This document shows positions 1 to 64,000 of a DNA stretch of 64,000 bases, in pieces. Under the pieces are notes generated by a model. It was given only the letters and a program-made list of their open reading frames with translations. It ran no database searches and was not told the origin of the DNA. The stretch spans positions 425,994-489,993 of the forward strand of contig JBFXEV010000001.1 of NCBI GenBank assembly GCA_050179755.1, read 5' to 3'. Positions within the stretch are counted from its first letter, which is position 1. Each line of letters begins with the position of its first letter. The position numbers and the translations under genes were made by a program. Source of the stretch: Candidatus Babeliales bacterium. Lineage in GTDB: Bacteria > Babelota > Babeliae > Babelales > JBFXEV01.

Positions 1-122
1 TAAATTCTTTTTTCAACGCAAACATTGGAAATCATTGATTCAATTTTCGTTTTATCATATATATACACCAAATAATATGTTTTAATGATAACTATCTTTC
101 TATTCTTCAAATTTAACAAAAA

Positions 123-536
123 CTATCTATTTTCTAATTCTTCATTTGTTTCAATTACATATACATATACCCCTGCTAACATATCTAATAATAAATTTAA
201 ATATGCAAGATAATCGGTAGATGCTTCAACTTCATCAATATGCAACCGGCGCTTAAATGGTTCTTCAGGGTATAACTTTACTGAATAATTCACAAATACT
301 ACTGCAGCACGCAAATCGCCCTTTTGAATGCCAAAAAAGTATCGTTGCTTCTTTGTTAATGAGTCTAGTATATCTTGAGCAATTATTTCGCTATTTTCAG
401 TGATTACTTGAGATGTATTTATAAAAATACCAGAACTTTCAGCATTCTTTAAAATCATCTTATAGATGTCTAATGCACTATCCGCAGAGTATTCAACACT
501 ATACTGAGCATGGAAAAGCTTAATTTCTTTATTCAT
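123..536 (-). CDS. Candidate immunity protein B1 of toxin copy 1
   Basis: Second small low-GC gene downstream of toxin 914-2938. Paralog of 8089-8496 (MxKEIKLFH, G.L.A..VFV..S.KLY..EP, DY.AYL..LLD.L). Confidence 0.65.
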   Translation of the reverse strand: MNKEIKLFHAQYSVEYSADSALDIYKMILKNAESSGIFINTSQVITENSEIIAQDILDSLTKKQRYFFGIQKGDLRAAVVFVNYSVKLYPEEPFKRRLHIDEVEASTDYLAYLNLLLDMLAGVYVYVIETNEELENR

Positions 537-539
537 ACA

Positions 540-911
540 TTACTCAACATTCATTGCTATGTCATATATAGAAAATTCATGTATCAATTCAACAAAAATA
601 CGCATATAATGCACCATATCAATATCATAAAAATCACCAATCGAAAGACCTATCTCTTTTTTATCACAATCTCGCGGATGTGACGCAATAAAAAACAACT
701 CTCCATTTAATCTACCGGTAATTGCATAAGTAAAATATACATTTTCTGTCATTAATGCATCCACAGCTTCATCCACATTAGCAAATTTATAGGTATCGTC
801 TACAGAAGAATATTCTAACCCTAACCGCATTCCTTTCTCTAATATTTGTTTAATATTTGCTCGTGTATAATACGCTCTTAATTCGATCGAATAAGAAAAT
901 GCCATCCCCAT
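540..911 (-). CDS. Candidate immunity protein A1 of toxin copy 1
   Basis: Starts 2 nt after the toxin stop. Paralog of 8499-8870 (GLSIGDFYDID.V.YMRIFVE). Confidence 0.7.
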   Translation of the reverse strand: MGMAFSYSIELRAYYTRANIKQILEKGMRLGLEYSSVDDTYKFANVDEAVDALMTENVYFTYAITGRLNGELFFIASHPRDCDKKEIGLSIGDFYDIDMVHYMRIFVELIHEFSIYDIAMNVE

Positions 912-913
912 AG

Positions 914-2938
914 TTATATTACCTTGAAAGATATGTGATTCTTGATTAATTTTTCTTTTACAATATGCGGAACAGGATTACTATAATACACTTCATATAA
1001 TTTTCCTTCCCTTTCAGCCAGCGAACGCATATAGCAAAGACGCGATATATGATCATCTATTTTGTCAATCTTGTCCCAATAATAATTCTTACATTCTATC
1101 CATTTTGATGCAGTTACCAAATCAATTTCTCCTTGCGGCACTTTTCTACCAAACTCTATAATCGATTCACCGCGTCTAACTAAAAAATTTGCAGATTTAA
1201 TTTCATACCCCGCACCGCGCGCAGTGCTTATTGCTCCTCCCTCTTTATTGAAATTATTAATAAATTTTTGAAAAGGGCCCTCTTTAGACAAAAAACCTTT
1301 TGTATCTTTAAAATTTTTATAAGCAAAATCTAATTCCGCATACTCTAAGCCTATAGATTGCATAGCATTATGCATCGGCACTGTATCTAATTCTTTCAAC
1401 TTCGATATTGGCTCATCAGGTAACCAGTTTCTCGGCTTTTCTTTTTTTAAACGCTGAGCTCCATCACCACCATTCTGTGACAGCAGCGTCAAGCCAGGTG
1501 ACGCCTTAGAAGCAACATCAAAAACTTCACCAAGCGTACCGCCAGCAATTTCTATCGCGCTCGCACTTGCATTCATAATATCTGCAAGCGCTGCATCATA
1601 ACAAATTGCAGCTTGCATGGTGCTTGGATCTAGTGGTAAATTTAAAAAATCACTATTCTCTAAAAATCTACTCAATCCTGATCCGGCATTTTTACTCAAC
1701 ATGCCCAATGCACCAAAGGTAACGCTCGTTAACGTAGATTCCACCGCATAAGCAGTGCCTACTTCTATGCCTTTTAGCATGGTATCATAATCAAAATCAT
1801 GGCATATCTTTGTTAAAGCATTCTTAACATCAAGCATTGTTTGGCGGGCGGCAAATACGTCTCGCTTCACAAGGCCCCAATACGTTATCTTGCCCTGCTG
1901 CAGGTCAATCGCATCTTGCAATGATTGCTCCATGTAGCGCAGCGTGTAATGACCTGCCTTATTGCCAATAACATGCACTGTTTTTGCAAGGCCGTATAAT
2001 GTGTTGCAAGCAGTATCAATCGGATGCAGCACTTTATTTGCGTAATTTACACCTCCTTTTGCTGCTCCTCTGCCCACTGCGGCGCTAATATCACACGTAA
2101 TCTCTTTTACTTGCAGCGTTAACTTGTATAATCCATGGCAAAAATCAGCAAATGAAAAAGCGTCGGCTACACGCCCTCTCTGATTATGCACGTGGCCTGC
2201 ATGCGCAAAGCGCGTAAGTGTTGATGCAATTGGCTTATAATTATAATCTTGCTGATACCGCAGTTTGCCTGCACCGTTGAGAATATCCACAATCTCTTGA
2301 TGCAAGACGCGTTGAATTTGGTTGCCATAACATTTTGGATATGTTGTTGTTGCAATTCCTTCTTCCTGCATCAAACAAAAAGCTTCATGAGTAATCCGAT
2401 AAGTTTCTTCTTGCCATATTTGATTACCCGTCAAATAATCATGCAGAGCCTCTGTGCGCTTTACTCTATACTGACGGGGCGTTAACGCATGTATATCATC
2501 ATATACTTCTATTTGTTGATATAACGCATAGTGCTCTTGCAGTGCTTGCTGTGTTTCACCAAAAATCTGTGCAATCTGCTTTTTATAAACATGCTGTTCT
2601 TCAAGTTTTCTTTTTGCTTGATTTTGAGCTTCTAATTCATATGCATGTTGAGCGGCTGCCTGCTCTGCTTGTTTTAATTTCTCTTGTTTTTCATGCACAA
2701 ATGATGGATGCTGATATTCTTCCTCTTCTTGCTTTCTTTTCTCTTTTTTATCTGAGCTCTTTTTAAATATACTAACAAAACATTTGCCTGCAGCGTATGC
2801 AAAAACACAAGTACCAACTATTACGCTAGCTGCTGCTTCAGCCGAATCTTTCACAAAACTAAATTCATTTTGTGCATAGAGTTGTTACATTTGGCCAAAC
2901 AAAAATAACCAAAGTAAAGCAAGATGTTTTATTTTCAT
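914..2938 (-). pseudogene. Polymorphic toxin copy 1 (PD-(D/E)XK-like tip) with nonsense codon in the signal peptide
   Basis: ATG at 2938 gives MKIKHLALLWLFLFGQM then TAA at 2887-2885, where copies 2 and 3 have CAA. The rest is open (ORF 914-2854). C-terminus has E...EIDLVT..KWIECK. Confidence 0.8.
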
Positions 2939-3105
2939 ATGTACTCCTAAGATGTATAAAAACTATGTGCAAGTATAATCCCAAAAGTAAACATGTAAAG
3001 AAAAAACATCTCGATATATTGATTAAATCAGCATATCAAGCAAGCTAAAAAGTTATATTTTATGCGTAAGAATAAGATTTTTTAACACTTTTTTTATTTT
3101 TTTTG
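2939..3105 (-). repeat. Conserved upstream/promoter block of toxin copy 1
   Basis: Similar to 7896-8060 and 10954-11100; TTTACA-N16-TATACT and an AGGAG RBS on the minus strand. Confidence 0.7.
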
Positions 3106-3211
3106 AAGAAGCAAAAAATTGCAACCTTTCTTGCCAATAAACAACATTTTTGCTACGATCCTTACAATTCTTTTACTTGTACAGTACCTATATAACACAT
3201 AAACAAAAAAG

Positions 3212-3973
3212 ATGTTCATTATGCAAACACAAGACTTTTCCATCAAGCAAGTTAAAGACTTTTCCATCAAGGAGGCGTTGCTTTTTGGCTTTAGAAAAAC
3301 AAATGAACATATATTATTGATTTTATCTATAGAACTTTTATTTTTTTGTATTTGGCTACTACAAGCTTTGGCCGGAGCAATTACACATGGCATTCCAGAT
3401 AAAATAGCAGACCCAAACTTTTTACAAAAAAGTATTTTAATTGTGGGGTCTATAATACATAACATGATACCTCTCTCGATAAAGAGCCAGGTCTTATTTG
3501 CCTTAAGTCTTTTCATTTTGGCATCGCTTCTTGCTACTTTAGTATTATTACAAGGTGTTCGCCGAATTATGCTTGATATATACGACAAAAATGAAAGTTC
3601 TCTTTCTCAAATATATTCCCAAGTAGATATTTTTTCGGTTATTTTATTGGCAAAATTCCTGTACTTGATATCAGTGCTTGCTGGTAGCATTTGCATAATT
3701 CTTCCAGGTATTTACTTATCGGCAAAATATGGCTTCTATGCATATGTTTTACTTGATGATCAAACACTTGGTCCAGTCGATGCATTTAAAAAAAGTGGTC
3801 AAATAACAAAAGGATTCGTAAATCACCTATGCGTATATAATATTTTATGGATTATTTTGCTTATTCTTTCAATTCTTACATGGATTGGCTGGATTATTAT
3901 CGTTCCCGTATTAGTGCTGTCTGATACCTACATATATCGCCAAATAACTAGTCAGTCTACAGAAACAAACTAA
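3212..3973 (+). CDS. Integral membrane protein (DUF975-like)
   Basis: Several TM helices; PG..L..KY.FY.Y..LD......AFK.S..ITKG pattern. Confidence 0.6.
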   Translation: MFIMQTQDFSIKQVKDFSIKEALLFGFRKTNEHILLILSIELLFFCIWLLQALAGAITHGIPDKIADPNFLQKSILIVGSIIHNMIPLSIKSQVLFALSLFILASLLATLVLLQGVRRIMLDIYDKNESSLSQIYSQVDIFSVILLAKFLYLISVLAGSICIILPGIYLSAKYGFYAYVLLDDQTLGPVDAFKKSGQITKGFVNHLCVYNILWIILLILSILTWIGWIIIVPVLVLSDTYIYRQITSQSTETN

Positions 3974-3981
3974 CGATCAAT

Positions 3982-4494
3982 ATGAGAGAATTTCGCATTA
4001 CTACACAACAAAAAAATTCTCTCTACATTACGTCTTGCATTTTCCCAGAATCAGAAAAAGATATTGCAGAAGAGTTTTTTGATGATTACTCAGATACATT
4101 CTCTGCATGCAACTACCAGGTTGCTATATATGCAATCACCTTCAAGTCTATCTCCAATAGGCCATTTACAGAACAAGATTTAATATACTTAAAATGGAAT
4201 GGGCCAACAGTAAATATTATTGCTGAAGTAAGCTTAGAAACAATGAAGCAAGAAGTAAGAGAGTTTGTTTCTTTTACTGAAAATTGGGATCGTCTCGAGG
4301 ATCATAACATTATCAATGAGCGAGTGATTAAGTTCTGGATGATAGTCAATAATTACGTTCAAATATCGAAATGTAAAATATACCAATACTGCGTACATCA
4401 TGATCACCCAGACATGGGAATTTTCCAAACTACTAGTTTTGCCTTAGTAGATCAGTCACGCGGCCTTTTTTTATTTATGGTATCTTTTGATTAA
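3982..4494 (+). CDS. Hypothetical protein (possible orphan immunity protein)
   Basis: 170 aa low-GC ORF inside the toxin array; function inferred from context only. Confidence 0.45.
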   Translation: MREFRITTQQKNSLYITSCIFPESEKDIAEEFFDDYSDTFSACNYQVAIYAITFKSISNRPFTEQDLIYLKWNGPTVNIIAEVSLETMKQEVREFVSFTENWDRLEDHNIINERVIKFWMIVNNYVQISKCKIYQYCVHHDHPDMGIFQTTSFALVDQSRGLFLFMVSFD

Positions 4495-4515
4495 CAATAT
4501 TATTAACATTGTTTA

Positions 4516-4620
4516 TTAACTTAATCTATAGGCACTTAAAACCTCCAGCGCCGCTGCACTATCAGGTTTTTCTTTAATGATTTGCAGCGCAATTTCAATG
4601 GCCTCATCTTGTTTTAATGC
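4516..4620 (-). pseudogene. 3' remnant of a third TPR-like immunity gene
   Basis: Reads ALKQDEAIEIALQIIKEKPDSAAALEVLSAYRLS*, which aligns with the C-termini of 5129-5578 and 5587-6027. No start; TAA immediately upstream. Confidence 0.65.
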
Positions 4621-4633
4621 TTACCCTAGAATC

Positions 4634-5092
4634 CTAAGTATTATTTTCTGCCTTTAATTCACGAGTTGTTTGACTTACTTGAGATACAGACCCATCAGAA
4701 TGAACTGTAAATATATACTCTTTGGTAATATCAGAGATATCCACCGATGCAGTGTTTTTATCATGAGTTACATATAAAACACCGGGCACAAAATAAGGAA
4801 CTTGACCAGAATCATTTGCTCCAATATAATGCTGCACACTAAAATCTTCATTGCCATCTTGCTTTAGCAAAAAAGTAAGTTCTATGTTTTGATTCATTTC
4901 ATTACGTAGAACAATTCGTCTAAATTCTTCAGTGAATTGTTTCATAAGTTTTTCACGATGCTCTGGGGTAAAATACTCATGCGTATTATTTAACATCAGC
5001 GCATTTCTATTGCTCACATATTCTTCATAGAATTTTGATAAAATAAAAGCTATTGCAACAACAAGTAATATGCTAATAAAATTAATATTCAT
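4634..5092 (-). CDS. Hypothetical protein with N-terminal membrane anchor
   Basis: 152 aa ORF with hydrophobic N-terminus. Confidence 0.55.
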   Translation of the reverse strand: MNINFISILLVVAIAFILSKFYEEYVSNRNALMLNNTHEYFTPEHREKLMKQFTEEFRRIVLRNEMNQNIELTFLLKQDGNEDFSVQHYIGANDSGQVPYFVPGVLYVTHDKNTASVDISDITKEYIFTVHSDGSVSQVSQTTRELKAENNT

Positions 5093-5128
5093 ATATTTTC
5101 ACTTTAAAAAATTTATCTGACTTTTTTG

Positions 5129-5578
5129 TTAATTATTTTGTTTTAATATTTCTATTGCATCATAATTACTAGGATCTATTTCAAGGATTTCTTGAGCTAG
5201 CAAAGCAGCATGTCTTTTATCTAACAGGTTTCCCGGTAATGAATAAAAATTAATTATTTGCATCTTATAATCAATATTATCTGTCTCTAGCTCTAACGCT
5301 CGTTTCGCATGCCAAAATCCCGCTGCATATGCACCTTCCATCTCATTAAGTATCTTAATAAGAATACGCGACGCTAAATAATGATATCCTGCAGTTTCCT
5401 TTTGAATCAATACCGCAATAACATATCCATAACTAAGAATCGATGGCTTTTCATAATTAATCGCAATCATTACTTGCCATAATTCATCTAAATTCAAATG
5501 CTTTGCAAGTACATGCGCCTGCGCAAACTCACCATAATAAAGTAATTTATAAAATTTTTGTACATCAATCGTTTGCAT
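5129..5578 (-). CDS. TPR-like candidate immunity protein 2 of toxin copy 2
   Basis: Likely start MQTIDV at 5578 (AAGGT upstream). H.LAS..L.......GAY..G..HA.RA.ELE..NI.YK shared with 5587-6027. Confidence 0.7.
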   Translation of the reverse strand: MQTIDVQKFYKLLYYGEFAQAHVLAKHLNLDELWQVMIAINYEKPSILSYGYVIAVLIQKETAGYHYLASRILIKILNEMEGAYAAGFWHAKRALELETDNIDYKMQIINFYSLPGNLLDKRHAALLAQEILEIDPSNYDAIEILKQNN

Positions 5579-5586
5579 ATGTGACC

Positions 5587-6027
5587 TTATCGTTGTATGC
5601 CATAACGCTCCAACACGTTTAAAGAAACACCGCATTCAGGATCTTCTTGCAATACTTCTTGAGCAATTTTTATTGCCTCTTCTTTATCAACAAGCTGCTC
5701 AGGTATATCATGAAATAAAATCATGAACCGTTTATATTCTATGTTCTTTGGCTCTAATTCACTAGCTCGCCTAGCATGAAAAAGACCAACGCTGTAAGCT
5801 CCATTATAAGCACATAAAGGCATTGCCATAAGATAAGACGCCCATCCGTGTTCTGCAGCACCTTCATGCTTTATTAATATGCTAGCCGCTAAGGTATACA
5901 AAGTAATATTATGTGTTTTATACGACCATTCTTCTATTCCTTTCGGTAAAACTTCTATATTTGTTATCAAATCTTTAACTTCATCAATTTTACCTATCAT
6001 CAACAAATCAATTATTTTTAAATTCAT
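5587..6027 (-). CDS. TPR-like candidate immunity protein 1 of toxin copy 2
   Basis: Likely start MNLKII at 6027 overlaps the toxin stop (ATGA). Helical-repeat pattern. Confidence 0.75.
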   Translation of the reverse strand: MNLKIIDLLMIGKIDEVKDLITNIEVLPKGIEEWSYKTHNITLYTLAASILIKHEGAAEHGWASYLMAMPLCAYNGAYSVGLFHARRASELEPKNIEYKRFMILFHDIPEQLVDKEEAIKIAQEVLQEDPECGVSLNVLERYGIQR

Positions 6028-7895
6028 GGTCGCACCCAAGAATTACCTATCATTTTTTTCCCATTCTCAATAAAAAAATTAACTTGTACGGTTTCCACAC
6101 CTATTTTCAAGAATCTCATCTTAACCATCTCATTTTGGAGCTTCTTATAGATGTTCTTTATATATAAATCTTCCTGCCCCTCTTTCATAACCTTAGTCAT
6201 TATTCGAGCTATGGAATCAAAGTCTTTTGGATCTTTAACGAGCCTATCCCATAAATGATGCTCTGCCATAATATGATCTTTGTTGTGCTGGCACAAGTTT
6301 GCGATATTATCGTCTATTTCACCTATACCTTCAATGTATATTTTATACCTATCTTGTAATGGATCCATTAACCCATTAGAATTACTGCCATTCGTACTTG
6401 CCGTAAAATTATTTTGTCCATCACCGCCATTCTGCGACAGCACCGTCAAGCCAGGTGACGCCTTAGAAGCAACATCAAAAACTTCACCAAGCGTACCGCC
6501 AGCAATTTCTATCGCGCTCGCACTTGCATTCATAATATCTGCAAGCGCTGCATCATAACAAATTGCCGCCTGCATAGTGCTTGGATCTAGTGGTAAATTT
6601 AAAAAATCACTATTCTCTAAAAATCTACTCAATCCAGACCCTGCATTTTTGCTCAACATGCCCAATACACCAAAGGTAACGCTCGTCAACGTAGATTCCA
6701 CCGCATAAGCAGTGCCCACTTCTACACCTTTTAACATGGTATCATAATCAAAATCATGGCATATCTTTGTTAAAGCATTTTTAACATCAAGCACTGTTTG
6801 GCGGGCGGCAAATACGTCTCGCTTCACAAGGCCCCAATATGTTATCTTGCCCTGCTGCAGGTCAATCGCATCTTGCAATGATTGCTCCATGTAGCGCAGC
6901 GTGTAATGACCTGCCTTATTGCCAATAATATGCACTGTTTTTGCAAGACCATATAATGTGTCTCGCGCTGCATCAAATGGATGCAGCAGTTTATTTGCGT
7001 AATTTACACCTCCTTTTGCTGCTCCTCTGCCAACTGCGGCGCCAATATCACATGTAATCTCTTTTACTTGCAGCGTTAACTTGTATAATCCATGGCAAAA
7101 ATCAGCAAATGAAAAAGCGTCGGCTACACGCCCTCTCTGATTATGCACGTGGCCTGCATGCGCAAAGCGAGTAAGTGTTGATGCAATGGGTTTATAATTA
7201 TAATCTTGCTGATATCGCAGAGATCCTGCGCCATTGAGAATATCCACAAACTCTTGATGCAAGACGCGTTGAATTTGATTGCCATAACACGTTGGATATG
7301 CTGTTACTTCAATGCATTCCTCCTGCATCAAACAAAAAGCTTCATGAGTAATTTGATACGTCTGTTCTTGCCATATTTGATTCCCCGTCAAACAATCATG
7401 CAAAGCCTCTGTGCGCTTTACTCTATACTGACGGGGAGTTAACGCATGTATATCATCATATACTTCTATCTGTTGATATAACGCATAGTGTTCTTGCAGT
7501 TCTTGCTGTGTTTCACTAAAAATCTGCGCCGTCTGCTTTTTATAAACACGCTGTTCTTCACATTTTCTTTTTGCTTGATTTTGAACTTCTAATTCATATG
7601 CATGTTGGGCAGCTGCTTGCTCTGCTTGCTTTAATTTTTCTTGTTTTTCACGCACAAATGATAGATGCTGATATTCTTCCTCTTCCTGCTTTCTTTTCTC
7701 TTTTTTATCTGAGCTCTTTTTAAATATACTAACAAAACATTTGCCTGCAGCGTATGCTAAAACACAAGTACCAACTATTACGCTAGCTGCTGCTTCAGCC
7801 GAATCTTTCACAAAACTAAATTCATTTTGTGCATAGAGTTGTTGCGTTTGACCAAAAACAAACAGCCAAAGTAAGGCAAGATGTTTTATTTTCAT
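6024..7895 (-). CDS. Polymorphic toxin copy 2 with His-motif putative RNase tip (Ntox35-like)
   Basis: Sec signal peptide; about 490 aa near-identical to copies 1 and 3; unrelated C-terminus with HIMAEHHLWDRL...IGNSWV. Confidence 0.75.
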   Translation of the reverse strand: MKIKHLALLWLFVFGQTQQLYAQNEFSFVKDSAEAAASVIVGTCVLAYAAGKCFVSIFKKSSDKKEKRKQEEEEYQHLSFVREKQEKLKQAEQAAAQHAYELEVQNQAKRKCEEQRVYKKQTAQIFSETQQELQEHYALYQQIEVYDDIHALTPRQYRVKRTEALHDCLTGNQIWQEQTYQITHEAFCLMQEECIEVTAYPTCYGNQIQRVLHQEFVDILNGAGSLRYQQDYNYKPIASTLTRFAHAGHVHNQRGRVADAFSFADFCHGLYKLTLQVKEITCDIGAAVGRGAAKGGVNYANKLLHPFDAARDTLYGLAKTVHIIGNKAGHYTLRYMEQSLQDAIDLQQGKITYWGLVKRDVFAARQTVLDVKNALTKICHDFDYDTMLKGVEVGTAYAVESTLTSVTFGVLGMLSKNAGSGLSRFLENSDFLNLPLDPSTMQAAICYDAALADIMNASASAIEIAGGTLGEVFDVASKASPGLTVLSQNGGDGQNNFTASTNGSNSNGLMDPLQDRYKIYIEGIGEIDDNIANLCQHNKDHIMAEHHLWDRLVKDPKDFDSIARIMTKVMKEGQEDLYIKNIYKKLQNEMVKMRFLKIGVETVQVNFFIENGKKMIGNSWVRP

Positions 7896-8060
7896 GAGTG
7901 CTCCTTAGATGTATAAAAACTATGTGCAAGTATAATCCAAAAACTAACATGTAAAGAGAAATTGTCTCAATCAATTGACTCAATCAATGTATTGAATACA
8001 TAAAAATGATATTTTAGCGCGCAAGAATAAGTTTTTTAACGTTCTTTTTATTTTTTTTGA
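7896..8060 (-). repeat. Conserved upstream/promoter block of toxin copy 2
   Basis: Homologous to 2939-3105 and 10954-11100. Confidence 0.7.
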
Positions 8061-8088
8061 GATGGAAAATAGCTTACGGTCGATAACT

Positions 8089-8496
8089 TTACAATTCTTC
8101 ATTTATCTCAAGACCATCAATACGAATACTCTCAAGTAAGTCGAGCAATATGTCTAAATATGCAACATAGTCAGGTGACGGTTCTCTTTCTTCAATATGT
8201 AATTTCATAATTAAGGGTTCTTGTAGATATAATTTTATTGAATTACTCACAAATACTATACGTGCATGTAGATTACCTCTTTGTATATAAAAACTATATT
8301 GTTTATTATTATCTATAGCTCTATATATTTGCTCTGCAATAACTGATACATCAAATTCTCTTTTATTTTCATTAGAGAAAATTGAAATAAAATGCTTTTG
8401 TGCATTTCCTAAAAATGTAGCATACACTTCATGTAAGTCTATATAATCCGGAGTTGAATCAAAATGAACATGAAATAATTTAATTTCTTTAAACAT
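8089..8496 (-). CDS. Candidate immunity protein B3 of toxin copy 3
   Basis: Paralog of 123-536; starts 2 nt after 8499. Confidence 0.65.
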   Translation of the reverse strand: MFKEIKLFHVHFDSTPDYIDLHEVYATFLGNAQKHFISIFSNENKREFDVSVIAEQIYRAIDNNKQYSFYIQRGNLHARIVFVSNSIKLYLQEPLIMKLHIEEREPSPDYVAYLDILLDLLESIRIDGLEINEEL

Positions 8497-8498
8497 AA

Positions 8499-8870
8499 TT
8501 ACTCTATATCAATTTTAAGGTCACAGATTGCAAAATTCCTTATCATTTCAACAAATATTCGCATATAATAGACAGCATCAATATCATAAAAATCACCTAT
8601 TGATAGGCCCAACTTCCTAATTTCAGGATCACGCGGTGAAGATGCAATATGTATAATATGACCATCTATTTTTCCTATAATCGAATAGGTCTCATATATA
8701 TTAATAGACAATAATGCTGCAACTGCATCATCGAGGCTTTCAAATTCTTGATCACATGCTACAGGAAAATATTTAAATCCAAACCTTATTCCTTGTTCAA
8801 GAATATTTTTAAAATTTTGTTTTGTATATGAAACATTTAGTAATATTTCATATGAATAGGCTCTACTCAA
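8499..8870 (-). CDS. Candidate immunity protein A3 of toxin copy 3
   Basis: Probable TTG start at 8870 after GAGGA (MSRAYSY aligns with MGMAFSY). Paralog of 540-911. Confidence 0.7.
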   Translation of the reverse strand: MSRAYSYEILLNVSYTKQNFKNILEQGIRFGFKYFPVACDQEFESLDDAVAALLSINIYETYSIIGKIDGHIIHIASSPRDPEIRKLGLSIGDFYDIDAVYYMRIFVEMIRNFAICDLKIDIE

Positions 8871-8871
8871 T

Positions 8872-10953
8872 TTATTCCTCACAAAGAGTTATACCAATTT
8901 TTATTAATCTTGCTCTAATGTCTTCTGGCACACCATTACTAAAGCAAATTTCATATATTTTTCCATCTTTTTTGGCAAGGTCTCTTGCATGACCCGCTCG
9001 TGAAAGCAACCTTTTTACTTTGTCTTCGGAAATTTTATCCCAGAACCAATCTTTACACTCGATCCACTTAGTTTCTGTAACTATATCAATTTCACAATCT
9101 AGCACTTTTTTACCAAATTCAATTATACGTTCTTTATTTTTAAATAGTCTATTGGCTGTTTTAATTTCAAAAGCTGCTCCTTGAGCAGTTTTTGTACTTT
9201 TCGCTGCTCTAAAATTATTAATAAATTTTTGGAATGGACCATCTTTAGTTAAAAATCCCTTTATATCTTTAAATTGCTCATAAGTTATTCTTAACTCTTC
9301 ATATTCAAGTCCTACTCTTTGCATTTGATGATATGTTGATGGAGTGTTTAATTCTTCTAATTTTAAACATGCTTCCTCAGATAGCCAGTTTCTTGGCTTT
9401 TCTCTAGGAGCATTTTGACTGTTTTGAGTATTATTGCCAAATCCACTTATTTGTGCGCCGTCATCAGACGTACTATTTGGTCCACTGCCTCCTGATCCAG
9501 CATTCGATGCCAATGTTAACACAGGAGCTATTTTAGATGCTGCGTCAAAAGCCCCACTAGCTATTTGAACAGCACCTGCACTTGCATTCATAATATCTGC
9601 AAGCGCTGCATCATAACAAATTGCCGCCTGCATAGTGCTTGGATCTAATGGTAAATTTAAAAAATCGCTATTCTCTAAAAATCTACTCAATCCTGATCCG
9701 GCATTTTTGCTCAACATGCCCAATGCACCAAAGGTAACGCTCGTTAACGTAGATTCCACCGCATAAGCAGTGCCTACTTCTATGCCTTTTAGCATGGTAT
9801 CATAATCAAAATCATGGCATATCTTTGTTAAAGCATTCTTAACATCAAGCATTGTTTGGCGGGCGGCAAATACGTCTCGCTTCACAAGGCCCCAATACGT
9901 TATCTTGCCCTGCTGCAGGTCAATCGCATCTTGCAATGATTGCTCCATGTAGCGCAGCGTGTAATGACCTGCCTTATTGCCAATAACATGCACTGTTTTT
10001 GCAAGGCCGTATAATGTGTTGCAAGCAGTATCAATCGGATGCAGCACTTTATTTGCGTAATTTACACCTCCTTTTGCTGCTCCTCTGCCCACTGCGGCGC
10101 TAATATCACACGTAATCTCTTTTACTTGCAGCGTTAACTTGTATAATCCATGGCAAAAATCAGCAAATGAAAAAGCGTCGGCTACACGCCCTCTCTGATT
10201 ATGCACGTGGCCTGCATGCGCAAAGCGCGTAAGTGTTGATGCAATTGGCTTATAATTATAATCTTGCTGATACCGCAGTTTGCCTGCACCGTTGAGAATA
10301 TCCACAATCTCTTGATGCAAGACGCGTTGAATTTGATTGCCATAACATTTTGGATATGTTGTTGTTGCAATTCCTTCTTCCTGCATCAAACAAAAAGCTT
10401 CATGCGTAATTTGATACGTCTGTTCTTGCCATACGTGATTACCCGTCAAACAATCATGCAGAGCCTCTGTGCGCTTTACTCTATATTGATGGGGAGTTAA
10501 CGCATGTATATCATCATATACTTCTATCTGTTGATATAACGCATAGTGTTCTTGCAGTTCTTGCTGTGTTTCACTAAAAATCTGCGCCGTCTGCTTTTTA
10601 TAAACACGCTGTTCTTCACATTTTCTTTTTGCTTGATTTTGAACTTCTAATTCATATGCATGTTGGGCAGCTGCTTGCTCTGCTTGCTTTAATTTTTCTT
10701 GTTTTTCACGCACAAATGATAGATGCTGATATTCTTCCTCTTCCTGCTTTCTTTTCTCTTTTTTATCTGAGCTCTTTTTAAATATACTAACAAAACATTT
10801 GCCTGCAGCGTATGCTAAAACACAAGTACCAACTATTACGCTAGCTGCTGCTTCAGCCGAATCTTTCACAAAACTAAATTCATTTTGTGCATAGAGTTGT
10901 TGCGTTTGACCAAAAACAAACAGCCAAAGTAAGGCAAGATGTTTTATTTTCAT
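8872..10953 (-). CDS. Polymorphic toxin copy 3 with PD-(D/E)XK-like nuclease tip
   Basis: Intact signal peptide, shared N-terminal body, Gly/Ser/Asn linker, GAAFEIK...EIDIVTETKWIECKDW. Confidence 0.8.
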   Translation of the reverse strand: MKIKHLALLWLFVFGQTQQLYAQNEFSFVKDSAEAAASVIVGTCVLAYAAGKCFVSIFKKSSDKKEKRKQEEEEYQHLSFVREKQEKLKQAEQAAAQHAYELEVQNQAKRKCEEQRVYKKQTAQIFSETQQELQEHYALYQQIEVYDDIHALTPHQYRVKRTEALHDCLTGNHVWQEQTYQITHEAFCLMQEEGIATTTYPKCYGNQIQRVLHQEIVDILNGAGKLRYQQDYNYKPIASTLTRFAHAGHVHNQRGRVADAFSFADFCHGLYKLTLQVKEITCDISAAVGRGAAKGGVNYANKVLHPIDTACNTLYGLAKTVHVIGNKAGHYTLRYMEQSLQDAIDLQQGKITYWGLVKRDVFAARQTMLDVKNALTKICHDFDYDTMLKGIEVGTAYAVESTLTSVTFGALGMLSKNAGSGLSRFLENSDFLNLPLDPSTMQAAICYDAALADIMNASAGAVQIASGAFDAASKIAPVLTLASNAGSGGSGPNSTSDDGAQISGFGNNTQNSQNAPREKPRNWLSEEACLKLEELNTPSTYHQMQRVGLEYEELRITYEQFKDIKGFLTKDGPFQKFINNFRAAKSTKTAQGAAFEIKTANRLFKNKERIIEFGKKVLDCEIDIVTETKWIECKDWFWDKISEDKVKRLLSRAGHARDLAKKDGKIYEICFSNGVPEDIRARLIKIGITLCEE

Positions 10954-10986
10954 GAGTGCTCCTTAGATGTATAAAAACTATGTGCA

Positions 10987-11014
10987 AGTATAATCCCAAA
11001 AGTAAACATGTAAA
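10987..11014 (-). promoter_or_regulatory. Sigma70-like promoter of toxin copy 3
   Basis: TTTACA (11014-11009)-N16-TATACT (10992-10987), conserved in all three copies; AAGGAG RBS. Confidence 0.55.
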
Positions 11015-11104
11015 GAAAAAACATCTCGATATATTGATTAAATCAATGTATTGAATACATAAAAATGATATTTTAGCGCGCAATAATAAGCTTTTTATAC
11101 ACTA

Positions 11105-13024
11105 CTACTCAGCAAGACGTGCTATAACCTCTTTATTTACTTCTCTTTTTTCTGCAGCGCGCATTGCATGTTTCCACATAACATCACGCACATTATAGCC
11201 CGGGTGATGTGCTGCATTATAAGCTTCAGCCACCTTAAACCCGATGAACAGTTCTAGTATTTCTGCCGTCTCGCGCATCTTCCATAAACGCTGCATTTCT
11301 TGCGAAAGATCATGCACTGTTTTGCCCGTGTGCAAGTTAGGCATACTCACCGGCATGTCCATTAGCCTTGTATCATCAGATGCCCATGCCACCCTTGGCC
11401 ATAAAAGATATACTAGAGTCCTCAGTTTTTCTAATTGCCCTTTATAGCGATAACTATTGTACAGTAATACTTCAATTGGTTTTAGATGATCATAGTTTTC
11501 TAGCAACTTATCACCGTCCAAACTGCGCACAAAATCAAACACAGCCGGGTCCATTAAGGCGCCATGCTCTGCAAGCGCGTGATACATTGTATTACCTTCA
11601 TAATCTTGTTTGTTCACATCAATATACTTTGCAACCAATTTCGCCATGGCAACTGAACGCGGGCAAAAAGATCTGTGCACGTCAGCATAAAGCTTGTGCC
11701 GTAGCATGTATTGTATAAACGCACAATCATCTTCAAGAAAAGCATGCTTTACCATGTGGCGCAATTCAGAACTATCAAATAAATATCCCAATCGAGTGGC
11801 AATAGTTAATGCAACCCAGCCACGTACGGTATGCCAATTTAAAAATATTCTCTTAAATTCTTGCTCTAAAAGAATACCCGCATCATCAGACACTGAAATA
11901 TCCTTGCGCTTGCACGCCAAAACCCGTCTACCGCCACTATAACTTGCATCTGTGTTTAATACTTTGCAAGATAAATCATCTGATCGCTCGGGCACAAGGG
12001 GCACGCATTGCTGCATAAATGAAAGCGTAACCACTTGATCAACCTCATCAATCTCTTGATGTTCTTCACAAATCAATGTGGCAACATCTTGCGCTCTATA
12101 ACAAACACCTTGTAGGTCAGGTATGTCCTGCGTATAAGCAAGCCCCAACGCACAAGCAACAGGTGCATAACGATTAATCAGAAGATAATCTTTGTATGTT
12201 TTGCCATGAGCATCTTTTACTGTGCCATCAACTCCTTGCGCCAGCAAGAATATAAGCATTGGCACAATGCATTCTTCTTTTTGCTCTAGATTGTAGAGCG
12301 CTGCGCAATGCAATGGCGTACGTCCTTGTGCATCGCACGCATGCACGTCAGCTCCTTTAGCTATGCAAAACTTTAAAAGTTTAATTATTTCGTTGCCAGC
12401 ATGCCCGCGGCTTTTAGGCATAGGAGGGTGTGTACACATATGATGTAGTATTGTTTTATTATCTCTGGCAGCACGCACACTATAATCTGCGCCAAGAAAT
12501 AACCAAAGCCGCTTGGCCATTTTTTTACTTTGCGCAATAAAAAAAAATGGTAATTCTTCACTGCTACAAATTCCCTTACGACGTGCAGGTTCGCATGTAT
12601 TTTCGGTATACAATGTATGTATAAGCCAACTTGGAGCAGGTCTATATGGTGCAATAGTTGCAATAAAACGCGGCAAGTCTTTCTCTATCGCCTTTTTAAG
12701 CAATGCTCGTAAATCGAATTCATCTGCAACGCCCACGGCTACACAGCATGCGGCCTTATATTGTTGCTCCATAGTATCAAGAGCCGCCACGTGCGCGAGC
12801 GCATCTTTGCGCACAGAATATGGACTCGCGCGCAAGCGCTGTGCTGTGCGATCTTCTTGTAATTCCCAAGTGGGCCAATATCCATTAAAAGTACGTGCAG
12901 CCAGAATAGGCCAACCGTGATTTGCAAACTCTTCTTTGGTGTTAAATGGTTTTATAATATCCATCGCGCCCACCACATGAGCTACCGCAATCATACTCAG
13001 CAACACAATTCTCTGTATAATCAT
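11105..13024 (-). CDS. Secreted ankyrin-repeat protein
   Basis: Signal peptide (...VVGA-MD); GADVHACDAQGRTPLHCAA. Paralog of 20210-21982. Confidence 0.8.
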   Translation of the reverse strand: MIIQRIVLLSMIAVAHVVGAMDIIKPFNTKEEFANHGWPILAARTFNGYWPTWELQEDRTAQRLRASPYSVRKDALAHVAALDTMEQQYKAACCVAVGVADEFDLRALLKKAIEKDLPRFIATIAPYRPAPSWLIHTLYTENTCEPARRKGICSSEELPFFFIAQSKKMAKRLWLFLGADYSVRAARDNKTILHHMCTHPPMPKSRGHAGNEIIKLLKFCIAKGADVHACDAQGRTPLHCAALYNLEQKEECIVPMLIFLLAQGVDGTVKDAHGKTYKDYLLINRYAPVACALGLAYTQDIPDLQGVCYRAQDVATLICEEHQEIDEVDQVVTLSFMQQCVPLVPERSDDLSCKVLNTDASYSGGRRVLACKRKDISVSDDAGILLEQEFKRIFLNWHTVRGWVALTIATRLGYLFDSSELRHMVKHAFLEDDCAFIQYMLRHKLYADVHRSFCPRSVAMAKLVAKYIDVNKQDYEGNTMYHALAEHGALMDPAVFDFVRSLDGDKLLENYDHLKPIEVLLYNSYRYKGQLEKLRTLVYLLWPRVAWASDDTRLMDMPVSMPNLHTGKTVHDLSQEMQRLWKMRETAEILELFIGFKVAEAYNAAHHPGYNVRDVMWKHAMRAAEKREVNKEVIARLAE

Positions 13025-13510
13025 AAATCTCTTTGCTCCCGTATTCTCCTGTATGATCAAGCTTTGTTTTATTAAACTTGTTTATGCACGACAATTGCTC
13101 TTCTTTGCCATATTGCATAAAACGATAACTGTGCTCTGCTAACACGTCAAGCGCAGTCTGTGACCAAAAACAAACAGCTAAAGTACTGAACATCAAGAAG
13201 TTGAATTAAAAGCACAACGGAGTGAGCTCTCTTGTGTTTCTGCATTTTTTGGAATAATGTCTGCATTTACCTTTATGCAGGCAGAAAGTGATGTAACTTT
13301 GCGATTAATTTCTTTCGCTTCTGCTTTACTTGCGACATCTCACCATGTTACCAAACAACAGTTATCCGCTGGCACTATTTTTGAGACTAGAAAGAAAGAA
13401 TTAGCTACACAGTTAAATATAACTAAAATCAAAATTGAACCTGATGAATTTATAAGCTGTGTAAAAAACAATCATTAAATTCAGTAAAATTTTATTACTC
13501 TGCAGCCTTC

Positions 13511-14074
13511 TCATGCAATCTGGCAACACACGCGGCTTTTTTCATGCGCATATGCAAGATACTGCTGAGAATATTCACTGTTAATATACTTTGATTGTTC
13601 AAATATTTCATTATACAATCTAAATCCACCCTGCTCACAAAGCGCCCTATGCACCGTATTTGCCCTACGCACCATAACAAGCACTTTTTGAGCCTCCGGA
13701 TACTGCCGCAGCACATGCTGCACATACGCATTGCGGATCATAAGCTCCTGTTCTTTATATAAAATATTAATGGGCAGCGTACGTATAAGCACTGTGTTAG
13801 TATCCCTCAACAATTCATAGGTTGTGCACCCTACAAGTTCATAACCCAAAAACGCAAAAGCTAGTTTTAACTTATTATCACCCAGTGCAGCGCGTGTTTT
13901 AGCAAAAATCCTTGCAAGATAAGCATCAACTGGCTCAGTAACCCCTAGTGTTGCAGGAGATATCTCTTTATAAAGATGAGAAAAGTAGCGGATAAAAATG
14001 GCTTTAAATTGAACTAATTCATTGCTGCTTATTTCTTTTATTTCTTGAACACGAATATCAGCACTTGATTGCAT
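13511..14074 (-). CDS. GNAT-fold acetyltransferase-like protein
   Basis: ELVGCTTY and VRRAN...ALCEQGGF motifs. Confidence 0.55.
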   Translation of the reverse strand: MQSSADIRVQEIKEISSNELVQFKAIFIRYFSHLYKEISPATLGVTEPVDAYLARIFAKTRAALGDNKLKLAFAFLGYELVGCTTYELLRDTNTVLIRTLPINILYKEQELMIRNAYVQHVLRQYPEAQKVLVMVRRANTVHRALCEQGGFRLYNEIFEQSKYINSEYSQQYLAYAHEKSRVCCQIA

Positions 14075-14105
14075 AAAATGATATTTTCTTTAGAACTGTT
14101 GTAGT

Positions 14106-14729
14106 TTATTTAGACGTTTTTGTGACTTCTTTCAACTTATCTTCATATTCTTTGAATGTTGAAAGTCCAACAGCTTTTCTACGCATATCTATATTTTCTG
14201 AATCTTCAATCTCATAAGGAACCATTACGCCATCTTGCAAATGAAATTGCGTGCCATATCTTTGTGGTCTATTTTCTGCCATTGCTACACGATCATAAAG
14301 ATAGGCAGTATTTTTGCAACTTGTTTCTTTTTTTAAACAAAGTTTTTCTAAACGTGTAAGCACTTCTTTCTGAAACGCAGGATCAAGATCGGCATGTTGC
14401 ACCAAAAGCCATGCATCATTATCTGCCTCTTCTCCAAACGCAGAAATAATGGGCCATTGCTCAGGCAAACTTTGTAATATATCTTTTAACACTGCGGTAT
14501 TTTTTCTATCAATTGCATGAATTTGCTCCCATAACGCCGTATCAAACTGTGCATAATCAACTTTTAAACGAAGGTCCTGATCTTCAGCAACCATTGCTTT
14601 AAGCTGTTTTTGAATTGATTCTCTTTGTGATCCCGGCTTTTTCATACAATAGAGAGCGCTCACCACAATAAGAAGCAAAAGAACAAGCATTATTTTATTA
14701 TAACTCTGCATGCTTACTCTTTCAGACAA
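14106..14729 (-). CDS. DUF6624-like secreted protein
   Basis: DQDLR, AWLLVQHAD, AYLYDRV...PQRYGTQ, RRKAVGL. Confidence 0.75.
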   Translation of the reverse strand: MSERVSMQSYNKIMLVLLLLIVVSALYCMKKPGSQRESIQKQLKAMVAEDQDLRLKVDYAQFDTALWEQIHAIDRKNTAVLKDILQSLPEQWPIISAFGEEADNDAWLLVQHADLDPAFQKEVLTRLEKLCLKKETSCKNTAYLYDRVAMAENRPQRYGTQFHLQDGVMVPYEIEDSENIDMRRKAVGLSTFKEYEDKLKEVTKTSK

Positions 14730-14767
14730 TAATTAAGATTCATTGCATATACTAAACTCATAGACAT

Positions 14768-15628
14768 TCATGGTTTGACCGTACTTAAATCTGTTTCACT
14801 GCAAGCGATATTTTCATTAGTACTCAAAAATAGTTCAGGCCTATACTCAAAATGCATCGTATCATAATGATACATTTTACCACCCCAAATAAAACCATAT
14901 TTTTCAAAAACTTCTACAATTTCCCACGGCACGGTATTGCGATACTGCAATAGTTCGTCTTCACTGATTTGGCGATTTTCTGCTTTAAGATCCCATTGCC
15001 AATAGTTTGATTCTTGTGCATTAATATCTAATGTCATGCCAAAACTATGAGCGCTTAAACGATTAGTGTTTGCAATAACGCGCCAGCAATACGTGCCACC
15101 TGGATTTGCAAGATATTTAATCATATCTGGATATTCACCAACAAGTTCCTCAAGCTCATCAGAAATCGCTTGTATCTTTGCATGCACGTTATTAATTCTG
15201 GTTACCCGCAAAATATACGTGCTAGATCCAAATACATTTGGCATCCATGCAACGTGTTCTAAATTATCTTCAACTTCTGCTGGCGTGGCACCATACATTT
15301 TTTTAAAAAAGGGTTCATATCGTATTCTGCCAGGATCTTCATTTGGCAATTCTAAAGGCTCACCGATTTGATAGCAGGCTTGCAGCACATGATCTTTTAA
15401 TGTTGGCTTATCAAGTTTTTCTTGCATGGTTTCAAAAAGTTCACCAAGTAGCATGCTAGTGCCATCATGCCAAAGAATATATTCATGAGTAACAAATTGA
15501 ATATGATCTGGATACGCATTTTGTAACCGTATGAGTGCTTGATCTAATTGATCCATACAATGTAGAGTACTCCAGAAAAGTAATGCAAATAAGCACATAC
15601 TTTTAGCCACAAAAAATTCCTCAAGCAT
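14768..15628 (-). CDS. M15 family peptidoglycan metallopeptidase
   Basis: SAHSFGMTLDIN and GFIWGG..YHYDTMHFEYRPE zinc-ligand motifs. Confidence 0.85.
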   Translation of the reverse strand: MLEEFFVAKSMCLFALLFWSTLHCMDQLDQALIRLQNAYPDHIQFVTHEYILWHDGTSMLLGELFETMQEKLDKPTLKDHVLQACYQIGEPLELPNEDPGRIRYEPFFKKMYGATPAEVEDNLEHVAWMPNVFGSSTYILRVTRINNVHAKIQAISDELEELVGEYPDMIKYLANPGGTYCWRVIANTNRLSAHSFGMTLDINAQESNYWQWDLKAENRQISEDELLQYRNTVPWEIVEVFEKYGFIWGGKMYHYDTMHFEYRPELFLSTNENIACSETDLSTVKP

Positions 15629-15684
15629 TTATAGTTTTGGTATACTAAAAACAATGATACCATTTTACCCATCAAAGGAACAAC

Positions 15685-16566
15685 ATGTTGCGTATCACAT
15701 TGCATCTCTTAACCACAACGCTATATATTTCTCAATTATTCGCACAGCAAAACACAGAATCTGCTTGGCAACAGTATACAGAAACAAAAAAAGCACAGGC
15801 GAAACTAGCAGCGACAGAAGAATTAAAAACACAACTCAAGCAAACAGCAGCTGCTGCCACACCGGTAGAGCAAGCATTCCGCAACCAGTGCTTGCAACAA
15901 AATTGTTTGGCATGCATAAAACTAAAAGAACGCATAGAAGCACGCATAAAAGAAGTTGAAGAACTTCGTTGCAAAGCAGCCGTAAATGGCAAAAAACTAA
16001 GAACCATATTGCATGATACTGAACTCTCCCATGAATTAAAGCAAGAACTTGCAGAGCCTTTCATGCAAGCAGCGCAAGAATTTTTCACAAAAATCAGCCG
16101 CGATATTCCTGCATGCGCCACGTATGCTTATGGAATACATCTTCCACCTATGGAAAGCATTGAAATAAGTTTAAATGAATGTTTAGGCGACTCAGAAATA
16201 CAAAATAAACTGTTTTATGCTCTTATCCCTGAAAGTAACATAGCAGTACCTACGCAAGAACAGCTAAGCTGTGCAAAGAAGATTGTTATTCTTAGTAATC
16301 AAAGAGTTGAGGCTTTGCCAACAGGGCTACAAACTAAAAAGCTTGCCAACTCCACGTATGAAGTTGGTGGCATTGTAGAACATACTATCCTTAGTGAATA
16401 TACGCGCGGTCATGATTCAACAGGAAAAAATGTACAGACAACTGACTTGCGTAAAGTGTTAGTCTGTACAGGCGAAGAACTGCTTATTCTGCAACAATTA
16501 TATAGAAAACAGCAACAACAAATAATGCAGAAGTTAGATGATATGATTGCAAACTTAAATGACTAA
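15685..16566 (+). CDS. Secreted hypothetical protein, coiled-coil N-terminus
   Basis: AAGGA RBS, signal peptide, 293 aa. Confidence 0.6.
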   Translation: MLRITLHLLTTTLYISQLFAQQNTESAWQQYTETKKAQAKLAATEELKTQLKQTAAAATPVEQAFRNQCLQQNCLACIKLKERIEARIKEVEELRCKAAVNGKKLRTILHDTELSHELKQELAEPFMQAAQEFFTKISRDIPACATYAYGIHLPPMESIEISLNECLGDSEIQNKLFYALIPESNIAVPTQEQLSCAKKIVILSNQRVEALPTGLQTKKLANSTYEVGGIVEHTILSEYTRGHDSTGKNVQTTDLRKVLVCTGEELLILQQLYRKQQQQIMQKLDDMIANLND

Positions 16567-16579
16567 GTCAACTTGTTTT

Positions 16580-17230
16580 TCAACTAAATAACCCAAGAAG
16601 TCTTATAAGCAAAGGTATATGATATTTATCTTCAACAGCTTCAAGTTGACTCAAATCAAGATGCTTTTGCAAATATCGATTTGACTGCACGTCTTGCAAT
16701 GCAACGCCATTATCCCAACGAGTCCAGAATATAACTTCACCATCACGATCATACAAAAAGATGGCACGATTAATTTTTATGTGATATACAACCACGGCTT
16801 TCACTGCTTGTAATTTAGCATTTTCGTCTAGACGCTTTTTACATTCTTCATATGTCATCATAGACATTTGCTTAAGTTCTTCAATTGCAATAACTTTGCC
16901 TTCTCTATTGTGATAGGTAGCTACTGCTTCACATCTGTCTTTTAGCAATGCTTTTTTAATCACATCTAACTGACAGACTTTACAAGGGCTAATGTGCTTG
17001 TGATCCAGCTTAACACATGTACAACCTGATTTTTTATGTATTTGATAATATGAAGCATCTTTAACTTGCGTCCAACCAAGCTTGTCGTGCCAACTTTTAA
17101 CTTGCTTTGGTTGATCCTCTTTATTCCAAAAATTAAAATTAAACGCTATGGCCGGAGTTGTTACATAACAGCACAGCACAACGATAAAAAATTTAAACAT
17201 GCGTAAGATAAACTCATGAGAATAAAACAT
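16580..17230 (-). CDS. Secreted hypothetical protein
   Basis: Signal peptide ending AIA. Confidence 0.55.
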   Translation of the reverse strand: MFYSHEFILRMFKFFIVVLCCYVTTPAIAFNFNFWNKEDQPKQVKSWHDKLGWTQVKDASYYQIHKKSGCTCVKLDHKHISPCKVCQLDVIKKALLKDRCEAVATYHNREGKVIAIEELKQMSMMTYEECKKRLDENAKLQAVKAVVVYHIKINRAIFLYDRDGEVIFWTRWDNGVALQDVQSNRYLQKHLDLSQLEAVEDKYHIPLLIRLLGLFS

Positions 17231-17239
17231 AAAGACTCT

Positions 17240-17803
17240 TTATTTTGATTGTTGTAAATTTTCGGCGACTACCTCAAGAGTATTATATACTTCATTAATT
17301 TCGGTAATCATACCATTATCAATGGTTAAGAATTTCATTACCACAAATGTGCCAATGTGCTCTGTAGGAATTTCATAATGAATCAACACTTTGTTAGCTT
17401 CTACATTTACCATCATCACATTCACAATGTTGACTGACCACAGCCCTGCTCCAACTTTGGCAGTTGCAAGTTGATTATAAAGTTCATCAACAGTTCGCGT
17501 GATCACCTTACCGTTAACTACCTTTTGGCAATCGTCTGCAAAAAGTGATGCCATAAACCCTTTAATGTCCCCTTGATCGGCAGACCCAAATTGAGCCAAA
17601 AAGTTTGTATAGCGCTTTGCAGCAGCATATAATGCAGCTTCCTTGCGCAAGCGAAGGTCATATGCTCGTGCTGCAACAATATATTGCTTTGCAACTTCCC
17701 GTTTGGTATCTTGGCTAACCTCCTGCTTATCTACAGCAGTAAGGTTGGCACATGAACTAATTGCAAAACCTAACCCCAAGAAAACAACTAATTTTTTAAA
17801 CAT
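17240..17803 (-). CDS. Exported SnoaL/NTF2-like protein
   Basis: LFADDCQKVVNG ... ITEINEVY; related to 59896-60354. Confidence 0.6.
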   Translation of the reverse strand: MFKKLVVFLGLGFAISSCANLTAVDKQEVSQDTKREVAKQYIVAARAYDLRLRKEAALYAAAKRYTNFLAQFGSADQGDIKGFMASLFADDCQKVVNGKVITRTVDELYNQLATAKVGAGLWSVNIVNVMMVNVEANKVLIHYEIPTEHIGTFVVMKFLTIDNGMITEINEVYNTLEVVAENLQQSK

Positions 17804-17828
17804 AATAATCCTCTTAAAAACTTATATG

Positions 17829-18222
17829 CTAACTATATTTATGCTTGCTTGGCTCAATTGCACCCATTTTCGCAAGCTGCTCCACTGCTCCAGGGCAATC
17901 TTTCAGCATTGCTTCTAGCAACAATCTTTCACTCATCTGCATAATTACACGCAGCGCTTGAGCCTGTGATTCTGGCATGCCTTTTAAGGTATATTCATCA
18001 TACTCATACAGCGCAAGCTGTAATGTAAGCAAAACACCTAACGGGTTAAGCTGCTTTTCTGCAATACTTTCAACTAAATGTGTTTTTTCCCAAAAAGTGC
18101 TGATACGCTGCCAGTCGCTCTTTAAGCACCTTGGCATTAGGCATTTGGCATGCTTGCTCAATTTCGGCAGAGAGCAGACTACTAGTAATAAGTGCAGCGG
18201 CCAACATATAACGAAATTTCAT
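17829..18222 (-). pseudogene. Frameshifted secreted hypothetical protein
   Basis: Signal-peptide ORF from ATG 18222 stops at 18070. Coding continues in another frame across TTTTTGGGAAAAAA (about 18083-18096). Confidence 0.6.
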
Positions 18223-18424
18223 AAGCCACTTTCTAGATATAGGTAAATCTGTAAATAGATCATTCACTGAATCGGTGTCTATAAAATAGCATATCATAAA
18301 CTATGGGCAATAATAGCCCTGGCATGCTATTTTGAAGCGGCTTAACCCCTTGCTAAATTTGACAAATAGAAGCCTGTTTACTAGTCTTAAAACTATTATA
18401 TTCTTTTTTAAGAAAGGCTATCCC

Positions 18425-18820
18425 ATGGAAAAATCAACCCTATTCCTGCTCACCTTCCTATGTACAGCAACTAATTCATTCTGTTCTTGGGGCACAAAAT
18501 ACCAAACTGATACAGAAAGATACAGGCAACTCTACGAAGAAGCTAAAATAGAAGTTAATAGTTATCCAGAAATGGCCTGTGAGTTAACGGAGCCTGGAAC
18601 TCTAGAAGCGATTGGCGCTCTTGCCTATTTAGAGGATCAAATTCAAAAAAAACTCAAAGCAAAAGTAGATCAATGCCTTGCAGGTAGCATGCCTGAATCA
18701 TCTTGTTACGATTGCAGTGCAATAAATTTATATATAAAGCTTCTATCGGCACAAAAGACGGCAGAAGAAGCCAGAAAAGTATTAAAATGGGTAGAAGAAA
18801 CATTGCAAAAAGCAAAATAA
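18425..18820 (+). CDS. Secreted hypothetical protein
   Basis: Likely start MEKSTLFLL after AAAGG. Confidence 0.55.
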   Translation: MEKSTLFLLTFLCTATNSFCSWGTKYQTDTERYRQLYEEAKIEVNSYPEMACELTEPGTLEAIGALAYLEDQIQKKLKAKVDQCLAGSMPESSCYDCSAINLYIKLLSAQKTAEEARKVLKWVEETLQKAK

Positions 18821-19064
18821 TCGAACCTCAATAACATGTTCCTTTGGGGCACCTTAATGTCAAAAAAATCACTTCTATTTTTAAGCCTTCTATCTATGGT
18901 AATTACTGCTCATATCTGCGCAAAACCTTGGTTCTGGGCAAGTGATTATAGCAACGCAAATGCTTAAATAATATGATAAAAATGCAATTCAGATTAGCAA
19001 CTACGAGCACTTGGTCGATTATATACGGCAAACAGTTCATAAAAGAGTACAAAACGAAAAAATT

Positions 19065-19451
19065 ATGAAAGTATTTAATCACGTACAAATAAAAGTTCTA
19101 GATTTAAATCATAGCCACCAATTTTATAAATTGATTATGGGCATATTAGGATATAATGTGGTACTGGAAATCAAAGACACTGTCATTGCTTATGGGACAA
19201 GTGTGCATGACATGTTTGAAATACGCCAAGCTACAAATGATGCAAAATTGTCGCAGTCTGTTCACATAGCTTTTAATGCAGCAACATCAGAAATGGTAGA
19301 TGCTTTTTATCAAACTGCGCTGCAAAATGGTGCAAAATGCAATGGCAGACCAGGCTTTAGGCCTGAATATGAAGAAGGTTATTATGCTGCATTTGTTATA
19401 GATCCTAATGGACATAATATTGAAGCGGTATACATTCAAAGAAAAATTTGA
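19065..19451 (+). CDS. VOC/glyoxalase family protein
   Basis: NHVQIKV, HIAFNA, GRPGFRPEY..GYYAAFVIDPNGHNIEAV. Confidence 0.85.
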   Translation: MKVFNHVQIKVLDLNHSHQFYKLIMGILGYNVVLEIKDTVIAYGTSVHDMFEIRQATNDAKLSQSVHIAFNAATSEMVDAFYQTALQNGAKCNGRPGFRPEYEEGYYAAFVIDPNGHNIEAVYIQRKI

Positions 19452-19518
19452 TTCAATGAAACAGCATTTTACTCTAACTCACGAGCATTCTTAATCATAT
19501 AAAGGAACAGGGCAATTT

Positions 19519-20076
19519 ATGAAAACAACCCAAAGCATATTACTTATTCTAAGCGCCTTCATTTCTTTTAACACACAGACAATGGATGGTGAGCAACCTT
19601 CCGCAAAGCCCACATATACTCAATTAAAAGGTGAATTTCAAGAAGCATGTAAAAATAGTACTCATGCAGAGGCTCTCAAAAAAGCTGCTGTTCTACAAGA
19701 ATTTTTTAACAATAAAAACAACCAACAAGCACACGCCTTGCTCGCAAAACATGCTTGTAGGAGTAAAGCTATTCTTTTTGGAATTGGCACCTTAGGATTT
19801 GGCGCGTTAGCAGCAGCCTCATTAGGCGCTGATCTTTTAACTTGGAGCTTTAGCTTTGGTGAATATAAAACTTCTTTTTTGGTGCCAAAAGGATTTGCGG
19901 CGGCTGCAACAGTATGCCTATTTAAAGCGATACAACAAGGCACTAAACACCGTTTAGTAACAGAAGAAAATGTATTTGACGCAGAAAAAATCTGGCTCAC
20001 TAAGCACATTAAATCTCTGGAGCCATCTGTGATTGATAAAGAACTGAGCAATGCACTGAAAACAAAGAAGGATTAA
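19519..20076 (+). CDS. Secreted protein with hydrophobic hairpin
   Basis: Signal peptide; paralog of 50519-51052 (VT.ENV..AEK.WL.K). Confidence 0.6.
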   Translation: MKTTQSILLILSAFISFNTQTMDGEQPSAKPTYTQLKGEFQEACKNSTHAEALKKAAVLQEFFNNKNNQQAHALLAKHACRSKAILFGIGTLGFGALAAASLGADLLTWSFSFGEYKTSFLVPKGFAAAATVCLFKAIQQGTKHRLVTEENVFDAEKIWLTKHIKSLEPSVIDKELSNALKTKKD

Positions 20077-20154
20077 AATAGCTACCAGCAACGTATCTAG
20101 ACCAAAAGAAGAATCAATTTGCGCAGCTAAATGCTAAAATAGATTTTCTACTAA

Positions 20155-20195
20155 AAGCCAGGCTTTTGCATAAACCATAAGCCTGGCTTGTTTAT
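20155..20195. terminator. Hairpin between convergent genes
   Basis: AAGCCAGGCTT-N13-AAGCCTGGCTT. Confidence 0.55.
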
Positions 20196-20209
20196 TTTTA
20201 AAATTTCCT

Positions 20210-21982
20210 TTAGGGAATAGGCTCCCCATGTTCTGCATACGTACGTGCCGCATGCTGCCAAAAAATAAATTCTGCAAACATTTTAGTTACTGGCAAATTC
20301 CATAATTTATGTGTAGCCCTTGCAAGATCAGCAATTGATTTTCCCGTTTCAGGATTTTTTTCATATACTGAAACTCCTTCATGGCCCCAAATAGTCTTTG
20401 CCACCCAAATAAGTTCATTGAGCTTACTCTCAAATCTATAACTATTTTGGGTCAGAAGTTCCAATCGTTTCAGGCGTTCCAATCGCTGACGAGCTTCATC
20501 TAAACATCTTGATCCTGCAAAATATTCAACCGCACCTTGCGGCAAGCGCGTGGCATGTTGCACCCCAAAGACAAACGTATCCATAGATTCATAAGGCAGG
20601 GCACGGTACTTTTTTAATAATTGAAACATAGCTTCTGAGCGAATGAAAAGAGATTCTATTTCAAATTTATACTTATGCCGCAAAAGCAGCTCGATAAAAG
20701 CACAATCATTTTCCAAAAAAGCGTGGGTGATCATGCGGTTAAAATCAGTTGAATCAAAGAGATCGCCATAACGCAGTGCCACATTGAGCGCAAGCCATAT
20801 GCGTGCAAGACGCCACTCACTTAAGATTCTCGCTATTTCTTGATTTATGATTTCTACCACTTCAACGCACGGTTTCGCATTACCACGTTTATAATCAAGT
20901 AATTTTCGTGCACGTGCATAGCGAGGATCAATATATAATGCTTTGCACGACATATCATCGCACTCTTCTGGAACTAACGGTAAGCATGACTTCATGTCTG
21001 CAGGGGTAATTTCGCGCTCAATAAGCTCAACATCTTGATGATCTATGCAATGCATATCTTGATAATTGCATGGTGGATATTGCTTAGAAGGTGGCTTTGC
21101 TGCAAGGGCATCAAGATGCGCAAGCACTATGCGGCAGGCCAAATCACCAGCGTCTGGTTGAAACTTATGCGCTTCAAGATAATCCCTGCAAGTGCTACCA
21201 GCAGCATCTTTTAAATTGAGCAGGGCGCCATGCTTTATGAGAAACAACGTAACAGGCAGCAAGTAATTTTCAGTATTTCCCGCACGATTAAGCGCTACTC
21301 TATGGAGTGGTGTACGCCCTTTAGTATCAACAGCATCAACTGGCACCCCACGCGCTATGTAAAACTTCATTAATTTGAGTGTTTCTTGCGGTGCATTTGA
21401 AGGTTGTGCGCATATATGGTGTAATACCGTGCCGCCCTCGCTATGTTCAAGTTCTTTATAATTAGCCCCTAGTATCCAGAACCATTTTGCCATTTTTTTA
21501 GTCTGTGCTAAAAAAAAGAGAGGTACTGCCGTACGAGTTTGACATAGAGTACTATCAGTTTTTTCAGTGCGCCAACAACCTGCCAAATGATTAACGTTTG
21601 GCTTATACGGCGCCACTGTTGCAACAAAACGATGTAGGTTTTTATCTGCGGCGCTTTTTAGCACGTCCACTAATCTGTAGTCACTGAGTAATGATGCACA
21701 ACATGCTGCTTTATATTGTTTTTCAAGGGTATCTAATGCCACTATCTGCTGTGCTGCCGCATCGCGAACTTCAAAGGGTGAAACGCGCAAGCGCTGTGCA
21801 GTGGAATCTTGCTCGAGCTCCCATGCTGTCCAATACCCGGTAAACGTGCAGGCATTAGCTGGCATTGGCCAATGGTGCTGTGCAAATTCTTCTGGTGTGA
21901 ATGGCTTTGCCCCTTCCATTGCCTGCACGTGTACGTGCAATGAAAGAAATAGGCATAATGGAAAAGCAAGGCTTTTATGCAT
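20210..21982 (-). CDS. Secreted ankyrin-repeat protein
   Basis: VQA-ME signal; GVPVDAVDTKGRTPLH. Paralog of 11105-13024. Confidence 0.8.
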   Translation of the reverse strand: MHKSLAFPLCLFLSLHVHVQAMEGAKPFTPEEFAQHHWPMPANACTFTGYWTAWELEQDSTAQRLRVSPFEVRDAAAQQIVALDTLEKQYKAACCASLLSDYRLVDVLKSAADKNLHRFVATVAPYKPNVNHLAGCWRTEKTDSTLCQTRTAVPLFFLAQTKKMAKWFWILGANYKELEHSEGGTVLHHICAQPSNAPQETLKLMKFYIARGVPVDAVDTKGRTPLHRVALNRAGNTENYLLPVTLFLIKHGALLNLKDAAGSTCRDYLEAHKFQPDAGDLACRIVLAHLDALAAKPPSKQYPPCNYQDMHCIDHQDVELIEREITPADMKSCLPLVPEECDDMSCKALYIDPRYARARKLLDYKRGNAKPCVEVVEIINQEIARILSEWRLARIWLALNVALRYGDLFDSTDFNRMITHAFLENDCAFIELLLRHKYKFEIESLFIRSEAMFQLLKKYRALPYESMDTFVFGVQHATRLPQGAVEYFAGSRCLDEARQRLERLKRLELLTQNSYRFESKLNELIWVAKTIWGHEGVSVYEKNPETGKSIADLARATHKLWNLPVTKMFAEFIFWQHAARTYAEHGEPIP

Positions 21983-22001
21983 TAAGTAATAACATCTTTC
22001 T

Positions 22002-22730
22002 CTAAAAAATTTTCTTGTCAGATGTGTCTTTAATATTTTGTAACGCTAGCTTCAAATAAAATAGCGTTTCCACTTTTAAATTCGCTTGAACCCATTTTCT
22101 TTGCTCTGCGCTCAAAAGTTCGCCCAGACCTGTCAAAATCTGTTTATCATCAAACTTTTCAAGAGCTTCAATTACTTGTACTAAAAAATCTTGATAGGGC
22201 ATGCCAGTACGCGATTGTATAAGATCTTGATTAATAGGCCATTGCTCTTTCAAAAAATACCATACATCATAAATATCTCGATTTGCATTGCCCAACCTAT
22301 TATACATTGCCATAAGCTTATGGGCAGACATATCAGTTTTTACCATAACGCGCATAGGGATCCCTAGATAGTTCATTATGTGATACTGAGAACCAAATTG
22401 CCGCTTATTAATTTCCACTTTTATATTGGCAGCATTTGGTACTTTCCCCTCATATGATAGCAAAAAAAATAGAGTATATCGTTTATCGTAGGCTTTTTTT
22501 ACTATGCCATATTTTTCTATATGCCTGTTAATACCTTCAAAGATAATTTTTTCATCAGGCTCATTAAGTAGATCAAAATCTAAGTCAACAGAAAAGCGCG
22601 GTAACCCATAGAAAAGCATTGCTGCAGTACCTCCCTTAAATCCAAGATAAGGTGTAAGTGATGTATCCCTAAAAATATCTTTTAAAATACTCACCAGAAT
22701 GTTTTTATGGAATTCAGGATTACGCGTCAT
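22002..22730 (-). CDS. abiEii: AbiEii-family nucleotidyltransferase toxin (type IV TA)
   Basis: FKGGTAAMLFYGLPRFSVDLDF, KVEIN, RDIYD. Probable start 22730. Confidence 0.85.
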   Translation of the reverse strand: MTRNPEFHKNILVSILKDIFRDTSLTPYLGFKGGTAAMLFYGLPRFSVDLDFDLLNEPDEKIIFEGINRHIEKYGIVKKAYDKRYTLFFLLSYEGKVPNAANIKVEINKRQFGSQYHIMNYLGIPMRVMVKTDMSAHKLMAMYNRLGNANRDIYDVWYFLKEQWPINQDLIQSRTGMPYQDFLVQVIEALEKFDDKQILTGLGELLSAEQRKWVQANLKVETLFYLKLALQNIKDTSDKKIF

Positions 22731-23307
22731 TTTTTTCCTTATAATCTTTATAAAGCATATGCACTTTTTCTTCAAGACGCTTATTTGCATAAAGCGGAAG
22801 CAGCTCAAAAACTGTATCCCAATTAACTACCGAAAGATTGTCAACCCCAAAGCCTTTATGAAGATAAAGCATATCTAGCAATGCACGCTCTGGCGTTGCT
22901 ATACTATACTGATTTTCAATTGTAATGCCTTGTGAATTGGTCAAAAGAGGGCCTTTAATTTTTCTGTATTCATACGTTTGGCCATCACATTCAATAATTC
23001 TAGTTTGATACGAAGCCACAAAAATTCTTTGATACCACTGAAAAATAACCCCCGATTGCAGCAAAACTGTTTCAAAACTAATATATGATGGAGTTAATAT
23101 TTTTGTAGCTACTTCAAATCGATTATAATCTTTATTCTTAGCGTAAAGCCCACGCCTGATATGATACAGATAACCCCGCTTTATATAATAACTAAGGCGT
23201 GACCTCAGGAGCGCAGGATCCGCTTTACCCCACATCAAAAATAACTCTTTAGTTGAAAACACGGTTTGAGATGAGCTTAGAATATCTTTTAAAAGTGTAT
23301 CATGCAT
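22720..23307 (-). CDS. abiEi: AbiEi-family antitoxin
   Basis: IRRGLYA, PSYISFETVL, ATPERALLDMLY; overlaps the toxin start. Confidence 0.85.
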   Translation of the reverse strand: MHDTLLKDILSSSQTVFSTKELFLMWGKADPALLRSRLSYYIKRGYLYHIRRGLYAKNKDYNRFEVATKILTPSYISFETVLLQSGVIFQWYQRIFVASYQTRIIECDGQTYEYRKIKGPLLTNSQGITIENQYSIATPERALLDMLYLHKGFGVDNLSVVNWDTVFELLPLYANKRLEEKVHMLYKDYKEKNDA

Positions 23308-23320
23308 AAAACCTCGTATG

Positions 23321-23357
23321 AAAGCTAATAATAAGAATTTTTCTTATCTTTAGCTTT
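23321..23357. promoter_or_regulatory. Putative AbiEi operator inverted repeat
   Basis: AAAGCTAATAATAAGAA-TTT-TTCTTATCTTTAGCTTT (15/17 arms) just upstream of abiEi. Confidence 0.6.
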
Positions 23358-23424
23358 AATCTTACACAAATTTGTAAAGAAGGAAAGATCCCTCTCACTA
23401 CGAGGCATTTGATCATTTTACCGC

Positions 23425-23474
23425 TTGACCAATATATCAAACTGATATATACTGAATATATCATAATGATACAT
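23425..23474 (+). promoter_or_regulatory. Sigma70 promoter with two tandem PadR-type operators
   Basis: TTGACC-N17-TATACT overlapped by ATATATCA-AAC-TGATATAT (23432-23450) and ATATATCA-TAA-TGATACAT (23456-23474). Confidence 0.7.
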
Positions 23475-23495
23475 CAATTAAGCGTAAGGTAAAAC

Positions 23496-24053
23496 ATGGC
23501 AAAAAGCAGCAAAAGCCCCTATGCAATTCTAGGCATGCTAGCCTTATTAAAGAAAAGCTCAGGATATGACTTAAAAAAACATATGGCCGCAAGTACCGAG
23601 TATTTTTGGAAAGAAACCTATAGTTCCATTTACCCCGTGCTTGAAAGCTTAGAAAAACAGCGCTTAATTGAAAAGGTGACAACAACGCGCACGAGCGACC
23701 GCAAGCGCAACGTTTACGCGCTCACGCCCCAAGGCCATGCAATTTTTAAAGAATGGTTGCAGCAACCAGCAGAAAGCATGCAATTAAGAAACGAGTTGCT
23801 ACTTAAATTATTTTTTGGTGGCATGATGCCGCCTGAGATGAGCATTAAACAGCTAGAGCAACAAAAAAAGGAACTTAAAAGTAAATTGGCAACCTATCAA
23901 GAAATTAAAAAAGAATTAGAAGCACTTGATACGCAAGAATCTCTCTATTCGTTACTCACACTTGATCATGGCATACGCCTTACAAGTTGTTCTTTAGACT
24001 GGTGCGATAATGCCATAAAAACACTAATAAAATTAGATCGTCAAAGACATTAA
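23496..24053 (+). CDS. PadR/AphA family transcriptional regulator
   Basis: SGYDLKK...FW....SIYPVL, RKRNVYALT..G, ELLLKLFF. Confidence 0.85.
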   Translation: MAKSSKSPYAILGMLALLKKSSGYDLKKHMAASTEYFWKETYSSIYPVLESLEKQRLIEKVTTTRTSDRKRNVYALTPQGHAIFKEWLQQPAESMQLRNELLLKLFFGGMMPPEMSIKQLEQQKKELKSKLATYQEIKKELEALDTQESLYSLLTLDHGIRLTSCSLDWCDNAIKTLIKLDRQRH

Positions 24054-24076
24054 TTTATCCAAATGGAGGATTCACT

Positions 24077-26674
24077 ATGTTACCCAATTTCAGTTGTACG
24101 CATTGCAAAGATGCACTACCCACTGCTCCCAAGCAAGATCGCATTATTGTGCATGGCGCCAAAGAACATAATCTAAAAAATATTTGTTTTGAGATACCAA
24201 AAGGTAAACTTGTTGCCTTAACAGGGCCATCAGGCTCTGGTAAATCTTCACTTGCCACCGATATTTTGCAAAAAGAATGCGTGCGGCAATTCTTGGAATC
24301 GCTTGGCATGACCACCGATCATCTAGAAAAAGCAAAAGTAGATAAGATCATGGGATTATCGCCTTCTATTGGCGTGAGCCAACGCGCTGCCGAGTTTAAT
24401 CCACGCTCAACTGTAGGCACCAAAACGGGTATTCTGACTATTTTACGCACTATGTTTGCAGCATTAGGGCAGCAGCCATGCGCAGGCTGTGGTGCATTAG
24501 TTAAGCAACCGTTACAAGATAAAGAAAATTTACACACTATTGAAGTAGAAGAAGGCAATGCCGATTCTTTAAAGAAAAGAAAAATAAGCTATTTTAATTG
24601 CCCCCACTGTAGCCACCAACTTGAGAAGTTACAGATGGCTCATTTTTCAAACAATACCATTGCAGGAGCATGCTCCACGTGTAAAGGTATTGGCAAAACT
24701 CTGGCAATTAATCTTACTGCGCTACTTGATGAAGAAAGAACGCTCCAAGATGGCGCAGTGCGTTTATGGGATGCCGCAACAGCAACGTATTATCAAAACG
24801 CAATTCTTGCATCAAGCAAGCATTATAATTTTACATTTGATCCTACACTACCACTTAAAAACTATACAACAGAACAAAAAAACTTTTTGCTCTATGGTAT
24901 ATCGTTTCCTGATTTTGCAAAAGCCAATAAGGATATCAAAGCGCCAAAAAAAGTAAGCGATGGAAACTTTGAAGGCGTTGCGACTGCGTTACTCAACATG
25001 CATAAAAAAAATCCAGAAACCACGAGTGCTGAAAGCAAACAATTCATTATGCATGCGCCGTGCATAGCATGCGCAAGCACCGGGCTTTCCGCATTAGGGC
25101 GCACAGCAACGGTTGATAAAAAAACTATTACCACTGTTACCAACCTAAGCCTTAATGAACTTCTTGCATGGATAGAAAACCTAGATACCACCATAACGCA
25201 CGATGTAGTGCCTATTTTTACCGCTTTTAAAAGCGCACTTACCGAGCGCACGGCAAACATAGTAGAAGTTGGTTTAGAGTATCTTACGCTTGATCGCATG
25301 CTGCCCTCACTTTCTGGCGGGGAATTGCAACGCGTAAAACTTGCAAGTTTACTAGGCAGCGGATTGACCGGCATGCTCTATGTATTTGATGAACCAACAA
25401 CTGGCTTGCACCCCCATGATACTGCCAAATTATTAGCAACGATTCGGAAATTGCAAGAAGCTGGCAACACGGTGCTTATTATTGAACACGATACAGAAGT
25501 TATCAAGCACGCTGATTATATTATAGATATGGGCCCTGGTGGCGGCACAAATGGCGGCGAAATTGTAATTACCGGCACGCCGGCAGATGTTAGAGCGTGT
25601 GCTGCATCAAGCACGGGTAGTTATTTGGCCAAACAAGTTGTCATTAAAGAGTATGTACGTGCACGTGATTATGGCGCGCTCACCATACGGGGTGCTAGCG
25701 CCTATAACTTAAAAAACATAGATGTATCTATTCCGCTTAAACAGTTTGTGGTACTCACCGGTGTTTCTGGTTCAGGAAAATCAACGTTCTTATTTGATAT
25801 TATAGATAAAGTAGTCCGCAAGCATCTTAACCGTGCAAGCGAACTTCCCGGTAAGCATACTGCTGTTGAAGGGTTGGAACATGTTAATCGTGTAATAACC
25901 GTTGATCAAGTTGCCATTGGTAATACAAAATCATCAAGGTCAAACATTGCCACGTACTCAAAATTATTTGATGCTATTCGTGATCTTTTTGCTGCATTGC
26001 CCACTGCCAAATCGCGCGGCTTTGATGCGCAAGCATTTTCATTTAATACATCAAACGAACGTTGCGGGAATTGCAACGGCGCGGGCGTGGTGGCAATTGA
26101 TATGGCGTTTATGCCAGATATAGAAGCCGAATGCCCTGCGTGCAACGGCATGCGATTTAGTGCAAGATTATTAGAAGTACAATTTCAGGGCTATCATGTT
26201 GCACAAATTTTAGGAATGACCATCTGCCAAGCCCTGGTGCTTTTTAGACATGAAAAAAAGATTTTTGCACTGCTTGATATCATGCGCCGCGTTAGTTTGG
26301 AACATTTAAAATTAGGCCAATCAACGAGCACGTTATCTGGCGGTGAAGCGCAACGGCTTAAATTATCGGCAGAACTTGCAAAAGCAGAAAGCGGCAATAC
26401 GCTTTATTTACTTGATGAACCAACCACCGGTTTGCATCCACAAGAAGTTGAAAAATTACTGGGTATTTTACAAGAACTGGTGCTCAAGGGTAACACGGTT
26501 GTGATCATTGAACATAAATTAGAAGCCATATGCCAAGCGGATACCATTATTGATTTTGGCCCGGGCGGCGGCAAAGCCGGCGGCAACATTGTTGCAATGG
26601 GCACTGTGCAAGCAGTTATGGCGCAACAAGATTCTTTAACCGGCCAAGCGCTAAAGGTTTATTTAAATGAGTAA
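24077..26674 (+). CDS. UvrA-like ABC ATPase (class II, DrrC-like)
   Basis: Two Walker A motifs (GPSGSGKS, GVSGSGKS), LSGGE signatures and Zn fingers. Shorter than canonical UvrA and under PadR control. Confidence 0.85.
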   Translation: MLPNFSCTHCKDALPTAPKQDRIIVHGAKEHNLKNICFEIPKGKLVALTGPSGSGKSSLATDILQKECVRQFLESLGMTTDHLEKAKVDKIMGLSPSIGVSQRAAEFNPRSTVGTKTGILTILRTMFAALGQQPCAGCGALVKQPLQDKENLHTIEVEEGNADSLKKRKISYFNCPHCSHQLEKLQMAHFSNNTIAGACSTCKGIGKTLAINLTALLDEERTLQDGAVRLWDAATATYYQNAILASSKHYNFTFDPTLPLKNYTTEQKNFLLYGISFPDFAKANKDIKAPKKVSDGNFEGVATALLNMHKKNPETTSAESKQFIMHAPCIACASTGLSALGRTATVDKKTITTVTNLSLNELLAWIENLDTTITHDVVPIFTAFKSALTERTANIVEVGLEYLTLDRMLPSLSGGELQRVKLASLLGSGLTGMLYVFDEPTTGLHPHDTAKLLATIRKLQEAGNTVLIIEHDTEVIKHADYIIDMGPGGGTNGGEIVITGTPADVRACAASSTGSYLAKQVVIKEYVRARDYGALTIRGASAYNLKNIDVSIPLKQFVVLTGVSGSGKSTFLFDIIDKVVRKHLNRASELPGKHTAVEGLEHVNRVITVDQVAIGNTKSSRSNIATYSKLFDAIRDLFAALPTAKSRGFDAQAFSFNTSNERCGNCNGAGVVAIDMAFMPDIEAECPACNGMRFSARLLEVQFQGYHVAQILGMTICQALVLFRHEKKIFALLDIMRRVSLEHLKLGQSTSTLSGGEAQRLKLSAELAKAESGNTLYLLDEPTTGLHPQEVEKLLGILQELVLKGNTVVIIEHKLEAICQADTIIDFGPGGGKAGGNIVAMGTVQAVMAQQDSLTGQALKVYLNE

Positions 26675-26698
26675 CGATCAAGTTTCTTTGGTAATAAC

Positions 26699-27184
26699 TT
26701 AAGAATCTTTTTTGACAGCAACCACACTGCCATTAGTTATTTGTACTAATTCTTCTAGTGTTAATTTAAATACGGCATTGTGTGTTCCTGCAGCAGCCCA
26801 AATTTCAGCATACTGCATAAGATCTTGATCAATGAGCGTTTGATATTCAAAGGTAAATCCTACGGGTGACACGCCACCGATTGCATAAGCCGTATGCTTT
26901 TCCACAAAGTCTGCATCGGGCCGCTCAATAGCTTCCCCAATGATCTGCGCGATCTTCTTTTCATCCACACGATTGGCGCCGCTTGCAATCACGCACAGCG
27001 GCTTATCACTTGCTTTGCCTTTAAAAATAAGCGTCTTTGCAATTTGCCCGAGTTCACAACCAATGGCAGTAGCAGCTTCTTGCGAGGTCCGCGTAAGTTC
27101 AGAAAACTCAACAATGTTAGTCTGTATACCGTACTGGAGTAACGCATCTTGCACGCGTTGCACCGATTTTTTTATTGTAGTCAT
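26699..27184 (-). CDS. YbaK/EbsC aminoacyl-tRNA deacylase family
   Basis: QIAKTLIF, IGGVSPVG, WAAAG. Confidence 0.85.
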   Translation of the reverse strand: MTTIKKSVQRVQDALLQYGIQTNIVEFSELTRTSQEAATAIGCELGQIAKTLIFKGKASDKPLCVIASGANRVDEKKIAQIIGEAIERPDADFVEKHTAYAIGGVSPVGFTFEYQTLIDQDLMQYAEIWAAAGTHNAVFKLTLEELVQITNGSVVAVKKDS

Positions 27185-27192
27185 GACGAATT

Positions 27193-27549
27193 TTAAGCAC
27201 TTTTCTTTTCAAATGGCCGCGCATCAAAGAATATCTCATTTTTAAAGATAAGCCCATCTTTAAACGTCATAAGCACCGCAGTTTTAAGAATGCCCAAAGG
27301 CTGTGGGTATTCCACATCGCACGCAAGCATTACCTGATCACCGGCACCACATGCGGCTCGTATAGTAATACTTTGAACATGCGGCATAAAAAGTTTAAGT
27401 GCTTTCAAAACCGCTTCTTTGCCCACAAGGCTATCCATAGGGCTAGTGACGATAACTTCGGGATGAAGATACTTTTCTAAACTTGCGGCATCTTTAGCGC
27501 CTATTGCTTGGTAATACGCTTGCGCGGTGGCTATATTTTTTTGAGTCAT
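27193..27549 (-). CDS. SnoaL-like (NTF2) protein
   Basis: YLHPEV...P, MTFKDGLI....IFFDARPF. Confidence 0.75.
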   Translation of the reverse strand: MTQKNIATAQAYYQAIGAKDAASLEKYLHPEVIVTSPMDSLVGKEAVLKALKLFMPHVQSITIRAACGAGDQVMLACDVEYPQPLGILKTAVLMTFKDGLIFKNEIFFDARPFEKKSA

Positions 27550-27593
27550 GTGATTCACCTTTCTGATCAATTAACGTTGCATTTCATAATTCA

Positions 27594-27609
27594 ATATAGT
27601 AAACTATAT
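27594..27609. promoter_or_regulatory. Putative TetR operator
   Basis: ATATAGT-AA-ACTATAT palindrome in the divergent intergenic region. Confidence 0.55.
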
Positions 27610-27643
27610 CTAATATGTCAACACTTACACCACGAATAGTACT

Positions 27644-28264
27644 ATGTCAGCACAAAAAAGATCTTATAATGCAGATTCCAGGCAGGCGCAAGCGCAAAAA
27701 AATAAAGAGCGTATTTTGGCTACTGCACAAAAACTTTTTGAATCAAAAGGTTTTACCAAGGTAACCATTGAGCAGATCGCCCAAAAGGCAGAAGTATCAG
27801 TGCCATCAATCTATGCGATCTTTAAATCAAAAATAGGCATATTAAGAGAATTAATTGATACCGCTTTGCCAAGCACTGAGCGCGAAGCGCTTATACATCG
27901 CGCCAAAACAGAAAAGTCTCCTAAAGAACGGCTCAGAATCACCGCCGCCATCACGCGTCAACTCTATGACGCAGAGCATGCACAGCTGGGTTTATTGCAG
28001 CATGCAGCAATTCTTGATCCACTGTTTAAAAAATTACAGCAGGAGCGCGAGCAACGGCGCTATAAACGGCTAGAGGAATCAATGAACATCATGGCGCAAG
28101 AGAAGGGATTTGCAAAAGACCTTACCACATCACAAGCGCATGATATTTTGTGGGCATTCACCGGGAGAGATCTGTATCGCCTGCTTGTCATTGAGCGTGG
28201 CTGGTCATCTAATGACTATGAAAAATGGCTCGGGAATACATTGGTAAAAGCGCTGCTGAAGTAA
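27644..28264 (+). CDS. TetR/AcrR family regulator
   Basis: RILATAQKLF...TIEQIAQKAEVS..SIY..FKSK helix-turn-helix. Confidence 0.85.
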   Translation: MSAQKRSYNADSRQAQAQKNKERILATAQKLFESKGFTKVTIEQIAQKAEVSVPSIYAIFKSKIGILRELIDTALPSTEREALIHRAKTEKSPKERLRITAAITRQLYDAEHAQLGLLQHAAILDPLFKKLQQEREQRRYKRLEESMNIMAQEKGFAKDLTTSQAHDILWAFTGRDLYRLLVIERGWSSNDYEKWLGNTLVKALLK

Positions 28265-28266
28265 TC

Positions 28267-29427
28267 TTATGGAATAGTTGCCCGGAACGCTCTTTCAATA
28301 TCGTTATTCTTATTTTTTAGATACTTATCAAAAAAAGCGACAATGTAATTTGTAGTACGCTCTGTAACTTTTTGGCCACTTAATGTGCCTATGCCAAATC
28401 GTAAATGCAACAATGGCTCAAGCAATGCATTCTCTTTCAGAAAAATTGCATCACCAAAAGACATGTGCCCTGCACCATTAATGACCACACGATACACATC
28501 GCTCATTTGCTGTGCGTGCAATTTCTCTTTCATGAACGTAGCTTTTCCTAAGATTTTATTTAAATCAGCACGTGATCTAAAGCCATAATTCATTAACTGA
28601 TCATCCCTAATGCCTTCAAGCATTTGCGCCCAAGTAACACTTTCTTCTGCAATAATGTGCATAAATGGTTTATTGAAATTAACCAATAACTCTTTATCAC
28701 CAAAAATACCACCATCTATATTTAAGCCTACCTTGATCTCTTGCAATCTATGCGTTGCAAAAAGTGCCGTAGAACCTCCCACGGAGTGCCCAAAAATACC
28801 TATCGCTTCAGGATTAAGGCTCTTATATAAGAGCGAATCACTATTTGCATTAAGCTTTTTAAGTTCTTTAACAACAAACGCAATGTCAGTAACAAACATA
28901 TCGGTAAACTGCTGCTCTTTTTCCACCGTATCAAGATTCAACTTGACACCTTCAACAATACGCCCATCAGGAAAAACAACGTGCTCAGAAAAATAGGTAT
29001 AATCAATAGCCACCACAATGTAGCCATAACTTGCAACGTGCTCACATAAAGCCGTATTCATGGTTCGCATTTGAGCACACCCGGGCGAAAAAATCAGTAC
29101 GGGATATGGAGCATTTTGTTGATTCAAAGAAGCATTTAATTTTTCATACACAAAGATTTGATCTAAAGAGTCTAATTGCGCTTTGGTAGCATTGCCGATG
29201 GCATTAATTTGCGCTTTCCAATACGTTATAGCATCCGGCGCATATGCCGTTGGCAACACGTCATTAACAGCACCCTCTGTTGGATACCACACTTGAATCA
29301 TAAGTTCTCTGTGTGCTGGATCACTCGCAAATTCATTCATGCGTGACGTGTCAATCAAATGAACTGCCATTGAACCTACAGCATAAAACCCCGTAGGCTT
29401 TGGAAGATAAATTGCATTGCTGTTCAT
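28267..29427 (-). CDS. Alpha/beta hydrolase (PAF-acetylhydrolase-like)
   Basis: LPKPTG.YAVG, RELM.QVWYP, GHSVGG nucleophile elbow, GHMSFGD. Start uncertain (29427 or 29496). Confidence 0.8.
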   Translation of the reverse strand: MNSNAIYLPKPTGFYAVGSMAVHLIDTSRMNEFASDPAHRELMIQVWYPTEGAVNDVLPTAYAPDAITYWKAQINAIGNATKAQLDSLDQIFVYEKLNASLNQQNAPYPVLIFSPGCAQMRTMNTALCEHVASYGYIVVAIDYTYFSEHVVFPDGRIVEGVKLNLDTVEKEQQFTDMFVTDIAFVVKELKKLNANSDSLLYKSLNPEAIGIFGHSVGGSTALFATHRLQEIKVGLNIDGGIFGDKELLVNFNKPFMHIIAEESVTWAQMLEGIRDDQLMNYGFRSRADLNKILGKATFMKEKLHAQQMSDVYRVVINGAGHMSFGDAIFLKENALLEPLLHLRFGIGTLSGQKVTERTTNYIVAFFDKYLKNKNNDIERAFRATIP

Positions 29428-29492
29428 ACAAAAAACTCCGTTTATTAAAAAAAGATTTAAAAATAATACACAAATAATATAGCTATCAGCTA

Positions 29493-30269
29493 TCATAAGT
29501 TCCTTTCAGCAAATACCTTAATTGCATCAGCGATAAATTGCGCTAATTGCGGATCATACGCATCATAAAACTTTCTCAATTCAGTATCCATAATAAAGTC
29601 CGCATGCCCTGCATACGTCTCTTTTGTAGGCGCCCAGAACTGTTTAATCCATTCATAATGTCTACGCACCACCTGCTGCACTTCTTGAGATTCTAGCGTT
29701 TTTTGCTTACGCATAAGCATCACTAATGCGTTGCAAATCTCATCACCTTCTTGGCGAGCCTTTTGCCAATCATCTTTGGTCCATTTTTTAGCATCTTTAT
29801 AGCTTTGTTGCATAATTTGTTGCATGTCATTGCCATATTTTTTAGTTAAATATTCTTCTACATACTTTTCATACAAATATTGTTCTCTAGAATCTGGTTC
29901 AAAGCCTATAAACAATTCTCGATCATGCACTGCCTGCTTACCTTCTAAATGATCTATTGTTGTATCAATAGTTTTTATCAAAGTTTGCAGCCTCCGGATT
30001 TTGGTGCTTATTAACTTTTTCTGCGACGCTAAAGTTGCTAATCGATCAAGAACACCTTGAGTAAGAATTTCTTGAATCTGTTTAAGCGGAAATCCTAATT
30101 CCCTAAAAAAAAGGATCTGTTGGAGCGTAAGTAATTCTTTTTCCTGATAATATCGATACCCTGTATCAGCCACATATGATGGTTTTAATAAACCTATTTC
30201 GTCATAATAGTGCAACGTGCGTACGCTCACCCCTGCAAGTTCTGCCAACTTTTTTACCGTATACTGCAT
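29493..30269 (-). CDS. MerR family regulator with TipAS-like C-terminal domain
   Basis: GVSVRTLHYYDEIGLL; VRRHYEWI...W, FY....P.LAQFIADAI. Start MQYTVK. Confidence 0.85.
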   Translation of the reverse strand: MQYTVKKLAELAGVSVRTLHYYDEIGLLKPSYVADTGYRYYQEKELLTLQQILFFRELGFPLKQIQEILTQGVLDRLATLASQKKLISTKIRRLQTLIKTIDTTIDHLEGKQAVHDRELFIGFEPDSREQYLYEKYVEEYLTKKYGNDMQQIMQQSYKDAKKWTKDDWQKARQEGDEICNALVMLMRKQKTLESQEVQQVVRRHYEWIKQFWAPTKETYAGHADFIMDTELRKFYDAYDPQLAQFIADAIKVFAERNL

Positions 30270-30303
30270 ATAAAGCTTCCCTTCATTTTCAATCTCTACA
30301 TCT

Positions 30304-30334
30304 AGCGTACAGCATAACGTAACGTGAGAGTCAA
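30304..30334 (-). promoter_or_regulatory. MerR-type promoter with 19-bp spacer
   Basis: TTGACT-N19-TACGCT with dyad TCACGT-T-ACGTTA in the spacer. Confidence 0.8.
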
Positions 30335-30479
30335 GCATTGAGCAAAATAACGTTATAAATCTTTAAAAAGGACAGTAGAGTGGAGCCCGCCGGAAGCAAT
30401 TAACTAGTGGATTACTATTCACCAACCAGCTACCAAGAGCATCAACCTTCACGCCAATCTTTTTTTTAGAAGCAAATTA

Positions 30480-31110
30480 TGGCATGTCCTCATAAGAGTT
30501 TGACCCAAATAAGCAAACAGGCGATGTAGACAATTGATTTGAAATTTCTTGCAAGTTTTTCAAATCTTGTCGCAACACTTTGGTAGTGTTTGATCTTTGC
30601 GAAAAAATTTTCAACCAAGTGCCTCAGTTTATATAAATATGCGTCAAATTCCGGATTTTCTTTTTTACTGTTGGATCGTCTTGGAATTATCGGACTTACA
30701 TTTTTGCTCCTCGCATATTCTCGGATTTGATCGGAGTCGTATCCTTTATCTGCAATAAAAACTTCAGCTGTAAGGACCATGTCCAGGAGCTTCAGGGCGA
30801 CTGCTGCGTCGTGAACTTCTGGGCCCATCGATTAAAGCGATTAAATGCTGTTTTCCAGGGGCAAAAATCTTCGGGAACATCTCTCCACGGAGCACCTGCT
30901 CTCAGTTTCCAAAGAATTGCTTCTAAAACATCACGACTATCTCTGGTCTTGCGACAGCCTTTCACCTTCATCGTTATTAAAAGTTGTTCCCATATAGCAT
31001 CAATGATCATTCGTCGGACCACAGAAGAACTCTCCATCACCGTCAGATGAATAGAGAGTTTTACACAAAATTGAGGATTTTTAGATGATTAAGTGCACGA
31101 GGACATGCCC
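30480..31110 (-). mobile_element. Internally deleted IS5-family (IS427-group-like) element
   Basis: TIRs GGCATGTCCTC / GAGGACATGCC with TA on both flanks. Transposase pieces GAPWRDVP...FNRFNRW and ADKGYDS...RHLVENFF; the middle is missing. Confidence 0.8.
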
Positions 31111-31220
31111 TAGAAGATAATTTATGTCGATCAATTTGATGTAAGCGATGTGATGAAAACGGGGTCAGTTCACGAAACGGAAAATATTGTACGTTAGCGA
31201 TTCAAAATACTTAGTTAGGA

Positions 31221-31625
31221 TTAGCTTGGCGATAAATTACTTCCAGTTTTGGTGATTGTTGCATCTATCTCGACCAACTGGTTTTCGTGTCCAAGTAATG
31301 CTACGCCTAAAAGAGTCGCTGGAGGTACTATTCCTTTGAAGTAATGCTGCACAGCCTTCCAGGCCTCACTTAGATTGTCACTGTTTCCGACTACATAAAT
31401 GGTGATGTGTTGGATATCACTCTTTCCAAAACGATAGCAGCTCAACAATAGTTCTAGATTAGCAAGACATTGTTGAGCTTGTTCATATGGGTTAGAAATA
31501 GCCACAATGACACCAGACTTGTTATGGGGTACCTGTCCCGAGATGTATAGTTGAGTACCTACATGTTTTGCATACCGATACCCTGGAGTTGCTGGTAGTC
31601 CGGCTTTTTCCTCAATTTCATTCAT
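31221..31625 (-). CDS. RidA family protein
   Basis: LYISGQVP, PPATLLGV..L....LVEIDA. Confidence 0.8.
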   Translation of the reverse strand: MNEIEEKAGLPATPGYRYAKHVGTQLYISGQVPHNKSGVIVAISNPYEQAQQCLANLELLLSCYRFGKSDIQHITIYVVGNSDNLSEAWKAVQHYFKGIVPPATLLGVALLGHENQLVEIDATITKTGSNLSPS

Positions 31626-31739
31626 AATGCTGCTTGTCTCTTAAATACTGACTAAAACTGTCAGAATGAAGTGTACTCCATTTTGGCACTGTTAACAATC
31701 CTCAATTTTACGGATAATTAACAATCTTGCCATCTGCTT

Positions 31740-32409
31740 TCAGTTCATTAATGTAGTGCGGTAAAGCACCGAAGGATTATATTTTTGCCCATATACAAGC
31801 AAACTCTTTTTTCTCTGACTTTCTCCTGCTTCCGCTTCTAACGGATATATTTCATGATCATCTTCAAAAAGAAAATCTAGTTCAGCAGTTCCTTCGCTTG
31901 CCCAATAATAAAGTTTTTTAGAACCAGAAGCTACAAGTTCTTGCGCCACATGATTTTCTGTTAACGCTCCTTTAAATTCAGTAAAAAGACTGTTCCCTTC
32001 TATAATCATGCGTGCAGAGAGCAAACTTTTGTACGCCAAGCAAGCCAACATCAAGCAAAAAAATCTTAAACGTATGGTATCCGCATAAGCACTTAGCGGA
32101 AATTTTGGGACCTCTACAAAATTGTTTTTATAAAGCAAGCCAGCATCAACTAGCCATTGTATAGCATCTACATAATCTCTGCCCCGTGAGCTCTTTCTAA
32201 TTGCAGAAAAGCTAAATTTCTTATTTTCTTTTGCAAGTTGCCGATGGACTTGATTCCATACGGTGGTGATCTTCATAACTTCTTGTGGTGGTGCATGCTT
32301 TGCAAAGTCGCGCTCATACGCATTCAAAATTTCCAACTGAACAACGCGAGCAACGGAAAAATTATCATGCTTTACATACTCCGCAACCGCTGCTGGCATG
32401 CCTCCTATA
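31740..32409 (-). pseudogene. Truncated AAA ATPase/DUF4143 gene
   Basis: Begins at IGGMP with no Walker A. The expected FKIFLLDVGLL is in a shifted frame (about 32035-32070). KGALTEN.VAQEL, ELDF present. Confidence 0.75.
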
Positions 32410-32998
32410 AAAAAATAAAGAGCGTATTTTGGCTACTGCACAAAAACTTTTTGAGTCTAAAGGTTTTACCAAGGTAACCATTGAGCAGATCGCACAAAAA
32501 GCAGAAGTATCAGCTCCCTCAATCTATGCGATCTTTAAATCAAAAACAGGCATCTTAAGAGAGTTAATTGATACCGCTTTGCCAAGCACTGAGCGCGAAG
32601 CGCTTATACATCGCGCCAAAACAGAACAGTCTCCTAAAGAACGGCTCAGAATCACCGCCGCCATCACGCGTCAACTCTATGATGCAGAGCGTACGCAAAT
32701 AGGGTTGCTGCAAAACGCAGCAATTTTAGATCCCGTATTTAAGAAATTAGAACATGAGCGCGAGCAACGGCGCTATAAACGGCTAGAGGAATCAATGAAT
32801 ATCATGGCGCAAGAAAAGGGATTTGCAAAAGACCTTACCACATCACAAGCGCATGATATTTTGTGGGCATTCACCGGTAGAGATCTTTATCGCATGCTCG
32901 TTATTGAACGTGGCTGGACATCAGATGACTATGAAGAGTGGCTAACAGAAACATTGATCAAAACACTCATGCAATCAACAAAGTCATATATTATCTAA
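32410..32998 (+). pseudogene. 5'-truncated duplicate of TetR regulator
   Basis: DNA closely matches 27644-28264 from AAAAATAAAGAGCG onward; the first ~18 codons are absent. Confidence 0.7.
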
Positions 32999-33022
32999 GA
33001 AGGGTAAAATTAATAATTCAGA

Positions 33023-33376
33023 CTATTTTATTGGTTCTTTTTGCATTTTCTGCTGCTCATGTTCATATCGAAGCTTAAGCCTATTATAATGCATTTCGTG
33101 ATTTTCTGTCGTAAAAAAATGACGTTTAACACCTGTCCCAGCTAGTGGGCCACTTACTACTGGCAAAAGCCTACTAAAATGATACTCGTTACTTCTTTTA
33201 CCAAAAGTAGCAACTTGTTCTTCACCATTTGGCAAAGTCAGGTTATATACAATTTTTTCGGAGTCTTCCGACCTACTAACACTTGGATTATGCTCCATAC
33301 TTTGTGTGCTATTAAAGCAAAAAACTAACGCAAATAAGTTGATATATATCAATTTTTTAGAATTTAACAATTTCAT
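33023..33376 (-). CDS. Secreted hypothetical protein
   Basis: GAGG RBS; signal peptide ending TQS-ME. Confidence 0.6.
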   Translation of the reverse strand: MKLLNSKKLIYINLFALVFCFNSTQSMEHNPSVSRSEDSEKIVYNLTLPNGEEQVATFGKRSNEYHFSRLLPVVSGPLAGTGVKRHFFTTENHEMHYNRLKLRYEHEQQKMQKEPIK

Positions 33377-33390
33377 GGTTACCTCTTGAG

Positions 33391-34227
33391 TTATTTATAG
33401 ATTCCTAAAAGTTTATTCATTATACTATTTTTGAGAGCATCACGTAAAGCCACTCGTATGCTATTATCATCATAAGTGCCCATAGGTACAAACCTTGTAC
33501 TCGGAATTAATGGACTCAGTTTCGCTAACTTCTCATCAACAAGCGCATTAAATTCAGCCGTATTTATTATTCTACGTACGTCTTTAACCATTCCCGCTTT
33601 TTGTAAAGTGAGCGCAATATGCAAAAGACGTTTTTCTTCGTCAGGTGATAGCATAAAATTTCCAAGCATAGCTTTAACTGTTTCATCTGTGGCCAGATCT
33701 ACTGCCATCTTATCTGATGGTGTAACCACATATGGATTTGCGCCTCCTATGAGTAACGGTATGATAAGGTATTTTTTATTGCGCTGTGCTGCAATATGTA
33801 GAGCAGTTTCGCCCTTAGGTGTTAATACATTAGGATTTGCTCCCGCAGCAAGTATGGGAACAATGAGTTGAGGATACTCACGCGTTAGTGTAAACATATT
33901 TAACACGGGATAACCATTTTCAGGGTGTTTAAAGTTTACGTCAGCCCCACTTCGAATTAACAATGCTACTATTTCGGGTGCTTTGTTGCTATCTGTATGC
34001 ATCATTGCCAAAGTATATAATGGCGTGCTTCCCGATTTATTGATAGCATTAACATTAACAAGCTTAAGTAATCTTTCAGTTTCTGGTATATTTCCAGCAA
34101 ACGCTGCCTCGGTCAGTTGATCCGCTAAGCCCGTTTGTGCCGCTGGTTGTACCATTGGTAAAGCCGTGCTAACAATGAAGATTTGAACTATTAATAATAA
34201 TATAATTGATTGCTTCATTTGTTTCAT
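33391..34227 (-). CDS. Secreted ankyrin-repeat protein
   Basis: GSTPLY, GADVN, GETALHIAA. Confidence 0.85.
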   Translation of the reverse strand: MKQMKQSIILLLIVQIFIVSTALPMVQPAAQTGLADQLTEAAFAGNIPETERLLKLVNVNAINKSGSTPLYTLAMMHTDSNKAPEIVALLIRSGADVNFKHPENGYPVLNMFTLTREYPQLIVPILAAGANPNVLTPKGETALHIAAQRNKKYLIIPLLIGGANPYVVTPSDKMAVDLATDETVKAMLGNFMLSPDEEKRLLHIALTLQKAGMVKDVRRIINTAEFNALVDEKLAKLSPLIPSTRFVPMGTYDDNSIRVALRDALKNSIMNKLLGIYK

Positions 34228-34416
34228 ACTATTCCTTCTTATCGATACTGATTCTCTCTAATTTAAGATTAGCTATTTATGAGGGGCAAAGTCAATACTA
34301 AAGGAGTCGAAAATCCCGGATTTACGGCCTTTTTCCACTCCTGCAACATTGATCTTATGAACAATAATTAGGTATGCTGATAGTAGAAAAATCAACTGCT
34401 GAAAGGCCTCAAAATC

Positions 34417-35724
34417 ATGTATATTAAAAAGTTACTATGCGTAATCAGTATAAGCATGCTAGCAATGCCACTATACGCCATGGAATCACCCAAAAAAAGT
34501 AATAAATCGGCATATGAAGATCTTGTGGCAGCAGTACAACATAATAACACAGAAAAAGTAATTACTCTTGTAGAGAATGGCATTGATAGTCTAAACAGAG
34601 AAGATCTCTTAAGAATGGCTGAGAGCAATGGAACTGAGCCAATGCTCAAGGCACTCACCACCACATTAGCACCTAGTGAAATCAAACGAGCTTTGCCCAC
34701 CGTTATTAAATCAATTTACGAACAATCCAAGATATCAATGGGCTCAGCGGCAACTGCAGGAATTATATTAAAACCTAAATCCGTGGAAAAAGTATATGAA
34801 TCATACAAAAGAGATGAAAACATAATAAAGGCGATTGCACAAGAAAAATATCAGCTAGCAAAAAAATATTTGCCTCAAGAATCTGATGAAGCAATAAAAA
34901 GTGCCATTCAAAATAGCATGAATAGAGTAATTGCCAAAGTGCCCGAAATACGTGAGGCATTAGATCATGCATTATTGACGGCTCTTGTTAACTGGAAACA
35001 GTACGATGATTATGGGAAAGTAGTAGAAAATGCTCAAACACTTAGAGGCGTACAAACATTACTCGCACTTGGTGCTGATCCAAACGCAATAGATATTTAT
35101 GGATTTGAAAAGGAGAAAATAGATACACCTCTTTTTGCAGCGCGGCGCAAAGGATTGCCAATAAGCATAACCTTACTCATTGAAGCAGGTGCAGATAAAA
35201 GTATGGATTTAAATGCGCCATTAAGAGCACTCCATGGAGACGCAAAGTATCGTGATAAGCAAGTTCTATTTGACAGTGTTATGCGTGTAAGCAAGGAACC
35301 TATAAAACGAGCATTCTTAACAGCAGTCAGCCCCAAAGATGTAAAGCATATCATTCCCGGCATTATTGCATTAACTAAACATTATAGAGAAGCAGGTTTG
35401 CCCAAAGACATGGGTAATTTAATAGCCTCACACATTGTGCCTGATTTATTGAATGAAAAACTAACTTTAGCAAAAAAATATGCTTATAAACCGATTCGCG
35501 AAGAAGCGGCATTACGTAACAGCATTCTTGAAAGCTTCAAAAGAGTTATGCGCAAATCAATAAATAAAATTCCCGCATTTATCACATTATCGACTGAAGA
35601 ATTAACCACGCCACTACCACAACCTGCTGCAGCGCAAGTTCAGCACCCTCAAGTACAACAAGCAGCGCCTGATTATTCACTCAGGGGGTGGGCTGCCTGG
35701 TTATTTGGGACTTCAAGTAAATAA
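34417..35724 (+). CDS. Secreted ankyrin-like protein with duplicated helical domain
   Basis: LYA-ME signal; GADPN, DTPLFAA; two copies of EK..LAKKY...I..S..RV. Confidence 0.7.
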   Translation: MYIKKLLCVISISMLAMPLYAMESPKKSNKSAYEDLVAAVQHNNTEKVITLVENGIDSLNREDLLRMAESNGTEPMLKALTTTLAPSEIKRALPTVIKSIYEQSKISMGSAATAGIILKPKSVEKVYESYKRDENIIKAIAQEKYQLAKKYLPQESDEAIKSAIQNSMNRVIAKVPEIREALDHALLTALVNWKQYDDYGKVVENAQTLRGVQTLLALGADPNAIDIYGFEKEKIDTPLFAARRKGLPISITLLIEAGADKSMDLNAPLRALHGDAKYRDKQVLFDSVMRVSKEPIKRAFLTAVSPKDVKHIIPGIIALTKHYREAGLPKDMGNLIASHIVPDLLNEKLTLAKKYAYKPIREEAALRNSILESFKRVMRKSINKIPAFITLSTEELTTPLPQPAAAQVQHPQVQQAAPDYSLRGWAAWLFGTSSK

Positions 35725-35824
35725 AACTTTCCTTCCCGACCCATTAATCAAATGGCTCATAGAATCTACATTTTCACTGTTTTATGCTATACTAGAAGGA
35801 CAATACATTAAAGGCCATTATCAT

Positions 35825-36382
35825 ATGAATACCAATAAACTATTTCTATTAACATTCTCATATGCCCTCTTTTGTACCACATCTCTTTATTCCATGGAAA
35901 GACTGACTCTTCGCGGTGTATTAAAGGGCCACTACACGCCCACACCATTAGAAGATTTGCAAATGGTAGCCGAAATCATAGCACCAAAACCCTTCACACA
36001 AGATGAGCTTCAAGCGCACCAATGGCACGTGCCTGATACTATACAGAACCTATCTCACATGTTATGGCGTTCAAATGAATTAAGCCAAGATGCCAACGTG
36101 CAGCGACTTGCAGCTTGTCCCCAGGAATTAAAAGATGATACTTTAAAAGTATTTTTTAGAAAAAGCCTTCGGGGTATATCAGTACCACCATTACAAAAAT
36201 ATCAAATATCTTGTTGTCTTGCAGCGGGCGCTCAGCTTGCCGCCATAGAGAAAAAATTTACCGCTTGGTTAGCGCATAAAACTAAGTGCTCACAACCGGC
36301 AGTTCAAGATTGTTGGCAAAGCTTACCTCCTGATATACAAAAAGACCTGTTTGCCATCATCTTTCTATTTACAGAAAAATGA
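35825..36382 (+). CDS. Secreted hypothetical protein (KPFT..E...H.W domain)
   Basis: Start MNTNKL; LYS-ME signal; domain shared with the ankyrin proteins at 11105 and 20210. Confidence 0.65.
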   Translation: MNTNKLFLLTFSYALFCTTSLYSMERLTLRGVLKGHYTPTPLEDLQMVAEIIAPKPFTQDELQAHQWHVPDTIQNLSHMLWRSNELSQDANVQRLAACPQELKDDTLKVFFRKSLRGISVPPLQKYQISCCLAAGAQLAAIEKKFTAWLAHKTKCSQPAVQDCWQSLPPDIQKDLFAIIFLFTEK

Positions 36383-36391
36383 GAAGACCAA

Positions 36392-36937
36392 ATGAAAAAA
36401 CTCCTTCTTATTAGTTTACTACTCACAAATTTGGCCTCAGCTATGGAACTAGAACAATTACCGCTAGCTCCCTGTTTCCACCCGCAACGTCCACCCACGT
36501 TCAGAGAACTTTTTAATAACCCCAAAGAACAAGAAAAAGCATTGGCTGCTAAATGTAGACCTTTAATAAGAAAAGCCTGCTTACATGGTTGCATCAGCAG
36601 CGGCGCAGGAATTATAGCTATTCATAGCTTACTCACCTATCTGGGAGAAAACACTTCTTATGCACCTTTATTAGCTTGCGTAATGGCGAGCGGAGCTGCC
36701 GTAATAAGCGCTAATAGATGCATTAAATCGTACAGCAAAGCTATACAAATAAAAAAAGAAGATATATTTGAAAGCCCCAGATTAACACTATCTCTTCTTG
36801 GTCGCTTGGATTCTACAATAGATCCGCTCTATGATGAAAGCAATCTTTATTTTTATAGGCTGAAAAAAGCTCAACAGCGATCAACACGATCATGTAATCT
36901 TTTTGGCATTTTCTCATTTTTCTACAAAAAAAGATAA
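36392..36937 (+). CDS. Secreted protein with hydrophobic hairpin
   Basis: ASA-ME signal and two hydrophobic segments. Confidence 0.6.
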   Translation: MKKLLLISLLLTNLASAMELEQLPLAPCFHPQRPPTFRELFNNPKEQEKALAAKCRPLIRKACLHGCISSGAGIIAIHSLLTYLGENTSYAPLLACVMASGAAVISANRCIKSYSKAIQIKKEDIFESPRLTLSLLGRLDSTIDPLYDESNLYFYRLKKAQQRSTRSCNLFGIFSFFYKKR

Positions 36938-36967
36938 AAGGCAAAACCACGTTATGCCCTCCACATG

Positions 36968-37455
36968 CTATTGAAATATTCCAAAAATACTGCCACTCGT
37001 CACTTCAGCTTCTAGTAAAGATAATTGTTTTGCTTTTTCGGTAACCAGAGAACGGCGAGCATCATCAGTAATTTGTTGTGATAGCTTATGCATTATTGGA
37101 ATTAAGGCTTCCCGCTCACGAATCGCGGCCTCATAAGAAATCCAGCGAAAGCGACGTGGAATAAATTCTGGACGCCCGACGTACATAATGCTAGCCTTCA
37201 ATCCTTCCATATCCATTATAACTTGTAACAACTTATTCTCAGTTGCAGAGAATTCTGGCTCTGAAAAATAACATGGGTCAAATAATCTATCTTTGCGCTT
37301 TTCTACTTTTGGGGCAGTCTTCTTGGCATGAGCCAAGCTCAGACGCACATAATCAATTTTCGGGCTGTCTTTTTTAGACCGCTTAGTTGCATAGCTTCTG
37401 CTTGAAGAAACAAGCATAGAGTAATCGCAAGTACTAATGAAAATTTGTAAGACAC
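36968..37455 (-). pseudogene. Frameshifted secreted hypothetical protein
   Basis: AAAGGA plus GTG at 37455 gives MSYKFSLVLAITLCLFLQAEA-MQLSGLKKTARKLIMCV* (stop 37339). The long ORF 36968-37417 is in another frame. Confidence 0.55.
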
Positions 37456-37618
37456 TGGAATTCCTTTGATTTATATTTCTTTACCCCAGATTATAACACA
37501 GGATCCAAAGAAAAAGCAGCTACACAAAAGGCAATCTAGCATTTTTAAACTGCTCCCTTAGACTACTTTTCTCGCTTTTTATGCTATACTAAAAATACCA
37601 AAAAAAGCATAAAAAATT

Positions 37619-38920
37619 ATGGCACACTTCAAAAAACCAGACTTACCCTCTCTGCCTGGGGTATACCTTTTTAAGAACACCCAGCATGAGATCATATACG
37701 TTGGCAAAGCAAAATCCCTCAAAGACAGGGTAGCAAGCTATTTCCATAAGCATGGCACCGACTGGAAAATAGATGGTTTACTCAGTGAATTTGAAACCAT
37801 CGAGCACGTGGTCACCCATACCGAGCATGAGGCCTTGCTTTTGGAAGCCCAGCTCATTCAAGAACATATGCCCAAATATAACGTGCTCCTTAAAAGCGGG
37901 CAGCCATTTGTGTGGGTGGTTTTTACCAATGACCCGGTGCCCCAAGTGGAGCTTGTGCGTGCCAAAAAGCGCAAAGGCACCTACTTTGGCCCTTTTATGC
38001 ATAAAAAGCAAGCTCGCGGCGCCATGGAATATATACGCCATACGTTTAAGCTTTTATGGTGCTCCAAAAAGATTCCAGGCGGGTGCTTGTATTATCACCT
38101 TGATTTGTGTGTGGGCAGCTGCAAAGAAGACTTTGACACCAACGCTTATCTTTTTAGGGTAAACCTGGCTATTAACTTGCTCAAAGGCCGCTATAAAGAA
38201 TCTATCAAAGAGCTTAATGAAAAAATTAAAGAATACACGCATAATTTAGAATATGAAAAAGCGCGTAATTTGCATGGCTACTTGCAAAACTTAGAAGTAA
38301 TTTTTAACACGCTCAAAACACGTTTTACCGAAACTAAATATGATAAAGAAGTCTTTCTGGCAACAACGCCCATTTGGCGTAACACCAAGCCAGACCCCAC
38401 TCTTGCGCATAAAGTGCAAGAACTTTTAAAACTTGATGTAGCACCTCAAACTATTGATTGCTTTGATATCTCACATTTTCAGAGTAATGCTATGGTGGGC
38501 TCGTGTGTGCGCTTTGTAAACGGCGTGCCAGATAAAAATAGCTTCCGTAGATTTAAGATTAAAACGCTTAATGAGCAAAATGATTATGCAGCGCTCCAAG
38601 AGATTGTAAAGCGGCGCTATAAAGACCCTGCCGATATGCCTGACCTGGCAGTTATTGATGGCGGCAAAGGCCAACTTTCTGCGGTGAAAATGGTAATGCC
38701 AAACTTGCGTTGCGTTGCTCTTGCAAAACGAGAAGAGACTATTTATTCACCTGGCGATCCAGTGGGCATTAAACTTGATATCAATAGCGATGTTGGCAAA
38801 CTCATGACGGCTTTGCGTGATTATGCGCACCATTTTGCAATCAGTTATCATCGTTTGAAAAGAAGAAAAGATCAAGAAATTGTTTTTGATATTGTAAGCA
38901 GAGCTAAACATAAAAAATAA
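37619..38920 (+). CDS. uvrC: Excinuclease ABC subunit C, short form
   Basis: GIY-YIG (PGVYLF...IIYVGKAK), UVR, IDCFDISH, IDGGKGQL, RDYAHHFA. Confidence 0.85.
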   Translation: MAHFKKPDLPSLPGVYLFKNTQHEIIYVGKAKSLKDRVASYFHKHGTDWKIDGLLSEFETIEHVVTHTEHEALLLEAQLIQEHMPKYNVLLKSGQPFVWVVFTNDPVPQVELVRAKKRKGTYFGPFMHKKQARGAMEYIRHTFKLLWCSKKIPGGCLYYHLDLCVGSCKEDFDTNAYLFRVNLAINLLKGRYKESIKELNEKIKEYTHNLEYEKARNLHGYLQNLEVIFNTLKTRFTETKYDKEVFLATTPIWRNTKPDPTLAHKVQELLKLDVAPQTIDCFDISHFQSNAMVGSCVRFVNGVPDKNSFRRFKIKTLNEQNDYAALQEIVKRRYKDPADMPDLAVIDGGKGQLSAVKMVMPNLRCVALAKREETIYSPGDPVGIKLDINSDVGKLMTALRDYAHHFAISYHRLKRRKDQEIVFDIVSRAKHKK

Positions 38921-38923
38921 GAT

Positions 38924-39505
38924 GTGAAAATGGCTATAAAGTGTCTAGTATTCGTAACTTTACTACTATCAATACATCTTGCTTGGACTATGGAACAGGC
39001 AACATATAAATATACATGTACTGCCTCATGTAATAGTAACGTATTACATGAACTACACAACAAAATGACCATACCTGAACCTAACTCAGAAGCAGCTGGT
39101 TGTCTCTTAAAAGAAGTTCATATTTGGCATGATAAAGAAATATGTATATTAACTGGAGGGAAACCTTCAAAAGCTCTTAAAGTATTAGAAACAATGCGAG
39201 AGAATTACTTACAAACCAATTCTTGGTATCTGGGGACCACTGTATCTCATCTTCCAGAATTCAATTGCATTACCCCTTGCAGATTACTTATATGGATGGC
39301 AAATTTAATAATGAAAGATAACCAACCGTCAATAACTAATGAGAGCATAGAGTCAGCATGGTATGGACTACCAGACGCAATGCGATCACAAATTTTGTGC
39401 ACTATCAAACATCATAAAAGTGAGCTTACAGAAGCACAAAAAAAGAAACCCGCAACGTTTGATGCATTATGCATGTTTGATCCTTGTGGAAGACTTGATT
39501 TCTAA
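38924..39505 (+). CDS. Secreted hypothetical protein
   Basis: AWT-ME signal; C-terminal WYGLPDAMRSQI motif. Confidence 0.55.
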   Translation: MKMAIKCLVFVTLLLSIHLAWTMEQATYKYTCTASCNSNVLHELHNKMTIPEPNSEAAGCLLKEVHIWHDKEICILTGGKPSKALKVLETMRENYLQTNSWYLGTTVSHLPEFNCITPCRLLIWMANLIMKDNQPSITNESIESAWYGLPDAMRSQILCTIKHHKSELTEAQKKKPATFDALCMFDPCGRLDF

Positions 39506-39597
39506 ACCAATTTGATTCCTCAGAGGAACTTATCTTTAACGCAGTGCGACCAACTTTAAACTCAACATATTTACATTACGTCAGTTAAAGGCATTCT

Positions 39598-41133
39598 ATG
39601 CTCTCGCGCAAAAAACTATTCTTAAGCATCGCTCTTCTTTTTAGCAACACCACACTCATGTGCATGAAAAGATTAACTCATGATGCAGCAGAACGCAAAG
39701 AAGGAACTGGTGATCGCAAAACAGCTGCCATGTACGCCCAATTATTTAGAGCTTGTGAAACAGATATTGGAAAGTTACATGAAATTCTCCAAAATCCTCA
39801 TATTGATACAAACATAACAGACGGCGATAGAGGAACACCTTTATGTGTGGCAATCACAGAGCTGGGTTTACACGCGCCCTGGAAAAACGGTTACCAAGCA
39901 ATCATATGCCTTATTACACATCGTGCAGACATTACTATGCCAACAGCAAAAGGTGATACCCCGCTGCATCTTGCTATTAAATTAAAAAAGAAGGTATATC
40001 ACGTACCGCAAGAGGTTGTCTATCTCATTAACTATTTAATTGCCAAAGGTGCCAATGTTGCTGCACAAAATAGACAGGGCAAAACACCACTCCACGGGGC
40101 GGTAGCACTGTCATTTGATGCCGCAATACCAGTGCTCTTAAAAAGAAAAGCATCTCTCCATACATTTGCTCAACATCATACACCTTTACATCTTGCACTT
40201 ATGAAGGGGTCCCTACATACAGCAAAGCTTATTATTGATGAAGAATTAAAACAAAACCCCCTAGAGCATCTAGGCTACGTTTATTGTATACTGGGCGATA
40301 TGTTCAATGCATTAAACTTTGAACAAGCATCAGATTATAATCAGCACCAATCTCGATCTATTCTCACAGCAAAAATTATATATATGCTGCAGCACGGTTG
40401 GCCACTTGATGCCATGGGCCTTTCTAGAGAAGTTGATGGAACAGAACTTGTGATGCAGCATGTCTATAAACCATTTTTTTTAGCAATTCAACGTGGTGAT
40501 GTGCTTGAAGTTAAGCGGCGCCTTAATCAAAAAACGGGTCTCCACCACAATTTTTACCACTGGAATAATGATAATGAGTTAAGGTCTTGGATTAGAAATG
40601 CTGGCTTTGAAAATCATTGCACACCCCTCAGTCTTGCTTTGCATGCAAGAACATTTTCTTGCGACATGGTGCCTCTATTACTCGACAGAGGTGGCTTTAC
40701 ATCGCTCACAAGTGAATCAGTACGCCGAGCATATACTCATGGTCACCTTGAGCATGCACAGCTGCTTTTTAGCTATTTGCCTAAATCATTAATAAAAAGA
40801 TATTGGTACCACATTGCAATTTCACTTTTTCAAAACAGACACGTACGACATTTTTCACGCGACTTGCGCAATCTTTTGGCATTTTATTGCATACAAGAGG
40901 CTTGCATACAAGATAACCTCACTAGATGCAAGGAACTATTTGCGATAAGAACTCTTGTACATGATCATAATCGTGCCTATTATGTCAGAAAAGAGATCAC
41001 ACCACTTGAAAGCAATGACCCACACAGAAACAAACAATATCAGCATGATTATGATCACCTGTTAGATAATATACCGGTTTGGCAAAAGAATATTTATGAG
41101 GCGATTATGCAACATAATGTTAAAAAGGCATAA
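39598..41133 (+). CDS. Secreted ankyrin-repeat protein
   Basis: GDTPLHLAI, GKTPLHGAV, HTPLHLAL. Confidence 0.85.
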   Translation: MLSRKKLFLSIALLFSNTTLMCMKRLTHDAAERKEGTGDRKTAAMYAQLFRACETDIGKLHEILQNPHIDTNITDGDRGTPLCVAITELGLHAPWKNGYQAIICLITHRADITMPTAKGDTPLHLAIKLKKKVYHVPQEVVYLINYLIAKGANVAAQNRQGKTPLHGAVALSFDAAIPVLLKRKASLHTFAQHHTPLHLALMKGSLHTAKLIIDEELKQNPLEHLGYVYCILGDMFNALNFEQASDYNQHQSRSILTAKIIYMLQHGWPLDAMGLSREVDGTELVMQHVYKPFFLAIQRGDVLEVKRRLNQKTGLHHNFYHWNNDNELRSWIRNAGFENHCTPLSLALHARTFSCDMVPLLLDRGGFTSLTSESVRRAYTHGHLEHAQLLFSYLPKSLIKRYWYHIAISLFQNRHVRHFSRDLRNLLAFYCIQEACIQDNLTRCKELFAIRTLVHDHNRAYYVRKEITPLESNDPHRNKQYQHDYDHLLDNIPVWQKNIYEAIMQHNVKKA

Positions 41134-41259
41134 GAGCAAAAAATAGCATATAAAGAATGAAGTTCTGAGAAAGGTAGACAGTATCCCCATTTGGCAAGAA
41201 TAAATAGATAGTGCTATCATAAGTTTTATGAATAGAAGAATGATTTCTTAAGGAAGAAC

Positions 41260-42699
41260 ATGATACGTACACGTTATCCACTCTTAGTTCTTTTAAGCAT
41301 ATACACGCAAACTGCATACAGTATGGAGCCCCCAAAACCCCAAACTCTCGGTCAAAAATTGGTTACAAGAACGCTTGCTGCACGAGCGCTACTCGCTACA
41401 CAAAAACAGCAACAATTGCTGGAAACCAAAGAATTGTCGCCCAAAAAACCAAAAACGCAAACACTCTATGAGCATTTTAAAATTCAGGGCGTTGCGCAGA
41501 TGCCTAACGAATTAAGAAACGGGCTCATTGCACCAAGAGTAGTGGGTGAAGGCGAATGGTGGTACGTCTATAAAAAGCTCAAACAGTCTTCTTCTAATAG
41601 CGATATAGAAGCTGTGGGATTTATTGGAGGTGCTGATCTTGTTGCCGTTGTAACAGATAATTTTCAAGCCCTGAGGGATCTCCCTTGTAAAAGAACTTTT
41701 TCTCTCAGGCAATTCGACGACAAACAAGTTGATTATGAGTTTAAAAGCGCTGAAGCTGTAGGGCTCAATGGCACAAATCCAAAGTTTGCCATCTCTGAAG
41801 GAGCTGGCCAAATAATTGCATTAGATAAAAATAATGAAGCGCAAATACTTACACTTGCAGATCCACAACAAAAAATACACTCTATTACTCTCCATGAAAC
41901 CGAACCAATAATCAGCGTAGTTACAAAAAATGGTCAGGCTTCATTATGGGATTTTATCACAAAAAATGTGCTCATAACACTACGTGCATACAAAATAACA
42001 TGCAATGCAAAAAAAACATGCATTACTACTATTCCCAGATACGGCGCAAACAAAGCGTACATCTATAATTTTGCGGGTAACAAACTATTCTCTCTAAAAC
42101 ATAATGCTCAAGTAAATGATGTAGCGTTTAATCCCACGCAAAACATAGTAGCCACTGCATCAAGCGATGGAACTGTCTGTTTATGGAATTTTAGAGGCGA
42201 AAAACTACAAACGCTTCTCCATGCAAGTGCTGTCGCACAAGTAAAATTTCCTGTAGGGGATAATGCGCTTGCCACTAGATTGAACAATGGCCAAATTATT
42301 TGCTTATGGAACGGCGAAGGGCAAAAAGTACGTACATTGAGCCATACTAAATGTGTCAGAGACATAGCAATACATCCGCAGGCACCCCTTTTTGCGAGTG
42401 CGACGCGAGGTGCTGTTTTTATATGGCTTATCCACAAACCCACGCTTGAGCAAGTTTTATTGCGGCAAGTTCTTAAAAATTGGTTTATTGAGCATATCAT
42501 TAAAAATGATTGCGTAGGAGGATTACATTTTATCAATTTTGATTGTACATCAGAGGAAGTGCTGCCAAACTGGATCGCAGGAACATTCAATTTAGATCAA
42601 GAAGAGATCTCAGGTATTTGGCAAACGATGCCAACGGAATTACGAGTAGCAATCTTTAAGTTGATTAAAAGGCGAGTAAAAGATAGAAATGCATTATGA
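41260..42699 (+). CDS. Secreted WD40-repeat protein
   Basis: HNAQVNDVAFNP....VATASSDGTVCLWN; signal peptide. Confidence 0.85.
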   Translation: MIRTRYPLLVLLSIYTQTAYSMEPPKPQTLGQKLVTRTLAARALLATQKQQQLLETKELSPKKPKTQTLYEHFKIQGVAQMPNELRNGLIAPRVVGEGEWWYVYKKLKQSSSNSDIEAVGFIGGADLVAVVTDNFQALRDLPCKRTFSLRQFDDKQVDYEFKSAEAVGLNGTNPKFAISEGAGQIIALDKNNEAQILTLADPQQKIHSITLHETEPIISVVTKNGQASLWDFITKNVLITLRAYKITCNAKKTCITTIPRYGANKAYIYNFAGNKLFSLKHNAQVNDVAFNPTQNIVATASSDGTVCLWNFRGEKLQTLLHASAVAQVKFPVGDNALATRLNNGQIICLWNGEGQKVRTLSHTKCVRDIAIHPQAPLFASATRGAVFIWLIHKPTLEQVLLRQVLKNWFIEHIIKNDCVGGLHFINFDCTSEEVLPNWIAGTFNLDQEEISGIWQTMPTELRVAIFKLIKRRVKDRNAL

Positions 42700-42791
42700 T
42701 TAAACAACTTGCATCACACAAGCTCTTGATCCACCGCCCTTATTAGTATTAAACTAGAAGCAACAAAAAAATAATACCTAAGGTAGATCAT

Positions 42792-44243
42792 GTGTTTAAA
42801 AAATACTCTCAGCTTAGCTTTTTAATCATCTTCTTGTCTACGCAATTAACTTATAACATGGATCAGGCACCACTCAACAAACCGCAAACGCTTGGCCAAA
42901 AACTCACAGCACTAACGCTTAGTGCACGTGAATGCAAGCGACAGCAAGCAGCATTAGCAGCACAGCAGCCAAAAACACTCTATGAGTATTTTGGCATGAC
43001 ACAGCTTGCAAGCGCCTCACGCGATGTAAAAGCACTCGTTGCAAAAGCACTTATTGGGAATGGTGGTTGGTGGTGGTTAAAACGACAAAGAATATATGAT
43101 GATCTTTCGGGGAAAATAGCATTCAGTGCAGACGGCAGACTATTTGCAATAGTTCACTACAACGTTGTAGATATATGCAATCTAACTTGCAACGAATCTG
43201 ACATTATATACTTAACTCATAAAGAGCCCGTTACTGCATTTGCATTTCACCCAACCAGCAGATCAATAGCTACAATAGAATCAAACATATGCACTATGTG
43301 GCATTGTACAGGCAAATTAATAAGTACGTTTAATACTGCCTGGCAGCATTCTTCACATATAGCATTTCATCCTACAAAAAATATAATCGCCATTGCAACG
43401 GCTTGCACCGTTTATTTATATGACTATACAGGTAAACGAATGCGAAAGATAAAACATACTACTTATGTTCAAGGAATTGATTTTAATGAAGATGGCGTCC
43501 TTGGCACTACGCCATGGGTTGGAGAGTCTCGTTTATGGAACGATGAGGGCAAACAAATACAAGCGTTGCCACATCGCGGGTTTAATAGTGCAATTGCATT
43601 ACACCCTAATAACAACATAATTGCCACAGCAGAATTAAACAGGGTACTTCTCTGGAATATGCAAGGAGAACAAACATGCACGTTGTTGCATAATGGTCGC
43701 ATTAACCGCGTTAAATTTAATAGTCAAAAAATGCACGTAGGAACCGCGTCATCAGATAAAACTGCTTGTTTATGGAATTTTCGTGGTACAAAGTTAAGAA
43801 CTTTTTATCATCTTAATCCGGTGCGTGGTATAGCGTTTCATCCTTGCGGCACGCTATTTGCAACTGCTGCGACAAAAAATACTGTATGCCTGTGGCAACA
43901 ACACGAACAACCCACATTAGAGCAAGTTTTATTACGGCAATTAATTAAAAACTGGGTGCTAACTTGCATTGCACAAAGAAAAAAGCCTCATTTTCCTTGC
44001 ACAAGCGCAGCAGAAGTGCCAACATGGATGGCTGTTCAATTTAATATACAAAAAGACGAATTAGAGCGCATATGGCAATCAATGAACGAGAGACTACAAA
44101 ACGCGATTGCTTATACGCTGAAAGGGCGCGCGCACCAGATTAGCGCATTATGCAAGCTGTATGAAGACCAAGACACAAAGCGTCAAATCATGAAACCATA
44201 TAACCCTACAGAACCAGTTCCTTTAGAAACGCTTGATTTATAA
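42792..44243 (+). CDS. Secreted WD40-repeat protein
   Basis: HNGRINRVKFN....GTASSDKTACLWN. Confidence 0.85.
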   Translation: MFKKYSQLSFLIIFLSTQLTYNMDQAPLNKPQTLGQKLTALTLSARECKRQQAALAAQQPKTLYEYFGMTQLASASRDVKALVAKALIGNGGWWWLKRQRIYDDLSGKIAFSADGRLFAIVHYNVVDICNLTCNESDIIYLTHKEPVTAFAFHPTSRSIATIESNICTMWHCTGKLISTFNTAWQHSSHIAFHPTKNIIAIATACTVYLYDYTGKRMRKIKHTTYVQGIDFNEDGVLGTTPWVGESRLWNDEGKQIQALPHRGFNSAIALHPNNNIIATAELNRVLLWNMQGEQTCTLLHNGRINRVKFNSQKMHVGTASSDKTACLWNFRGTKLRTFYHLNPVRGIAFHPCGTLFATAATKNTVCLWQQHEQPTLEQVLLRQLIKNWVLTCIAQRKKPHFPCTSAAEVPTWMAVQFNIQKDELERIWQSMNERLQNAIAYTLKGRAHQISALCKLYEDQDTKRQIMKPYNPTEPVPLETLDL

Positions 44244-44345
44244 CAGCCTAACTAAACTCAAACAAAAATATCTATTGCTCTCACTATCTCTTTGCTATTA
44301 AACTAAGAGTAGTCTCCATAAAAATTGATCTATGATATGGTAACA

Positions 44346-45656
44346 ATGCTAAAAAAATATCAATTTCCAATTTTTTTATTGTACCTTCTATATGCTCCCA
44401 TACTATTTTCAATGGATGTAACTAATTTGGCAATAGCTAAATCTGCCACTAACCCACAAACACTCTATGAATTTTTTGGCATACCACCCACCTTCCCACG
44501 CGACTTGCAACCATTGCTTACAAAAGAAATAATTGGCGAAGGTGGCTGGTGGTATAAGGTTAAAAAATTGAAAATACCTTGCGATGAGAGCGTATGTTCT
44601 GTGCGCTTTTTTGCCGATTATGGGCTGGCCGTATTAACCAATAATCCGGTTAATTTCGAACGCAAAAGATATATTGCTTCCCTATCGCAATTAGACGCTA
44701 CACAAGTTGAGGAATCTGACAAATTTATGGCCGTAGAAGCAATGGATTGTAATTCACAGATTCCAAAAGTAGTTCTTGCTGATGGTGAAGGTAACGTAAT
44801 TGCATTGGATGAACAGTATCAGCCGCATATATTTATAGATGACATAAGAGAACGAGTCACGTCAATTGCGCTACATCCCGTTTTGCCGATAATTAGTATG
44901 GTAGCAGGGCAAAACCGCGCATCATTATGGGATTTCACGGCAAAAAAATTACTCATTACGCTCAATGCCAAAAAAATAACATGTGATTCAGAGCGCACCT
45001 GCATTGGTACATTACAAGGCACTAAAAAAGCATATTTACATAACTTTAACGGCGACAAAGTTGTTTCATTAAAACATGCTGATCATGTGCATGATCTAAC
45101 ATTCCACCCAACGCAAAGAATGGTTGCAACTGCCTCACAAGACAACACAGCTTGTTTGTGGAATTTTAAAGGTGAAAAGTTACATACACTTACGCACCCT
45201 TGGCATGTCTACCAAGCAAAATTTAATCATATAGGCACACTACTTGCCACCAGAGCAGATTCTTCTATCTATTTATGGAATTGCGAAGGCCAAAAACTAC
45301 GCACACTCAGCCATGCGCTACCTGTCTTAGATATAACATTGCATCAACAATTTGCACTCATTGCAAGTGTAACCAGAAAAAAACGTGTACATCTCTGGGC
45401 ATGGCATACCGATCCAACACTGCAGCAAGTTTTACTGCGGCAAGTTCTTAAAAATTGGCTACATTCGTTTATAGGTCGTTCTACATTCATTGATTTTAAA
45501 TGTACGTCAGAAGCGGGCATGCCACAATGGATGGCTACAGAATTTAATTTACAAGAAAAAGAACTGCAAGAGACTTGGCAATCAATGCCGCCAGAACTCT
45601 CGGCTGCAATATTTACTACCATTGCAAAGCGCATAGCTTATAGAAACCTGCTCTAA
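44346..45656 (+). CDS. Secreted WD40-repeat protein
   Basis: HVHDLTFHP....VATASQDNTACLWN. Start MLKKY probable. Confidence 0.85.
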   Translation: MLKKYQFPIFLLYLLYAPILFSMDVTNLAIAKSATNPQTLYEFFGIPPTFPRDLQPLLTKEIIGEGGWWYKVKKLKIPCDESVCSVRFFADYGLAVLTNNPVNFERKRYIASLSQLDATQVEESDKFMAVEAMDCNSQIPKVVLADGEGNVIALDEQYQPHIFIDDIRERVTSIALHPVLPIISMVAGQNRASLWDFTAKKLLITLNAKKITCDSERTCIGTLQGTKKAYLHNFNGDKVVSLKHADHVHDLTFHPTQRMVATASQDNTACLWNFKGEKLHTLTHPWHVYQAKFNHIGTLLATRADSSIYLWNCEGQKLRTLSHALPVLDITLHQQFALIASVTRKKRVHLWAWHTDPTLQQVLLRQVLKNWLHSFIGRSTFIDFKCTSEAGMPQWMATEFNLQEKELQETWQSMPPELSAAIFTTIAKRIAYRNLL

Positions 45657-45731
45657 ATATCTATTGCCCAAAACAGTATATTCATATTAAACTAGAAGCA
45701 ACAAAAAAACATATTAACTAAGGTAGATCAT

Positions 45732-47288
45732 ATGCTTAAAAAATACACTCAACTTAGCTTTTTAATCATTTTATTGTCTACACAATGTATTTATAGCATG
45801 GATCATGCAGCAACAGCTCCTGCCTCATCACAAACACTTGGTCAAAAACTCACTGCAATAACGCATGCTGCTCGAGCATCAAAAAGAACTCTCTGTGAAT
45901 CTGCCGGCATATCACAAAGGGAACGTACCCCCAATGAAAAGTCAGCACTAGCTCAAGCATTACTTGGCAAAAAACGTTGGTGGTACGAAACAACACGATT
46001 AGAGCACAGCGATTCTCCGCGCAAAATTAATTTTAATGCCTCAGGCACACGCATTGCGGCAGTAATAGACATCTCTGGCGATGATACAGACGATGAAACA
46101 CCTTCACCTCTTTGTGCATATCAGGGTTTGTCCTGGAACTTGGAAACAGAACAATTCAAACGAACTCAACCTCTGCAAGCAATGGGCCTTAACTCATCAG
46201 ATTTGCAGCAGGCAAACGCTCACGTGGTTATTGTAGATGATACTAACATATGCGTATTTGATAATGAGGGCATACTCTCTGCTGTAATGCCGCTTGTATA
46301 TGACAGTACAATCCATATAGTTGATCCGGATGAAACTATTGTGTTAAAGAATGAATGTCATAAAAAAGTCTGTGATGTTACCTTATATCCAAAACAACAC
46401 CTAGTAAGCCTAACCTTAAAAAAGGTAGGTGCTAGTTTATGGGATTATGCAAGCGGTAAAATGATCTTACATTTGCCCGGCGCGCATAAAATAGCATGTG
46501 ACCCCAAAGGCACTCTTATTGCAAGCATAGAAGATAATGCAAATCGCACGCGTGCAGCATATATACGCGATTACAATGGCACACTGCTGCATGCATTACA
46601 ACAATCTCCCGTGCATGGTGTAGATCGTAACGTATGGGACGTAGCTTTTAACCCTCACCAAAATATGATAGCCACTGCATATTCTGAGGGCGCGTATTTA
46701 TGGAATTATAAGGGTGAATTATTACGCACGTTAGTGCATTCAGCAGAGCCTCTTACGCACGTACTGTATGTAACCTTTAACCCCCAAGGTACCTTGTTAT
46801 GCACCTCAGCCGCGGATGGAACTGTGTGCTTATGGCACTGCCACCTAGGCGATAAATTGCATACGTTCTATAACGATTTAAGTCTCTGTGCTCCAGCATT
46901 TGCCCCGCAAGGGCATACGATCGCCACTGTATCTGGTGCCTATGTGCGTTTATGGCAACAATATGAACAACCCACGCTTGAGCAAGTTTTACTCTATAAA
47001 GTAATTCAACAATGGCTAATATCAGATCAAGCTGAAAAAGAGGCTACAAAATTACAACAAAATCCAGATATAGATCTACCAGCATGGCTTGCCGCTCATT
47101 GCAATTTGCATGAACATGAAGTGCGCCGCACATGGCACACACTGCCTGATAAAGTGCGTAAATCTCTTTTTATGACCATAACTGATCTGGCTGGATTTGG
47201 AAAAAAAAGTATGTATCAAGAAGTTAAGGACGCTGAAACGAGGAAGTGGCTAGAGTTCCTTTTTAAAATAGATGCGGATGATGATTAA
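45732..47288 (+). CDS. Secreted WD40-repeat protein
   Basis: VTFNPQGTLLCTSAADGTVCLW. Confidence 0.85.
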   Translation: MLKKYTQLSFLIILLSTQCIYSMDHAATAPASSQTLGQKLTAITHAARASKRTLCESAGISQRERTPNEKSALAQALLGKKRWWYETTRLEHSDSPRKINFNASGTRIAAVIDISGDDTDDETPSPLCAYQGLSWNLETEQFKRTQPLQAMGLNSSDLQQANAHVVIVDDTNICVFDNEGILSAVMPLVYDSTIHIVDPDETIVLKNECHKKVCDVTLYPKQHLVSLTLKKVGASLWDYASGKMILHLPGAHKIACDPKGTLIASIEDNANRTRAAYIRDYNGTLLHALQQSPVHGVDRNVWDVAFNPHQNMIATAYSEGAYLWNYKGELLRTLVHSAEPLTHVLYVTFNPQGTLLCTSAADGTVCLWHCHLGDKLHTFYNDLSLCAPAFAPQGHTIATVSGAYVRLWQQYEQPTLEQVLLYKVIQQWLISDQAEKEATKLQQNPDIDLPAWLAAHCNLHEHEVRRTWHTLPDKVRKSLFMTITDLAGFGKKSMYQEVKDAETRKWLEFLFKIDADDD

Positions 47289-47417
47289 AACAAAGCTCTT
47301 GATCCTTAAACCCTGTTGGTATTACACTCTATATTAGTAGTAAAATTATATTTTTTAAAAATTCAACGAGCACAATTTTAGCGCATTTTATGCGCGTTAA
47401 AAAATTGTTTACCTATT

Positions 47418-49979
47418 ATGAACAACGAACAATTTACCAATTCAGCGCAAGAGCTGATCCAGCAAAGCGCAAGCCTTGCACAGCAACTTAATAATCCCAC
47501 CATTCAACCACTCCACACATTGGCAGTAGGGCTTGAAAATTCATTTTGCAAACCGTTCTTTGCCATGCTCAATATCCCACTCGATCAATTGGGCGATTTA
47601 GTATCAGACGAGTTATATAAGTTACCGCAAGTCAAAGGTGGCAAAGTAGGCATGGATTATGCCATGCAAGATTTTTTGACTGAGCTTAAAAAAGAAGCTG
47701 ATCAGCTGGGTGATGCGTATATCAGTTTGGAGCACTTTTTACTCGGGTGGGCGCAGACAAATCATCTGCCTGCAAGCATTAGAAAGTTCTTTAAAGATCA
47801 CAGCTTTACCAAAAATAAAATTGTTTCTTACATGCAAACGCTGCGTAAAGGCAAAACGGTGCAAGATAAATCAGCAGAGCAACAATATGAGGTACTCAAA
47901 AAATATTGCCAAAATATCACGCAACTTGCACGTGAAGGCAAATTAGACCCTGTTATTGGGCGGCATGAAGAAATTCGTAGAGTAATACAAATTTTATCAC
48001 GCAGAACCAAAAACAATCCCGTGCTTATTGGTCAGCCAGGCGTTGGGAAAACTGCCATTGTAGAAGGCATTGCGCAGCGCATTGTAAATAATGACGTGCC
48101 CGAAGGTTTGCAAAATAAAGAAATTTACGCACTTGATTTAGGCCTATTAATTGCTGGCACCAAATATCAAGGTGAATTTGAAGAACGCTTAAAAGGTATT
48201 TTAAAAGCTGTAGAAGAAGATCCTGATCATATTATTTTATTTATTGATGAACTCCACATGCTCATTGGCGCAGGCGCCTCTGGCTCTGGCGGCATGGATG
48301 CAAGCAATTTACTCAAACCAGCACTTGCGCGTGGCACGCTCCATTGCATTGGCGCAACCACACTGGCCGAATACAAAAAATATATAGAAAAAGATGCAGC
48401 CCTTGAGCGCAGATTCCAAAAAGTGCTTGTTGAAGAACCCACCGAAGATGATGCTATTTCCATTTTACGTGGGCTTAAAGAGCGCTATGAATTGCACCAC
48501 GGTATCCGCATTAAAGACCAAGCAATTATTGACGCAGTGCGATTATCTCACAAATATATTCCTGATCGCTTTTTACCTGATAAAGCAATTGATTTAATTG
48601 ATGAAGCAGCTGCTATGGTCAAAATGTCAATTGACTCGTATCCGCCCGAAATTGATCAACTTGACCGCAAAATCCGCCAACTTGAAATTGAAAAAGTTGC
48701 ACTTTCAAAAGAAAAAAATGGTCAAGCCAAAACGCGCCTTGAAGCGCTTGAAAAAGAACTTGCCGATCTTAAAGAAAAACATGCAAACTTGCTCAATCAA
48801 TGGAAGTCAGAGAAAGCACCGCTTGAAAATATTAATAAACTTAAAGAACAAATTGAACAAGCTAATAATGAGTTTGCACGTGCCGAGCGCCAAGGCGATT
48901 ATGCAAAAGCTTCTGAAATTAAATATGGCAAATTGGTCGATTTAGAAAACAAGTTGGCAACCGAGCAAAAAAAGCTTGGCAAACTAGAAATGCAACTCAT
49001 TAAAGAAGAAGTTGACGAGCGTGATATTGCAAAAGTACTTGCCCGCTGGACAGGCATTCCTGCAGAAAAATTGCAAAGCGATGAAACCAAAAAATTGCTC
49101 ACTATGGATACAACACTTAAAGAACGCGTGATTGGCCAAGATGAGGCAATTGATGCTATAACGCACGCAATTCAAATGCACCGCACCGGGCTTACCGACC
49201 CTAATCGCCCTATTGGTTCATTTTTATTTTTAGGACCAACCGGTGTTGGTAAAACTGAAGTTGCAAAAGCTTTGGCAGGTTTTTTGTTTAATGATGATAA
49301 ACGGCTCATTCGCATTGATATGTCTGAATATATGGAAAAACACTCAGTCGCTCGTTTAATCGGCGCGCCTCCAGGATATGTGGGGTATGAAGAAGGTGGG
49401 CAATTGACCGAGCAAGTGCGCAGACACCCCTATTCTGTGGTTTTGTTTGATGAAATTGAAAAAGCACATCCTGACGTGTTTAACATCTTTTTGCAAATTC
49501 TTGATGAAGGCCATTTAACCGATAGCCAAGGAAGAACCGTTTCGTTTAAAAATTGCATTATTATTATGACCTCTAATATCGGTTCAGATATTATTCTTAA
49601 AGCAGATAAAATTGATGATAAAGTAAAGAATCAAATCGAGAAATTGCTCCAAGCGCATTTTAGACCAGAGTTTTTAAATCGCATTGATGCCATTTGCTTC
49701 TTTACACGTTTATCTGAAAAAGATGTAGAAGAGATTGCTGAGCTACAATTGAATGAACTAAAGAAACGCCTTGCGTTACAAGATGTAGATCTTACCTACG
49801 ATGCTAAAGTGATCAAAAAAGTTGCAGAGGTTGGCTATGTGCCAGAATTTGGCGCCCGTCCGCTCAAGCGCGCAGTGCAGCAGTATGTGATGGTGCCGCT
49901 TTCACAGTATTTGCTCAAGAATCCGGGGACTAAGAAAGTGGTTTTGAGTGTTAAAGGTGGTGAGATTACAATAGCCTAA
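47418..49979 (+). CDS. clpB: ATP-dependent disaggregase ClpB
   Basis: Two AAA+ modules (GQPGVGKT, GPTGVGKT), long M-domain coiled coil, GARPLKR. Confidence 0.95.
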   Translation: MNNEQFTNSAQELIQQSASLAQQLNNPTIQPLHTLAVGLENSFCKPFFAMLNIPLDQLGDLVSDELYKLPQVKGGKVGMDYAMQDFLTELKKEADQLGDAYISLEHFLLGWAQTNHLPASIRKFFKDHSFTKNKIVSYMQTLRKGKTVQDKSAEQQYEVLKKYCQNITQLAREGKLDPVIGRHEEIRRVIQILSRRTKNNPVLIGQPGVGKTAIVEGIAQRIVNNDVPEGLQNKEIYALDLGLLIAGTKYQGEFEERLKGILKAVEEDPDHIILFIDELHMLIGAGASGSGGMDASNLLKPALARGTLHCIGATTLAEYKKYIEKDAALERRFQKVLVEEPTEDDAISILRGLKERYELHHGIRIKDQAIIDAVRLSHKYIPDRFLPDKAIDLIDEAAAMVKMSIDSYPPEIDQLDRKIRQLEIEKVALSKEKNGQAKTRLEALEKELADLKEKHANLLNQWKSEKAPLENINKLKEQIEQANNEFARAERQGDYAKASEIKYGKLVDLENKLATEQKKLGKLEMQLIKEEVDERDIAKVLARWTGIPAEKLQSDETKKLLTMDTTLKERVIGQDEAIDAITHAIQMHRTGLTDPNRPIGSFLFLGPTGVGKTEVAKALAGFLFNDDKRLIRIDMSEYMEKHSVARLIGAPPGYVGYEEGGQLTEQVRRHPYSVVLFDEIEKAHPDVFNIFLQILDEGHLTDSQGRTVSFKNCIIIMTSNIGSDIILKADKIDDKVKNQIEKLLQAHFRPEFLNRIDAICFFTRLSEKDVEEIAELQLNELKKRLALQDVDLTYDAKVIKKVAEVGYVPEFGARPLKRAVQQYVMVPLSQYLLKNPGTKKVVLSVKGGEITIA

Positions 49980-50057
49980 TATTAACGTTCTTTATCAGAA
50001 TAATAAATGGATTCAAAGTAGAAATTTGCTTGATTATATTCCAATTGTTTTTCCCTA

Positions 50058-50423
50058 GTGCCACTCCGCGTGGCAGCGCATGCTTTTTTTTGTGCAAAAA
50101 AAGGACGCAAAAAAGCACCAGCGTTCCGCTGGACCATTCCGCTTAATCGTTGAGCGCTATGCCTCACGTCGTTTCACGACGAGGCATGCATGCAGCGCGC
50201 ATAAGAACTACTAATAAAATTAGTTTTGTGAGCCAGTTGATATCCATCCACCCACACAGCAGGATGCATAGAAACAAATAAACATGGGCGGCACGAATTA
50301 ACCCAATTGAATTAATAATCTACTTGATAAGGTATGGGGTTGTTAGGGATAGCATGCCCTAACTGATTTTTGCACCCTTTTTGTCACCAAAAAGGCGTGT
50401 GCCTGCCGCGGCATGAGCGGCTA
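50058..50423. repeat. Structured MITE-like intergenic element
   Basis: Imperfect terminal inverted repeats of about 55 bp with several internal hairpins. Confidence 0.55.
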
Positions 50424-50518
50424 CAGTAATTATCATTGCCAAAGATACAAACTTTTTCTACAATGATTTGAAACGAAGACCAACCGCAACCGGAAGCAAG
50501 TGTAAAAAGGAGAATCAC

Positions 50519-51052
50519 ATGTTCAAACACGTAATACTTTTAACGAGTTTAATATCATGCATGCAATCACATGCCTGGGATTTTGCTAGCAATTCAAATC
50601 ATCAACCAAAAATAAATCGTTTTCAATGTAGCTCGGTCGATCATTACAAAACCACATTGCAAGAACAGATACGTAACAAAGATTGGCAAGCAGTGCTGCA
50701 GACAGAAAAGAACATGTGGGCATTTTTAGAAGATGAATCAAACAAACGAGGCCAAGCATTCTTGAATGAAGACACATATCACTTAAGAAATATTTTTTAT
50801 GGCGTGCTCACTTTTGCAGCACTCATAATTACGCCACGCACTCCAAGGCTACTTATAGGAACACCTGCGATTTCGCTGTCACTCTATAATGCCGTAAAAG
50901 GCATCACGGTAACTCCTGAAAACGTATATGCCGCAGAAAAGAAATGGCTTGCAAAAACCATGCATGGCATCGACCCACAGCTTCATGAATTTTTGCATCA
51001 CAATACTACTATAAGTGGTGAACATGTAACGCAAAAACATGGCGAGGATTAG
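50519..51052 (+). CDS. Secreted protein with hydrophobic hairpin
   Basis: AAGGAG RBS, start MFKHV. Paralog of 19519-20076. Confidence 0.6.
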   Translation: MFKHVILLTSLISCMQSHAWDFASNSNHQPKINRFQCSSVDHYKTTLQEQIRNKDWQAVLQTEKNMWAFLEDESNKRGQAFLNEDTYHLRNIFYGVLTFAALIITPRTPRLLIGTPAISLSLYNAVKGITVTPENVYAAEKKWLAKTMHGIDPQLHEFLHHNTTISGEHVTQKHGED

Positions 51053-52165
51053 TTAACCGTAAAGATCTTCGGCATGAAATTGCACAACTTGCTCTTTAGC
51101 CTTTTTATCAAGTTCGCCCGTATATGGTAATTTCTTGATTACTCTATTGATGCTTTGCCTAATTTCTTGTTCAAGCTCTTGCGGTGATGCGCCAGGCAAA
51201 TAAAGCTTTGCAAGAGCAAGGCGTTCACGCACTATTGCAGGAATAAGCTCTTTGGCGATAAGTAAACGAATATCTTTAGGAAGAGCAATCTCAGCCCCTG
51301 ATCTTGTGGCGCCGATAATTGTTGGTATGATATGCTGCACCTGTTGTGGTGATACAGAAGTAATAAATGCCCTTACAACTCTTAATGCTCTTGCAACTCT
51401 TTCTGGTCCTTTTTCCAGAACTTCCATCATCTGTTTTGCTGTTTCATGTTTGTGTAACGCTAGTGCAAATGGCGTAGTTCTGAACTTATCTAGCGCATTT
51501 CCATCGGCGCCAGCTTCAATAAGAGTCACTGCAACAGCAGCATTGCCAACGTTATGCAACGGAGTTTGCCCTACACTATTTCGAGCATTTATATCTATTC
51601 CCTTCTTTAAAAGCAACATGGTCGCTTGAGAGCGGCCGGTTTGTGCTGCATAATGCAATGCAGTATTACCTTCTTTATCCTTTGCCAAGTAATTTGCTCC
51701 TGCTTTGATAAGCAATTCTAATGATAATGTATTATTGGTACGTGCAGGGCCTGCTGCTTTTAATAATGGTGTTTCATCAAATTCATTTACAGCATCTATA
51801 TTGCTGGGACGAGCCTCAAGGATCATCTTAACTGCTTGCGCATTACCACTCTCAACAGCCGCATGCAACGGCGTATTTAATAGATCATCTTTAGCATTCA
51901 CATCAGCACCAGCATTAAGTAAAGCCTGCATGGCGCCAAGATCTGCGCGCAGAGCAGCCAAAATGAGTGGCGTGCTTCTTGCTGGGCCTTCTGGCGCCTC
52001 AATATCTGCGCCATCATTAATAAGTTGCGCAACGGACTTAGATCGATCAATCTGTAAGATTGCTTTTATAAGCCGGTCATCACCTCTTTTTGATCCTTTC
52101 ATTGCATCTAACCTGCCCAATGGCAGACAAAGAAAAAACAAACTTACTAAAATATATTTTTTCAT
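51053..52165 (-). CDS. Secreted ankyrin-repeat protein
   Basis: About six ankyrin repeats (TPLHAAV, GNTALHYAA); C-terminal LPKDIRLLIA domain. Confidence 0.9.
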   Translation of the reverse strand: MKKYILVSLFFLCLPLGRLDAMKGSKRGDDRLIKAILQIDRSKSVAQLINDGADIEAPEGPARSTPLILAALRADLGAMQALLNAGADVNAKDDLLNTPLHAAVESGNAQAVKMILEARPSNIDAVNEFDETPLLKAAGPARTNNTLSLELLIKAGANYLAKDKEGNTALHYAAQTGRSQATMLLLKKGIDINARNSVGQTPLHNVGNAAVAVTLIEAGADGNALDKFRTTPFALALHKHETAKQMMEVLEKGPERVARALRVVRAFITSVSPQQVQHIIPTIIGATRSGAEIALPKDIRLLIAKELIPAIVRERLALAKLYLPGASPQELEQEIRQSINRVIKKLPYTGELDKKAKEQVVQFHAEDLYG

Positions 52166-52472
52166 CAGTAATCTTTCATTGATATTCATACCCAAGTTTT
52201 CATTGAGTACTATTACTCAATTTCAGCATAACACTTTTTTAAGCGCAATATCAATGGTTTGTTGCAGGTTGAATATCCTACCCAGTTTGTAGCCTAACCT
52301 GCAAATAACGAGCAAATGCATAAATAGAAGCAAAACCCTACTGTTTGCCCAATCATTTTTGATATACTAAAAGTGTAGGAATATGCTCCAGAAGCAGATT
52401 TTAAAGGCTACCTGGAATACAAAAAAGCCGCATTAGTTTATTAAAAAATTAATGCGGCCACAAGGAGTAATC

Positions 52473-52874
52473 ATGCCATACAAATCAAATAAACAATTAC
52501 CAAAGGGTGTAAAAGGCCACACGCCAAAACACGCACAAGATACGTACCGTAAAGCATTTAACAGTGCTTTAAAGGAATATGGTCAAGAAGACCGTGCAGC
52601 AAAAGTCGCATGGGCTGCAGTAAAAAAAGCTGGCTATAAAAAATCCGCTTCAACTGGTGAATGGTCTAAAGCCAAGACGAAAAAAGCGTCTTCTAAAACC
52701 ACAACACACAAAAAGAAGACAACTGCAAAGAAGCACACTACTGCCAAAAGAACAACTGCAAAACGTGCCACAACTAAACGTTCTCCGGCAAAACATGCAA
52801 CAAGCAAAAAGCGTGTTACCAAGCGCACTGCAACAAAAAAACGCGCCGTAAAGCGCGCTCCATCGAGACGATAA
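52473..52874 (+). CDS. chaB: ChaB-family protein fused to Lys/Arg/Thr-rich histone-like tail
   Basis: MPY.S...LP..V....P.HAQ..Y..AFNSA...AAKVAWAAVK; AAGGAG RBS. Confidence 0.8.
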   Translation: MPYKSNKQLPKGVKGHTPKHAQDTYRKAFNSALKEYGQEDRAAKVAWAAVKKAGYKKSASTGEWSKAKTKKASSKTTTHKKKTTAKKHTTAKRTTAKRATTKRSPAKHATSKKRVTKRTATKKRAVKRAPSRR

Positions 52875-52880
52875 CCTAGT

Positions 52881-52919
52881 AAAAAGAAAGGCGCTCTAAA
52901 AATGGGCGCCTTTCTTTTT
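52881..52919. terminator. Bidirectional rho-independent terminator
   Basis: AAAAAGAAAGGCGCTC-loop-GGGCGCCTTTCTTTTT between convergent genes. Confidence 0.8.
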
Positions 52920-52921
52920 AA

Positions 52922-54616
52922 TTAATCTTTTGTTTCAGTTTTACTATAATCAAATTTATCATACGCGGGCGGACCGTAAAGATTGTAAGCCTCTTCACTA
53001 TCAAACCACTTATGCGCAGCATCTTTTAAATAGAGAATTGCTGCAAGCGCCTTATAATAATCCACATTAGATAGATAAGGATCAGGCCGACTGCCACGTA
53101 AATTTGGCTGTAAATGGGCTGCAATGGTTTTTGCCGCAGAACTATCATCAATTGATGAAGCAAGATCAGCCTCATATTCTGCAAACTTATGATACGTTTG
53201 TATTGAAGCTGATTTTAATACTTTATCAACTGAATGACTCTTTTGGCTGTACAAATAGTCAGAAATACAAGCTTGCACTATAGTATGATACGAGCACATA
53301 TGTCCGCCAAGCTCATGCTCTAACGTAGCAAGAATACTATCGGCGGTGGCGGTTCTAAGCCATTCTGCATTTAAAGACAATTTATATATCAATTTATTTG
53401 CCACATGCCCTACACTCACTGAAGCTATTGCCGTTGGGTCTTTCTCCCTTTTAACAACTATTTTTTCCAGAATACCTCTTTTTTTACAAATCGCAGCTAT
53501 TGCTTCTTTAACGTCATCACGCACATCTATCAAATAAATAAATTGAAGTGCTGATGAATCAATACGTAAAAACGCTTGCTTGTGAACTTCTATTGCGTGC
53601 TCTATAGCAACCCAATCTTGTGCAGTAAGTTGAAATTCTTTTGAAATTGCTTGATAGACAAGCGCTCTTTCTTGCTCTATATGTTCATGCAGAGCCTTTA
53701 CCATTTCGCCTTTATTGTAATTATAACGATCTTTAAGATATACCGTCACAATAAATTTTTGTATATGGATAGGGCATGTTTTTAGATATACAAAAAGCTG
53801 GGTTGCATTATACGTTCTAATTGCTCTATTAATACCTAAGTGCTGCGCCAGTTGCTCAGTAGCTTTTGCGCAATAAGCAGGCTTTAAACAATCAACCGCT
53901 TGCGTAAATTGATCTACCGCTTCTGGTTTGAGCGTAGCTTGACTCAGTACAGAAGCTCTTTGGGATACAAAATGCTTATACTGTTTATTCAAGGCGATCG
54001 CAATAACCTCATGCGTTTCATCTTGCGCATCCCCTTTGAGAAGATAAGCAATTTGCTCAAGAGTAAACAACGTGATATTGCTCGCAAGCGCCTGTGCAAG
54101 AATGGTATGCGATTTGGCATCAGAAAGCTGCAGGGCTGTAACAATAACATCAACTGGATACTTTGTAATGCTCTGCGCCATACGTTGCGCTATAACCTGT
54201 TTATGTGCTTGCGTGCCATGTTGAAATACATCAAGCACTGCTTGCATATTGGTTATGTCAACTTTATCAATAGGTAGAGCATCACCCTCCTCCGCCAAGG
54301 CTCCGGCGGGCATGTCTGCTGATGTTTGATCTTGCGCAATGGCCAAACCAACGGCCAATGCACCAATTGGCAACGCATACTGAGTAGAAGATGAACTTTG
54401 AGATTCATTGTGCTCATAACTTTTACTGCCAAGCAGTAAACGCACGGGCGCTTGACTTTTTAGCTCTGCTAGCGGCTTTGCGCTGTGTTTTGCAACCACT
54501 GCAGTGCGCACTGGATGACCGCTTGAAAGCAACTGCTGTGTAGCTCGTCTCATCGCTTGTAGTGGCAAGCAAAAAGTTGCTAACGCTAAGAATAAAATTT
54601 TAAAATACATAATCAT
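52922..54616 (-). CDS. Secreted protein with C-terminal zincin-like domain
   Basis: LEHELGGH...H...EYEAD resembles M48-like motifs. N-terminus shared with 54714-57317. Confidence 0.6.
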   Translation of the reverse strand: MIMYFKILFLALATFCLPLQAMRRATQQLLSSGHPVRTAVVAKHSAKPLAELKSQAPVRLLLGSKSYEHNESQSSSSTQYALPIGALAVGLAIAQDQTSADMPAGALAEEGDALPIDKVDITNMQAVLDVFQHGTQAHKQVIAQRMAQSITKYPVDVIVTALQLSDAKSHTILAQALASNITLFTLEQIAYLLKGDAQDETHEVIAIALNKQYKHFVSQRASVLSQATLKPEAVDQFTQAVDCLKPAYCAKATEQLAQHLGINRAIRTYNATQLFVYLKTCPIHIQKFIVTVYLKDRYNYNKGEMVKALHEHIEQERALVYQAISKEFQLTAQDWVAIEHAIEVHKQAFLRIDSSALQFIYLIDVRDDVKEAIAAICKKRGILEKIVVKREKDPTAIASVSVGHVANKLIYKLSLNAEWLRTATADSILATLEHELGGHMCSYHTIVQACISDYLYSQKSHSVDKVLKSASIQTYHKFAEYEADLASSIDDSSAAKTIAAHLQPNLRGSRPDPYLSNVDYYKALAAILYLKDAAHKWFDSEEAYNLYGPPAYDKFDYSKTETKD

Positions 54617-54629
54617 AATAACCCTCGTG

Positions 54630-54709
54630 TAGCCCGAATTGGTTTACAAAACTTGTAAACTGAGACGGGATTTAGCCCGAATTAATTTATGTAAATAAAT
54701 TGAGACAGG
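54630..54709. repeat. Two tandem hairpin repeats
   Basis: TAGCCCGAATT-[palindrome]-TGAGAC(G/A)GG twice. Confidence 0.65.
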
Positions 54710-54713
54710 TCCA

Positions 54714-57317
54714 TTAGTTTTTCTTCTTCATTAAAACATCTAAAACCGGCTTATAGACTTTATAACTTTGCGCAGGTGTCATCTTACCTTCAAATGATTT
54801 AGGATTCTCTTGTGCAATGCGTGCAATAAGCGCTTCTAATTTAGCAATAAGTGCATCAAGCTTGCTTTGATCAAAATCGCCATAAGCACGAATTTCTGCC
54901 CCCTGCTCACGCAATGTATGCACCGTATCTGGAGTCATGACCACGCAGAATTCTTGCATATCTGAGTTATCAAAAGTCTCAGGTGCAGTTTTTAATGTGT
55001 TAACAATAGTTGCAACATTATCAGTTTCTTCACCGCTGATCTTAAGTTTTTTCTTCATACCACCAGGGAATGCCAAATATACATGCTCATTCAAATTCTC
55101 ATGTGGTATAGTCAGTTGTAAAAGCACGCTTTTTGGCACAATTTCTTTAAATTCTTTTTCTAACTGCTTAAATTCAACATTATATTTACTAAAGAGCGCC
55201 TGATCACCAAATTTATCCAAAATGGTTTGAGTAGTTATTGCTGGATCCCCCACATTATGATTCTTTAAAAAATAGAATATTGAACAACTACCAGTATTAG
55301 TTAAGTTGCCAAAGAGTGCATAATTGGCAAACAGGAGATAAGGCCGCAGTTCATCTTGGCCATACTTTCGGCCTTTTGCAAGCAATTTTGTTTTGGTGCT
55401 TTGACCATAAGCTTGTAATACCGCATTGGAAAATTCAGTTTGTTCATCTGGAAACCGAGTAAAGAGATAATTGCCTACTTTTTGTTGGTATTTTTGCTCC
55501 CATAACTTGGTATAGAGTAATTCTAGCCAATATACCGGGCTACGTTGTGAATGATAAAAGACCGCTGATTTATCAGAAATTGCGTGCTCATGACTTAGTG
55601 CTTCTTGAAAGGCTTCTTTATATTTTGGATTAGTAAGCAGTTTGCTTACATATTCCCATGCTTTTCTGGTATTTTTTCTAAGATGTGCTACAGATTGACT
55701 ATCAATTTTTTGCTCACCGATAAAATCATTTGTTTTCTTTTCTATTGCACGTAAAATTAGTTCTATATAGCCGTCACCCTTGAATTGCAGCCTAGTTAAT
55801 ATAAGATCTATATCGTACTTTTCAATATTATCTACAACAGCTTGGGCAATTTGCAATCTTCTATCTTGTTCCGAAATGCTTTCAAATAATCTTACAACAT
55901 CCCCTGAACTATATCCTCCCATATTCCTTATTATTGCTGCAAAAAGAAGTTCATTCGCACGCCCACTTACTCTGTCTAAAAAATTAATTGCATCTTGTGC
56001 ATTGTATTTTTCTATATTCTGTATAATTACTCCAAAAACAAGATCCCTTATCTGATTATTTTCATGTGTGCCACCGCGTTCAAACCTGTTTAAAACATGC
56101 CATAAAAGTTCGCTTTCATACATAAGAAAATCATCTTCAAAACGCAGCATAAGAGCATCTACTATCATTGCTCCATATTTTTTAGAAAGTTGCATACACC
56201 GTATTAAAACCCGTTGACCTATACGTACGTCTTCTACATATTTCTTAATTTCAGCACATATCGGTGGCACAATAGCCTGCAACACAAGCCCTGCACTTTC
56301 ACCCGAAACGTCTAAAATTTGTTTTTGGTGAGCCATGCTCATCTTCTCAATAATCCCTTTATGGATCATCGCACTAACAAGATCTTTACGAGCAGCCTCG
56401 TTTGTACGTTTTAAAATTCTTAAAATAAATGCTAAAGATAATTGCTCGCTATTGTTTATAATAGCCGAACAAACAACGGCTCTATTTTCAGCGCTGATCG
56501 TAGAATTATAGTTATGTAAAAGAAATACAATTTCATCTATACGATAATGCATGATATCATTGGCAATAACTCGAATGAGTATACTTTGATATTTTTGATT
56601 TAAGACGCTTATAAGAAAAGCAAAATTACCCCGGTTATTTTTATAATGAGGGCTACCAAAAAATTTGCCATAAACGGTATTTCCTATAAGGCTGTCATAA
56701 TGCTTTGCCAGTGCATACGCAAATAGTTCATGAGTTTCTTCTTGATTGTCGCGATACAAGAACCCAGTAATTTGATCGAATGAAAAACTCCTAATATTTT
56801 TAATGAGAGCATTTAATACTATGCGGTGCGGCCTGCCACTTGTTTTACGCAACATCTTAATGATGTCCCAATCTGAATAAGAAGTGATTTTTTTAGCTAT
56901 CTTTTGAGCAAGCTCTCGCTTTTCATCTTCAGTTCCATTTTTGAATATTTCAAGAACAGCCGTTATATCAAATATATCGAGCGTATCAACAATTGATCTG
57001 CTTTCTTCTAAGGCATGCTCTTGCGCCATTGCCAAACCAACAGCAACCGCACCAATAGATGGTATGGCGTATGGATTAAATGCATGGGTGTGCGATTTAT
57101 CTTGAGAGTGGCCTTGTTCATACTTATTGCTACCAGAGAGTGGGCGAATAGGAACTTGGCTTTTTATATCTATTGTTGGTTTTGCAAGATGCTTTGCTAC
57201 CATTGGAGTGCGCACAGGCTTGCTTAAAAGCTGCTGTGTGGCACGCTTCATGGCATGGATAGGAGCAATACCACTAAATAGTGCTAAAAAAAGGGTAATT
57301 TGTTTGAATACGGTCAT
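54714..57317 (-). CDS. Large secreted helical-repeat protein with conserved C-terminal domain
   Basis: IHA-MKR signal, helical repeats, C-terminal domain related to 58086-59534. Confidence 0.7.
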   Translation of the reverse strand: MTVFKQITLFLALFSGIAPIHAMKRATQQLLSKPVRTPMVAKHLAKPTIDIKSQVPIRPLSGSNKYEQGHSQDKSHTHAFNPYAIPSIGAVAVGLAMAQEHALEESRSIVDTLDIFDITAVLEIFKNGTEDEKRELAQKIAKKITSYSDWDIIKMLRKTSGRPHRIVLNALIKNIRSFSFDQITGFLYRDNQEETHELFAYALAKHYDSLIGNTVYGKFFGSPHYKNNRGNFAFLISVLNQKYQSILIRVIANDIMHYRIDEIVFLLHNYNSTISAENRAVVCSAIINNSEQLSLAFILRILKRTNEAARKDLVSAMIHKGIIEKMSMAHQKQILDVSGESAGLVLQAIVPPICAEIKKYVEDVRIGQRVLIRCMQLSKKYGAMIVDALMLRFEDDFLMYESELLWHVLNRFERGGTHENNQIRDLVFGVIIQNIEKYNAQDAINFLDRVSGRANELLFAAIIRNMGGYSSGDVVRLFESISEQDRRLQIAQAVVDNIEKYDIDLILTRLQFKGDGYIELILRAIEKKTNDFIGEQKIDSQSVAHLRKNTRKAWEYVSKLLTNPKYKEAFQEALSHEHAISDKSAVFYHSQRSPVYWLELLYTKLWEQKYQQKVGNYLFTRFPDEQTEFSNAVLQAYGQSTKTKLLAKGRKYGQDELRPYLLFANYALFGNLTNTGSCSIFYFLKNHNVGDPAITTQTILDKFGDQALFSKYNVEFKQLEKEFKEIVPKSVLLQLTIPHENLNEHVYLAFPGGMKKKLKISGEETDNVATIVNTLKTAPETFDNSDMQEFCVVMTPDTVHTLREQGAEIRAYGDFDQSKLDALIAKLEALIARIAQENPKSFEGKMTPAQSYKVYKPVLDVLMKKKN

Positions 57318-57552
57318 TATAACCTCCAGGTTAAACTGCTATATTATTATTTCTAATTGTAAATATTTATACGAAAAAGTCAAGTTTTATGAATTTGAAC
57401 CTGACCAAACCTGCCTTTTTAGAAGAACGCCTTCCCCCCATATAGCATTGAGAAAAGTAAGAGAGAAAGAGAGTATGCTTGACCAGACCTCCCTTAGACG
57501 CATGAACTCACACATGATATACTGCCTATAGATCATTTGCTTCAAGGATTTT

Positions 57553-58089
57553 ATGCACACTCATAACAAAATTGTTTCTTTTTTCTGCTTTCTCATTTTT
57601 TACTCTGCAGTATCCACTGCTATGCACACAACTACTTCACAAAAACACACGCATTTAAGCCGCGTACTATCTAAAGAACTTGATCATACCATGGCACAGT
57701 TATTTGGTGTTACCGAAAATACATCCCACGATATATGTTTAGAAGTGGCGTTATTGAAAGATTCTACGCTTACCCTTATTTTGCAAGAAGCTCAAAAAAC
57801 AACATATACATATAATGCGCAATGCATAGAAGCTGCACGCAAAAGAACTCGCCGTCATCTTACCCATGCCATTGGCAACTTTGCACGCACCATCTATGTT
57901 GCGCATTATGCAAACCCCAATCATCACCAGTTGACAAGCACATCCATTGCAAATGCGCTTTGTATCAAGATACGAGCAGATGCATTAGTTGCCTATGAAC
58001 TATCAACACTAAAATCACCGCTAGCAAGTTTTACGGGCCAAGCATTGCGCGAACGCATAGAAAATTTGCTTGACCCGTTTAAATACTAA
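57553..58089 (+). CDS. Secreted hypothetical protein
   Basis: AAGGA RBS; STA-MH signal. Confidence 0.55.
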   Translation: MHTHNKIVSFFCFLIFYSAVSTAMHTTTSQKHTHLSRVLSKELDHTMAQLFGVTENTSHDICLEVALLKDSTLTLILQEAQKTTYTYNAQCIEAARKRTRRHLTHAIGNFARTIYVAHYANPNHHQLTSTSIANALCIKIRADALVAYELSTLKSPLASFTGQALRERIENLLDPFKY

Positions 58090-59534
58090 ACAGAATCTTT
58101 TTTCTGCTCTAACGTGTAATCCTTCACCTCTTGCGCTATTTCATACATGCGCTGCGTCATTGCCCGCAACTTCTCAGGTTTGCCAAGCAGATAAAACCGC
58201 ATAGATACGTTTTCTGGCTTTGCAAGTTCAGGGTGCAAAAGCACGCGCGCTTGATGTGGCCAGAGCACATTTTGTGTTTCAGGATCCTCAAGCCAACCCA
58301 ATGCTTCTGGATTTCTATGCGTGCGTATACCAAGCGGCTCTGATAAATAGCACCATTTTTTTGCCAGTTCCTCTTTGATGCTTAATTGCAGCAACCCAGC
58401 ACTTGCAAGCGATTCCATTGCATTAAGTTCTGCACGATATTTTTCATATAATGCTTGCGCACCATATTCTTTAAACGTATCATGCATAAATGCATTATGC
58501 GCATCACCCTTAAAGCGTTTATCAAGCAACGCAGGAAATGAAGTAACTAACCGTGGATTTTTTACTAAATCCCATGCAACTTGGCCTGCAAGCAACAAGG
58601 CAACCAGCGGCCCGCCAGCATAACCGGCTATTGCTACATCAAGCGCCTGATAACCCCACGATGAAGGCCGTGTTACAAACTCAGCGCTTGAGTCTTTATA
58701 ACCATCGCGCCACCAGCAATTTTGCCCAAAAAAACCAAGGTTGGTTGAAAGCAAATGCTTTTGCGCAGGCCCTTTATCAAAAAGTACTGTATATTCACCT
58801 GTTGGCATAGATCCGCACCCGGGTATGCGCTGCATCACTTGCTCATGCGGTGCTTTATCTATATTGGCATCATAATATGCATGCACATCGTGATATTCAC
58901 CAAGATCGGCAACGGTTGAATCATCACGCAACTTTACAAAATGTTCACGCTTTTCTTGAGCGCGCAGCACTTCATCAAATATCGTGCGCAATACTATGCT
59001 TGCACCCTGACTGGTGCCATGCACCAAGGTAACGTTACCTGCTAAGCGCTGATCATGCTCCTCGATTGAAAGTTCTTGCACAAGCGCGGTGAGCCGATTA
59101 CGAGATGTGGGTAAAAAGTTCCAAAAATGGGCAAACAACGTGCCATCCACACGATCAACATATTTGTGACTAAACTTAGCCTTTAACTGCGCAAGTGGTG
59201 CATACGTATAGTACCAATCTTGATCAAATTGGCGCTTGGTTACCGAATGTGTTAACGCCTCCATATCACGCTGATCACTCAGCACGGGAGCCAGCGTTTT
59301 TAAACTTAATGGCGTGCTTACGTCTACAAAACGCAGCTTTTTTTCATGCACATGATCATATACCGAGCCTGCAGTATACAAACCCGCGGTAGCAACAATG
59401 CATTTAGTAAGCGCAGGTTTGCTTTTTAGCGTTTCAAAAAATTGAGTACGAGCACCTTTCATAGCCAAAACAGATGGCATAAATAATGCACTTGCCAGCA
59501 TACAAAATGCGGCAAAAAGAGTATTGGTATTCAT
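58086..59534 (-). CDS. Secreted hypothetical protein (possible ART-like domain)
   Basis: VLA-MK signal; LVHGT...LLSTN..FFG...LLQLSI...YLSEP.G. Confidence 0.6.
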   Translation of the reverse strand: MNTNTLFAAFCMLASALFMPSVLAMKGARTQFFETLKSKPALTKCIVATAGLYTAGSVYDHVHEKKLRFVDVSTPLSLKTLAPVLSDQRDMEALTHSVTKRQFDQDWYYTYAPLAQLKAKFSHKYVDRVDGTLFAHFWNFLPTSRNRLTALVQELSIEEHDQRLAGNVTLVHGTSQGASIVLRTIFDEVLRAQEKREHFVKLRDDSTVADLGEYHDVHAYYDANIDKAPHEQVMQRIPGCGSMPTGEYTVLFDKGPAQKHLLSTNLGFFGQNCWWRDGYKDSSAEFVTRPSSWGYQALDVAIAGYAGGPLVALLLAGQVAWDLVKNPRLVTSFPALLDKRFKGDAHNAFMHDTFKEYGAQALYEKYRAELNAMESLASAGLLQLSIKEELAKKWCYLSEPLGIRTHRNPEALGWLEDPETQNVLWPHQARVLLHPELAKPENVSMRFYLLGKPEKLRAMTQRMYEIAQEVKDYTLEQKKDSV

Positions 59535-59895
59535 AGAAGTACCTATATTAAAAAAATAAATAAAAATTAATAGCTTACATGCCTAAATGAGGCATTAAAC
59601 AAAAAAATGACAAATTTAAAAAATGGAGCTTGTCTCTTATGAGACAACAATAATGGGTAAAATGACAGAAGAGACAAGAGAAATAGAAAGGATGCCAGAG
59701 TTGCTGGTTAATGGAAATTGCATGAGTGTATCATTAAGATACTGCAGAGTAAAAGTGGTCATAAAAAGCCCTTTCAGCTTTTTGTTAAATATAATTCACT
59801 TTCAGCTTAACTCATTCTCATAAAAATTACAAGAGGAATTTAATTGGCTATTTTGGACTTTCATAGACCATTAAAACCGCAAAAATTAAATCAAA

Positions 59896-60354
59896 TTAAT
59901 TTGCAGGCCATTCATAGATACCTTTTTGCCCAAATACTTCATTAATTTCTTCAATTAAACCTTGAGCATTTGCTTTAATAATCGTAATCACAGACTCAAC
60001 ATCACCGTCATTATAGGTAATTTCCCAACGTATAATGCCAGTTCGCTTATCAGCTGTCTCAAGATATTCATGCACTTTAATTTCTTGAATACCAAACTCT
60101 GTTTTAACCGCATTCATTTGCTTAAGCGTCTCAGCCCAATTAGTAGAAACTTCTCGCAAGTTAACCACTTTTTTAGCTGTTGGCGTAAAAAGAGTTTTTA
60201 TCTCTTTAGAAAGATCAGCATCTTGTGGAGCTGTAAATACACGTAAAAACTCAATATACTTTTCACCAACTGATTTTTCTACAGCCATGTTATATCCTAA
60301 ACAATTAAGAGAACTAACGCACATAATTAACATCATAACATACGTAAACATCAC
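59896..60354 (-). CDS. Exported SnoaL/NTF2-like protein
   Basis: LF...AKKVVN, IEEINEVF; related to 17240-17803. Confidence 0.55.
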   Translation of the reverse strand: MMFTYVMMLIMCVSSLNCLGYNMAVEKSVGEKYIEFLRVFTAPQDADLSKEIKTLFTPTAKKVVNLREVSTNWAETLKQMNAVKTEFGIQEIKVHEYLETADKRTGIIRWEITYNDGDVESVITIIKANAQGLIEEINEVFGQKGIYEWPAN

Positions 60355-60761
60355 TGCAGCCCACTTGGCTGGTCTTGATTCATATCTTTTTCTACCATAG
60401 CAACATTCTCTTTAAGGCGCTCTTGCCATTGTTTATTAAATTCAGCATTATCAAGCTCTCGAGAAATACCTGTTGCAAACCCAGCTTGCAAGTTATCGCG
60501 TATTCTAGTGCGTATACGTTGCATTACCTCAAAAGAACTTGCGCAGTTTTCTTCTTTTTTAAGGCATTCCGCCAACACTTGCCACGCTTTTATATAGTCT
60601 TGCAGTAGCTGGTTACATTCATTATCAAAATTTCCCTGGCAGGTAGCTTGTTCAGATAACTCTATATTGTACTTTGAAAGCATAGGCATCTGAGAGGATT
60701 GGCCTTGAAGGGCATTGGTTATGGCAATGGCCACTACTAGGAATAATTTTTGCATATACAA
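60351..60761 (-). CDS. Secreted hypothetical protein
   Basis: Signal peptide; overlaps the next gene by ATGA. Confidence 0.55.
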   Translation of the reverse strand: MYMQKLFLVVAIAITNALQGQSSQMPMLSKYNIELSEQATCQGNFDNECNQLLQDYIKAWQVLAECLKKEENCASSFEVMQRIRTRIRDNLQAGFATGISRELDNAEFNKQWQERLKENVAMVEKDMNQDQPSGLQ

Positions 60762-60861
60762 AACCTTATATCAATCGAACAAAAATTAATAATACTAATT
60801 TGAGTATAACATGACCAGATCGATAATTTAAGAGCTTTTTGCTAGCATAGAGTCAAATTTT

Positions 60862-61188
60862 TTACTTATATCCTTTGAAAAGCTCTTGTGGCTCTTTTCC
60901 TATTAAAGCAAAAAGATGAGCCAAACTTGAAAGCGTTAAATTTGCTTCTCCTCTTTGTATTTTTGCAACATGCGTTGGGCTGGAATCTAAGCGACGGACC
61001 AACTCATTAAAGCCAATGTTGTTTTTCTCCATATAATCGGTTAAAGCATCTGAAATAAGATTTTGAATAAACCTCAAAATCGCAACTTCTCGTTTCGCTT
61101 GCCGCGTTATTTGAGCTATTTCTTTCTTATTAAGTCGCTTTTCTAAATATTTCTCAAAATTGGTTTTTTTCATTATCATTCTCCTCAC
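60862..61188 (-). CDS. XRE-type HTH antitoxin
   Basis: ELVRRLDSSPTHVAKIQRGEANLTLSSL; follows the toxin gene. Confidence 0.75.
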   Translation of the reverse strand: MRRMIMKKTNFEKYLEKRLNKKEIAQITRQAKREVAILRFIQNLISDALTDYMEKNNIGFNELVRRLDSSPTHVAKIQRGEANLTLSSLAHLFALIGKEPQELFKGYK

Positions 61189-61523
61189 ACTTCTAGCAAA
61201 CGATCTCTTGCTATCCGAATATCTCTTTCTTGACTACTTTTATCTCCTGCTGCAAGCACAATTATAATGCAGTTCCCTTGAAAGCCATAATACATTCTAT
61301 AACCAAATTTATACTCTCTTAACTCAAAAAGACCTTGGCCTAACGCCTTACTATGCGGCAATCTTAATGTGTTACCTGCAAAACCAAGCATACGCAGCTC
61401 TTTCGAGATAGCTTTAAATTGCTCTTTAGTTAATTTATCAAGCCATTTTTCAATGGGGCTTTGACTACCAGGAGTCTCCCAAAATTTTACCTGCCATTTC
61501 TTCACTCTATACCTTCGCATCAA
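61185..61523 (-). CDS. RelE/HigB-like type II toxin
   Basis: SPIEKWL, LPHSKALGQGLFELR, YRMYY, GDKSSQERDI..AR. Confidence 0.8.
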   Translation of the reverse strand: MMRRYRVKKWQVKFWETPGSQSPIEKWLDKLTKEQFKAISKELRMLGFAGNTLRLPHSKALGQGLFELREYKFGYRMYYGFQGNCIIIVLAAGDKSSQERDIRIARDRLLEV

Positions 61524-61856
61524 AGAATCTTATTACTACATTTTAATTTACTACATTTCAGTGGAGCACGTCAAGAGCTCTCACTAAACATCAGCAACTC
61601 ATGCTAAATACTAAAGTAGCGAGTAATTCTTACCTGTTTAAATACTCATAGAAACCCTCCACCAAACAATGTTTTCTTATAGAAACAATTGTTTGCTCAA
61701 ATGCGCTCTCTATGCTATACTTCAAACAAATAGGAGTCTTGTTTATGGCTCCTTTTTTTGCATTAAACCTTATTTTTGGATCCGACTTCGCTAAAGCTAT
61801 GTCGTGATTCTAATTACGCCAAAGCTCCAGAGGAGCGACGGCAAATGGAGGATCTC

Positions 61857-62381
61857 ATGAAAAATAAATCAATTTTAATGCTCTCTTTTTTAATACTCCC
61901 ATTGTCCCAAAATGCTGCGTGCTCCCATGCAAAACAGAGTGTGGTGCGTATAACAAACCGCGAAGCATCACTCTTTGACCCAGAACGGTTAGGCCATTTT
62001 GTTGATGCATTGTTTGCATTTTATGAGCAAGATTATACAACACAACTTGAGATTAATGCTATTAAAGCAACCGCTCTTCATAATGCGCGTAAGCAATACC
62101 AATACATTCAAAGACAGGGGTGGAAAATATGCGTCTGGCCACAAGATCTGTTAGAAGATTATCTTGCCGATGCTCTAGCACAACATGCTCGCCAATGCTA
62201 TGAGCACAAAATCAGGATGTATAAACCCTCTCATTATGTTGATAGAGCAGATGAGGTGGAAACAAGCTTTAAAGAGCAAGCTCGTGAAAAGATTAACTCG
62301 GGCAGGTATGGTTGCCTTCGTTTTTTTGTGGGTGAAAGCCTTGAAAAACAAATAGCGCCTTTTTGCACTATAGTTAAGTAA
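61857..62381 (+). CDS. Secreted hypothetical protein, RING-less paralog of the next gene
   Basis: GGAGG RBS, MKNKSILMLS; TQLEI.AIK, L.FFVG..L shared. Confidence 0.7.
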   Translation: MKNKSILMLSFLILPLSQNAACSHAKQSVVRITNREASLFDPERLGHFVDALFAFYEQDYTTQLEINAIKATALHNARKQYQYIQRQGWKICVWPQDLLEDYLADALAQHARQCYEHKIRMYKPSHYVDRADEVETSFKEQAREKINSGRYGCLRFFVGESLEKQIAPFCTIVK

Positions 62382-62415
62382 ATATTGAAAACTAAATCTT
62401 AGTTTGGAGGATCTC

Positions 62416-63552
62416 ATGAAAAACAAATCTATATTAATGCTTTCTTTATGTGTACTCACCTTTGCAACGCACAACATGCAGGCACGCGATAATAGTTGGT
62501 TTGAATACTTTGTAAGTATTTTTTGGAATACTAATAAAGATGCGGAACAGCCAAAACTAGAACCCAGCCTACGCCAAGGCGCCCAGCCTTCGCATAAAGC
62601 TACGGCGGATATAACCGGCGGTCAGGCCGGCCAACAAAATATGCCAAAGCCGTCGGCACCCCCGCTTGAACAACCGCAACAATACAATGCAAAAGCACCT
62701 ACTGCTAAATCAGCGGGCATCACAAATGCTGAGTATAATACTGTGCGGTATCAGATTGAATCTATTATTGATGGGTTATTTGCGACAAAAGAACAAGAAC
62801 ATGCCACTCAGCTTGAAATTCAAGCGATAAAAGATAAAACGTTGCATTGTATTGGTGAGCGCATACGCAACATTGCCACGTTGCCAGAGTTTCGCCAGGC
62901 AGCAAATCACTATCTGACTGAATATCTTACAAAAACTATTGCTTATAATGCACGGCTTTTGTATCAACAAAAAGCAAATAAGCTTGCTGTGCAATTAGTA
63001 CAGAGTCAGCCACTTGCCGAGCATTTAGAAAAAGAAATCAAAACACACGCACTCAAAGCAATCAACTTAAATGAGCCCGGTGTGCTTGCATTCTTTGTAG
63101 GCAAAGCCTTGGATGAACGCGTTGCAGCACAAATAAAACGGGACTTCGCTCCAATCCTTCGACAAGCTCAGGATGAGCGACAAGTAAATAAAGCAAGCAA
63201 ACAGCCTCAATCAATCGTCCAACACCCTAAGCCTAGTGCGCCGCCGGCAGAGCATCATACAGCGATGCGCCCTGAAATCTATGAAGTGTATGTGCATTCA
63301 AATGCAGCACGGTATGAAGAATCTATAGCAAGAATACAACAAGGCAAAGCATTTCGTGATGAGCCTGAATGTGTTATGTGCTTTGAAGAATTTGGCGGCT
63401 CAAGAAAGCGCGTAACGCTTGTATGCGGGCATACTATATGCCCTGCGTGCTTGCAACTTCATTTGCAAAAAAATGATACGTGCCCAACTTGCGCTGAACC
63501 AATTGCGCCAGATGAGTTCCCGGCAGCATATTTACATAAATACAACAATTAA
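62416..63552 (+). CDS. Secreted RING-HC (C3HC4) protein, candidate E3 ligase effector
   Basis: CVMC-x13-CGHTICPAC-x11-CPTC; signal peptide; two PSAPP motifs. Confidence 0.85.
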   Translation: MKNKSILMLSLCVLTFATHNMQARDNSWFEYFVSIFWNTNKDAEQPKLEPSLRQGAQPSHKATADITGGQAGQQNMPKPSAPPLEQPQQYNAKAPTAKSAGITNAEYNTVRYQIESIIDGLFATKEQEHATQLEIQAIKDKTLHCIGERIRNIATLPEFRQAANHYLTEYLTKTIAYNARLLYQQKANKLAVQLVQSQPLAEHLEKEIKTHALKAINLNEPGVLAFFVGKALDERVAAQIKRDFAPILRQAQDERQVNKASKQPQSIVQHPKPSAPPAEHHTAMRPEIYEVYVHSNAARYEESIARIQQGKAFRDEPECVMCFEEFGGSRKRVTLVCGHTICPACLQLHLQKNDTCPTCAEPIAPDEFPAAYLHKYNN

Positions 63553-63586
63553 CTTACATTAATGGGCGCATTTCAAGAACAATAAG

Positions 63587-64000
63587 TTACTGCGATGCGC
63601 CCATTAACCTTTTTACATTCTCGGCAATGCCCTCACGAAAATTCTCTTCACACTTACTGGGATCTAGCAAGTCTAATAGCTTAAAATAGTTAGTGGAATC
63701 CTTCATATTTGCATGTAATTCTGGATGCAATGGACTTAATAATAGAAGCGCCGTATTACGCACAACAACATCATCAACCACTTCTGATTCCATTTTTTTT
63801 GAGCTACACAAATACACGTCTTCTGGGTATACGTAGGTCATGAAGTACCGTATAAGCCCTACATTATTGTCACTTGGTTTTACAATGTTGCATAATGGGC
63901 TTATTCTTGCCACATCATCCCCCATTAGCTGTTCAAACAACGTAAATTTTAAACGCGCACCATGCTCCATCAATAGTTTAATAAGGTCTAAAAGCATTTC
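63587..64000 (-). CDS. C-terminal part of a protein running off the window (ankyrin-like remnant)
   Basis: LIKLLMEHGA; ORF lies at the window edge, so its true start is probably outside. Confidence 0.45.
   Translation of the reverse strand, partial: EMLLDLIKLLMEHGARLKFTLFEQLMGDDVARISPLCNIVKPSDNNVGLIRYFMTYVYPEDVYLCSSKKMESEVVDDVVVRNTALLLLSPLHPELHANMKDSTNYFKLLDLLDPSKCEENFREGIAENVKRLMGASQ

Follow-up and report, generated by a model that had tools for sequence, protein, structure and literature searches.

A probable polymorphic toxin/immunity locus with exchangeable nuclease tips on a previously undescribed carrier domain in a Babeliales-like bacterium

We read the locus described here as a probable polymorphic toxin/immunity system. 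It would belong to the signal-peptide (Sec-dependent) class and rests on a carrier domain that has not been described before. It lies in a 64,000-nt stretch of DNA, hereafter the window, in which an ORF scan places three paralogous genes on the minus strand, with open frames at 914..2854 (g1), 6024..7895 (g2) and 8872..10953 (g3), in line with the three minus-strand genes of the initial annotation. The features by which Zhang et al. (2012) recognise such systems recur here, namely a constant N-terminus joined to a variable, predictedly toxic C-terminus, tips from nuclease families, adjacent genes that co-vary with the tip, and orphan cassettes, the last of these in a syntenic relative, L001. 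The full-length protein is predicted to run from a cleavable signal peptide through a hydrophobic helix, a charged helix and an all-alpha core to a junction, a Gly/Ser linker and an exchangeable nuclease.

8872..10953, minus strand: g3, intact full-length candidate toxin, 693 aa (ORF, alignments, AlphaFold2 body model, hydrophobicity)
10953-10888, minus strand: g3 signal peptide, residues 1-22
10857-10780, minus strand: g3 helix H2, small-residue and hydrophobic, about residues 33-58
About residues 67-128 of g3, minus strand: long helix, K/E/Q-rich
10506-10024, minus strand: g3 conserved core, about residues 150-310, with the motifs GNxIQxxLHxE and FADFCHG
9654-9577, minus strand: g3 junction LPLDPST...ADIMNASA, residues 434-459, followed by the Gly/Ser linker and then the tip
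8875..9438, minus strand: g3 tip, predicted PD-(D/E)xK (restriction-endonuclease-fold) nuclease domain, residues 506-693 (tip alignment, AlphaFold2, Foldseek against the PDB)
8499..8882, minus strand: immA3, leaderless small gene, first 3' of g3, candidate immunity gene; 127 aa (GTG start) or 123 aa (TTG start at 8870)
8089..8496, minus strand: immB3, leaderless second small gene 3' of g3, 135 aa, candidate second immunity or accessory gene
10954..11104, minus strand: g3 upstream region, copied along with the gene (alignment, motif scan)
6024..7895, minus strand: g2, intact full-length candidate toxin, 623 aa, body as in g3 (ORF, alignment)
6596-6519, minus strand: g2 junction, residues 434-459
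6395-6027, minus strand: g2 tip, Pfam Ntox35, predicted RNase, about residues 501-623
5587..6027, minus strand: n1, helical protein of 146 aa with its ATG overlapping the stop of g2, candidate Ntox35 immunity
5129..5578, minus strand: n2, 149-aa paralog of n1, starting 8 nt past the n1 stop
4634..5092, minus strand: small protein of 152 aa with a hydrophobic stretch at its N-terminus; cassette membership uncertain
914..2938, minus strand: g1, third copy, ATG at 2938-2936, interrupted signal peptide
917-1450, minus strand: g1 tip, predicted PD-(D/E)xK domain, 54% identical to the g3 tip
540..911, minus strand: immA1, 123 aa, 49% identity to immA3
123..536, minus strand: immB1, 137 aa, 40% identity to immB3

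Each of the three genes is tightly coupled to small downstream genes, as had been claimed: an ATGA overlap joins g2 to n1, the step from g3 to immA3 is an 11-nt overlap with the GTG start or a 1-nt gap with the TTG start, and the gaps in the g1 cassette measure 2 and 3 nt. The tips and their downstream genes also proved AT-richer than the body (GC 0.27-0.34 against 0.40; whole window 0.386). The gene at 4634..5092 follows n2 on the same strand after 36 nt and has a GC content of 0.31; a homolog was sought in L001 and none was found. About 150 nt 5' of each ATG are duplicated among g1, g2 and g3 as well, and in g3 this region holds AGGAG ahead of the start codon, together with TTTACA-16-TATACT at 11014-10987, which resembles a promoter. 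Such a promoter-like site stands upstream of both g3 and g1, while over the region as a whole 48 were found against 49 expected by chance, which is no excess. No tRNA gene that could mark an island occurs in the 64,000 nt. Other genes of the window encode ankyrin, WD40 and RING proteins, and an AbiEii-type toxin-antitoxin system is found elsewhere in it.

The bodies of the three genes share >90% identity over about 460 aa and diverge sharply past the junction and the Gly/Ser linker. Identity to g3 over the whole length is 78% and 82%, with long invariant runs to about residue 459, and the alignment bears out the near-identical body that had been noted from stretches such as CYGNQIQRVLHQE and AVGRGAAKGG. 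The DNA confirms the abrupt switch into different C-termini: near g3 coordinate 9555, about 200 nt suffice for identity to drop from 0.94-1.00 to 0.17-0.53. The body DNA has a mosaic make-up: g2 and g3 are 100% identical over the 5' 400 nt, g1 and g3 are 100% identical over about 600 nt between about 10343 and 9743, and near 9643 g1 matches g2 at 97%. This pattern indicates gene conversion among g1, g2 and g3.

A signal peptide had been assigned to all three proteins; this holds for g2 and g3 but not for g1, where an in-frame TAA occupies codon 18 at 2887-2885 (ACG CAA in g2 and g3, ATG TAA in g1). The g1 frame reopens at a GTG at 2854 (codon 29) and encodes 646 aa from there, from a start with neither a Shine-Dalgarno-like sequence nor a signal peptide. 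Because the TAA cuts the g1 signal peptide, only g2 and g3 are intact. Together with a relative, P0004, that stops after 40 residues of an Ntox35-like tip, and with a frameshifted extra immA in L001, this nonsense codon could suggest decaying paralogs or variable surface proteins devoid of toxic function. Such an origin is scarcely credible, however, in view of the intact g2 and g3, the catalytic PD-(D/E)xK residues that are invariant in six divergent tips, an Ntox35 match above the Pfam cutoff, and the g1 tip itself, which stays open for 178 codons.

The proteins of g2, g3 and L001 and the relatives P0004, P0005 and P0007 all show an n-h-c signal peptide whose cut follows (V/A/L)-x-A, and 99 of the 149 relatives listed passed a crude hydrophobicity test for one. 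The region ahead of the cut (...GQTQQLYA, followed by QNE) contains no Cys and no lipobox. Judged by the signal peptide, the toxins may be exported through Sec. The helix that follows the signal peptide, H2, has a Kyte-Doolittle 19-residue mean of 1.6-2.07, borderline to clearly membrane-like, and the 20 residues after it in g3 include 7 K/R. By the positive-inside rule, H2 could therefore be a stop-transfer anchor that leaves the tip in the cytoplasm. The proteins would then be membrane-anchored, non-exported toxin/antitoxin modules for addiction or abortive defence, a reading to which the hydrophobic H2 with its K/R cluster on the C-terminal side, the leaderless antidote candidates and the AbiEii-type system of the window would all be congenial. 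We nevertheless hold it to be highly improbable: the distant members P0012-P0014 keep the signal peptide and are devoid of H2, a carrier of about 460 aa accompanied by orphan cassettes is atypical of toxin-antitoxin modules, and the EndoU, Ntox35, Ntox21, Ntox17 and colicin E3-type tips of the family belong to exported-toxin families in a table of Zhang et al. (PMC3482391).

In the polymorphic toxin/immunity system that we favour, the tips would be the toxic parts. The g2 tip matches Ntox35 (Pfam PF15534) with an E-value of 4.3e-6 and 27.7 bits against a gathering cutoff of 23.6, the match covering residues 537-621 and profile positions 3-78 of 78. For the g3 tip, AlphaFold2 gave a model with a pLDDT of 89.2 and a pTM of 0.84, whose best Foldseek matches in the PDB are the nuclease domains of Cdn1/Card1 (Card1/Can2) and VC1899 (six matches at E<=1e-3); weaker ones include SfsA, NucS/EndoMS, AF1548 and the Burkholderia pseudomallei CdiA-CT 4g6v (E 0.03). 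The model has the alpha-beta-beta-beta-alpha-beta core and the alignment the E...D...ExK signature by which PD-(D/E)xK members are recognised, with E91, D118, E127, C128 and K129 invariant across six tip sequences. By model and alignment, the g1 and g3 tips are thus both predicted to carry the PD-(D/E)xK nuclease fold. The g3 tip matched no Pfam family at E<=0.1, Tox-REase families included; a PD-DExK family is named in a figure legend of PMC4378268. A word-indexed search for this tip on other carriers returned only the window protein and a relative, P0153, which is weak evidence either way.

The small genes behind the tips follow the tip type. The pair immA and immB stands behind the PD-(D/E)xK tip in g1, in g3 and in an orphan cassette of L001, immB partnering immA in every case; n1 and n2, which share 34% identity over 138 aa, stand behind the Ntox35 tip of g2; and the EndoU tip of L001 is followed by three other paralogs. 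Three tip types are thus accompanied by three unrelated downstream gene sets, and the co-variation proposed in the initial annotation is true in the window and in one Babeliales genome. We infer that these small genes are putative immunity genes. Inspection by eye of the first 40 residues revealed no N-terminal hydrophobic leader in these proteins. Neither immA3 nor n1 matches a family in Pfam or NCBIfam, n2 has a weak TPR-like Pfam match under the cutoff, and none of the candidates matches a known immunity family. Look-alikes of immA are leads only (a CDI immunity component, 0.81; a TsiV-like model, TM 0.56). The PD-(D/E)xK tip has two downstream genes and not one; like the missing match to a known immunity family, this counts against the favoured reading.

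L001 is a Babeliales genome whose locus matches the synteny of the window, being flanked upstream by ankyrin genes and downstream by a DUF975 fragment. The full-length carrier of L001 ends in an EndoU tip, and a PD-(D/E)xK tip cassette stands as an orphan at 13285-14106. Homology of this orphan to the full-length genes begins at the junction and linker and includes an 84-nt repeat at 77% identity. A further immA/immB pair in L001 lacks a toxin. Orphan tip cassettes were sought in the window as well, and none was found. P0153 shows a direct tip swap: its body is of the L001 type (56% identity across 576 aligned positions, reaching about residue 565), but its tip is PD-(D/E)xK.

A HMMER search of a protein library with the shared body, the profile search envisaged at the outset, did find a family, with 208 proteins at E<=1e-3, 29 at <=1e-10 and 12 at <=1e-30. 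The architecture is not due to chance, because it recurs in a second genome and in these 208 library proteins. Among the 149 relatives listed (of the 208; outside the window), 43 carry a Pfam toxin domain, always C-terminal, and the other 106 none; the six toxin families are EndoU (34), Ntox35 (3), Ntox21 (2), Ntox17 (2), Ribonuclease PF00545 (1, barnase-type) and Cytotoxic PF09000 (1, colicin E3-type). The C-terminal ends fall into about 33-35 sequence clusters, 35 when the C-terminal 80 aa are compared among 126 proteins with a length of 450 aa or more. Carrier cores at least 70% identical bear unrelated tips in 9 of 11 pairs, a proportion to be read with the clustering of the library at 50% identity, which enriches pairs of same body and different tip. 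Built with FastTree on about 160 columns, the core tree is a weak one. Word-indexed body searches returned 5 and 7 proteins, all non-window ones coming from one assembled-read source, and tblastn of a plasmid and a phage collection gave no match to the carrier.

The carrier core is all-alpha, with the signature GNxIQxxLHxE ... FADFCHG. As first annotated, it shows no Pfam match to Rhs, FHA, LXG, PAAR or MafB/DUF1020, either in the window proteins or among the best 25 of 103 families for 69 carriers (E<=5). Searches of NCBIfam, the PDB and BFVD gave no match, and Foldseek with the body model returned nothing from the PDB at E<=1e-3 (best E 0.43) and nothing from BFVD, so that the suspicion of a possible new family was upheld. 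PDB sequence-profile matches to the carrier were Q-rich noise only, for example the Shaker channel. Homology to MafB_N, PT-TG or another pre-toxin domain was set aside as well, these being language-model leads only (0.84, 0.83) and absent among the best 25 of 103 Pfam families (69 carriers, E<=5). The GNxIQ and YNxxG motifs are reminiscent of lytic transglycosylase motifs; that reading was rejected too, with no lysozyme-like Foldseek match and no SLT among the Pfam families listed. Polymorphic toxins in which a lineage-specific N-terminal domain comes after a signal peptide are a class already described by Zhang et al. (PMC3482391), so that the carrier is new here but the kind of system is known. 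The carrier domain is previously undescribed, within the known Sec-signal, MafB-like kind of polymorphic toxin/immunity system. The parallel full-length copies, initially thought unusual, are indeed present but not unprecedented, as Zhang et al. describe them for Amoebophilus. Among the papers searched, none joins polymorphic toxins with Dependentiae or Babeliales.

We propose that the leaderless downstream proteins would neutralise the cognate tip in the cytoplasm of the producer, that recombination at the conserved junction and linker may swap tip-plus-immunity cassettes between copies and genomes, and that gene conversion would keep the bodies alike. The most likely use would be antagonism between related bacteria within one host cell. 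To our knowledge, only a type II system has been reported for the Babeliales lineage. The proteins could instead be host-directed secreted nucleases, exported for instance via such a type II system to break down or manipulate host or organelle nucleic acids, with the downstream proteins only protecting the producer before export. The ankyrin, WD40 and RING genes of the window fit an intracellular protist parasite, the Chromulinavorax paper (PMC6561590) places endoU in host biopolymer breakdown and reports many signal-peptide nucleases, and Zhang et al. (PMC3482391) argue that toxins of intracellular bacteria mostly target the host. The same authors treat adjacent immunity genes as a mark of inter-bacterial conflict even in amoeba symbionts, and here candidate immunity genes are tightly linked to each tip, dozens of tip clusters sit on near-identical carriers, and an orphan tip cassette occurs in L001 next to an immA/immB pair that lacks a toxin. 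We consider a host-directed role unlikely on this account, with a small but real chance of being right; a dual use against host and bacteria may be compatible with all these points. A bolder variant of the interbacterial reading, in which the carrier would be a self-contained delivery device of a new type by which obligate intracellular Babeliales inject nucleases into sister cells or bacterium-derived host organelles in a shared protist host, is doubtful and rather a long shot; if true, kin-level warfare would be general in this parasitic phylum.

Polymorphic toxins have mostly been studied in free-living or extracellular bacteria. They are rare in intracellular symbionts according to Zhang et al. 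(PMC3482391). On the polymorphic toxin reading, a Babeliales-like protist parasite keeps a diversified arsenal of predicted nucleases with probable antidotes, and its relatives keep recombining theirs. The locus also lends itself to tests of whether intracellular bacteria that co-infect a host compete with one another. The core profile is a handle for finding such loci in metagenomes, and several tip and candidate immunity families that lacked annotation are supplied. The 'endoU' genes of the phylum, read as digestive enzymes in PMC6561590, merit re-reading.

Among known systems, CdiA-CT/CdiI resembles the locus in its tip with cognate immunity, its orphan modules and its recombination at a conserved pre-toxin motif, and CdiA-CT 4g6v shares the PD-(D/E)xK fold predicted for the g3 tip. 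In contrast to CdiA/CdiB, the scanned proteins (window; best 25 of 103 Pfam families for 69 carriers) have no TPS domain, filamentous haemagglutinin repeats, VENN motif or CdiB partner. RHS/YD repeats, PAAR (type VI) and LXG (type VII) had no Pfam match in the window proteins or among the families listed for the relatives scanned. The Rickettsia interbacterial antagonism modules (PMC9111745) set a precedent for toxin/antidote genes aimed at other bacteria in an obligate intracellular lineage; they are of another carrier type and from another phylum. Amoebophilus APD1/APD2 and Microscilla effectors share the lineage-specific N-terminal domain after a signal peptide, the polymorphic C-termini and the parallel full-length copies, and one such example is in an amoeba endosymbiont (PMC3482391). 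Those effectors carry a lipobox, are scarcely ever accompanied by immunity genes and are taken to act on the host, whereas the proteins here, compared by description only, have no Cys before the cleavage site, downstream genes for each tip and an orphan cassette in a relative. MafB/MafI of Neisseria is alike in its signal peptide, family-specific N-terminal domain, exchangeable nuclease tips and adjacent immunity gene. The maf loci also have a conserved junction before the tips, and orphan cassettes. Unlike in MafB, Pfam PF06255 (DUF1020) is absent at E<=0.1 on g2 and g3 and among the best 25 of 103 families for 69 carriers, the sole link to the carrier being the language-model lead of 0.84; moreover, the all-alpha carrier here has a hydrophobic helix in addition, as well as a charged stalk, an ankyrin gene lies upstream, and the bearer is an intracellular Babeliales-like organism. 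The EndoU, Ntox35, Ntox21, Ntox17 and colicin E3-type tips are nonetheless all listed with MafBN, in the 'T2SS (MafBN)' class, in the table of PMC3482391.

The locus shows the traits that define polymorphic toxin systems, and its predicted toxins are three minus-strand paralogs in which a common body (the carrier) is followed by a junction, a Gly/Ser linker and a variable C-terminal tip:

8872-10953, minus strand: g3, ORF of 693 aa
6024-7895, minus strand: g2, ORF of 623 aa
914-2854, minus strand: g1, ORF of 646 aa from a GTG, the true ATG lying at 2938

Over their whole length, g2 and g1 are 78% and 82% identical to g3 in protein alignment, with invariant runs reaching to about residue 459 and C-termini beyond it that are unrelated or distantly related. 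At the DNA level, the body identity of 0.9-1.0 among g1-g3 drops sharply near g3 coordinate 9555, so that both the near-identical body and the abrupt C-terminal divergence described in the initial annotation were confirmed. The bodies form a mosaic, since g2 equals g3 (100%) across the first 400 nt, g1 equals g3 (100%) from about 10343 to 9743, and around 9643 it is g1 and g2 that match (97%), as expected where copies have undergone gene conversion with one another. The duplication also takes in about 150 nt 5' of each ATG, with AGGAG ahead of the start. The signal peptide that had been attributed to all three genes is intact in g2 and g3 but interrupted in g1, whose codon 18 is an in-frame TAA (2887-2885; ATG TAA in g1 versus ACG CAA in g2/g3). 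Past this stop the open frame starts at a GTG, with neither a ribosome-binding sequence nor a signal peptide, so that g1 is a silenced or recently broken copy; the 178 codons of its unique tip are still open. Two genes on the opposite strand (3212-4494, plus), one for a DUF975-like membrane protein and one an uncharacterised ORF of 170 aa, separate the g1 cassette from g2/g3. The cluster of L001, a syntenic locus in another Babeliales genome, is likewise bounded by a DUF975 fragment, and g1 therefore lies outside the ancestral edge of the locus.

The g2 tip matches Pfam Ntox35 (E 4.3e-6, 27.7 bits against a curated cutoff of 23.6), listed in a table of PMC3482391 as a predicted BECR-fold RNase whose immunity protein is not known. 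The g1 and g3 tips are 54% identical, and a Pfam scan at E<=0.1 assigned neither to a family. When they were aligned with the L001 orphan tip and with three library proteins bearing this tip (P0076, P0099 and P0128), E91, D118, E127, C128 and K129 proved invariant across the six sequences. An AlphaFold2 model of the g3 tip (mean pLDDT 89.2, pTM 0.84) gave six Foldseek matches in the PDB at E<=1e-3, all to the nuclease halves, restriction-endonuclease-like in fold, of Cdn1/Card1 and VC1899, as well as weaker ones to SfsA, NucS/EndoMS, AF1548, HindIII and the B. pseudomallei CdiA-CT 4g6v. From the invariant residues, the model and these matches, the g1 and g3 tips are assigned to the PD-(D/E)xK nucleases.

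The small downstream genes follow the tips. A homologous pair, immA and immB (49% and 40% identity between loci), stands after both g1 and g3, while g2 is followed by n1 and n2, helical paralogs of each other (34% identity) that differ from immA/immB. None of these candidate immunity genes has a Pfam or NCBIfam match above cutoff, and inspection by eye of the 40 N-terminal residues of each product showed no hydrophobic leader. The g2 stop overlaps the next ATG as ATGA, the gene behind g3 overlaps it by 11 nt if GTG is taken as the start codon, or begins 1 nt past the g3 stop if TTG is, and the remaining toxin/downstream-gene junctions measure 2, 3 and 8 nt. GC content is 0.40 in the bodies, 0.32-0.34 in the tips and 0.27-0.34 in the downstream genes (whole window, 0.386). 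The initial annotation's tight coupling, co-variation with the tip and higher AT content of tips and downstream genes than of the body thus all hold. A membrane-anchored 152-aa ORF (4634-5092) may or may not be part of the g2 cassette.

L001, on a Babeliales metagenome-assembled chromosome, was the sole locus retrieved from a scan of species-representative genomes. It shares with the window the ankyrin genes upstream and the DUF975 fragment downstream, and contains, in this order (own coordinates):

carrier homolog, 706 aa, with an EndoU tip (Pfam E 5.9e-13)
12148-13297: three tandem paralogous small genes after the EndoU tip, 34-45% identical, with no relation to immA, immB or n1
13285-14106: orphan PD-(D/E)xK tip ORF
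immA/immB pair after the orphan tip
14955-15734: second immA/immB pair, toxin-less, its immA frameshifted

The orphan ORF resembles the full-length genes from the junction and linker onward (g3 residue 437), and an 84-nt repeat (77% identity) is shared with the resident carrier gene. Its N-terminus is a fragment resembling a fourth small paralog, which looks like a cassette-displacement scar. Compared with the window pairs at 123-911 and 8089-8882, the toxin-less pair is chimeric, its immA being nearest to that of g1 (64%) and its immB to that of g3 (69%), which suggests that immA and immB may reassort independently. In the library protein P0153, a body of the L001 type (56% identical across 576 aligned positions that reach about residue 565) is joined to a PD-(D/E)xK tip, a direct tip swap.

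A full HMMER search of 1.84 billion representative proteins with the body (residues 1-485) returned 208 relatives at E<=1e-3, of which 29 reach <=1e-10 and 12 reach <=1e-30; the tip surveys rest on the best 150 of the 208. Of the 149 among these that come from outside the window (P0004-P0152), 43 have a Pfam family at E<=1e-4 and 106 have none, and in none of the 149 did any family cover the carrier region.

C-terminal Pfam families among the 149 relatives
EndoU_bacteria: 34 proteins
Ntox35: 3 proteins
Ntox21: 2 proteins
Ntox17: 2 proteins
Ribonuclease PF00545: 1 protein
Cytotoxic PF09000: 1 protein

For the 126 proteins that reach 450 aa or more, the C-terminal 80 residues fell into 35 BLAST clusters, 14 of them with at least two members. 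A short, weakly resolved FastTree of the carrier core from 130 proteins, whose ends group into 33 tip clusters, shows 72 changes of tip type, compared with a lower limit of 32 and with 84.5 (sd 1.5) for shuffled labels. Tips differ in 9 of 11 core pairs at least 70% identical and in 38 of 42 pairs 50-70% identical, in a library whose clustering at 50% identity enriches same-core, different-tip pairs. The many different tips sought with the body profile were recovered (33-35 clusters in the 126-130 proteins compared).

The carrier N-terminus begins with positive charge, followed by a hydrophobic run and then a (V/A/L)-x-A site, as can be seen in g2, g3, P0004, P0005, P0007 and L001, and has no Cys that could make a lipobox. 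A second hydrophobic helix (H2), rich in small residues (Kyte-Doolittle mean 1.6-2.07 over 19 residues) and followed by a K/R/E-rich segment, could hold the protein in the membrane with the C-terminal end in the cytoplasm, instead of letting it be exported past the inner membrane; H2 occurs in close relatives, and more distant ones keep the signal peptide alone. The AlphaFold2 model of the carrier (69 sequences, mean pLDDT 74) is all-alpha but for two short strands, with a confident region at about residues 80-270 (pLDDT >90 in most 10-residue blocks) that comprises a roughly 60-residue helix together with a compact core. Among the 69 sequences G205 is invariant, and conservation is 90% or higher at R161, Q209, H213, E215, C267, G291, G295 and P306. 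The near-invariance of the polar R161, Q209, H213, E215 and C267, within 10024-10506 (g3 residues ~150-310), hints that the core may be enzymatic or involved in processing, and not a passive scaffold. A likeness of the core to lytic-transglycosylase motifs was unsupported. Nothing similar to the carrier was found in the PDB by profile, in the PDB and BFVD by fold of the model, in NCBIfam, or on plasmids and phages.

Elsewhere in the window, an AbiEii-type nucleotidyltransferase toxin (Pfam E 1.1e-16) and its overlapping upstream ORF (22002-23307, minus) are probably a type IV toxin-antitoxin pair. Four successive WD40 beta-propeller paralogs (41260-47288, plus), nearby ankyrin-repeat proteins (11105-13060, 33391-34227, 39598-41133, 51053-52195) and a RING-finger protein (62404-63552) are candidates for eukaryote-like effectors, typical of protist parasites. 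Also on the plus strand are a small ChaB-domain protein (52452-52874, Pfam E 8.6e-18), a UvrA-like double ABC ATPase with a PadR-family regulator directly upstream (23496-26674), and a short 433-aa protein with GIY-YIG and UvrC-RNaseH domains (37619-38920). Drug-response-type regulators (two TetR, one MerR/TipAS) with a PAF-acetylhydrolase-like hydrolase (27644-30338, 32429-32998) form a cluster that one would not expect a genome of some 1.5 Mb to carry.

Use of the toxins against the host is a serious rival explanation of the locus; we favour antagonism between related bacteria, because of the orphan tip and toxin-less immA/immB pair of L001, the variety of tips borne by near-identical carriers, and the strict linkage of tip and immunity. 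Type II is the sole secretion system reported for Babela in the accessible text of PMC4378268. No paper joining 'polymorphic toxin' with names of this phylum was found; related proteins may appear in the supplementary data of PMC3482391 and PMC4378268. The suspicion that the carrier is a new family was upheld across Pfam, NCBIfam, PDB and BFVD, and on that comparison we consider the domain new. By its features, the locus would belong to the T2SS/Sec-dependent class of Zhang et al. 2012, for which the accessible text (PMC3482391) describes lineage-specific N-terminal domains, e.g. MafB-N, Microscilla-N and APD1/2.

Follow-up and report, generated by a model that had tools for sequence, protein, structure and literature searches.

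Toxins that join a signal peptide, a lineage-specific N-terminal domain and a variable toxin form a class that has already been described (PMC3482391). MafB/MafI of Neisseria is reported to combine a signal peptide, a lineage-restricted constant domain and a variable nuclease tip, EndoU included, with a cognate gene directly behind, and to occur as several full-length copies plus cassettes (PMC4287609; PMC3482391). The S8-PTS/ABP (BetaH-toxin) systems are described as Sec-exported polymorphic nucleases (ColD, ColE3, Ntox21, Ntox35) from monoderms, with a BetaH beta-sheet domain of approximately 120 aa and a dedicated S8 peptidase gene (PMC9424270; PMC13556192); the Ntox35 toxin of S. aureus was tested as an antibacterial RNase and is neutralised by a TPR protein (PMC13556192). 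Microscilla-N, and APD1/APD2 of the amoeba endosymbiont Amoebophilus, are lineage-specific constant domains that follow a signal peptide and precede diverse C-termini; these are single-species descriptions, and in the APDs the constant domain comes after a lipobox and the protein bears host-directed domains (PMC3482391). For Babelota, a 2025 screen reported genomes devoid of toxin-antitoxin systems (PMC12644861).

The window analysed here is a stretch of 64,000 nucleotides from a Dependentiae (Babelota) genome. The array near its left edge is a polymorphic toxin locus, in which three minus-strand carrier paralogues (T3, T2 and T1) are arranged with smaller genes as follows.

10954..11090, minus strand: leader, with about 130 nt conserved ahead of all three carriers (also at approximately 7896-8040 and 2939-3075; repeat comparison)
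8872..10953, minus strand: T3, intact 693-aa carrier-toxin comprising a predicted signal peptide, a charged coiled coil, the core, the post-core helices and a PD-(D/E)xK tip
9979..10491, minus strand: conserved helical core of T3, about 170 aa (aa 155-325), family-defining, without Pfam, NCBIfam or PDB match
8875..9405, minus strand: tip of T3, predicted restriction-endonuclease fold, motif residues E596, D623, E632 and K634 intact
8499..8882, minus strand: putative immunity gene of the T3 tip, probably starting at TTG 8870; the family trails this tip class in other genomes
8089..8496, minus strand: second putative immunity gene at T3, a distant paralogue of 8499-8882
6024..7895, minus strand: T2, intact 623-aa carrier-toxin with Ntox35 tip
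6033..6287, minus strand: Ntox35 RNase-type tip of T2 (PF15534, 27.7 bits, cut-off 23.6)
5587..6039, minus strand: putative immunity gene with a TPR-like product; its likely start, ATG 6027, overlaps the T2 stop as ATGA, and the product is predicted to bind the T2 tip
5129..5635, minus strand: second TPR-like paralogue, likely start 5578
4634..5092, minus strand: gene for 152 aa, hydrophobic in an N-terminal segment, with 51% identity to the C-terminal half of a fusion that contains an EndoU fragment and lies left of the window
3212..4494, plus strand: two opposite-strand genes interrupting the array, a weakly DUF975-like membrane protein and a 170-aa protein
914..2938, minus strand: T1, carrier with PD-(D/E)xK tip, a mosaic of T2-like and T3-like segments
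540..911, minus strand: putative immunity gene of the T1 tip, 49% identical to 8499-8882
123..536, minus strand: second putative immunity gene at T1, 40% identical to 8089-8496

A preliminary description of the locus had claimed three minus-strand genes with a near-identical body, and comparison in 90-nt blocks agreed, most blocks matching at 90–93% of bases or better. It had also counted three different C-termini, which was incorrect; there are only two tip classes, as the tip of T1 matches that of T3 at 53% identity and the gene pairs downstream of them match at 49% and 40%. Abrupt divergence after a Gly-rich linker was observed between T1 and T2, but T3 departs about 30 codons earlier. The tight coupling to small genes was evident throughout, with gaps of 2 nt and 3 nt at T1, the ATGA overlap at T2 and 1–2 nt at T3. 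Tips (G-C 0.31–0.34) and downstream genes (0.27–0.35) were indeed richer in A-T than the bodies (0.40–0.41) or the genome (0.39); values of 0.33–0.34 also occurred in the two unrelated plus-strand genes, which probably lie outside the toxin system.

The carriers had been credited with their own promoters. TTTACA-16-TATACT is present in the leaders of T3 and T1; however, promoter-like sites occurred at chance frequency (48 found, 49.0 in shuffles), so that the repeated leader is the sole basis for this claim. A terminator scan was likewise at chance level. Nor are all three copies intact, as had been supposed: T1 is interrupted in frame by a TAA at 2887-2885, which is codon 18 of its predicted signal peptide, and its open frame therefore begins at GTG 2854, without a signal. 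T1 is probably disabled. The array order and the T1 stop are those of this assembly; public contigs end within the repeated bodies, and among the contig pieces listed for three public DNA runs none crosses the TAA.

The tip of T3 and T1 is, by structural prediction, a PD-(D/E)xK nuclease. The T3 tip model (pLDDT 95.6) was most similar to AF1548 (Z 8.8, rmsd 2.5, 98 aligned), the top rows being mostly PD-(D/E)xK proteins, and Foldseek matched it to Cdn1/Card1 (E 1e-4). The E, D and ExK motifs were conserved in 24 sequences, and no named Tox-REase family exceeded its cut-off for this tip. In some genomes, the domains of the two putative immunity paralogues behind T3-type tips are fused.

In the T2 tip, H541 and H547 align with the conserved histidine columns of PF15534, with E instead of K before the second histidine. 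A fold model of this tip with the TPR-like gene product scored 0.89, against 0.03 for the best control; among solved complexes, 116 of 157 attain the mark set for binding models, as do 2 of 215 mismatched pairs. Runs agreed in at least 86% of contacts, partner pLDDT was at least 89, and both conserved histidines lay inside the modelled TPR interface. The model supports binding of the T2 tip by its TPR-like neighbour.

The check proposed in the preliminary description, a search for the shared body across Dependentiae, was carried out with a core profile and recovered the core from 128 of 261 phylum genomes, with many tips and co-varying neighbours. The carrier is phylum-wide, a scale that had been underrated: the core was present in nine ORFs of this genome and in 1,099 protein clusters at 50% identity, although the lower 950 or so of these representatives fall outside the matches listed, and confinement to Babelota is therefore not claimed. 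None of 43 core sequences had a consistent match in Pfam or NCBIfam. A PDB sequence search with the core gave designed proteins at best (E = 0.048); a match to a CdiA chain (E = 0.68) was not significant. Foldseek with the core model returned nothing at E ≤ 0.001. The core is predicted to be mainly helical, and its best VIA score (Z 8.4, designed helical bundles) lies within the range of common helical arrangements, which marks the fold as neither new nor known. Atlas neighbours of the core scored no higher than 0.84 and were unnamed, while those of the post-core region included MafB and PT-TG clusters at 0.85, as leads only. The earlier suggestion of a new family was thus upheld, in that the core lacked a Pfam, NCBIfam or solved-structure match and no described toxin carrier fits; judged from the core matches listed, the carrier appears to be new and lineage-specific.

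Core and post-core helices together form a conserved module of about 300 aa, which sits mid-protein behind a variable N-terminal part (43 clusters in 110) and is sometimes duplicated. Five of 93 carriers had no tip, and a Pfam scan found an N-terminal PT-HINT domain in one of 104. When one core sequence was compared with phage and plasmid collections and viral contigs, no match was found. A weak match in Eubacteriales proved to be due to chance; the profile found 0 of 301 genomes in the phylum of that hit, in a search run without a positive control. PT-TG was identified in 2 of the 261 Babelota genomes and not in this one (ringing control present), and the core was absent from stretches of about 3 kb checked at six of eight PT-TG loci in genomes G070 and G064.

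Tip diversity was considerable: 26 clusters on one core among 88 carriers, and 34 among 130 metagenomic representatives. Of 104 representatives scanned, 33 exceeded the Pfam cut-off for a nuclease-toxin family and 71 had no tip above cut-off. All recognised tips belonged to nuclease families (EndoU, Ntox17/21/35, colicin D, E3-like), the relatives' tips above cut-off being EndoU, Ntox17, Ntox21, Colicin_D, Cytotoxic and Ribonuclease. Word-index searches for T2-type and T3-type tips on other carriers returned almost nothing.

A same-strand gene followed within 50 nt behind 79 of the 88 carriers, and this next gene tracks the tip, not the body. Tip and next gene were shared by 151 pairs, against 4 that shared the gene only (shuffles: mean 14.9, maximum 38, 0 of 1000 as high). 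Kinship was controlled for by core identity. Among 19 pairs with core identity of at least 80%, 14 differed in tip and all 14 differed also in next gene (the tree used in this comparison came from a quick method and is descriptive only). Conversely, 23 of 27 non-EndoU pairs with the same tip and less than 30% core identity shared the next gene. A further 145 pairs had a common tip cluster and different next genes, nearly all within the broad EndoU cluster. In the reverse direction, the gene immediately downstream belonged to the REase-immunity family at 18 of 30 REase loci, and at 12 of the 14 places inspected beyond this genome the TPR family was preceded by an Ntox35-like ORF. The co-variation of small genes with the tip, previously noted within the array, was therefore borne out independently of the body, and the architecture of constant body, variable toxin tip and adjacent gene was found across the 88 carriers.

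Contrary to the preliminary description, which recognised full-length copies rather than orphan cassettes, orphan tip/immunity cassettes adjoin the left edge of the window and occur elsewhere in this genome (G000: 425651-425956, 424531-425592, 210501-210845 and 886564-888345) and in a congeneric genome (G001: loci L031 and L034), where the orthologous locus comprises an EndoU head toxin and an orphan REase cassette. Nor is it unusual to find several full-length copies, since Neisseria strains are also reported to have multiple full-length MafB toxins (PMC4287609). Immunity genes were multiplied, with five behind one EndoU toxin in G001 and five of REase type behind G000 64292, and lone EndoU-type immunity copies were located at G000 396720 and 888692. 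Many copies were broken or partial.

Signal-like N-termini were assigned to 66 of 81 carriers and 11 of 79 downstream genes by a crude hydrophobicity heuristic; as this was also positive for 383 of the genome's 592 long ORFs, carriers are barely enriched in signal peptides over background. A lipobox-like motif was seen in 4 of 81 carriers. This genome has two secretins; searches of it found no VgrG (with a ringing control), no type III/flagellar SctV and no VirB4-type family, and no receptor-binding or entry domain was identified on the carriers.

These observations can be read, with reasonable likelihood, as an antibacterial toxin–immunity system that resembles MafB, is exported by Sec, has its own carrier and is aimed mainly at co-infecting bacteria, its toxicity, target and entry being predicted. 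As computed, a protein with a predicted signal peptide consists of the variable N-terminal part, the conserved helical module and, at the C-terminus, a nuclease tip; this tip travels as a cassette with the next gene, which has no signal, and is exchanged by recombination in the repeated body; and orphan cassettes accumulate downstream. That much, together with the immunity function, is very probably correct. The toxin may then leave by Sec and cross the outer membrane through a type II system or in outer-membrane vesicles, although any named export route is close to an even guess, leaning slightly against. The helical module would anchor the protein or take the tip through the target membrane. 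In the cytoplasm of a competitor, the likeliest being a different Babelota strain that shares the protist or vacuole, the tip would degrade RNA (Ntox35, EndoU and others) or DNA/RNA (PD-(D/E)xK). In self and siblings, the cognate cytoplasmic protein would block the active site, while spare paralogues would guard against non-self variants.

The target is likely to be bacterial, but cytoplasmic immunity could guard just against unexported toxin, and a host-directed effector would need that too. The tips might thus attack nuclear, cytosolic or mitochondrial nucleic acids of the protist for nutrients or lysis. Dependentiae are lytic intracellular parasites; degradation of the host nucleus, release of vesicles and a large number of secreted nucleases are reported for C. 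destructans (PMC6561590); predicted signal-bearing stand-alone PD-(D/E)xK proteins without an immunity family also exist in the phylum; and Amoebophilus APD1/APD2 offer a precedent (PMC3482391). However, orphan and multiplied immunity genes fit non-self bacterial tips, not a host, the recognised tips are all antibacterial-type nucleases, and Pfam scans identified no ubiquitin-system or other eukaryote-specific tip, so a host target seems unlikely.

Were the weapon aimed not at kin but at unrelated neighbours inside the protist (Chlamydiae, Legionellales, Rickettsiales or giant-virus factories), which partly overlaps with the preferred reading, it would accord with reports that Babelota share single amoeba cells with Chlamydiae, Gammaproteobacteria and giant viruses (PMC12644861), and that the Sec-exported S8-Ntox35 kills across genera (PMC13556192). 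Yet immunity piling up to the system's own tip families implies attack by other users of these tips, and the quick turnover of tips among close kin agrees with discrimination between self and non-self; we consider such a target improbable. Host addiction, or selfish toxin-antitoxin cassettes persisting without competitive use, has been proposed for polymorphic toxin loci of a Bodo saltans endosymbiont (PMC8163844), and the many broken or partial copies could be read in this way. But cultured Dependentiae lyse their hosts (PMC4378268; PMC6561590), the antitoxins mostly lack signal-like N-termini and so would not rescue a host, and a conserved carrier of about 300 aa exceeds the needs of a selfish pair; this explanation is very improbable.

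Babelota genomes are tiny, yet about half of those in the phylum carry a toxin–immunity arsenal. If antibacterial competition is the correct reading, then rivalry between parasites within one protist is strong enough to maintain and reshuffle such arsenals. The entry of a Sec-exported protein into another diderm would become testable with a defined domain. Somewhat doubtfully, a new helical module could deliver Sec-exported nucleases to the cytoplasm of other diderms inside a shared protist, a phylum-wide and hitherto undescribed delivery class in obligate intracellular Babelota without type III, IV, V or VI machinery; it would imply strain-level superinfection exclusion, with at least 26–34 kinds of tip and several families of toxins and immunity proteins that lack names. 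The core profile is a tool for collecting unnamed nuclease and immunity families, and it adds candidate immunity families for the REase-type tip and, in a Gram-negative lineage, for Ntox35.

Among known systems, MafB/MafI shares with these carriers the signal peptide (predicted here), lineage-restricted constant domain, variable nuclease tip, cognate gene and multiple copies with cassettes, and its cluster was the top Atlas neighbour of the post-core region (0.85, a lead only). It differs in that MAFB-N/DUF1020 (PF06255) was absent from the window proteins and 148 relatives scanned (a phylum search, 0 of 261 without a ringing control, adds nothing), that no conserved MafA-like lipoprotein gene precedes the carriers (74 upstream genes formed 65 clusters, the largest of 7), and that the module lies mid-protein and can be duplicated. 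CdiA, Rhs and LXG/PT-TG toxins have tip families, C-terminal displacement and orphan cassettes in common with this system, and the T3 tip fold resembles PD-(D/E)xK CdiA-CT and TseT toxins (Z 6.6–7.1); unlike CdiA, Rhs, T6SS and T7SS toxins, the carriers scanned had no FHA, Rhs, PAAR, VgrG, LXG, WXG or PT-TG match in Pfam. Membership of MafB, Cdi, Rhs or LXG was rejected on the absence of defining domains in Pfam scans. S8-PTS/ABP toxins resemble the carriers in Sec export, predicted here, and in nuclease tips, and S8-Ntox35/TPR-Imm1 of S. aureus in pairing Ntox35 with a TPR partner, the TPR families being likened by description (PMC9424270; PMC13556192); BetaH, set apart by description, contrasts with a core predicted to be helical, in a diderm and without a conserved upstream gene. 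Microscilla-N and APD1/APD2 share the plan of a lineage-specific constant domain after a signal peptide (predicted in the present carriers), and the APDs an amoeba-associated origin; by their descriptions they differ from a carrier found in about half of phylum genomes, rarely with a lipobox-like motif and accompanied by cognate downstream genes.

The source genome formed one contig of 1.525 Mb (GC 39%, completeness 96%). The three minus-strand paralogues with a common body that had been proposed for the array were borne out; each of these carrier-toxins (T1, T2 and T3) joins the N-terminal body to a variable C-terminal tip:

8872-10953, minus strand, carrier-toxin paralogue T3
8089-8882, putative immunity gene pair
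6024-7895, minus strand, carrier-toxin paralogue T2
5129-6039, putative immunity gene pair
914-2938, minus strand, carrier-toxin paralogue T1 (open frame from GTG 2854)
123-911, putative immunity gene pair

Two immunity families were seen either as a separate pair of ~130-150 aa genes or as a fused, two-domain gene of ~280-320 aa, also at loci L137, L138 and L053. The signal peptide of T1 was interrupted by an in-frame TAA (2887-2885) in this assembly. Three public DNA runs, all belonging to one study, yielded contigs with zero differences over the unique parts of the array; the contig ends fell inside the repeated bodies, so that the TAA is attested by this assembly alone. Bodies matched in a mosaic pattern (T2 with T3 over codons 1-154, T1 with T3 over 193-420, T1 with T2 over 460-490), which suggests recombination or gene conversion. 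Base composition agreed with the preliminary description in that tips (GC 31-34%) and downstream genes (27-35%) were more AT-rich than bodies (40-41%). Three different C-termini had also been claimed; there were only two tip classes, since the tips of T1 and T3 shared 53% identity, and the genes behind them 49% and 40%. As for separate promoters, a leader of ~130 nt did precede every copy, while promoter-like sites occurred at chance frequency. Immediately upstream of the array was a signal-bearing ankyrin-repeat protein (11105-13060), which keeps this position in the congeneric genome G001.

The core, a domain of ~170 aa (T3 residues 155-325), was common to 9 ORFs of the genome. Used as sole query, the T3 body was found in 16 of 61 related genomes, and a 43-row core profile then matched 128 of 261 phylum genomes and, in a separate search, 1,099 clusters at 50% identity (150 of them listed), so that the profile search suggested beforehand did recover the carrier elsewhere. 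Wherever sources gave a lineage, homologues belonged to Dependentiae, Babeliales or TM6, and the assignment of the window to Babelota was made on these grounds. In tests of limited reach, the core was not found in the phages, plasmids and viral contigs searched or in 301 genomes of one other phylum. In its structure model (pLDDT 85.8) the core was mostly helical, with no convincing match among Pfam, NCBIfam, PDB sequences or folds, in keeping with the suggestion of a new family; the carrier is apparently undescribed and phylum-wide. Conservation extended into the ~130 aa behind the core, for which a profile built on half of the carriers recovered 39 of 44 held out; this region lay weakly near MafB and PT-TG clusters in the Atlas (0.85), as a lead only. 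The part before the core was variable (43 clusters in 110), and some carriers had two cores. Full-length carriers were also in tandem at L091 (G233), L092 (G243) and L045 (G019), of which L091 had four in a row with three tip classes. Seven carriers had a related upstream gene of ~380-500 aa, on the same strand in six (L038, L041, L042, L049, L102, L125), possibly an accessory or flanking family of some lineages.

The T2 tip matched Ntox35 (PF15534) above cut-off and retained two conserved histidines. For the T3 tip, no named Tox-REase family reached cut-off; its fold model (pLDDT 95.6, from 24 sequences) resembled PD-(D/E)xK nucleases, with a top Z of 8.8 (rmsd 2.5, 98 aligned), among them CdiA-CT and TseT toxins (Z 6.6-7.1) and, by Foldseek, Cdn1/Card1 (E 1e-4), with E596, D623, E632 and K634 intact. 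Among 104 representatives scanned (drawn from 150, with short ones and nearly all those already analysed omitted), 33 exceeded a toxin cut-off and one had an N-terminal PT-HINT; the Pfam tip families on carriers were EndoU, Ntox17, Ntox21, Ntox35, Colicin_D, Cytotoxic and Ribonuclease. Stand-alone proteins of ~190-260 aa, with a hydrophobic N-terminus and a PD-(D/E)xK domain of the T1/T3 type (REase), were seen at L148-L152, L154 and L158-L160 with no immunity-family gene behind; these are possibly host-directed or domesticated nucleases.

Flanks were taken for a subset of the best core matches, giving 93 distinct carriers, or 88 after removal of 5 with <170 aa behind the core. These fell into 26 tip clusters, and 79 had a same-strand gene within 50 nt (gaps were 101-233 nt in 3; 6 had no downstream ORF within the available flanking DNA). 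Tip and next gene were both shared by 151 carrier pairs (shuffles: mean 14.9, maximum 38) and the gene only by 4; of the 145 pairs with just the tip in common, almost all belonged to the broad EndoU cluster. Because kin are not independent, pairs were split by core identity. At ≥80% (19 pairs), tips differed in 14, and so did the next genes in all 14; at <30%, non-EndoU pairs with the same tip had the next gene in common in 23 of 27 cases. The expectation of many tips with co-varying neighbours was thus upheld even between distant cores. In reverse, the first downstream gene was of the REase-immunity family at 18 of 30 REase loci, a grouping from iterative search of a small set with loose E-values, although the shared pattern was visible in the sequences; 9 of the remaining 12 were short stand-alone proteins. 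Outside the window's genome, the family of the TPR-like protein behind T2 was preceded by an Ntox35-like ORF at 12 of 14 places viewed.

When the T2 tip was modelled in complex with the first TPR-like protein, the score was 0.89, whereas three controls gave 0.03 at best. Of 157 solved complexes 116 reach this mark, as do 2 of 215 mismatched pairs, counts that are rough with the alignments used. Contact agreement between runs was at least 86%, partner pLDDT at least 89, and the interface contained both histidines; as a prediction, the model supports binding. Neither partner had a natural solved relative by sequence, matches of the TPR-like protein being limited to designed TPR proteins. Independently, an Ntox35 toxin of S. 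aureus has been tested as an RNase and is neutralised by a TPR protein (PMC13556192), a likeness by description.

The preliminary description had seen full-length copies rather than orphan cassettes; this did not hold, as orphan REase and EndoU pieces lay directly outside the left edge of the window. The orthologous position in G001, behind the equivalent ankyrin gene (32% identical, E 1e-78), began with an EndoU-tip head toxin; three immunity genes of EndoU type came next, together with an orphan REase cassette. By eye, a same-orientation remnant of the window's DUF975-like gene (3212-3973) stood behind this cassette run (L031, 10705-10932), and the gene may be locus backbone. One toxin followed by five tandem EndoU-type immunity paralogues was seen in G001 (L035, 4885-6596), with similar runs at L031, L044 and L055. 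A 152-aa window gene with a hydrophobic N-terminus (4634-5092) shared 51% identity with the C-half of another ORF (424918-425592 of the contig, L051). The N-half of that ORF is an EndoU fragment, and an immunity gene of EndoU type lies behind it. Core-less carriers with a T1/T3-type tip and immunity family occurred at 64292-67123, 1053110-1054939 and 677202-679895 of the same contig (L055, L056), one with an N-terminal PT-HINT and one with a frameshift near its end. Tip exchange extends across carrier types. Behind a split carrier lay a CdiI_ImmP immunity gene (PF24172, above cut-off; L011, 1240-1656), which connects the system with an immunity family of CDI type.

Signal-like N-termini were predicted for 66 of 81 carriers, 11 of 79 downstream genes and 383 of the genome's 592 long ORFs. 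Two secretins and two Omp85 proteins were present in the genome, and searches of it for VgrG, SctV/FlhA and VirB4-type families were negative (with ringing controls for each); this agrees with published passages that credit the phylum with Sec and type II secretion only (PMC4378268, PMC4776705) and with reported vesicle release (PMC6561590). Toxins would leave through Sec and then type II or vesicles, and the helical module may anchor or translocate the tip. The chief rival to a bacterial target is an attack on the host, with protection in cis; a bacterial target is favoured by the spare immunity genes, which are compatible with attacks from non-self bearers of these tips, most simply other Babelota. 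Single amoebae can contain Babelota, other symbionts and giant viruses (PMC12644861).

Membership of MafB, Cdi, Rhs or LXG was rejected on domain tests: as first noted for Rhs, FHA, LXG and PAAR, none of these, nor MafB or PT-TG, was found in the 104 representatives. BetaH/ABP membership seems unlikely, by indirect comparison with the descriptions in PMC9424270 and PMC13460014. Another Babelota genome (L194-L201, G070) had seven PT-TG matches, of which four fell in ~1,800-aa ORFs; these represent a different, probably Rhs-like toxin system. No report of polymorphic toxins in Dependentiae was found in the open-licence literature (subscription papers were outside its scope); the Figure 5 legend of PMC4378268 mentions a PD-DExK nuclease, which may bear on novelty, and Bodo endosymbiont loci are a precedent in protist symbionts (PMC8163844). 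The locus is, judged from its sequence, a real polymorphic toxin locus. Sec-exported polymorphic toxins with lineage-specific N-domains are a class already described (PMC3482391), to which it belongs, and it would work like MafB/MafI (PMC4287609); the architecture is familiar, and the interest lies in how far it extends through a phylum of obligate intracellular bacteria and in the question of entry route.

Follow-up and report, generated by a model that had tools for sequence, protein, structure and literature searches.

A RING protein of a Babeliales bacterium with a signal-peptide-like N-terminus and two PSAP motifs: a candidate effector directed at host ESCRT-I

Results

Gene organisation and paralogues

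All positions refer to the window, the whole stretch of 64,000 nucleotides that was analysed, which lies in the 1.5-Mb genome of a Babeliales/Dependentiae bacterium. A gene near its end encodes a 378-aa protein, hereafter the RING protein, in which a signal-peptide-like N-terminus, a helical domain, and a C-terminal RING finger are joined by linkers (Table 1). This protein was aligned with 8 close homologues (42–47% identity; A1, 9 sequences), and a second alignment (A2) held 47 family members. Family-wide counts were taken from the 156 top-ranking proteins in a profile search over 1.84 billion representatives; since some of the 156 are eukaryotic (e.g. one nematode protein), not all counts are bacterial, and since family members are related, independent events are fewer than the counts.

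Table 1 Features of the RING gene and its paralogues (positions in the window)
Feature	Positions	Strand	Residues	Basis and remarks
Third, more distant paralogue of the helical domain, without RING	57553..58089	+		BLASTP
Tandem paralogue, without RING and without PSAP (signal peptide and helical domain only)	61857..62381	+		BLASTP
Shine-Dalgarno sequence GGAGGA	62406..62411	+		Read from DNA; 4 nt 5' of ATG at 62416
Whole gene (signal-peptide-like N-terminus, helical domain, RING)	62416..63552	+	378 aa	Open ORF; stop TAA 63550-63552
Signal-peptide-like N-terminus, MKNK / SILMLSLCVLTFA / THNMQA	62416..62484	+	aa 1-23	By inspection
Conserved aromatic segment SWFEYFVSIFWN, shortly past the predicted cleavage site	62494..62529	+	aa 27-38	Alignments
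PSAP motif 1, PKPSAPP, then LE	62644..62664	+	aa 77-83	A1; pLDDT below 50
Family-specific all-helical domain	62713..63201	+	aa ~100-262	pLDDT 84-92
PSAP motif 2, PKPSAPP, then AE; 41 residues N-terminal of RING	63226..63246	+	aa 271-277	A1; pLDDT below 50
C3HC4 RING finger	63370..63492	+	aa 319-359	Pfam PF13639
'Linchpin' position past the last RING Cys (Arg in family)	63493..63495	+	Ala360	Alignments
C-terminal tail EPIAPDEFPAAYLHKYNN with conserved DEFPxxYL	63496..63549	+		A1; RNF4 alignment

For the helical domain, Pfam gave no match, Foldseek against the PDB returned nothing at E ≤ 0.001, and the ESM Atlas yielded no usable match. The best Z of VIA-align wide was 7.3, obtained with generic helical proteins and too low to be meaningful for helical folds. 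The domain recurs in two paralogues in the window. The upstream paralogue showed 29% identity to the RING protein over aa 95–237 (BLASTP, E 8e-14), and its head (61846–61903), which includes the Shine-Dalgarno sequence, the start and signal-peptide DNA, is shared with the RING gene, the 58 nt being 83% identical. The pair of genes is also present in a same-genus genome. The third paralogue showed 30% identity (BLASTP, E 1e-4) and was matched by the A2 profile (G000:C1:483495-484076, E 2.6e-9).

N-terminal region

The putative Sec signal peptide was called by eye from the n/h/c arrangement of the first 23 residues, and the homologues show a like layout. The n-region and h-region are clear, and the candidate cleavage site between MQA and RD has Ala at -1 and Met at -3, with VQA, VHA or VRA as the counterpart of MQA in homologues (A1). 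A hydrophobic N-terminus and a C-terminal RING were found together in 98 of the 156 family representatives. In the aromatic segment that follows, S27 and W28 are invariant in the nine sequences of A1, and distant family members carry [DE]xSW[FL]xxF segments resembling it (A2); our guess is that the segment could be a membrane-binding amphipathic helix. An N-terminal 'SW[FWL]' export tag shared across the family was considered and dropped, the strict regular expression having matched only 19 of the 156 family proteins. Likewise, no clear sharing of this segment by other signal-peptide proteins of the genome was seen.

RING finger and the residue following it

The RING is of the eukaryotic type, and its eight zinc ligands (C319, C322, C337, H339, C342, C345, C356, and C359) are spaced as C319-x2-C-x14-C-x-H-x2-C-x2-C-x10-C-x2-C359, in agreement with the cross-brace pattern C-x2-C-x9-39-C-x1-3-H-x2-3-C-x2-C-x4-48-C-x2-C. 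Across the 47 members in A2, six of the Cys ligands never vary, and conservation reaches at least 90% at H339 and C345. Three Pfam families passed their cut-offs, namely zf-RING_2 (PF13639; 35.3 bits vs 27.3), zf-RING_5 (PF14634; 30.7 vs 27.9), and zf-C3HC4_3 (PF13920; 29.8 vs 27), while Prok-RING_4 (PF14447) remained below its cut-off (21.3 bits vs 27). The RING protein was the only zf-RING_2 match in the genome (1.525 Mb). No U-box or F-box-like families were found in the genome; the U-box result is a weak negative, since its control also matched nowhere. The block mean pLDDT over the RING region (aa 311–370) was 63–85, with the lowest value, 63, over aa 311–330 where the RING begins. A Foldseek search with the whole protein returned TRAF6, RNF4, gp78, and RNF125 at probabilities of 0.75–0.95, with E-values of 0.5–1.7.

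The closest solved RING by sequence was that of RNF4 (1.3e-9). Between the CGH motif and the last Cys, the two have equal ligand spacing, and their C-terminal tails are similar in length and align with each other; D366 in the tail of the RING protein is invariant in A1. They differ in that RNF4 has SUMO-interaction motifs and an Arg past the last Cys, whereas the RING protein has PSAP motifs and, aligned with the Arg of RNF4 CPTCR, Ala360. In RINGs of the RNF4 type, this linchpin Arg matters for activating E2~Ub, and it is missing from some active RINGs. Of the 98 family members that combine a signal-peptide-like N-terminus with a C-terminal RING, 83 have Arg at this position, as do at least 90% of A2; 15 of the 98 have no Arg there, and Ala is found in the RING protein alone. 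Since Ala360 replaces the linchpin Arg of the family, this protein is possibly a weak ligase. The substitution weakens the part of the earlier note in which the protein was read as an active E3, and this copy may, judging from its sequence, be more a docking or decoy protein than a strong ligase.

PSAP motifs of the RING protein

The P-[ST]-A-P core (ELM LIG_PTAP_UEV_1) was matched at aa 79–82 and aa 273–276. The earlier note had described a signal peptide, a C-terminal RING and, within linkers, two PSAP motifs; this anatomy proved right, with the signal peptide judged by eye and the RING recognised by Pfam, and the ranges it gave for the motifs (62650–62664 and 63232–63246) are exactly the PSAPP cores. 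Both motifs are predicted to sit in disordered, accessible linkers: motif 1 falls within aa 14–98 and motif 2 within aa 265–287, stretches whose pLDDT is below 50 and which lie between confident domains. P, Q, A, and S abound in these linkers. The codons of the two PKPSAPP copies differ at 5 of 7 positions (cca aag ccg tcg gca ccc ccg vs cct aag cct agt gcg ccg ccg), and a repeat search found no DNA repeat linking them. The two copies are thus kept at the protein level and do not stem from a recent DNA duplication.

In the genome as a whole, 13 P[ST]AP were counted among ~1419 crude ORFs, compared with 7.4 expected from composition, and the RING protein is the only one of these ORFs that holds two. 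The other PSAP proteins of the genome look unrelated and lend no support to a wider set of PSAP effectors.

Conservation of PSAP in the family

PSAP is conserved across the family at shifting positions, together with PPxY and ASAP variants. At site 1, PSAP is present in 8 of the 9 A1 sequences, with P77, P79, S80, and P82 invariant; at site 2, it is present in 7 of 9 and aligns with the pre-RING PSAPs of distant members. The A1 linkers are variable around the motifs, and the RING protein has insertions of ~20 aa ahead of each. Among the best 156 proteins, PSAP was found in 54, and in a ranking of 4-mers it came third, behind the RING-core words PCGH and CGHD. The family consensus is PxPSAPP[LA][ED]. 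In shuffle controls (300 each), the mean and maximum numbers of PSAP proteins were 0.6 and 3 when whole proteins were shuffled, 1.6 and 6 within 30-aa windows, and 2.7 and 8 within 15-aa windows. Conservation of PSAP in homologues, the check that the earlier note had proposed, thus went far beyond expectation (54 of 156 vs at most 8 in local shuffles).

PSAP is present in 43 of the 98 proteins defined above, and 48 contain at least one of PSAP and PPxY; both motifs are absent in 50, so the motif is not obligatory in the family. The P[ST]AP of these 98 proteins (53 PSAP and 3 PTAP) occupy three places: 31 are 7–78 aa N-terminal of the RING, 13 are 12–53 aa past it, mostly at the very C-terminus, and 12 are in the N-terminal linker. 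These three different positions, from which alone the number of independent gains was judged, suggest that PSAP was placed more than once. Twelve proteins of the family contain PPxY, 18 times in all, and in 4 proteins it overlaps with PSAP as PSAPPxY. In a genome-based sample of Dependentiae loci, there were 30 distinct RING ORFs, of which 9 have P[ST]AP. Descent of the family from giant viruses was also considered: the search of viral contigs with A1 found 7 relatives at the RING level, none with PSAP or PPxY, and these gave no evidence for such an origin.

Discussion

The explanation that we favour, at about even odds (roughly 50%), is that the RING protein is a Sec-exported effector which docks on host ESCRT-I through the UEV domain of Vps23/TSG101 and ubiquitinates Vps23/TSG101 or its neighbours. 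Export to the host cytosol, UEV binding, and E3 activity, which we infer, would proceed as follows. An obligately host-dependent Babeliales (Dependentiae) bacterium would export the protein by Sec and secretin-based machinery, or in outer-membrane vesicles. In the cytosol of the host protist, the PSAP motifs would dock in the UEV domain, and the adjoining RING would recruit a host E2~ubiquitin and modify Vps23/TSG101 or adjacent proteins. Endosome/MVB sorting around the bacterium would then be diverted or blocked, in a manner comparable with the host PSAP-bearing RING ligases LRSAM1/TAL and MGRN1.

The genome encodes a secretin (2 genes) and a T2SS-type ATPase (2 genes). In the portions of the accounts of Babela and Chromulinavorax drawn on here, eukaryote-like proteins with a signal peptide are regarded as secreted effectors, and type II is the sole secretion system found in Babela (PMC4378268; PMC6561590). 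As to the presumed partner in protists, a paper on Entamoeba Vps23 shows the UEV domain, and the portion of it used here contains no PTAP test.

The precedent named at the outset, eukaryotic ligases that combine a RING with PSAP to act on TSG101, is in print: according to the part of the source used here, LRSAM1/TAL, with tandem PT/SAP, and MGRN1, with PSAP, bind the TSG101 UEV through the motif and ubiquitinate TSG101 (PMC7073217). These ligases and the RING protein follow the same logic of a RING plus one or two P(S/T)AP. No homology was found beyond the RING, however, and the RING protein, in which Pfam recognised RING families only, has no LRR, SAM or MGRN1-type region. Unlike these two animal ligases, it is bacterial and has a signal-peptide-like N-terminus and a central helical domain matching nothing. 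On this comparison, the likeness is one of functional analogy, not of family membership.

Late-domain mimicry with P(S/T)AP and PPxY is textbook knowledge for enveloped viruses. Like the viral late domains of HIV-1 Gag p6 (PTAP) and Ebola VP40 (PTAP/PPxY), the bacterial family has PSAP, PPxY, PSAPPxY, and ASAP. The consensus PxPSAPPxE resembles the HIV-1 p6 late domain, the PSAP/PPxY overlap resembles that of Ebola VP40, and ASAP, which is found at the same place, is a viral late-domain variant. As far as the excerpted sources go, pathogens recruit TSG101 by short P(S/T)AP that lie in disordered stretches, in some cases with PPxY alongside them or in their place (PMC10159163; PMC8728146; PMC13532356), and Toxoplasma GRA14 and RON5 do so via PTAP (PMC10159163; PMC13532356). 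HIV-1 Gag p6, Ebola VP40, and GRA14/RON5 are structural or membrane carriers without a ligase domain, whereas in the bacterial family the motif lies beside a RING.

NleG and LubX are bacterial mimics of eukaryotic RING/U-box E3s that use host E2s, and effectors of this type reach the host through type III or type IV secretion. They are not known to carry late-domain motifs. The RING protein differs from them in its putatively Sec-dependent delivery and its canonical zinc RING. In Babela massiliensis, also of the Dependentiae, 'a RING finger domain protein' is reported as a potential E3, and the portion of that account used here mentions no family, helical domain or PSAP/PPxY for it (PMC4378268). 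No bacterial late-domain protein turned up in our literature searches, and none is named in the section on bacteria and ESCRT (section 11) of a 2023 review.

PSAP is also a PxxP sequence, here within a proline-rich linker, and another proline-recognition domain could be the partner. The exported RING effector would then dock on SH3, WW, another such domain or a protist-specific reader, and ESCRT-I would not be the target. The WW-type PPxY that some members have in the positions of PSAP, whether or not PSAP is also present, is in line with this alternative. Against it, the middle residues are almost fixed: the best 156 proteins contain 69 occurrences of PSAP vs 3 of PTAP, and other orderings of P, S, A, and P occur at most 5 times each, the overlapping SAPP excepted. 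A motif this strict differs from typical SH3 PxxP ligands and agrees with P(S/T)AP recognition, and the likeness to HIV-1 p6, the Ebola VP40 overlap and the viral ASAP variant points the same way. We consider a different reader unlikely.

That this copy is a pseudo-ligase of reduced catalytic power is rather improbable; in that role it would occupy Vps23/TSG101, or a different reader, as a decoy or scaffold and transfer ubiquitin inefficiently. Such a role would be consistent with Ala360 in place of the Arg of most family members and of RNF4, with the presence of two motifs, and with linkers longer than those of the orthologues. On the other hand, the RING retains its eight zinc ligands and an intact Pfam score, conservation extends to the DEFPxxYL tail, and Arg is also lacking at this position in other members of the family and, as mentioned above, in some active RINGs.

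PSAP might instead be a tag for export, sorting or processing on the bacterial side, or the protein might act in the bacterial envelope, host proteins being irrelevant. One clade has the motif at the extreme C-terminus (e.g. ...LWAPSAPPL-end), like sorting tags, and the N-terminus of the RING protein is of Sec type. However, in other clades the motif is internal, past the signal peptide or ahead of the RING, and the other signal-peptide proteins of this genome do not have it, P[ST]AP being as infrequent among the crude ORFs as described above. Moreover, we know of no partner for a zinc-binding RING in the bacterial periplasm. This alternative is very improbable. That the two PSAPP are a chance product of low-complexity linkers rich in P, Q, A, and S is refuted by the conservation in A1, where motif residues are invariant within variable linkers, by the differing codons and the 4-mer counts, and by shuffles that preserve local composition.

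Docking of the RING protein on ESCRT-I, the favoured reading, would be a new, bacterial case of late-domain mimicry, which has recently been extended to Toxoplasma. For the phylum as a whole, we tentatively propose, at somewhat short of even odds, that Dependentiae have evolved a family of Sec-exported RING ligases with interchangeable viral-type late domains (PSAP, ASAP, PPxY, and PSAPPxY), which would be the first bacterial late domains. If this is true, the hijacking of ESCRT-I, and perhaps of NEDD4-type ligases, by motif mimicry would be a strategy of long standing and wide use among bacteria against protists. Bacteria could by this means halt endosome/MVB maturation around themselves or, alternatively, pull host material across the surrounding membrane, as in the case of Toxoplasma GRA14. 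The statistically overwhelming, family-wide occurrence of PSAP beside a RING offers a testable handle on how the almost unstudied Dependentiae manipulate protists, and PSAP, ASAP, and PSAPPxY would provide a natural variant series for ESCRT-I recognition outside animals and fungi. ASAP and SSAP variants occur at the same C-tail position as PSAP, and SAP is found in 23 of 136 tails, compared with 0 for both SPA and ASP.

Organisation and predicted structure of P0001

P0001 is encoded by an intact ORF with GGAGGA 4 nt ahead of its ATG on sequence inspection, and its translated N-terminus (MKNK, then SILMLSLCVLTFA, then THNMQA) is laid out like a Sec signal peptide, as judged by eye. The earlier note had described two PSAPP motifs and a C-terminal C3HC4 RING in this protein. 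Both features were found: the motif positions it gave match the PSAPP cores of two PKPSAPP copies, and the Pfam model zf-RING_2 matched at 35.3 bits (cut-off 27.3), with two other RING models above their own cut-offs. The closest solved RING by sequence was that of RNF4 (1.3e-9). Since the codons of the two PKPSAPP copies differ at five of seven positions and a repeat search found no DNA repeat joining them, the repetition is kept at the protein level. An inverted repeat (window 63559-63607; 22-nt arms, 82% complementary, 5-nt loop, without a T-run) sits between the P0001 stop codon and a convergent minus-strand gene (63587-64588, genome ORF call) and may be a bidirectional terminator.

In an AlphaFold2 model built from the alignment of P0001 with its eight close homologues (mean pLDDT 67.9), residues 100-262 are confidently modelled as an all-helical domain (pLDDT 84-92), and the RING region (residues 311-370) has block means of 63-85, with the minimum at the RING start (residues 311-330). 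The pLDDT values fall below 50 in two long segments, residues 14-98 and 265-287, each of which holds one PSAP motif. The helical domain matched no Pfam family and no PDB entry in Foldseek at E ≤ 0.001; the best VIA-align Z, 7.3, was to generic helical proteins, and the Atlas gave no usable match.

Features of the P0001 gene and its surroundings (window coordinates unless marked C1, the genome contig)
Feature	Position	Strand	Basis or remark
P0001 ORF, intact, 378 aa	62416-63552	+	ORF reading
PKPSAPP copy 1	aa 77-83, 62644-62664	+	translation
PKPSAPP copy 2	aa 271-277, 63226-63246	+	translation
C3HC4 RING of P0001	C319...C359, C-terminal	+	Pfam
RING-less, PSAP-less paralogue	61857-62381		directly upstream of P0001 gene
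Third RING-less paralogue, more distant	57553-58089		
Gp49-like protein	61185-61523	-	PF05973, 41.7 bits
Small Cro/C1-type HTH protein	60862-61188	-	weak match, 19.8 bits vs cut-off 22
Large ORF, 564 aa	52922-54616	-	no Pfam match above cut-off
Large ORF, 867 aa	54714-57317	-	no Pfam match above cut-off
Large ORF, 482 aa, signal-peptide-like start	58086-59534	-	no Pfam match above cut-off
Secretin-domain gene 1	G000:C1:499870-500352		
Secretin-domain gene 2	G000:C1:504582-505052		

Conservation of PSAP in homologues

The eight close homologues of P0001 (330-340 aa) are 42-47% identical to it. In the nine-sequence alignment, the first PSAP was present in 8/9 sequences, with PSYP in the ninth, and the second in 7/9, and P77, P79, S80 and P82 were invariant. 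The linkers around the motifs were variable, and P0001 carried an insertion of about 20 aa ahead of each motif.

A profile of this alignment gave 3860 matches at E ≤ 0.001 (117 at E ≤ 1e-10) among 1.84 billion representative proteins, and the best 150 of the 3860 were combined with the first homologues into a set of 156 proteins. PSAP occurred 69 times in this set, in 54 proteins, and PTAP only three times; the remaining orderings of the four residues were found 0-5 times each, except SAPP, which overlaps the motif. By protein count PSAP was the third commonest tetramer of the best 156, behind the RING-core words PCGH (77) and CGHD (64), and its flanks gave the consensus P-x-P-S-A-P-P-[LA]-[ED]. 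When these sequences were shuffled 300 times per scheme, the number of proteins with PSAP averaged 0.6 (maximum 3) for whole sequences, 1.6 (maximum 6) within 30-aa windows and 2.7 (maximum 8) within 15-aa windows, against 54 observed, although motif counts are not independent events because the family members are related. PSAP conservation, the test that the earlier note had set, was thus borne out.

The motif is not general in the genome of P0001, where about 1419 crude ORFs contained 13 P[ST]AP motifs vs 7.4 expected and P0001 alone had two. Only one further protein of this genome, 340 aa long (G000:C1:879136-880158, minus strand), pairs a PSAPP[ED]-like context with a start resembling a membrane anchor. 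Its hydrophobic N-terminal segment is followed by ...LVTPSAPPEDSAF, and by eye the protein shows no relationship to the RING family.

Motif position, variants and family spread

A hydrophobic N-terminus was combined with a C-terminal RING in 98 of the 156 best-scoring proteins, 43 of which carried PSAP and 48 PSAP or PPxY. Among the 53 PSAP and three PTAP motifs of these RING proteins, 31 lay 7-78 aa before the RING, 13 lay 12-53 aa after it, mostly 2-4 residues from the C-terminus (e.g. ...LWAPSAPPL), and 12 were in the N-terminal linker, mostly in P0001's clade. The pre-RING motifs of distant subfamilies align with motif 2 of P0001 in the wider family alignment (47 members). SAP was found in 23 of 136 C-terminal tails (PSAP 16, ASAP five, SSAP one), and SPA and ASP in none. 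PPxY occurred 18 times in 12 of the best 156 proteins, with a PSAPPxY overlap in four. The strict four-residue core, the disordered linkers, a position that shifts between clades but is always near a RING, and the occasional swap or fusion with PPxY suggest that PSAP in this family behaves as a short linear docking motif; in form it matches the P(S/T)AP late domain.

The late domain of HIV-1 p6 is PEPTAPPEE, Ebola VP40 has an overlapping PTAPPEY, and ASAP is used by an orbivirus NS3; the family consensus and its variants are close to these viral motifs. P0031, a 307-aa metagenomic member with the pre-RING linker ...PKPSAPPAYAYPPAYSATPTPTAPPAYDYPPAYEAPPAY..., has five PPxY motifs, all PPAY; two of the five overlap PSAP or PTAP, in a manner resembling the overlapping late domains of VP40.

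The profile of the wider alignment matched 72/261 genomes of the phylum at E ≤ 1e-8, and 56/189 at ≥90% completeness and ≤5% contamination. In a sample of Dependentiae reference genomes that partly overlaps the representative set, 9/30 distinct RING ORFs had P[ST]AP and 2/30 had PPxY; neither P[ST]AP nor PPxY was seen in any of the seven RING relatives on viral contigs. Many of the members P0013-P0095 have a conserved [LFVY]-Y-P-S-[DE] immediately before the first RING cysteine, and in its place the clade of P0001 carries E-[IV]-Y-E-[VI]-Y, some 30 aa ahead of the RING; this N-terminal extension of the RING is specific to the family.

Ala360 in the RING of P0001

The residue right after the last RING cysteine was Arg in 83 of the 98 family members taken from the best 156, and this Arg was ≥90% conserved in the wider alignment. 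Whereas the RNF4 equivalent is the Arg of CPTCR, P0001 has Ala360 and is the only one of the 98 with Ala here. This 'linchpin' Arg helps E2~Ub activation in RNF4-type RINGs, and with Ala in its place P0001 may have only weak ligase activity or act as a docking decoy.

Genomic neighbourhood and export

The genome is a single contig of 1,525,295 bp (39% G+C), and P0001 is its sole zf-RING_2 match. It has two genes for T2SS-type ATPases, and its two secretin genes, whose open frames span 855 and 866 aa, neighbour each other 10-15 kb past the window's right-hand end. Members of the Dependentiae (TM6) are bacteria that depend on protist hosts. The relevant sections on Babela massiliensis report signal peptides on most eukaryote-like proteins, which are regarded as secreted into the amoeba; type II was the sole secretion system identified there, and 'a RING finger domain protein' is mentioned (PMC4378268). 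Those on Chromulinavorax report signal peptides on 44% of coding sequences (PMC6561590).

The paralogue next to the P0001 gene shares the signal peptide and helical domain with P0001 (29% identity, E 8e-14), and 58 nt covering the SD, start and signal-peptide DNA are 83% identical between the two genes. The RING gene and this paralogue also occur together in a same-genus genome. Taken together, the three large ORFs and the three helical-domain paralogues give the window's right end the look of a cluster of exported proteins specific to the lineage. The two-gene pair directly upstream of the paralogue cluster (60862-61523, minus strand) looks like a HigB/HigA-type toxin-antitoxin module.

Proposed function

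We consider that P0001 is probably a RING effector that is exported and whose PSAP works as a docking motif (probability roughly three in four). According to the pertinent sections of PMC7073217, PTAP/PSAP is bound by the UEV groove of TSG101, and two RING ligases that the earlier note had cited as precedents, LRSAM1/TAL with tandem PT/SAP and MGRN1 with one PSAP, bind the UEV and ubiquitinate TSG101. Motif mimicry for TSG101 recruitment is known from viruses and from Toxoplasma GRA14 and RON5 (PMC10159163, PMC8728146, PMC13532356). Based on the form and behaviour of the motif and these printed precedents, the most likely mechanism would be that P0001 is exported, that its PSAP docks on host Vps23/TSG101, and that the RING then mediates ubiquitination of Vps23/TSG101 or its neighbours. 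Counted against this ESCRT-I mechanism are Ala360 of P0001, the 50 of 98 RING family members with neither PSAP nor PPxY and, should the bacterium occupy a vacuole, the further step that a Sec/T2SS substrate would need to enter the cytosol; for protist UEV domains, the relevant part of a paper on Entamoeba Vps23 shows such a domain but no PTAP test. We give the full mechanism even odds. The observation of the earlier note is confirmed, and its interpretation of P0001 as a possible ESCRT/TSG101 hijacker is partly supported.

P0001 is a variation on two established themes, the RING-type effectors of bacteria and the mimicry of late domains. Neither this RING family nor a bacterial late domain was described in the literature found on Dependentiae RING, ubiquitin and ESCRT (Babela supplementary tables outside scope) or on TSG101/PSAP/PTAP mimicry and effector short linear motifs (Samano-Sanchez & Gibson 2020 outside scope); the section of a 2023 review on bacteria and ESCRT names no bacterial protein with a P(S/T)AP-type motif. 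At least one of the best 156 proteins is eukaryotic: P0128, a 218-aa Caenorhabditis remanei RING protein among the top 150, has two PSAPs and a pair of RINGs, and its ...DVGPSAPVEELED... segment is duplicated; LRSAM1 and MGRN1 are therefore not the only animal proteins to combine RING and PSAP.
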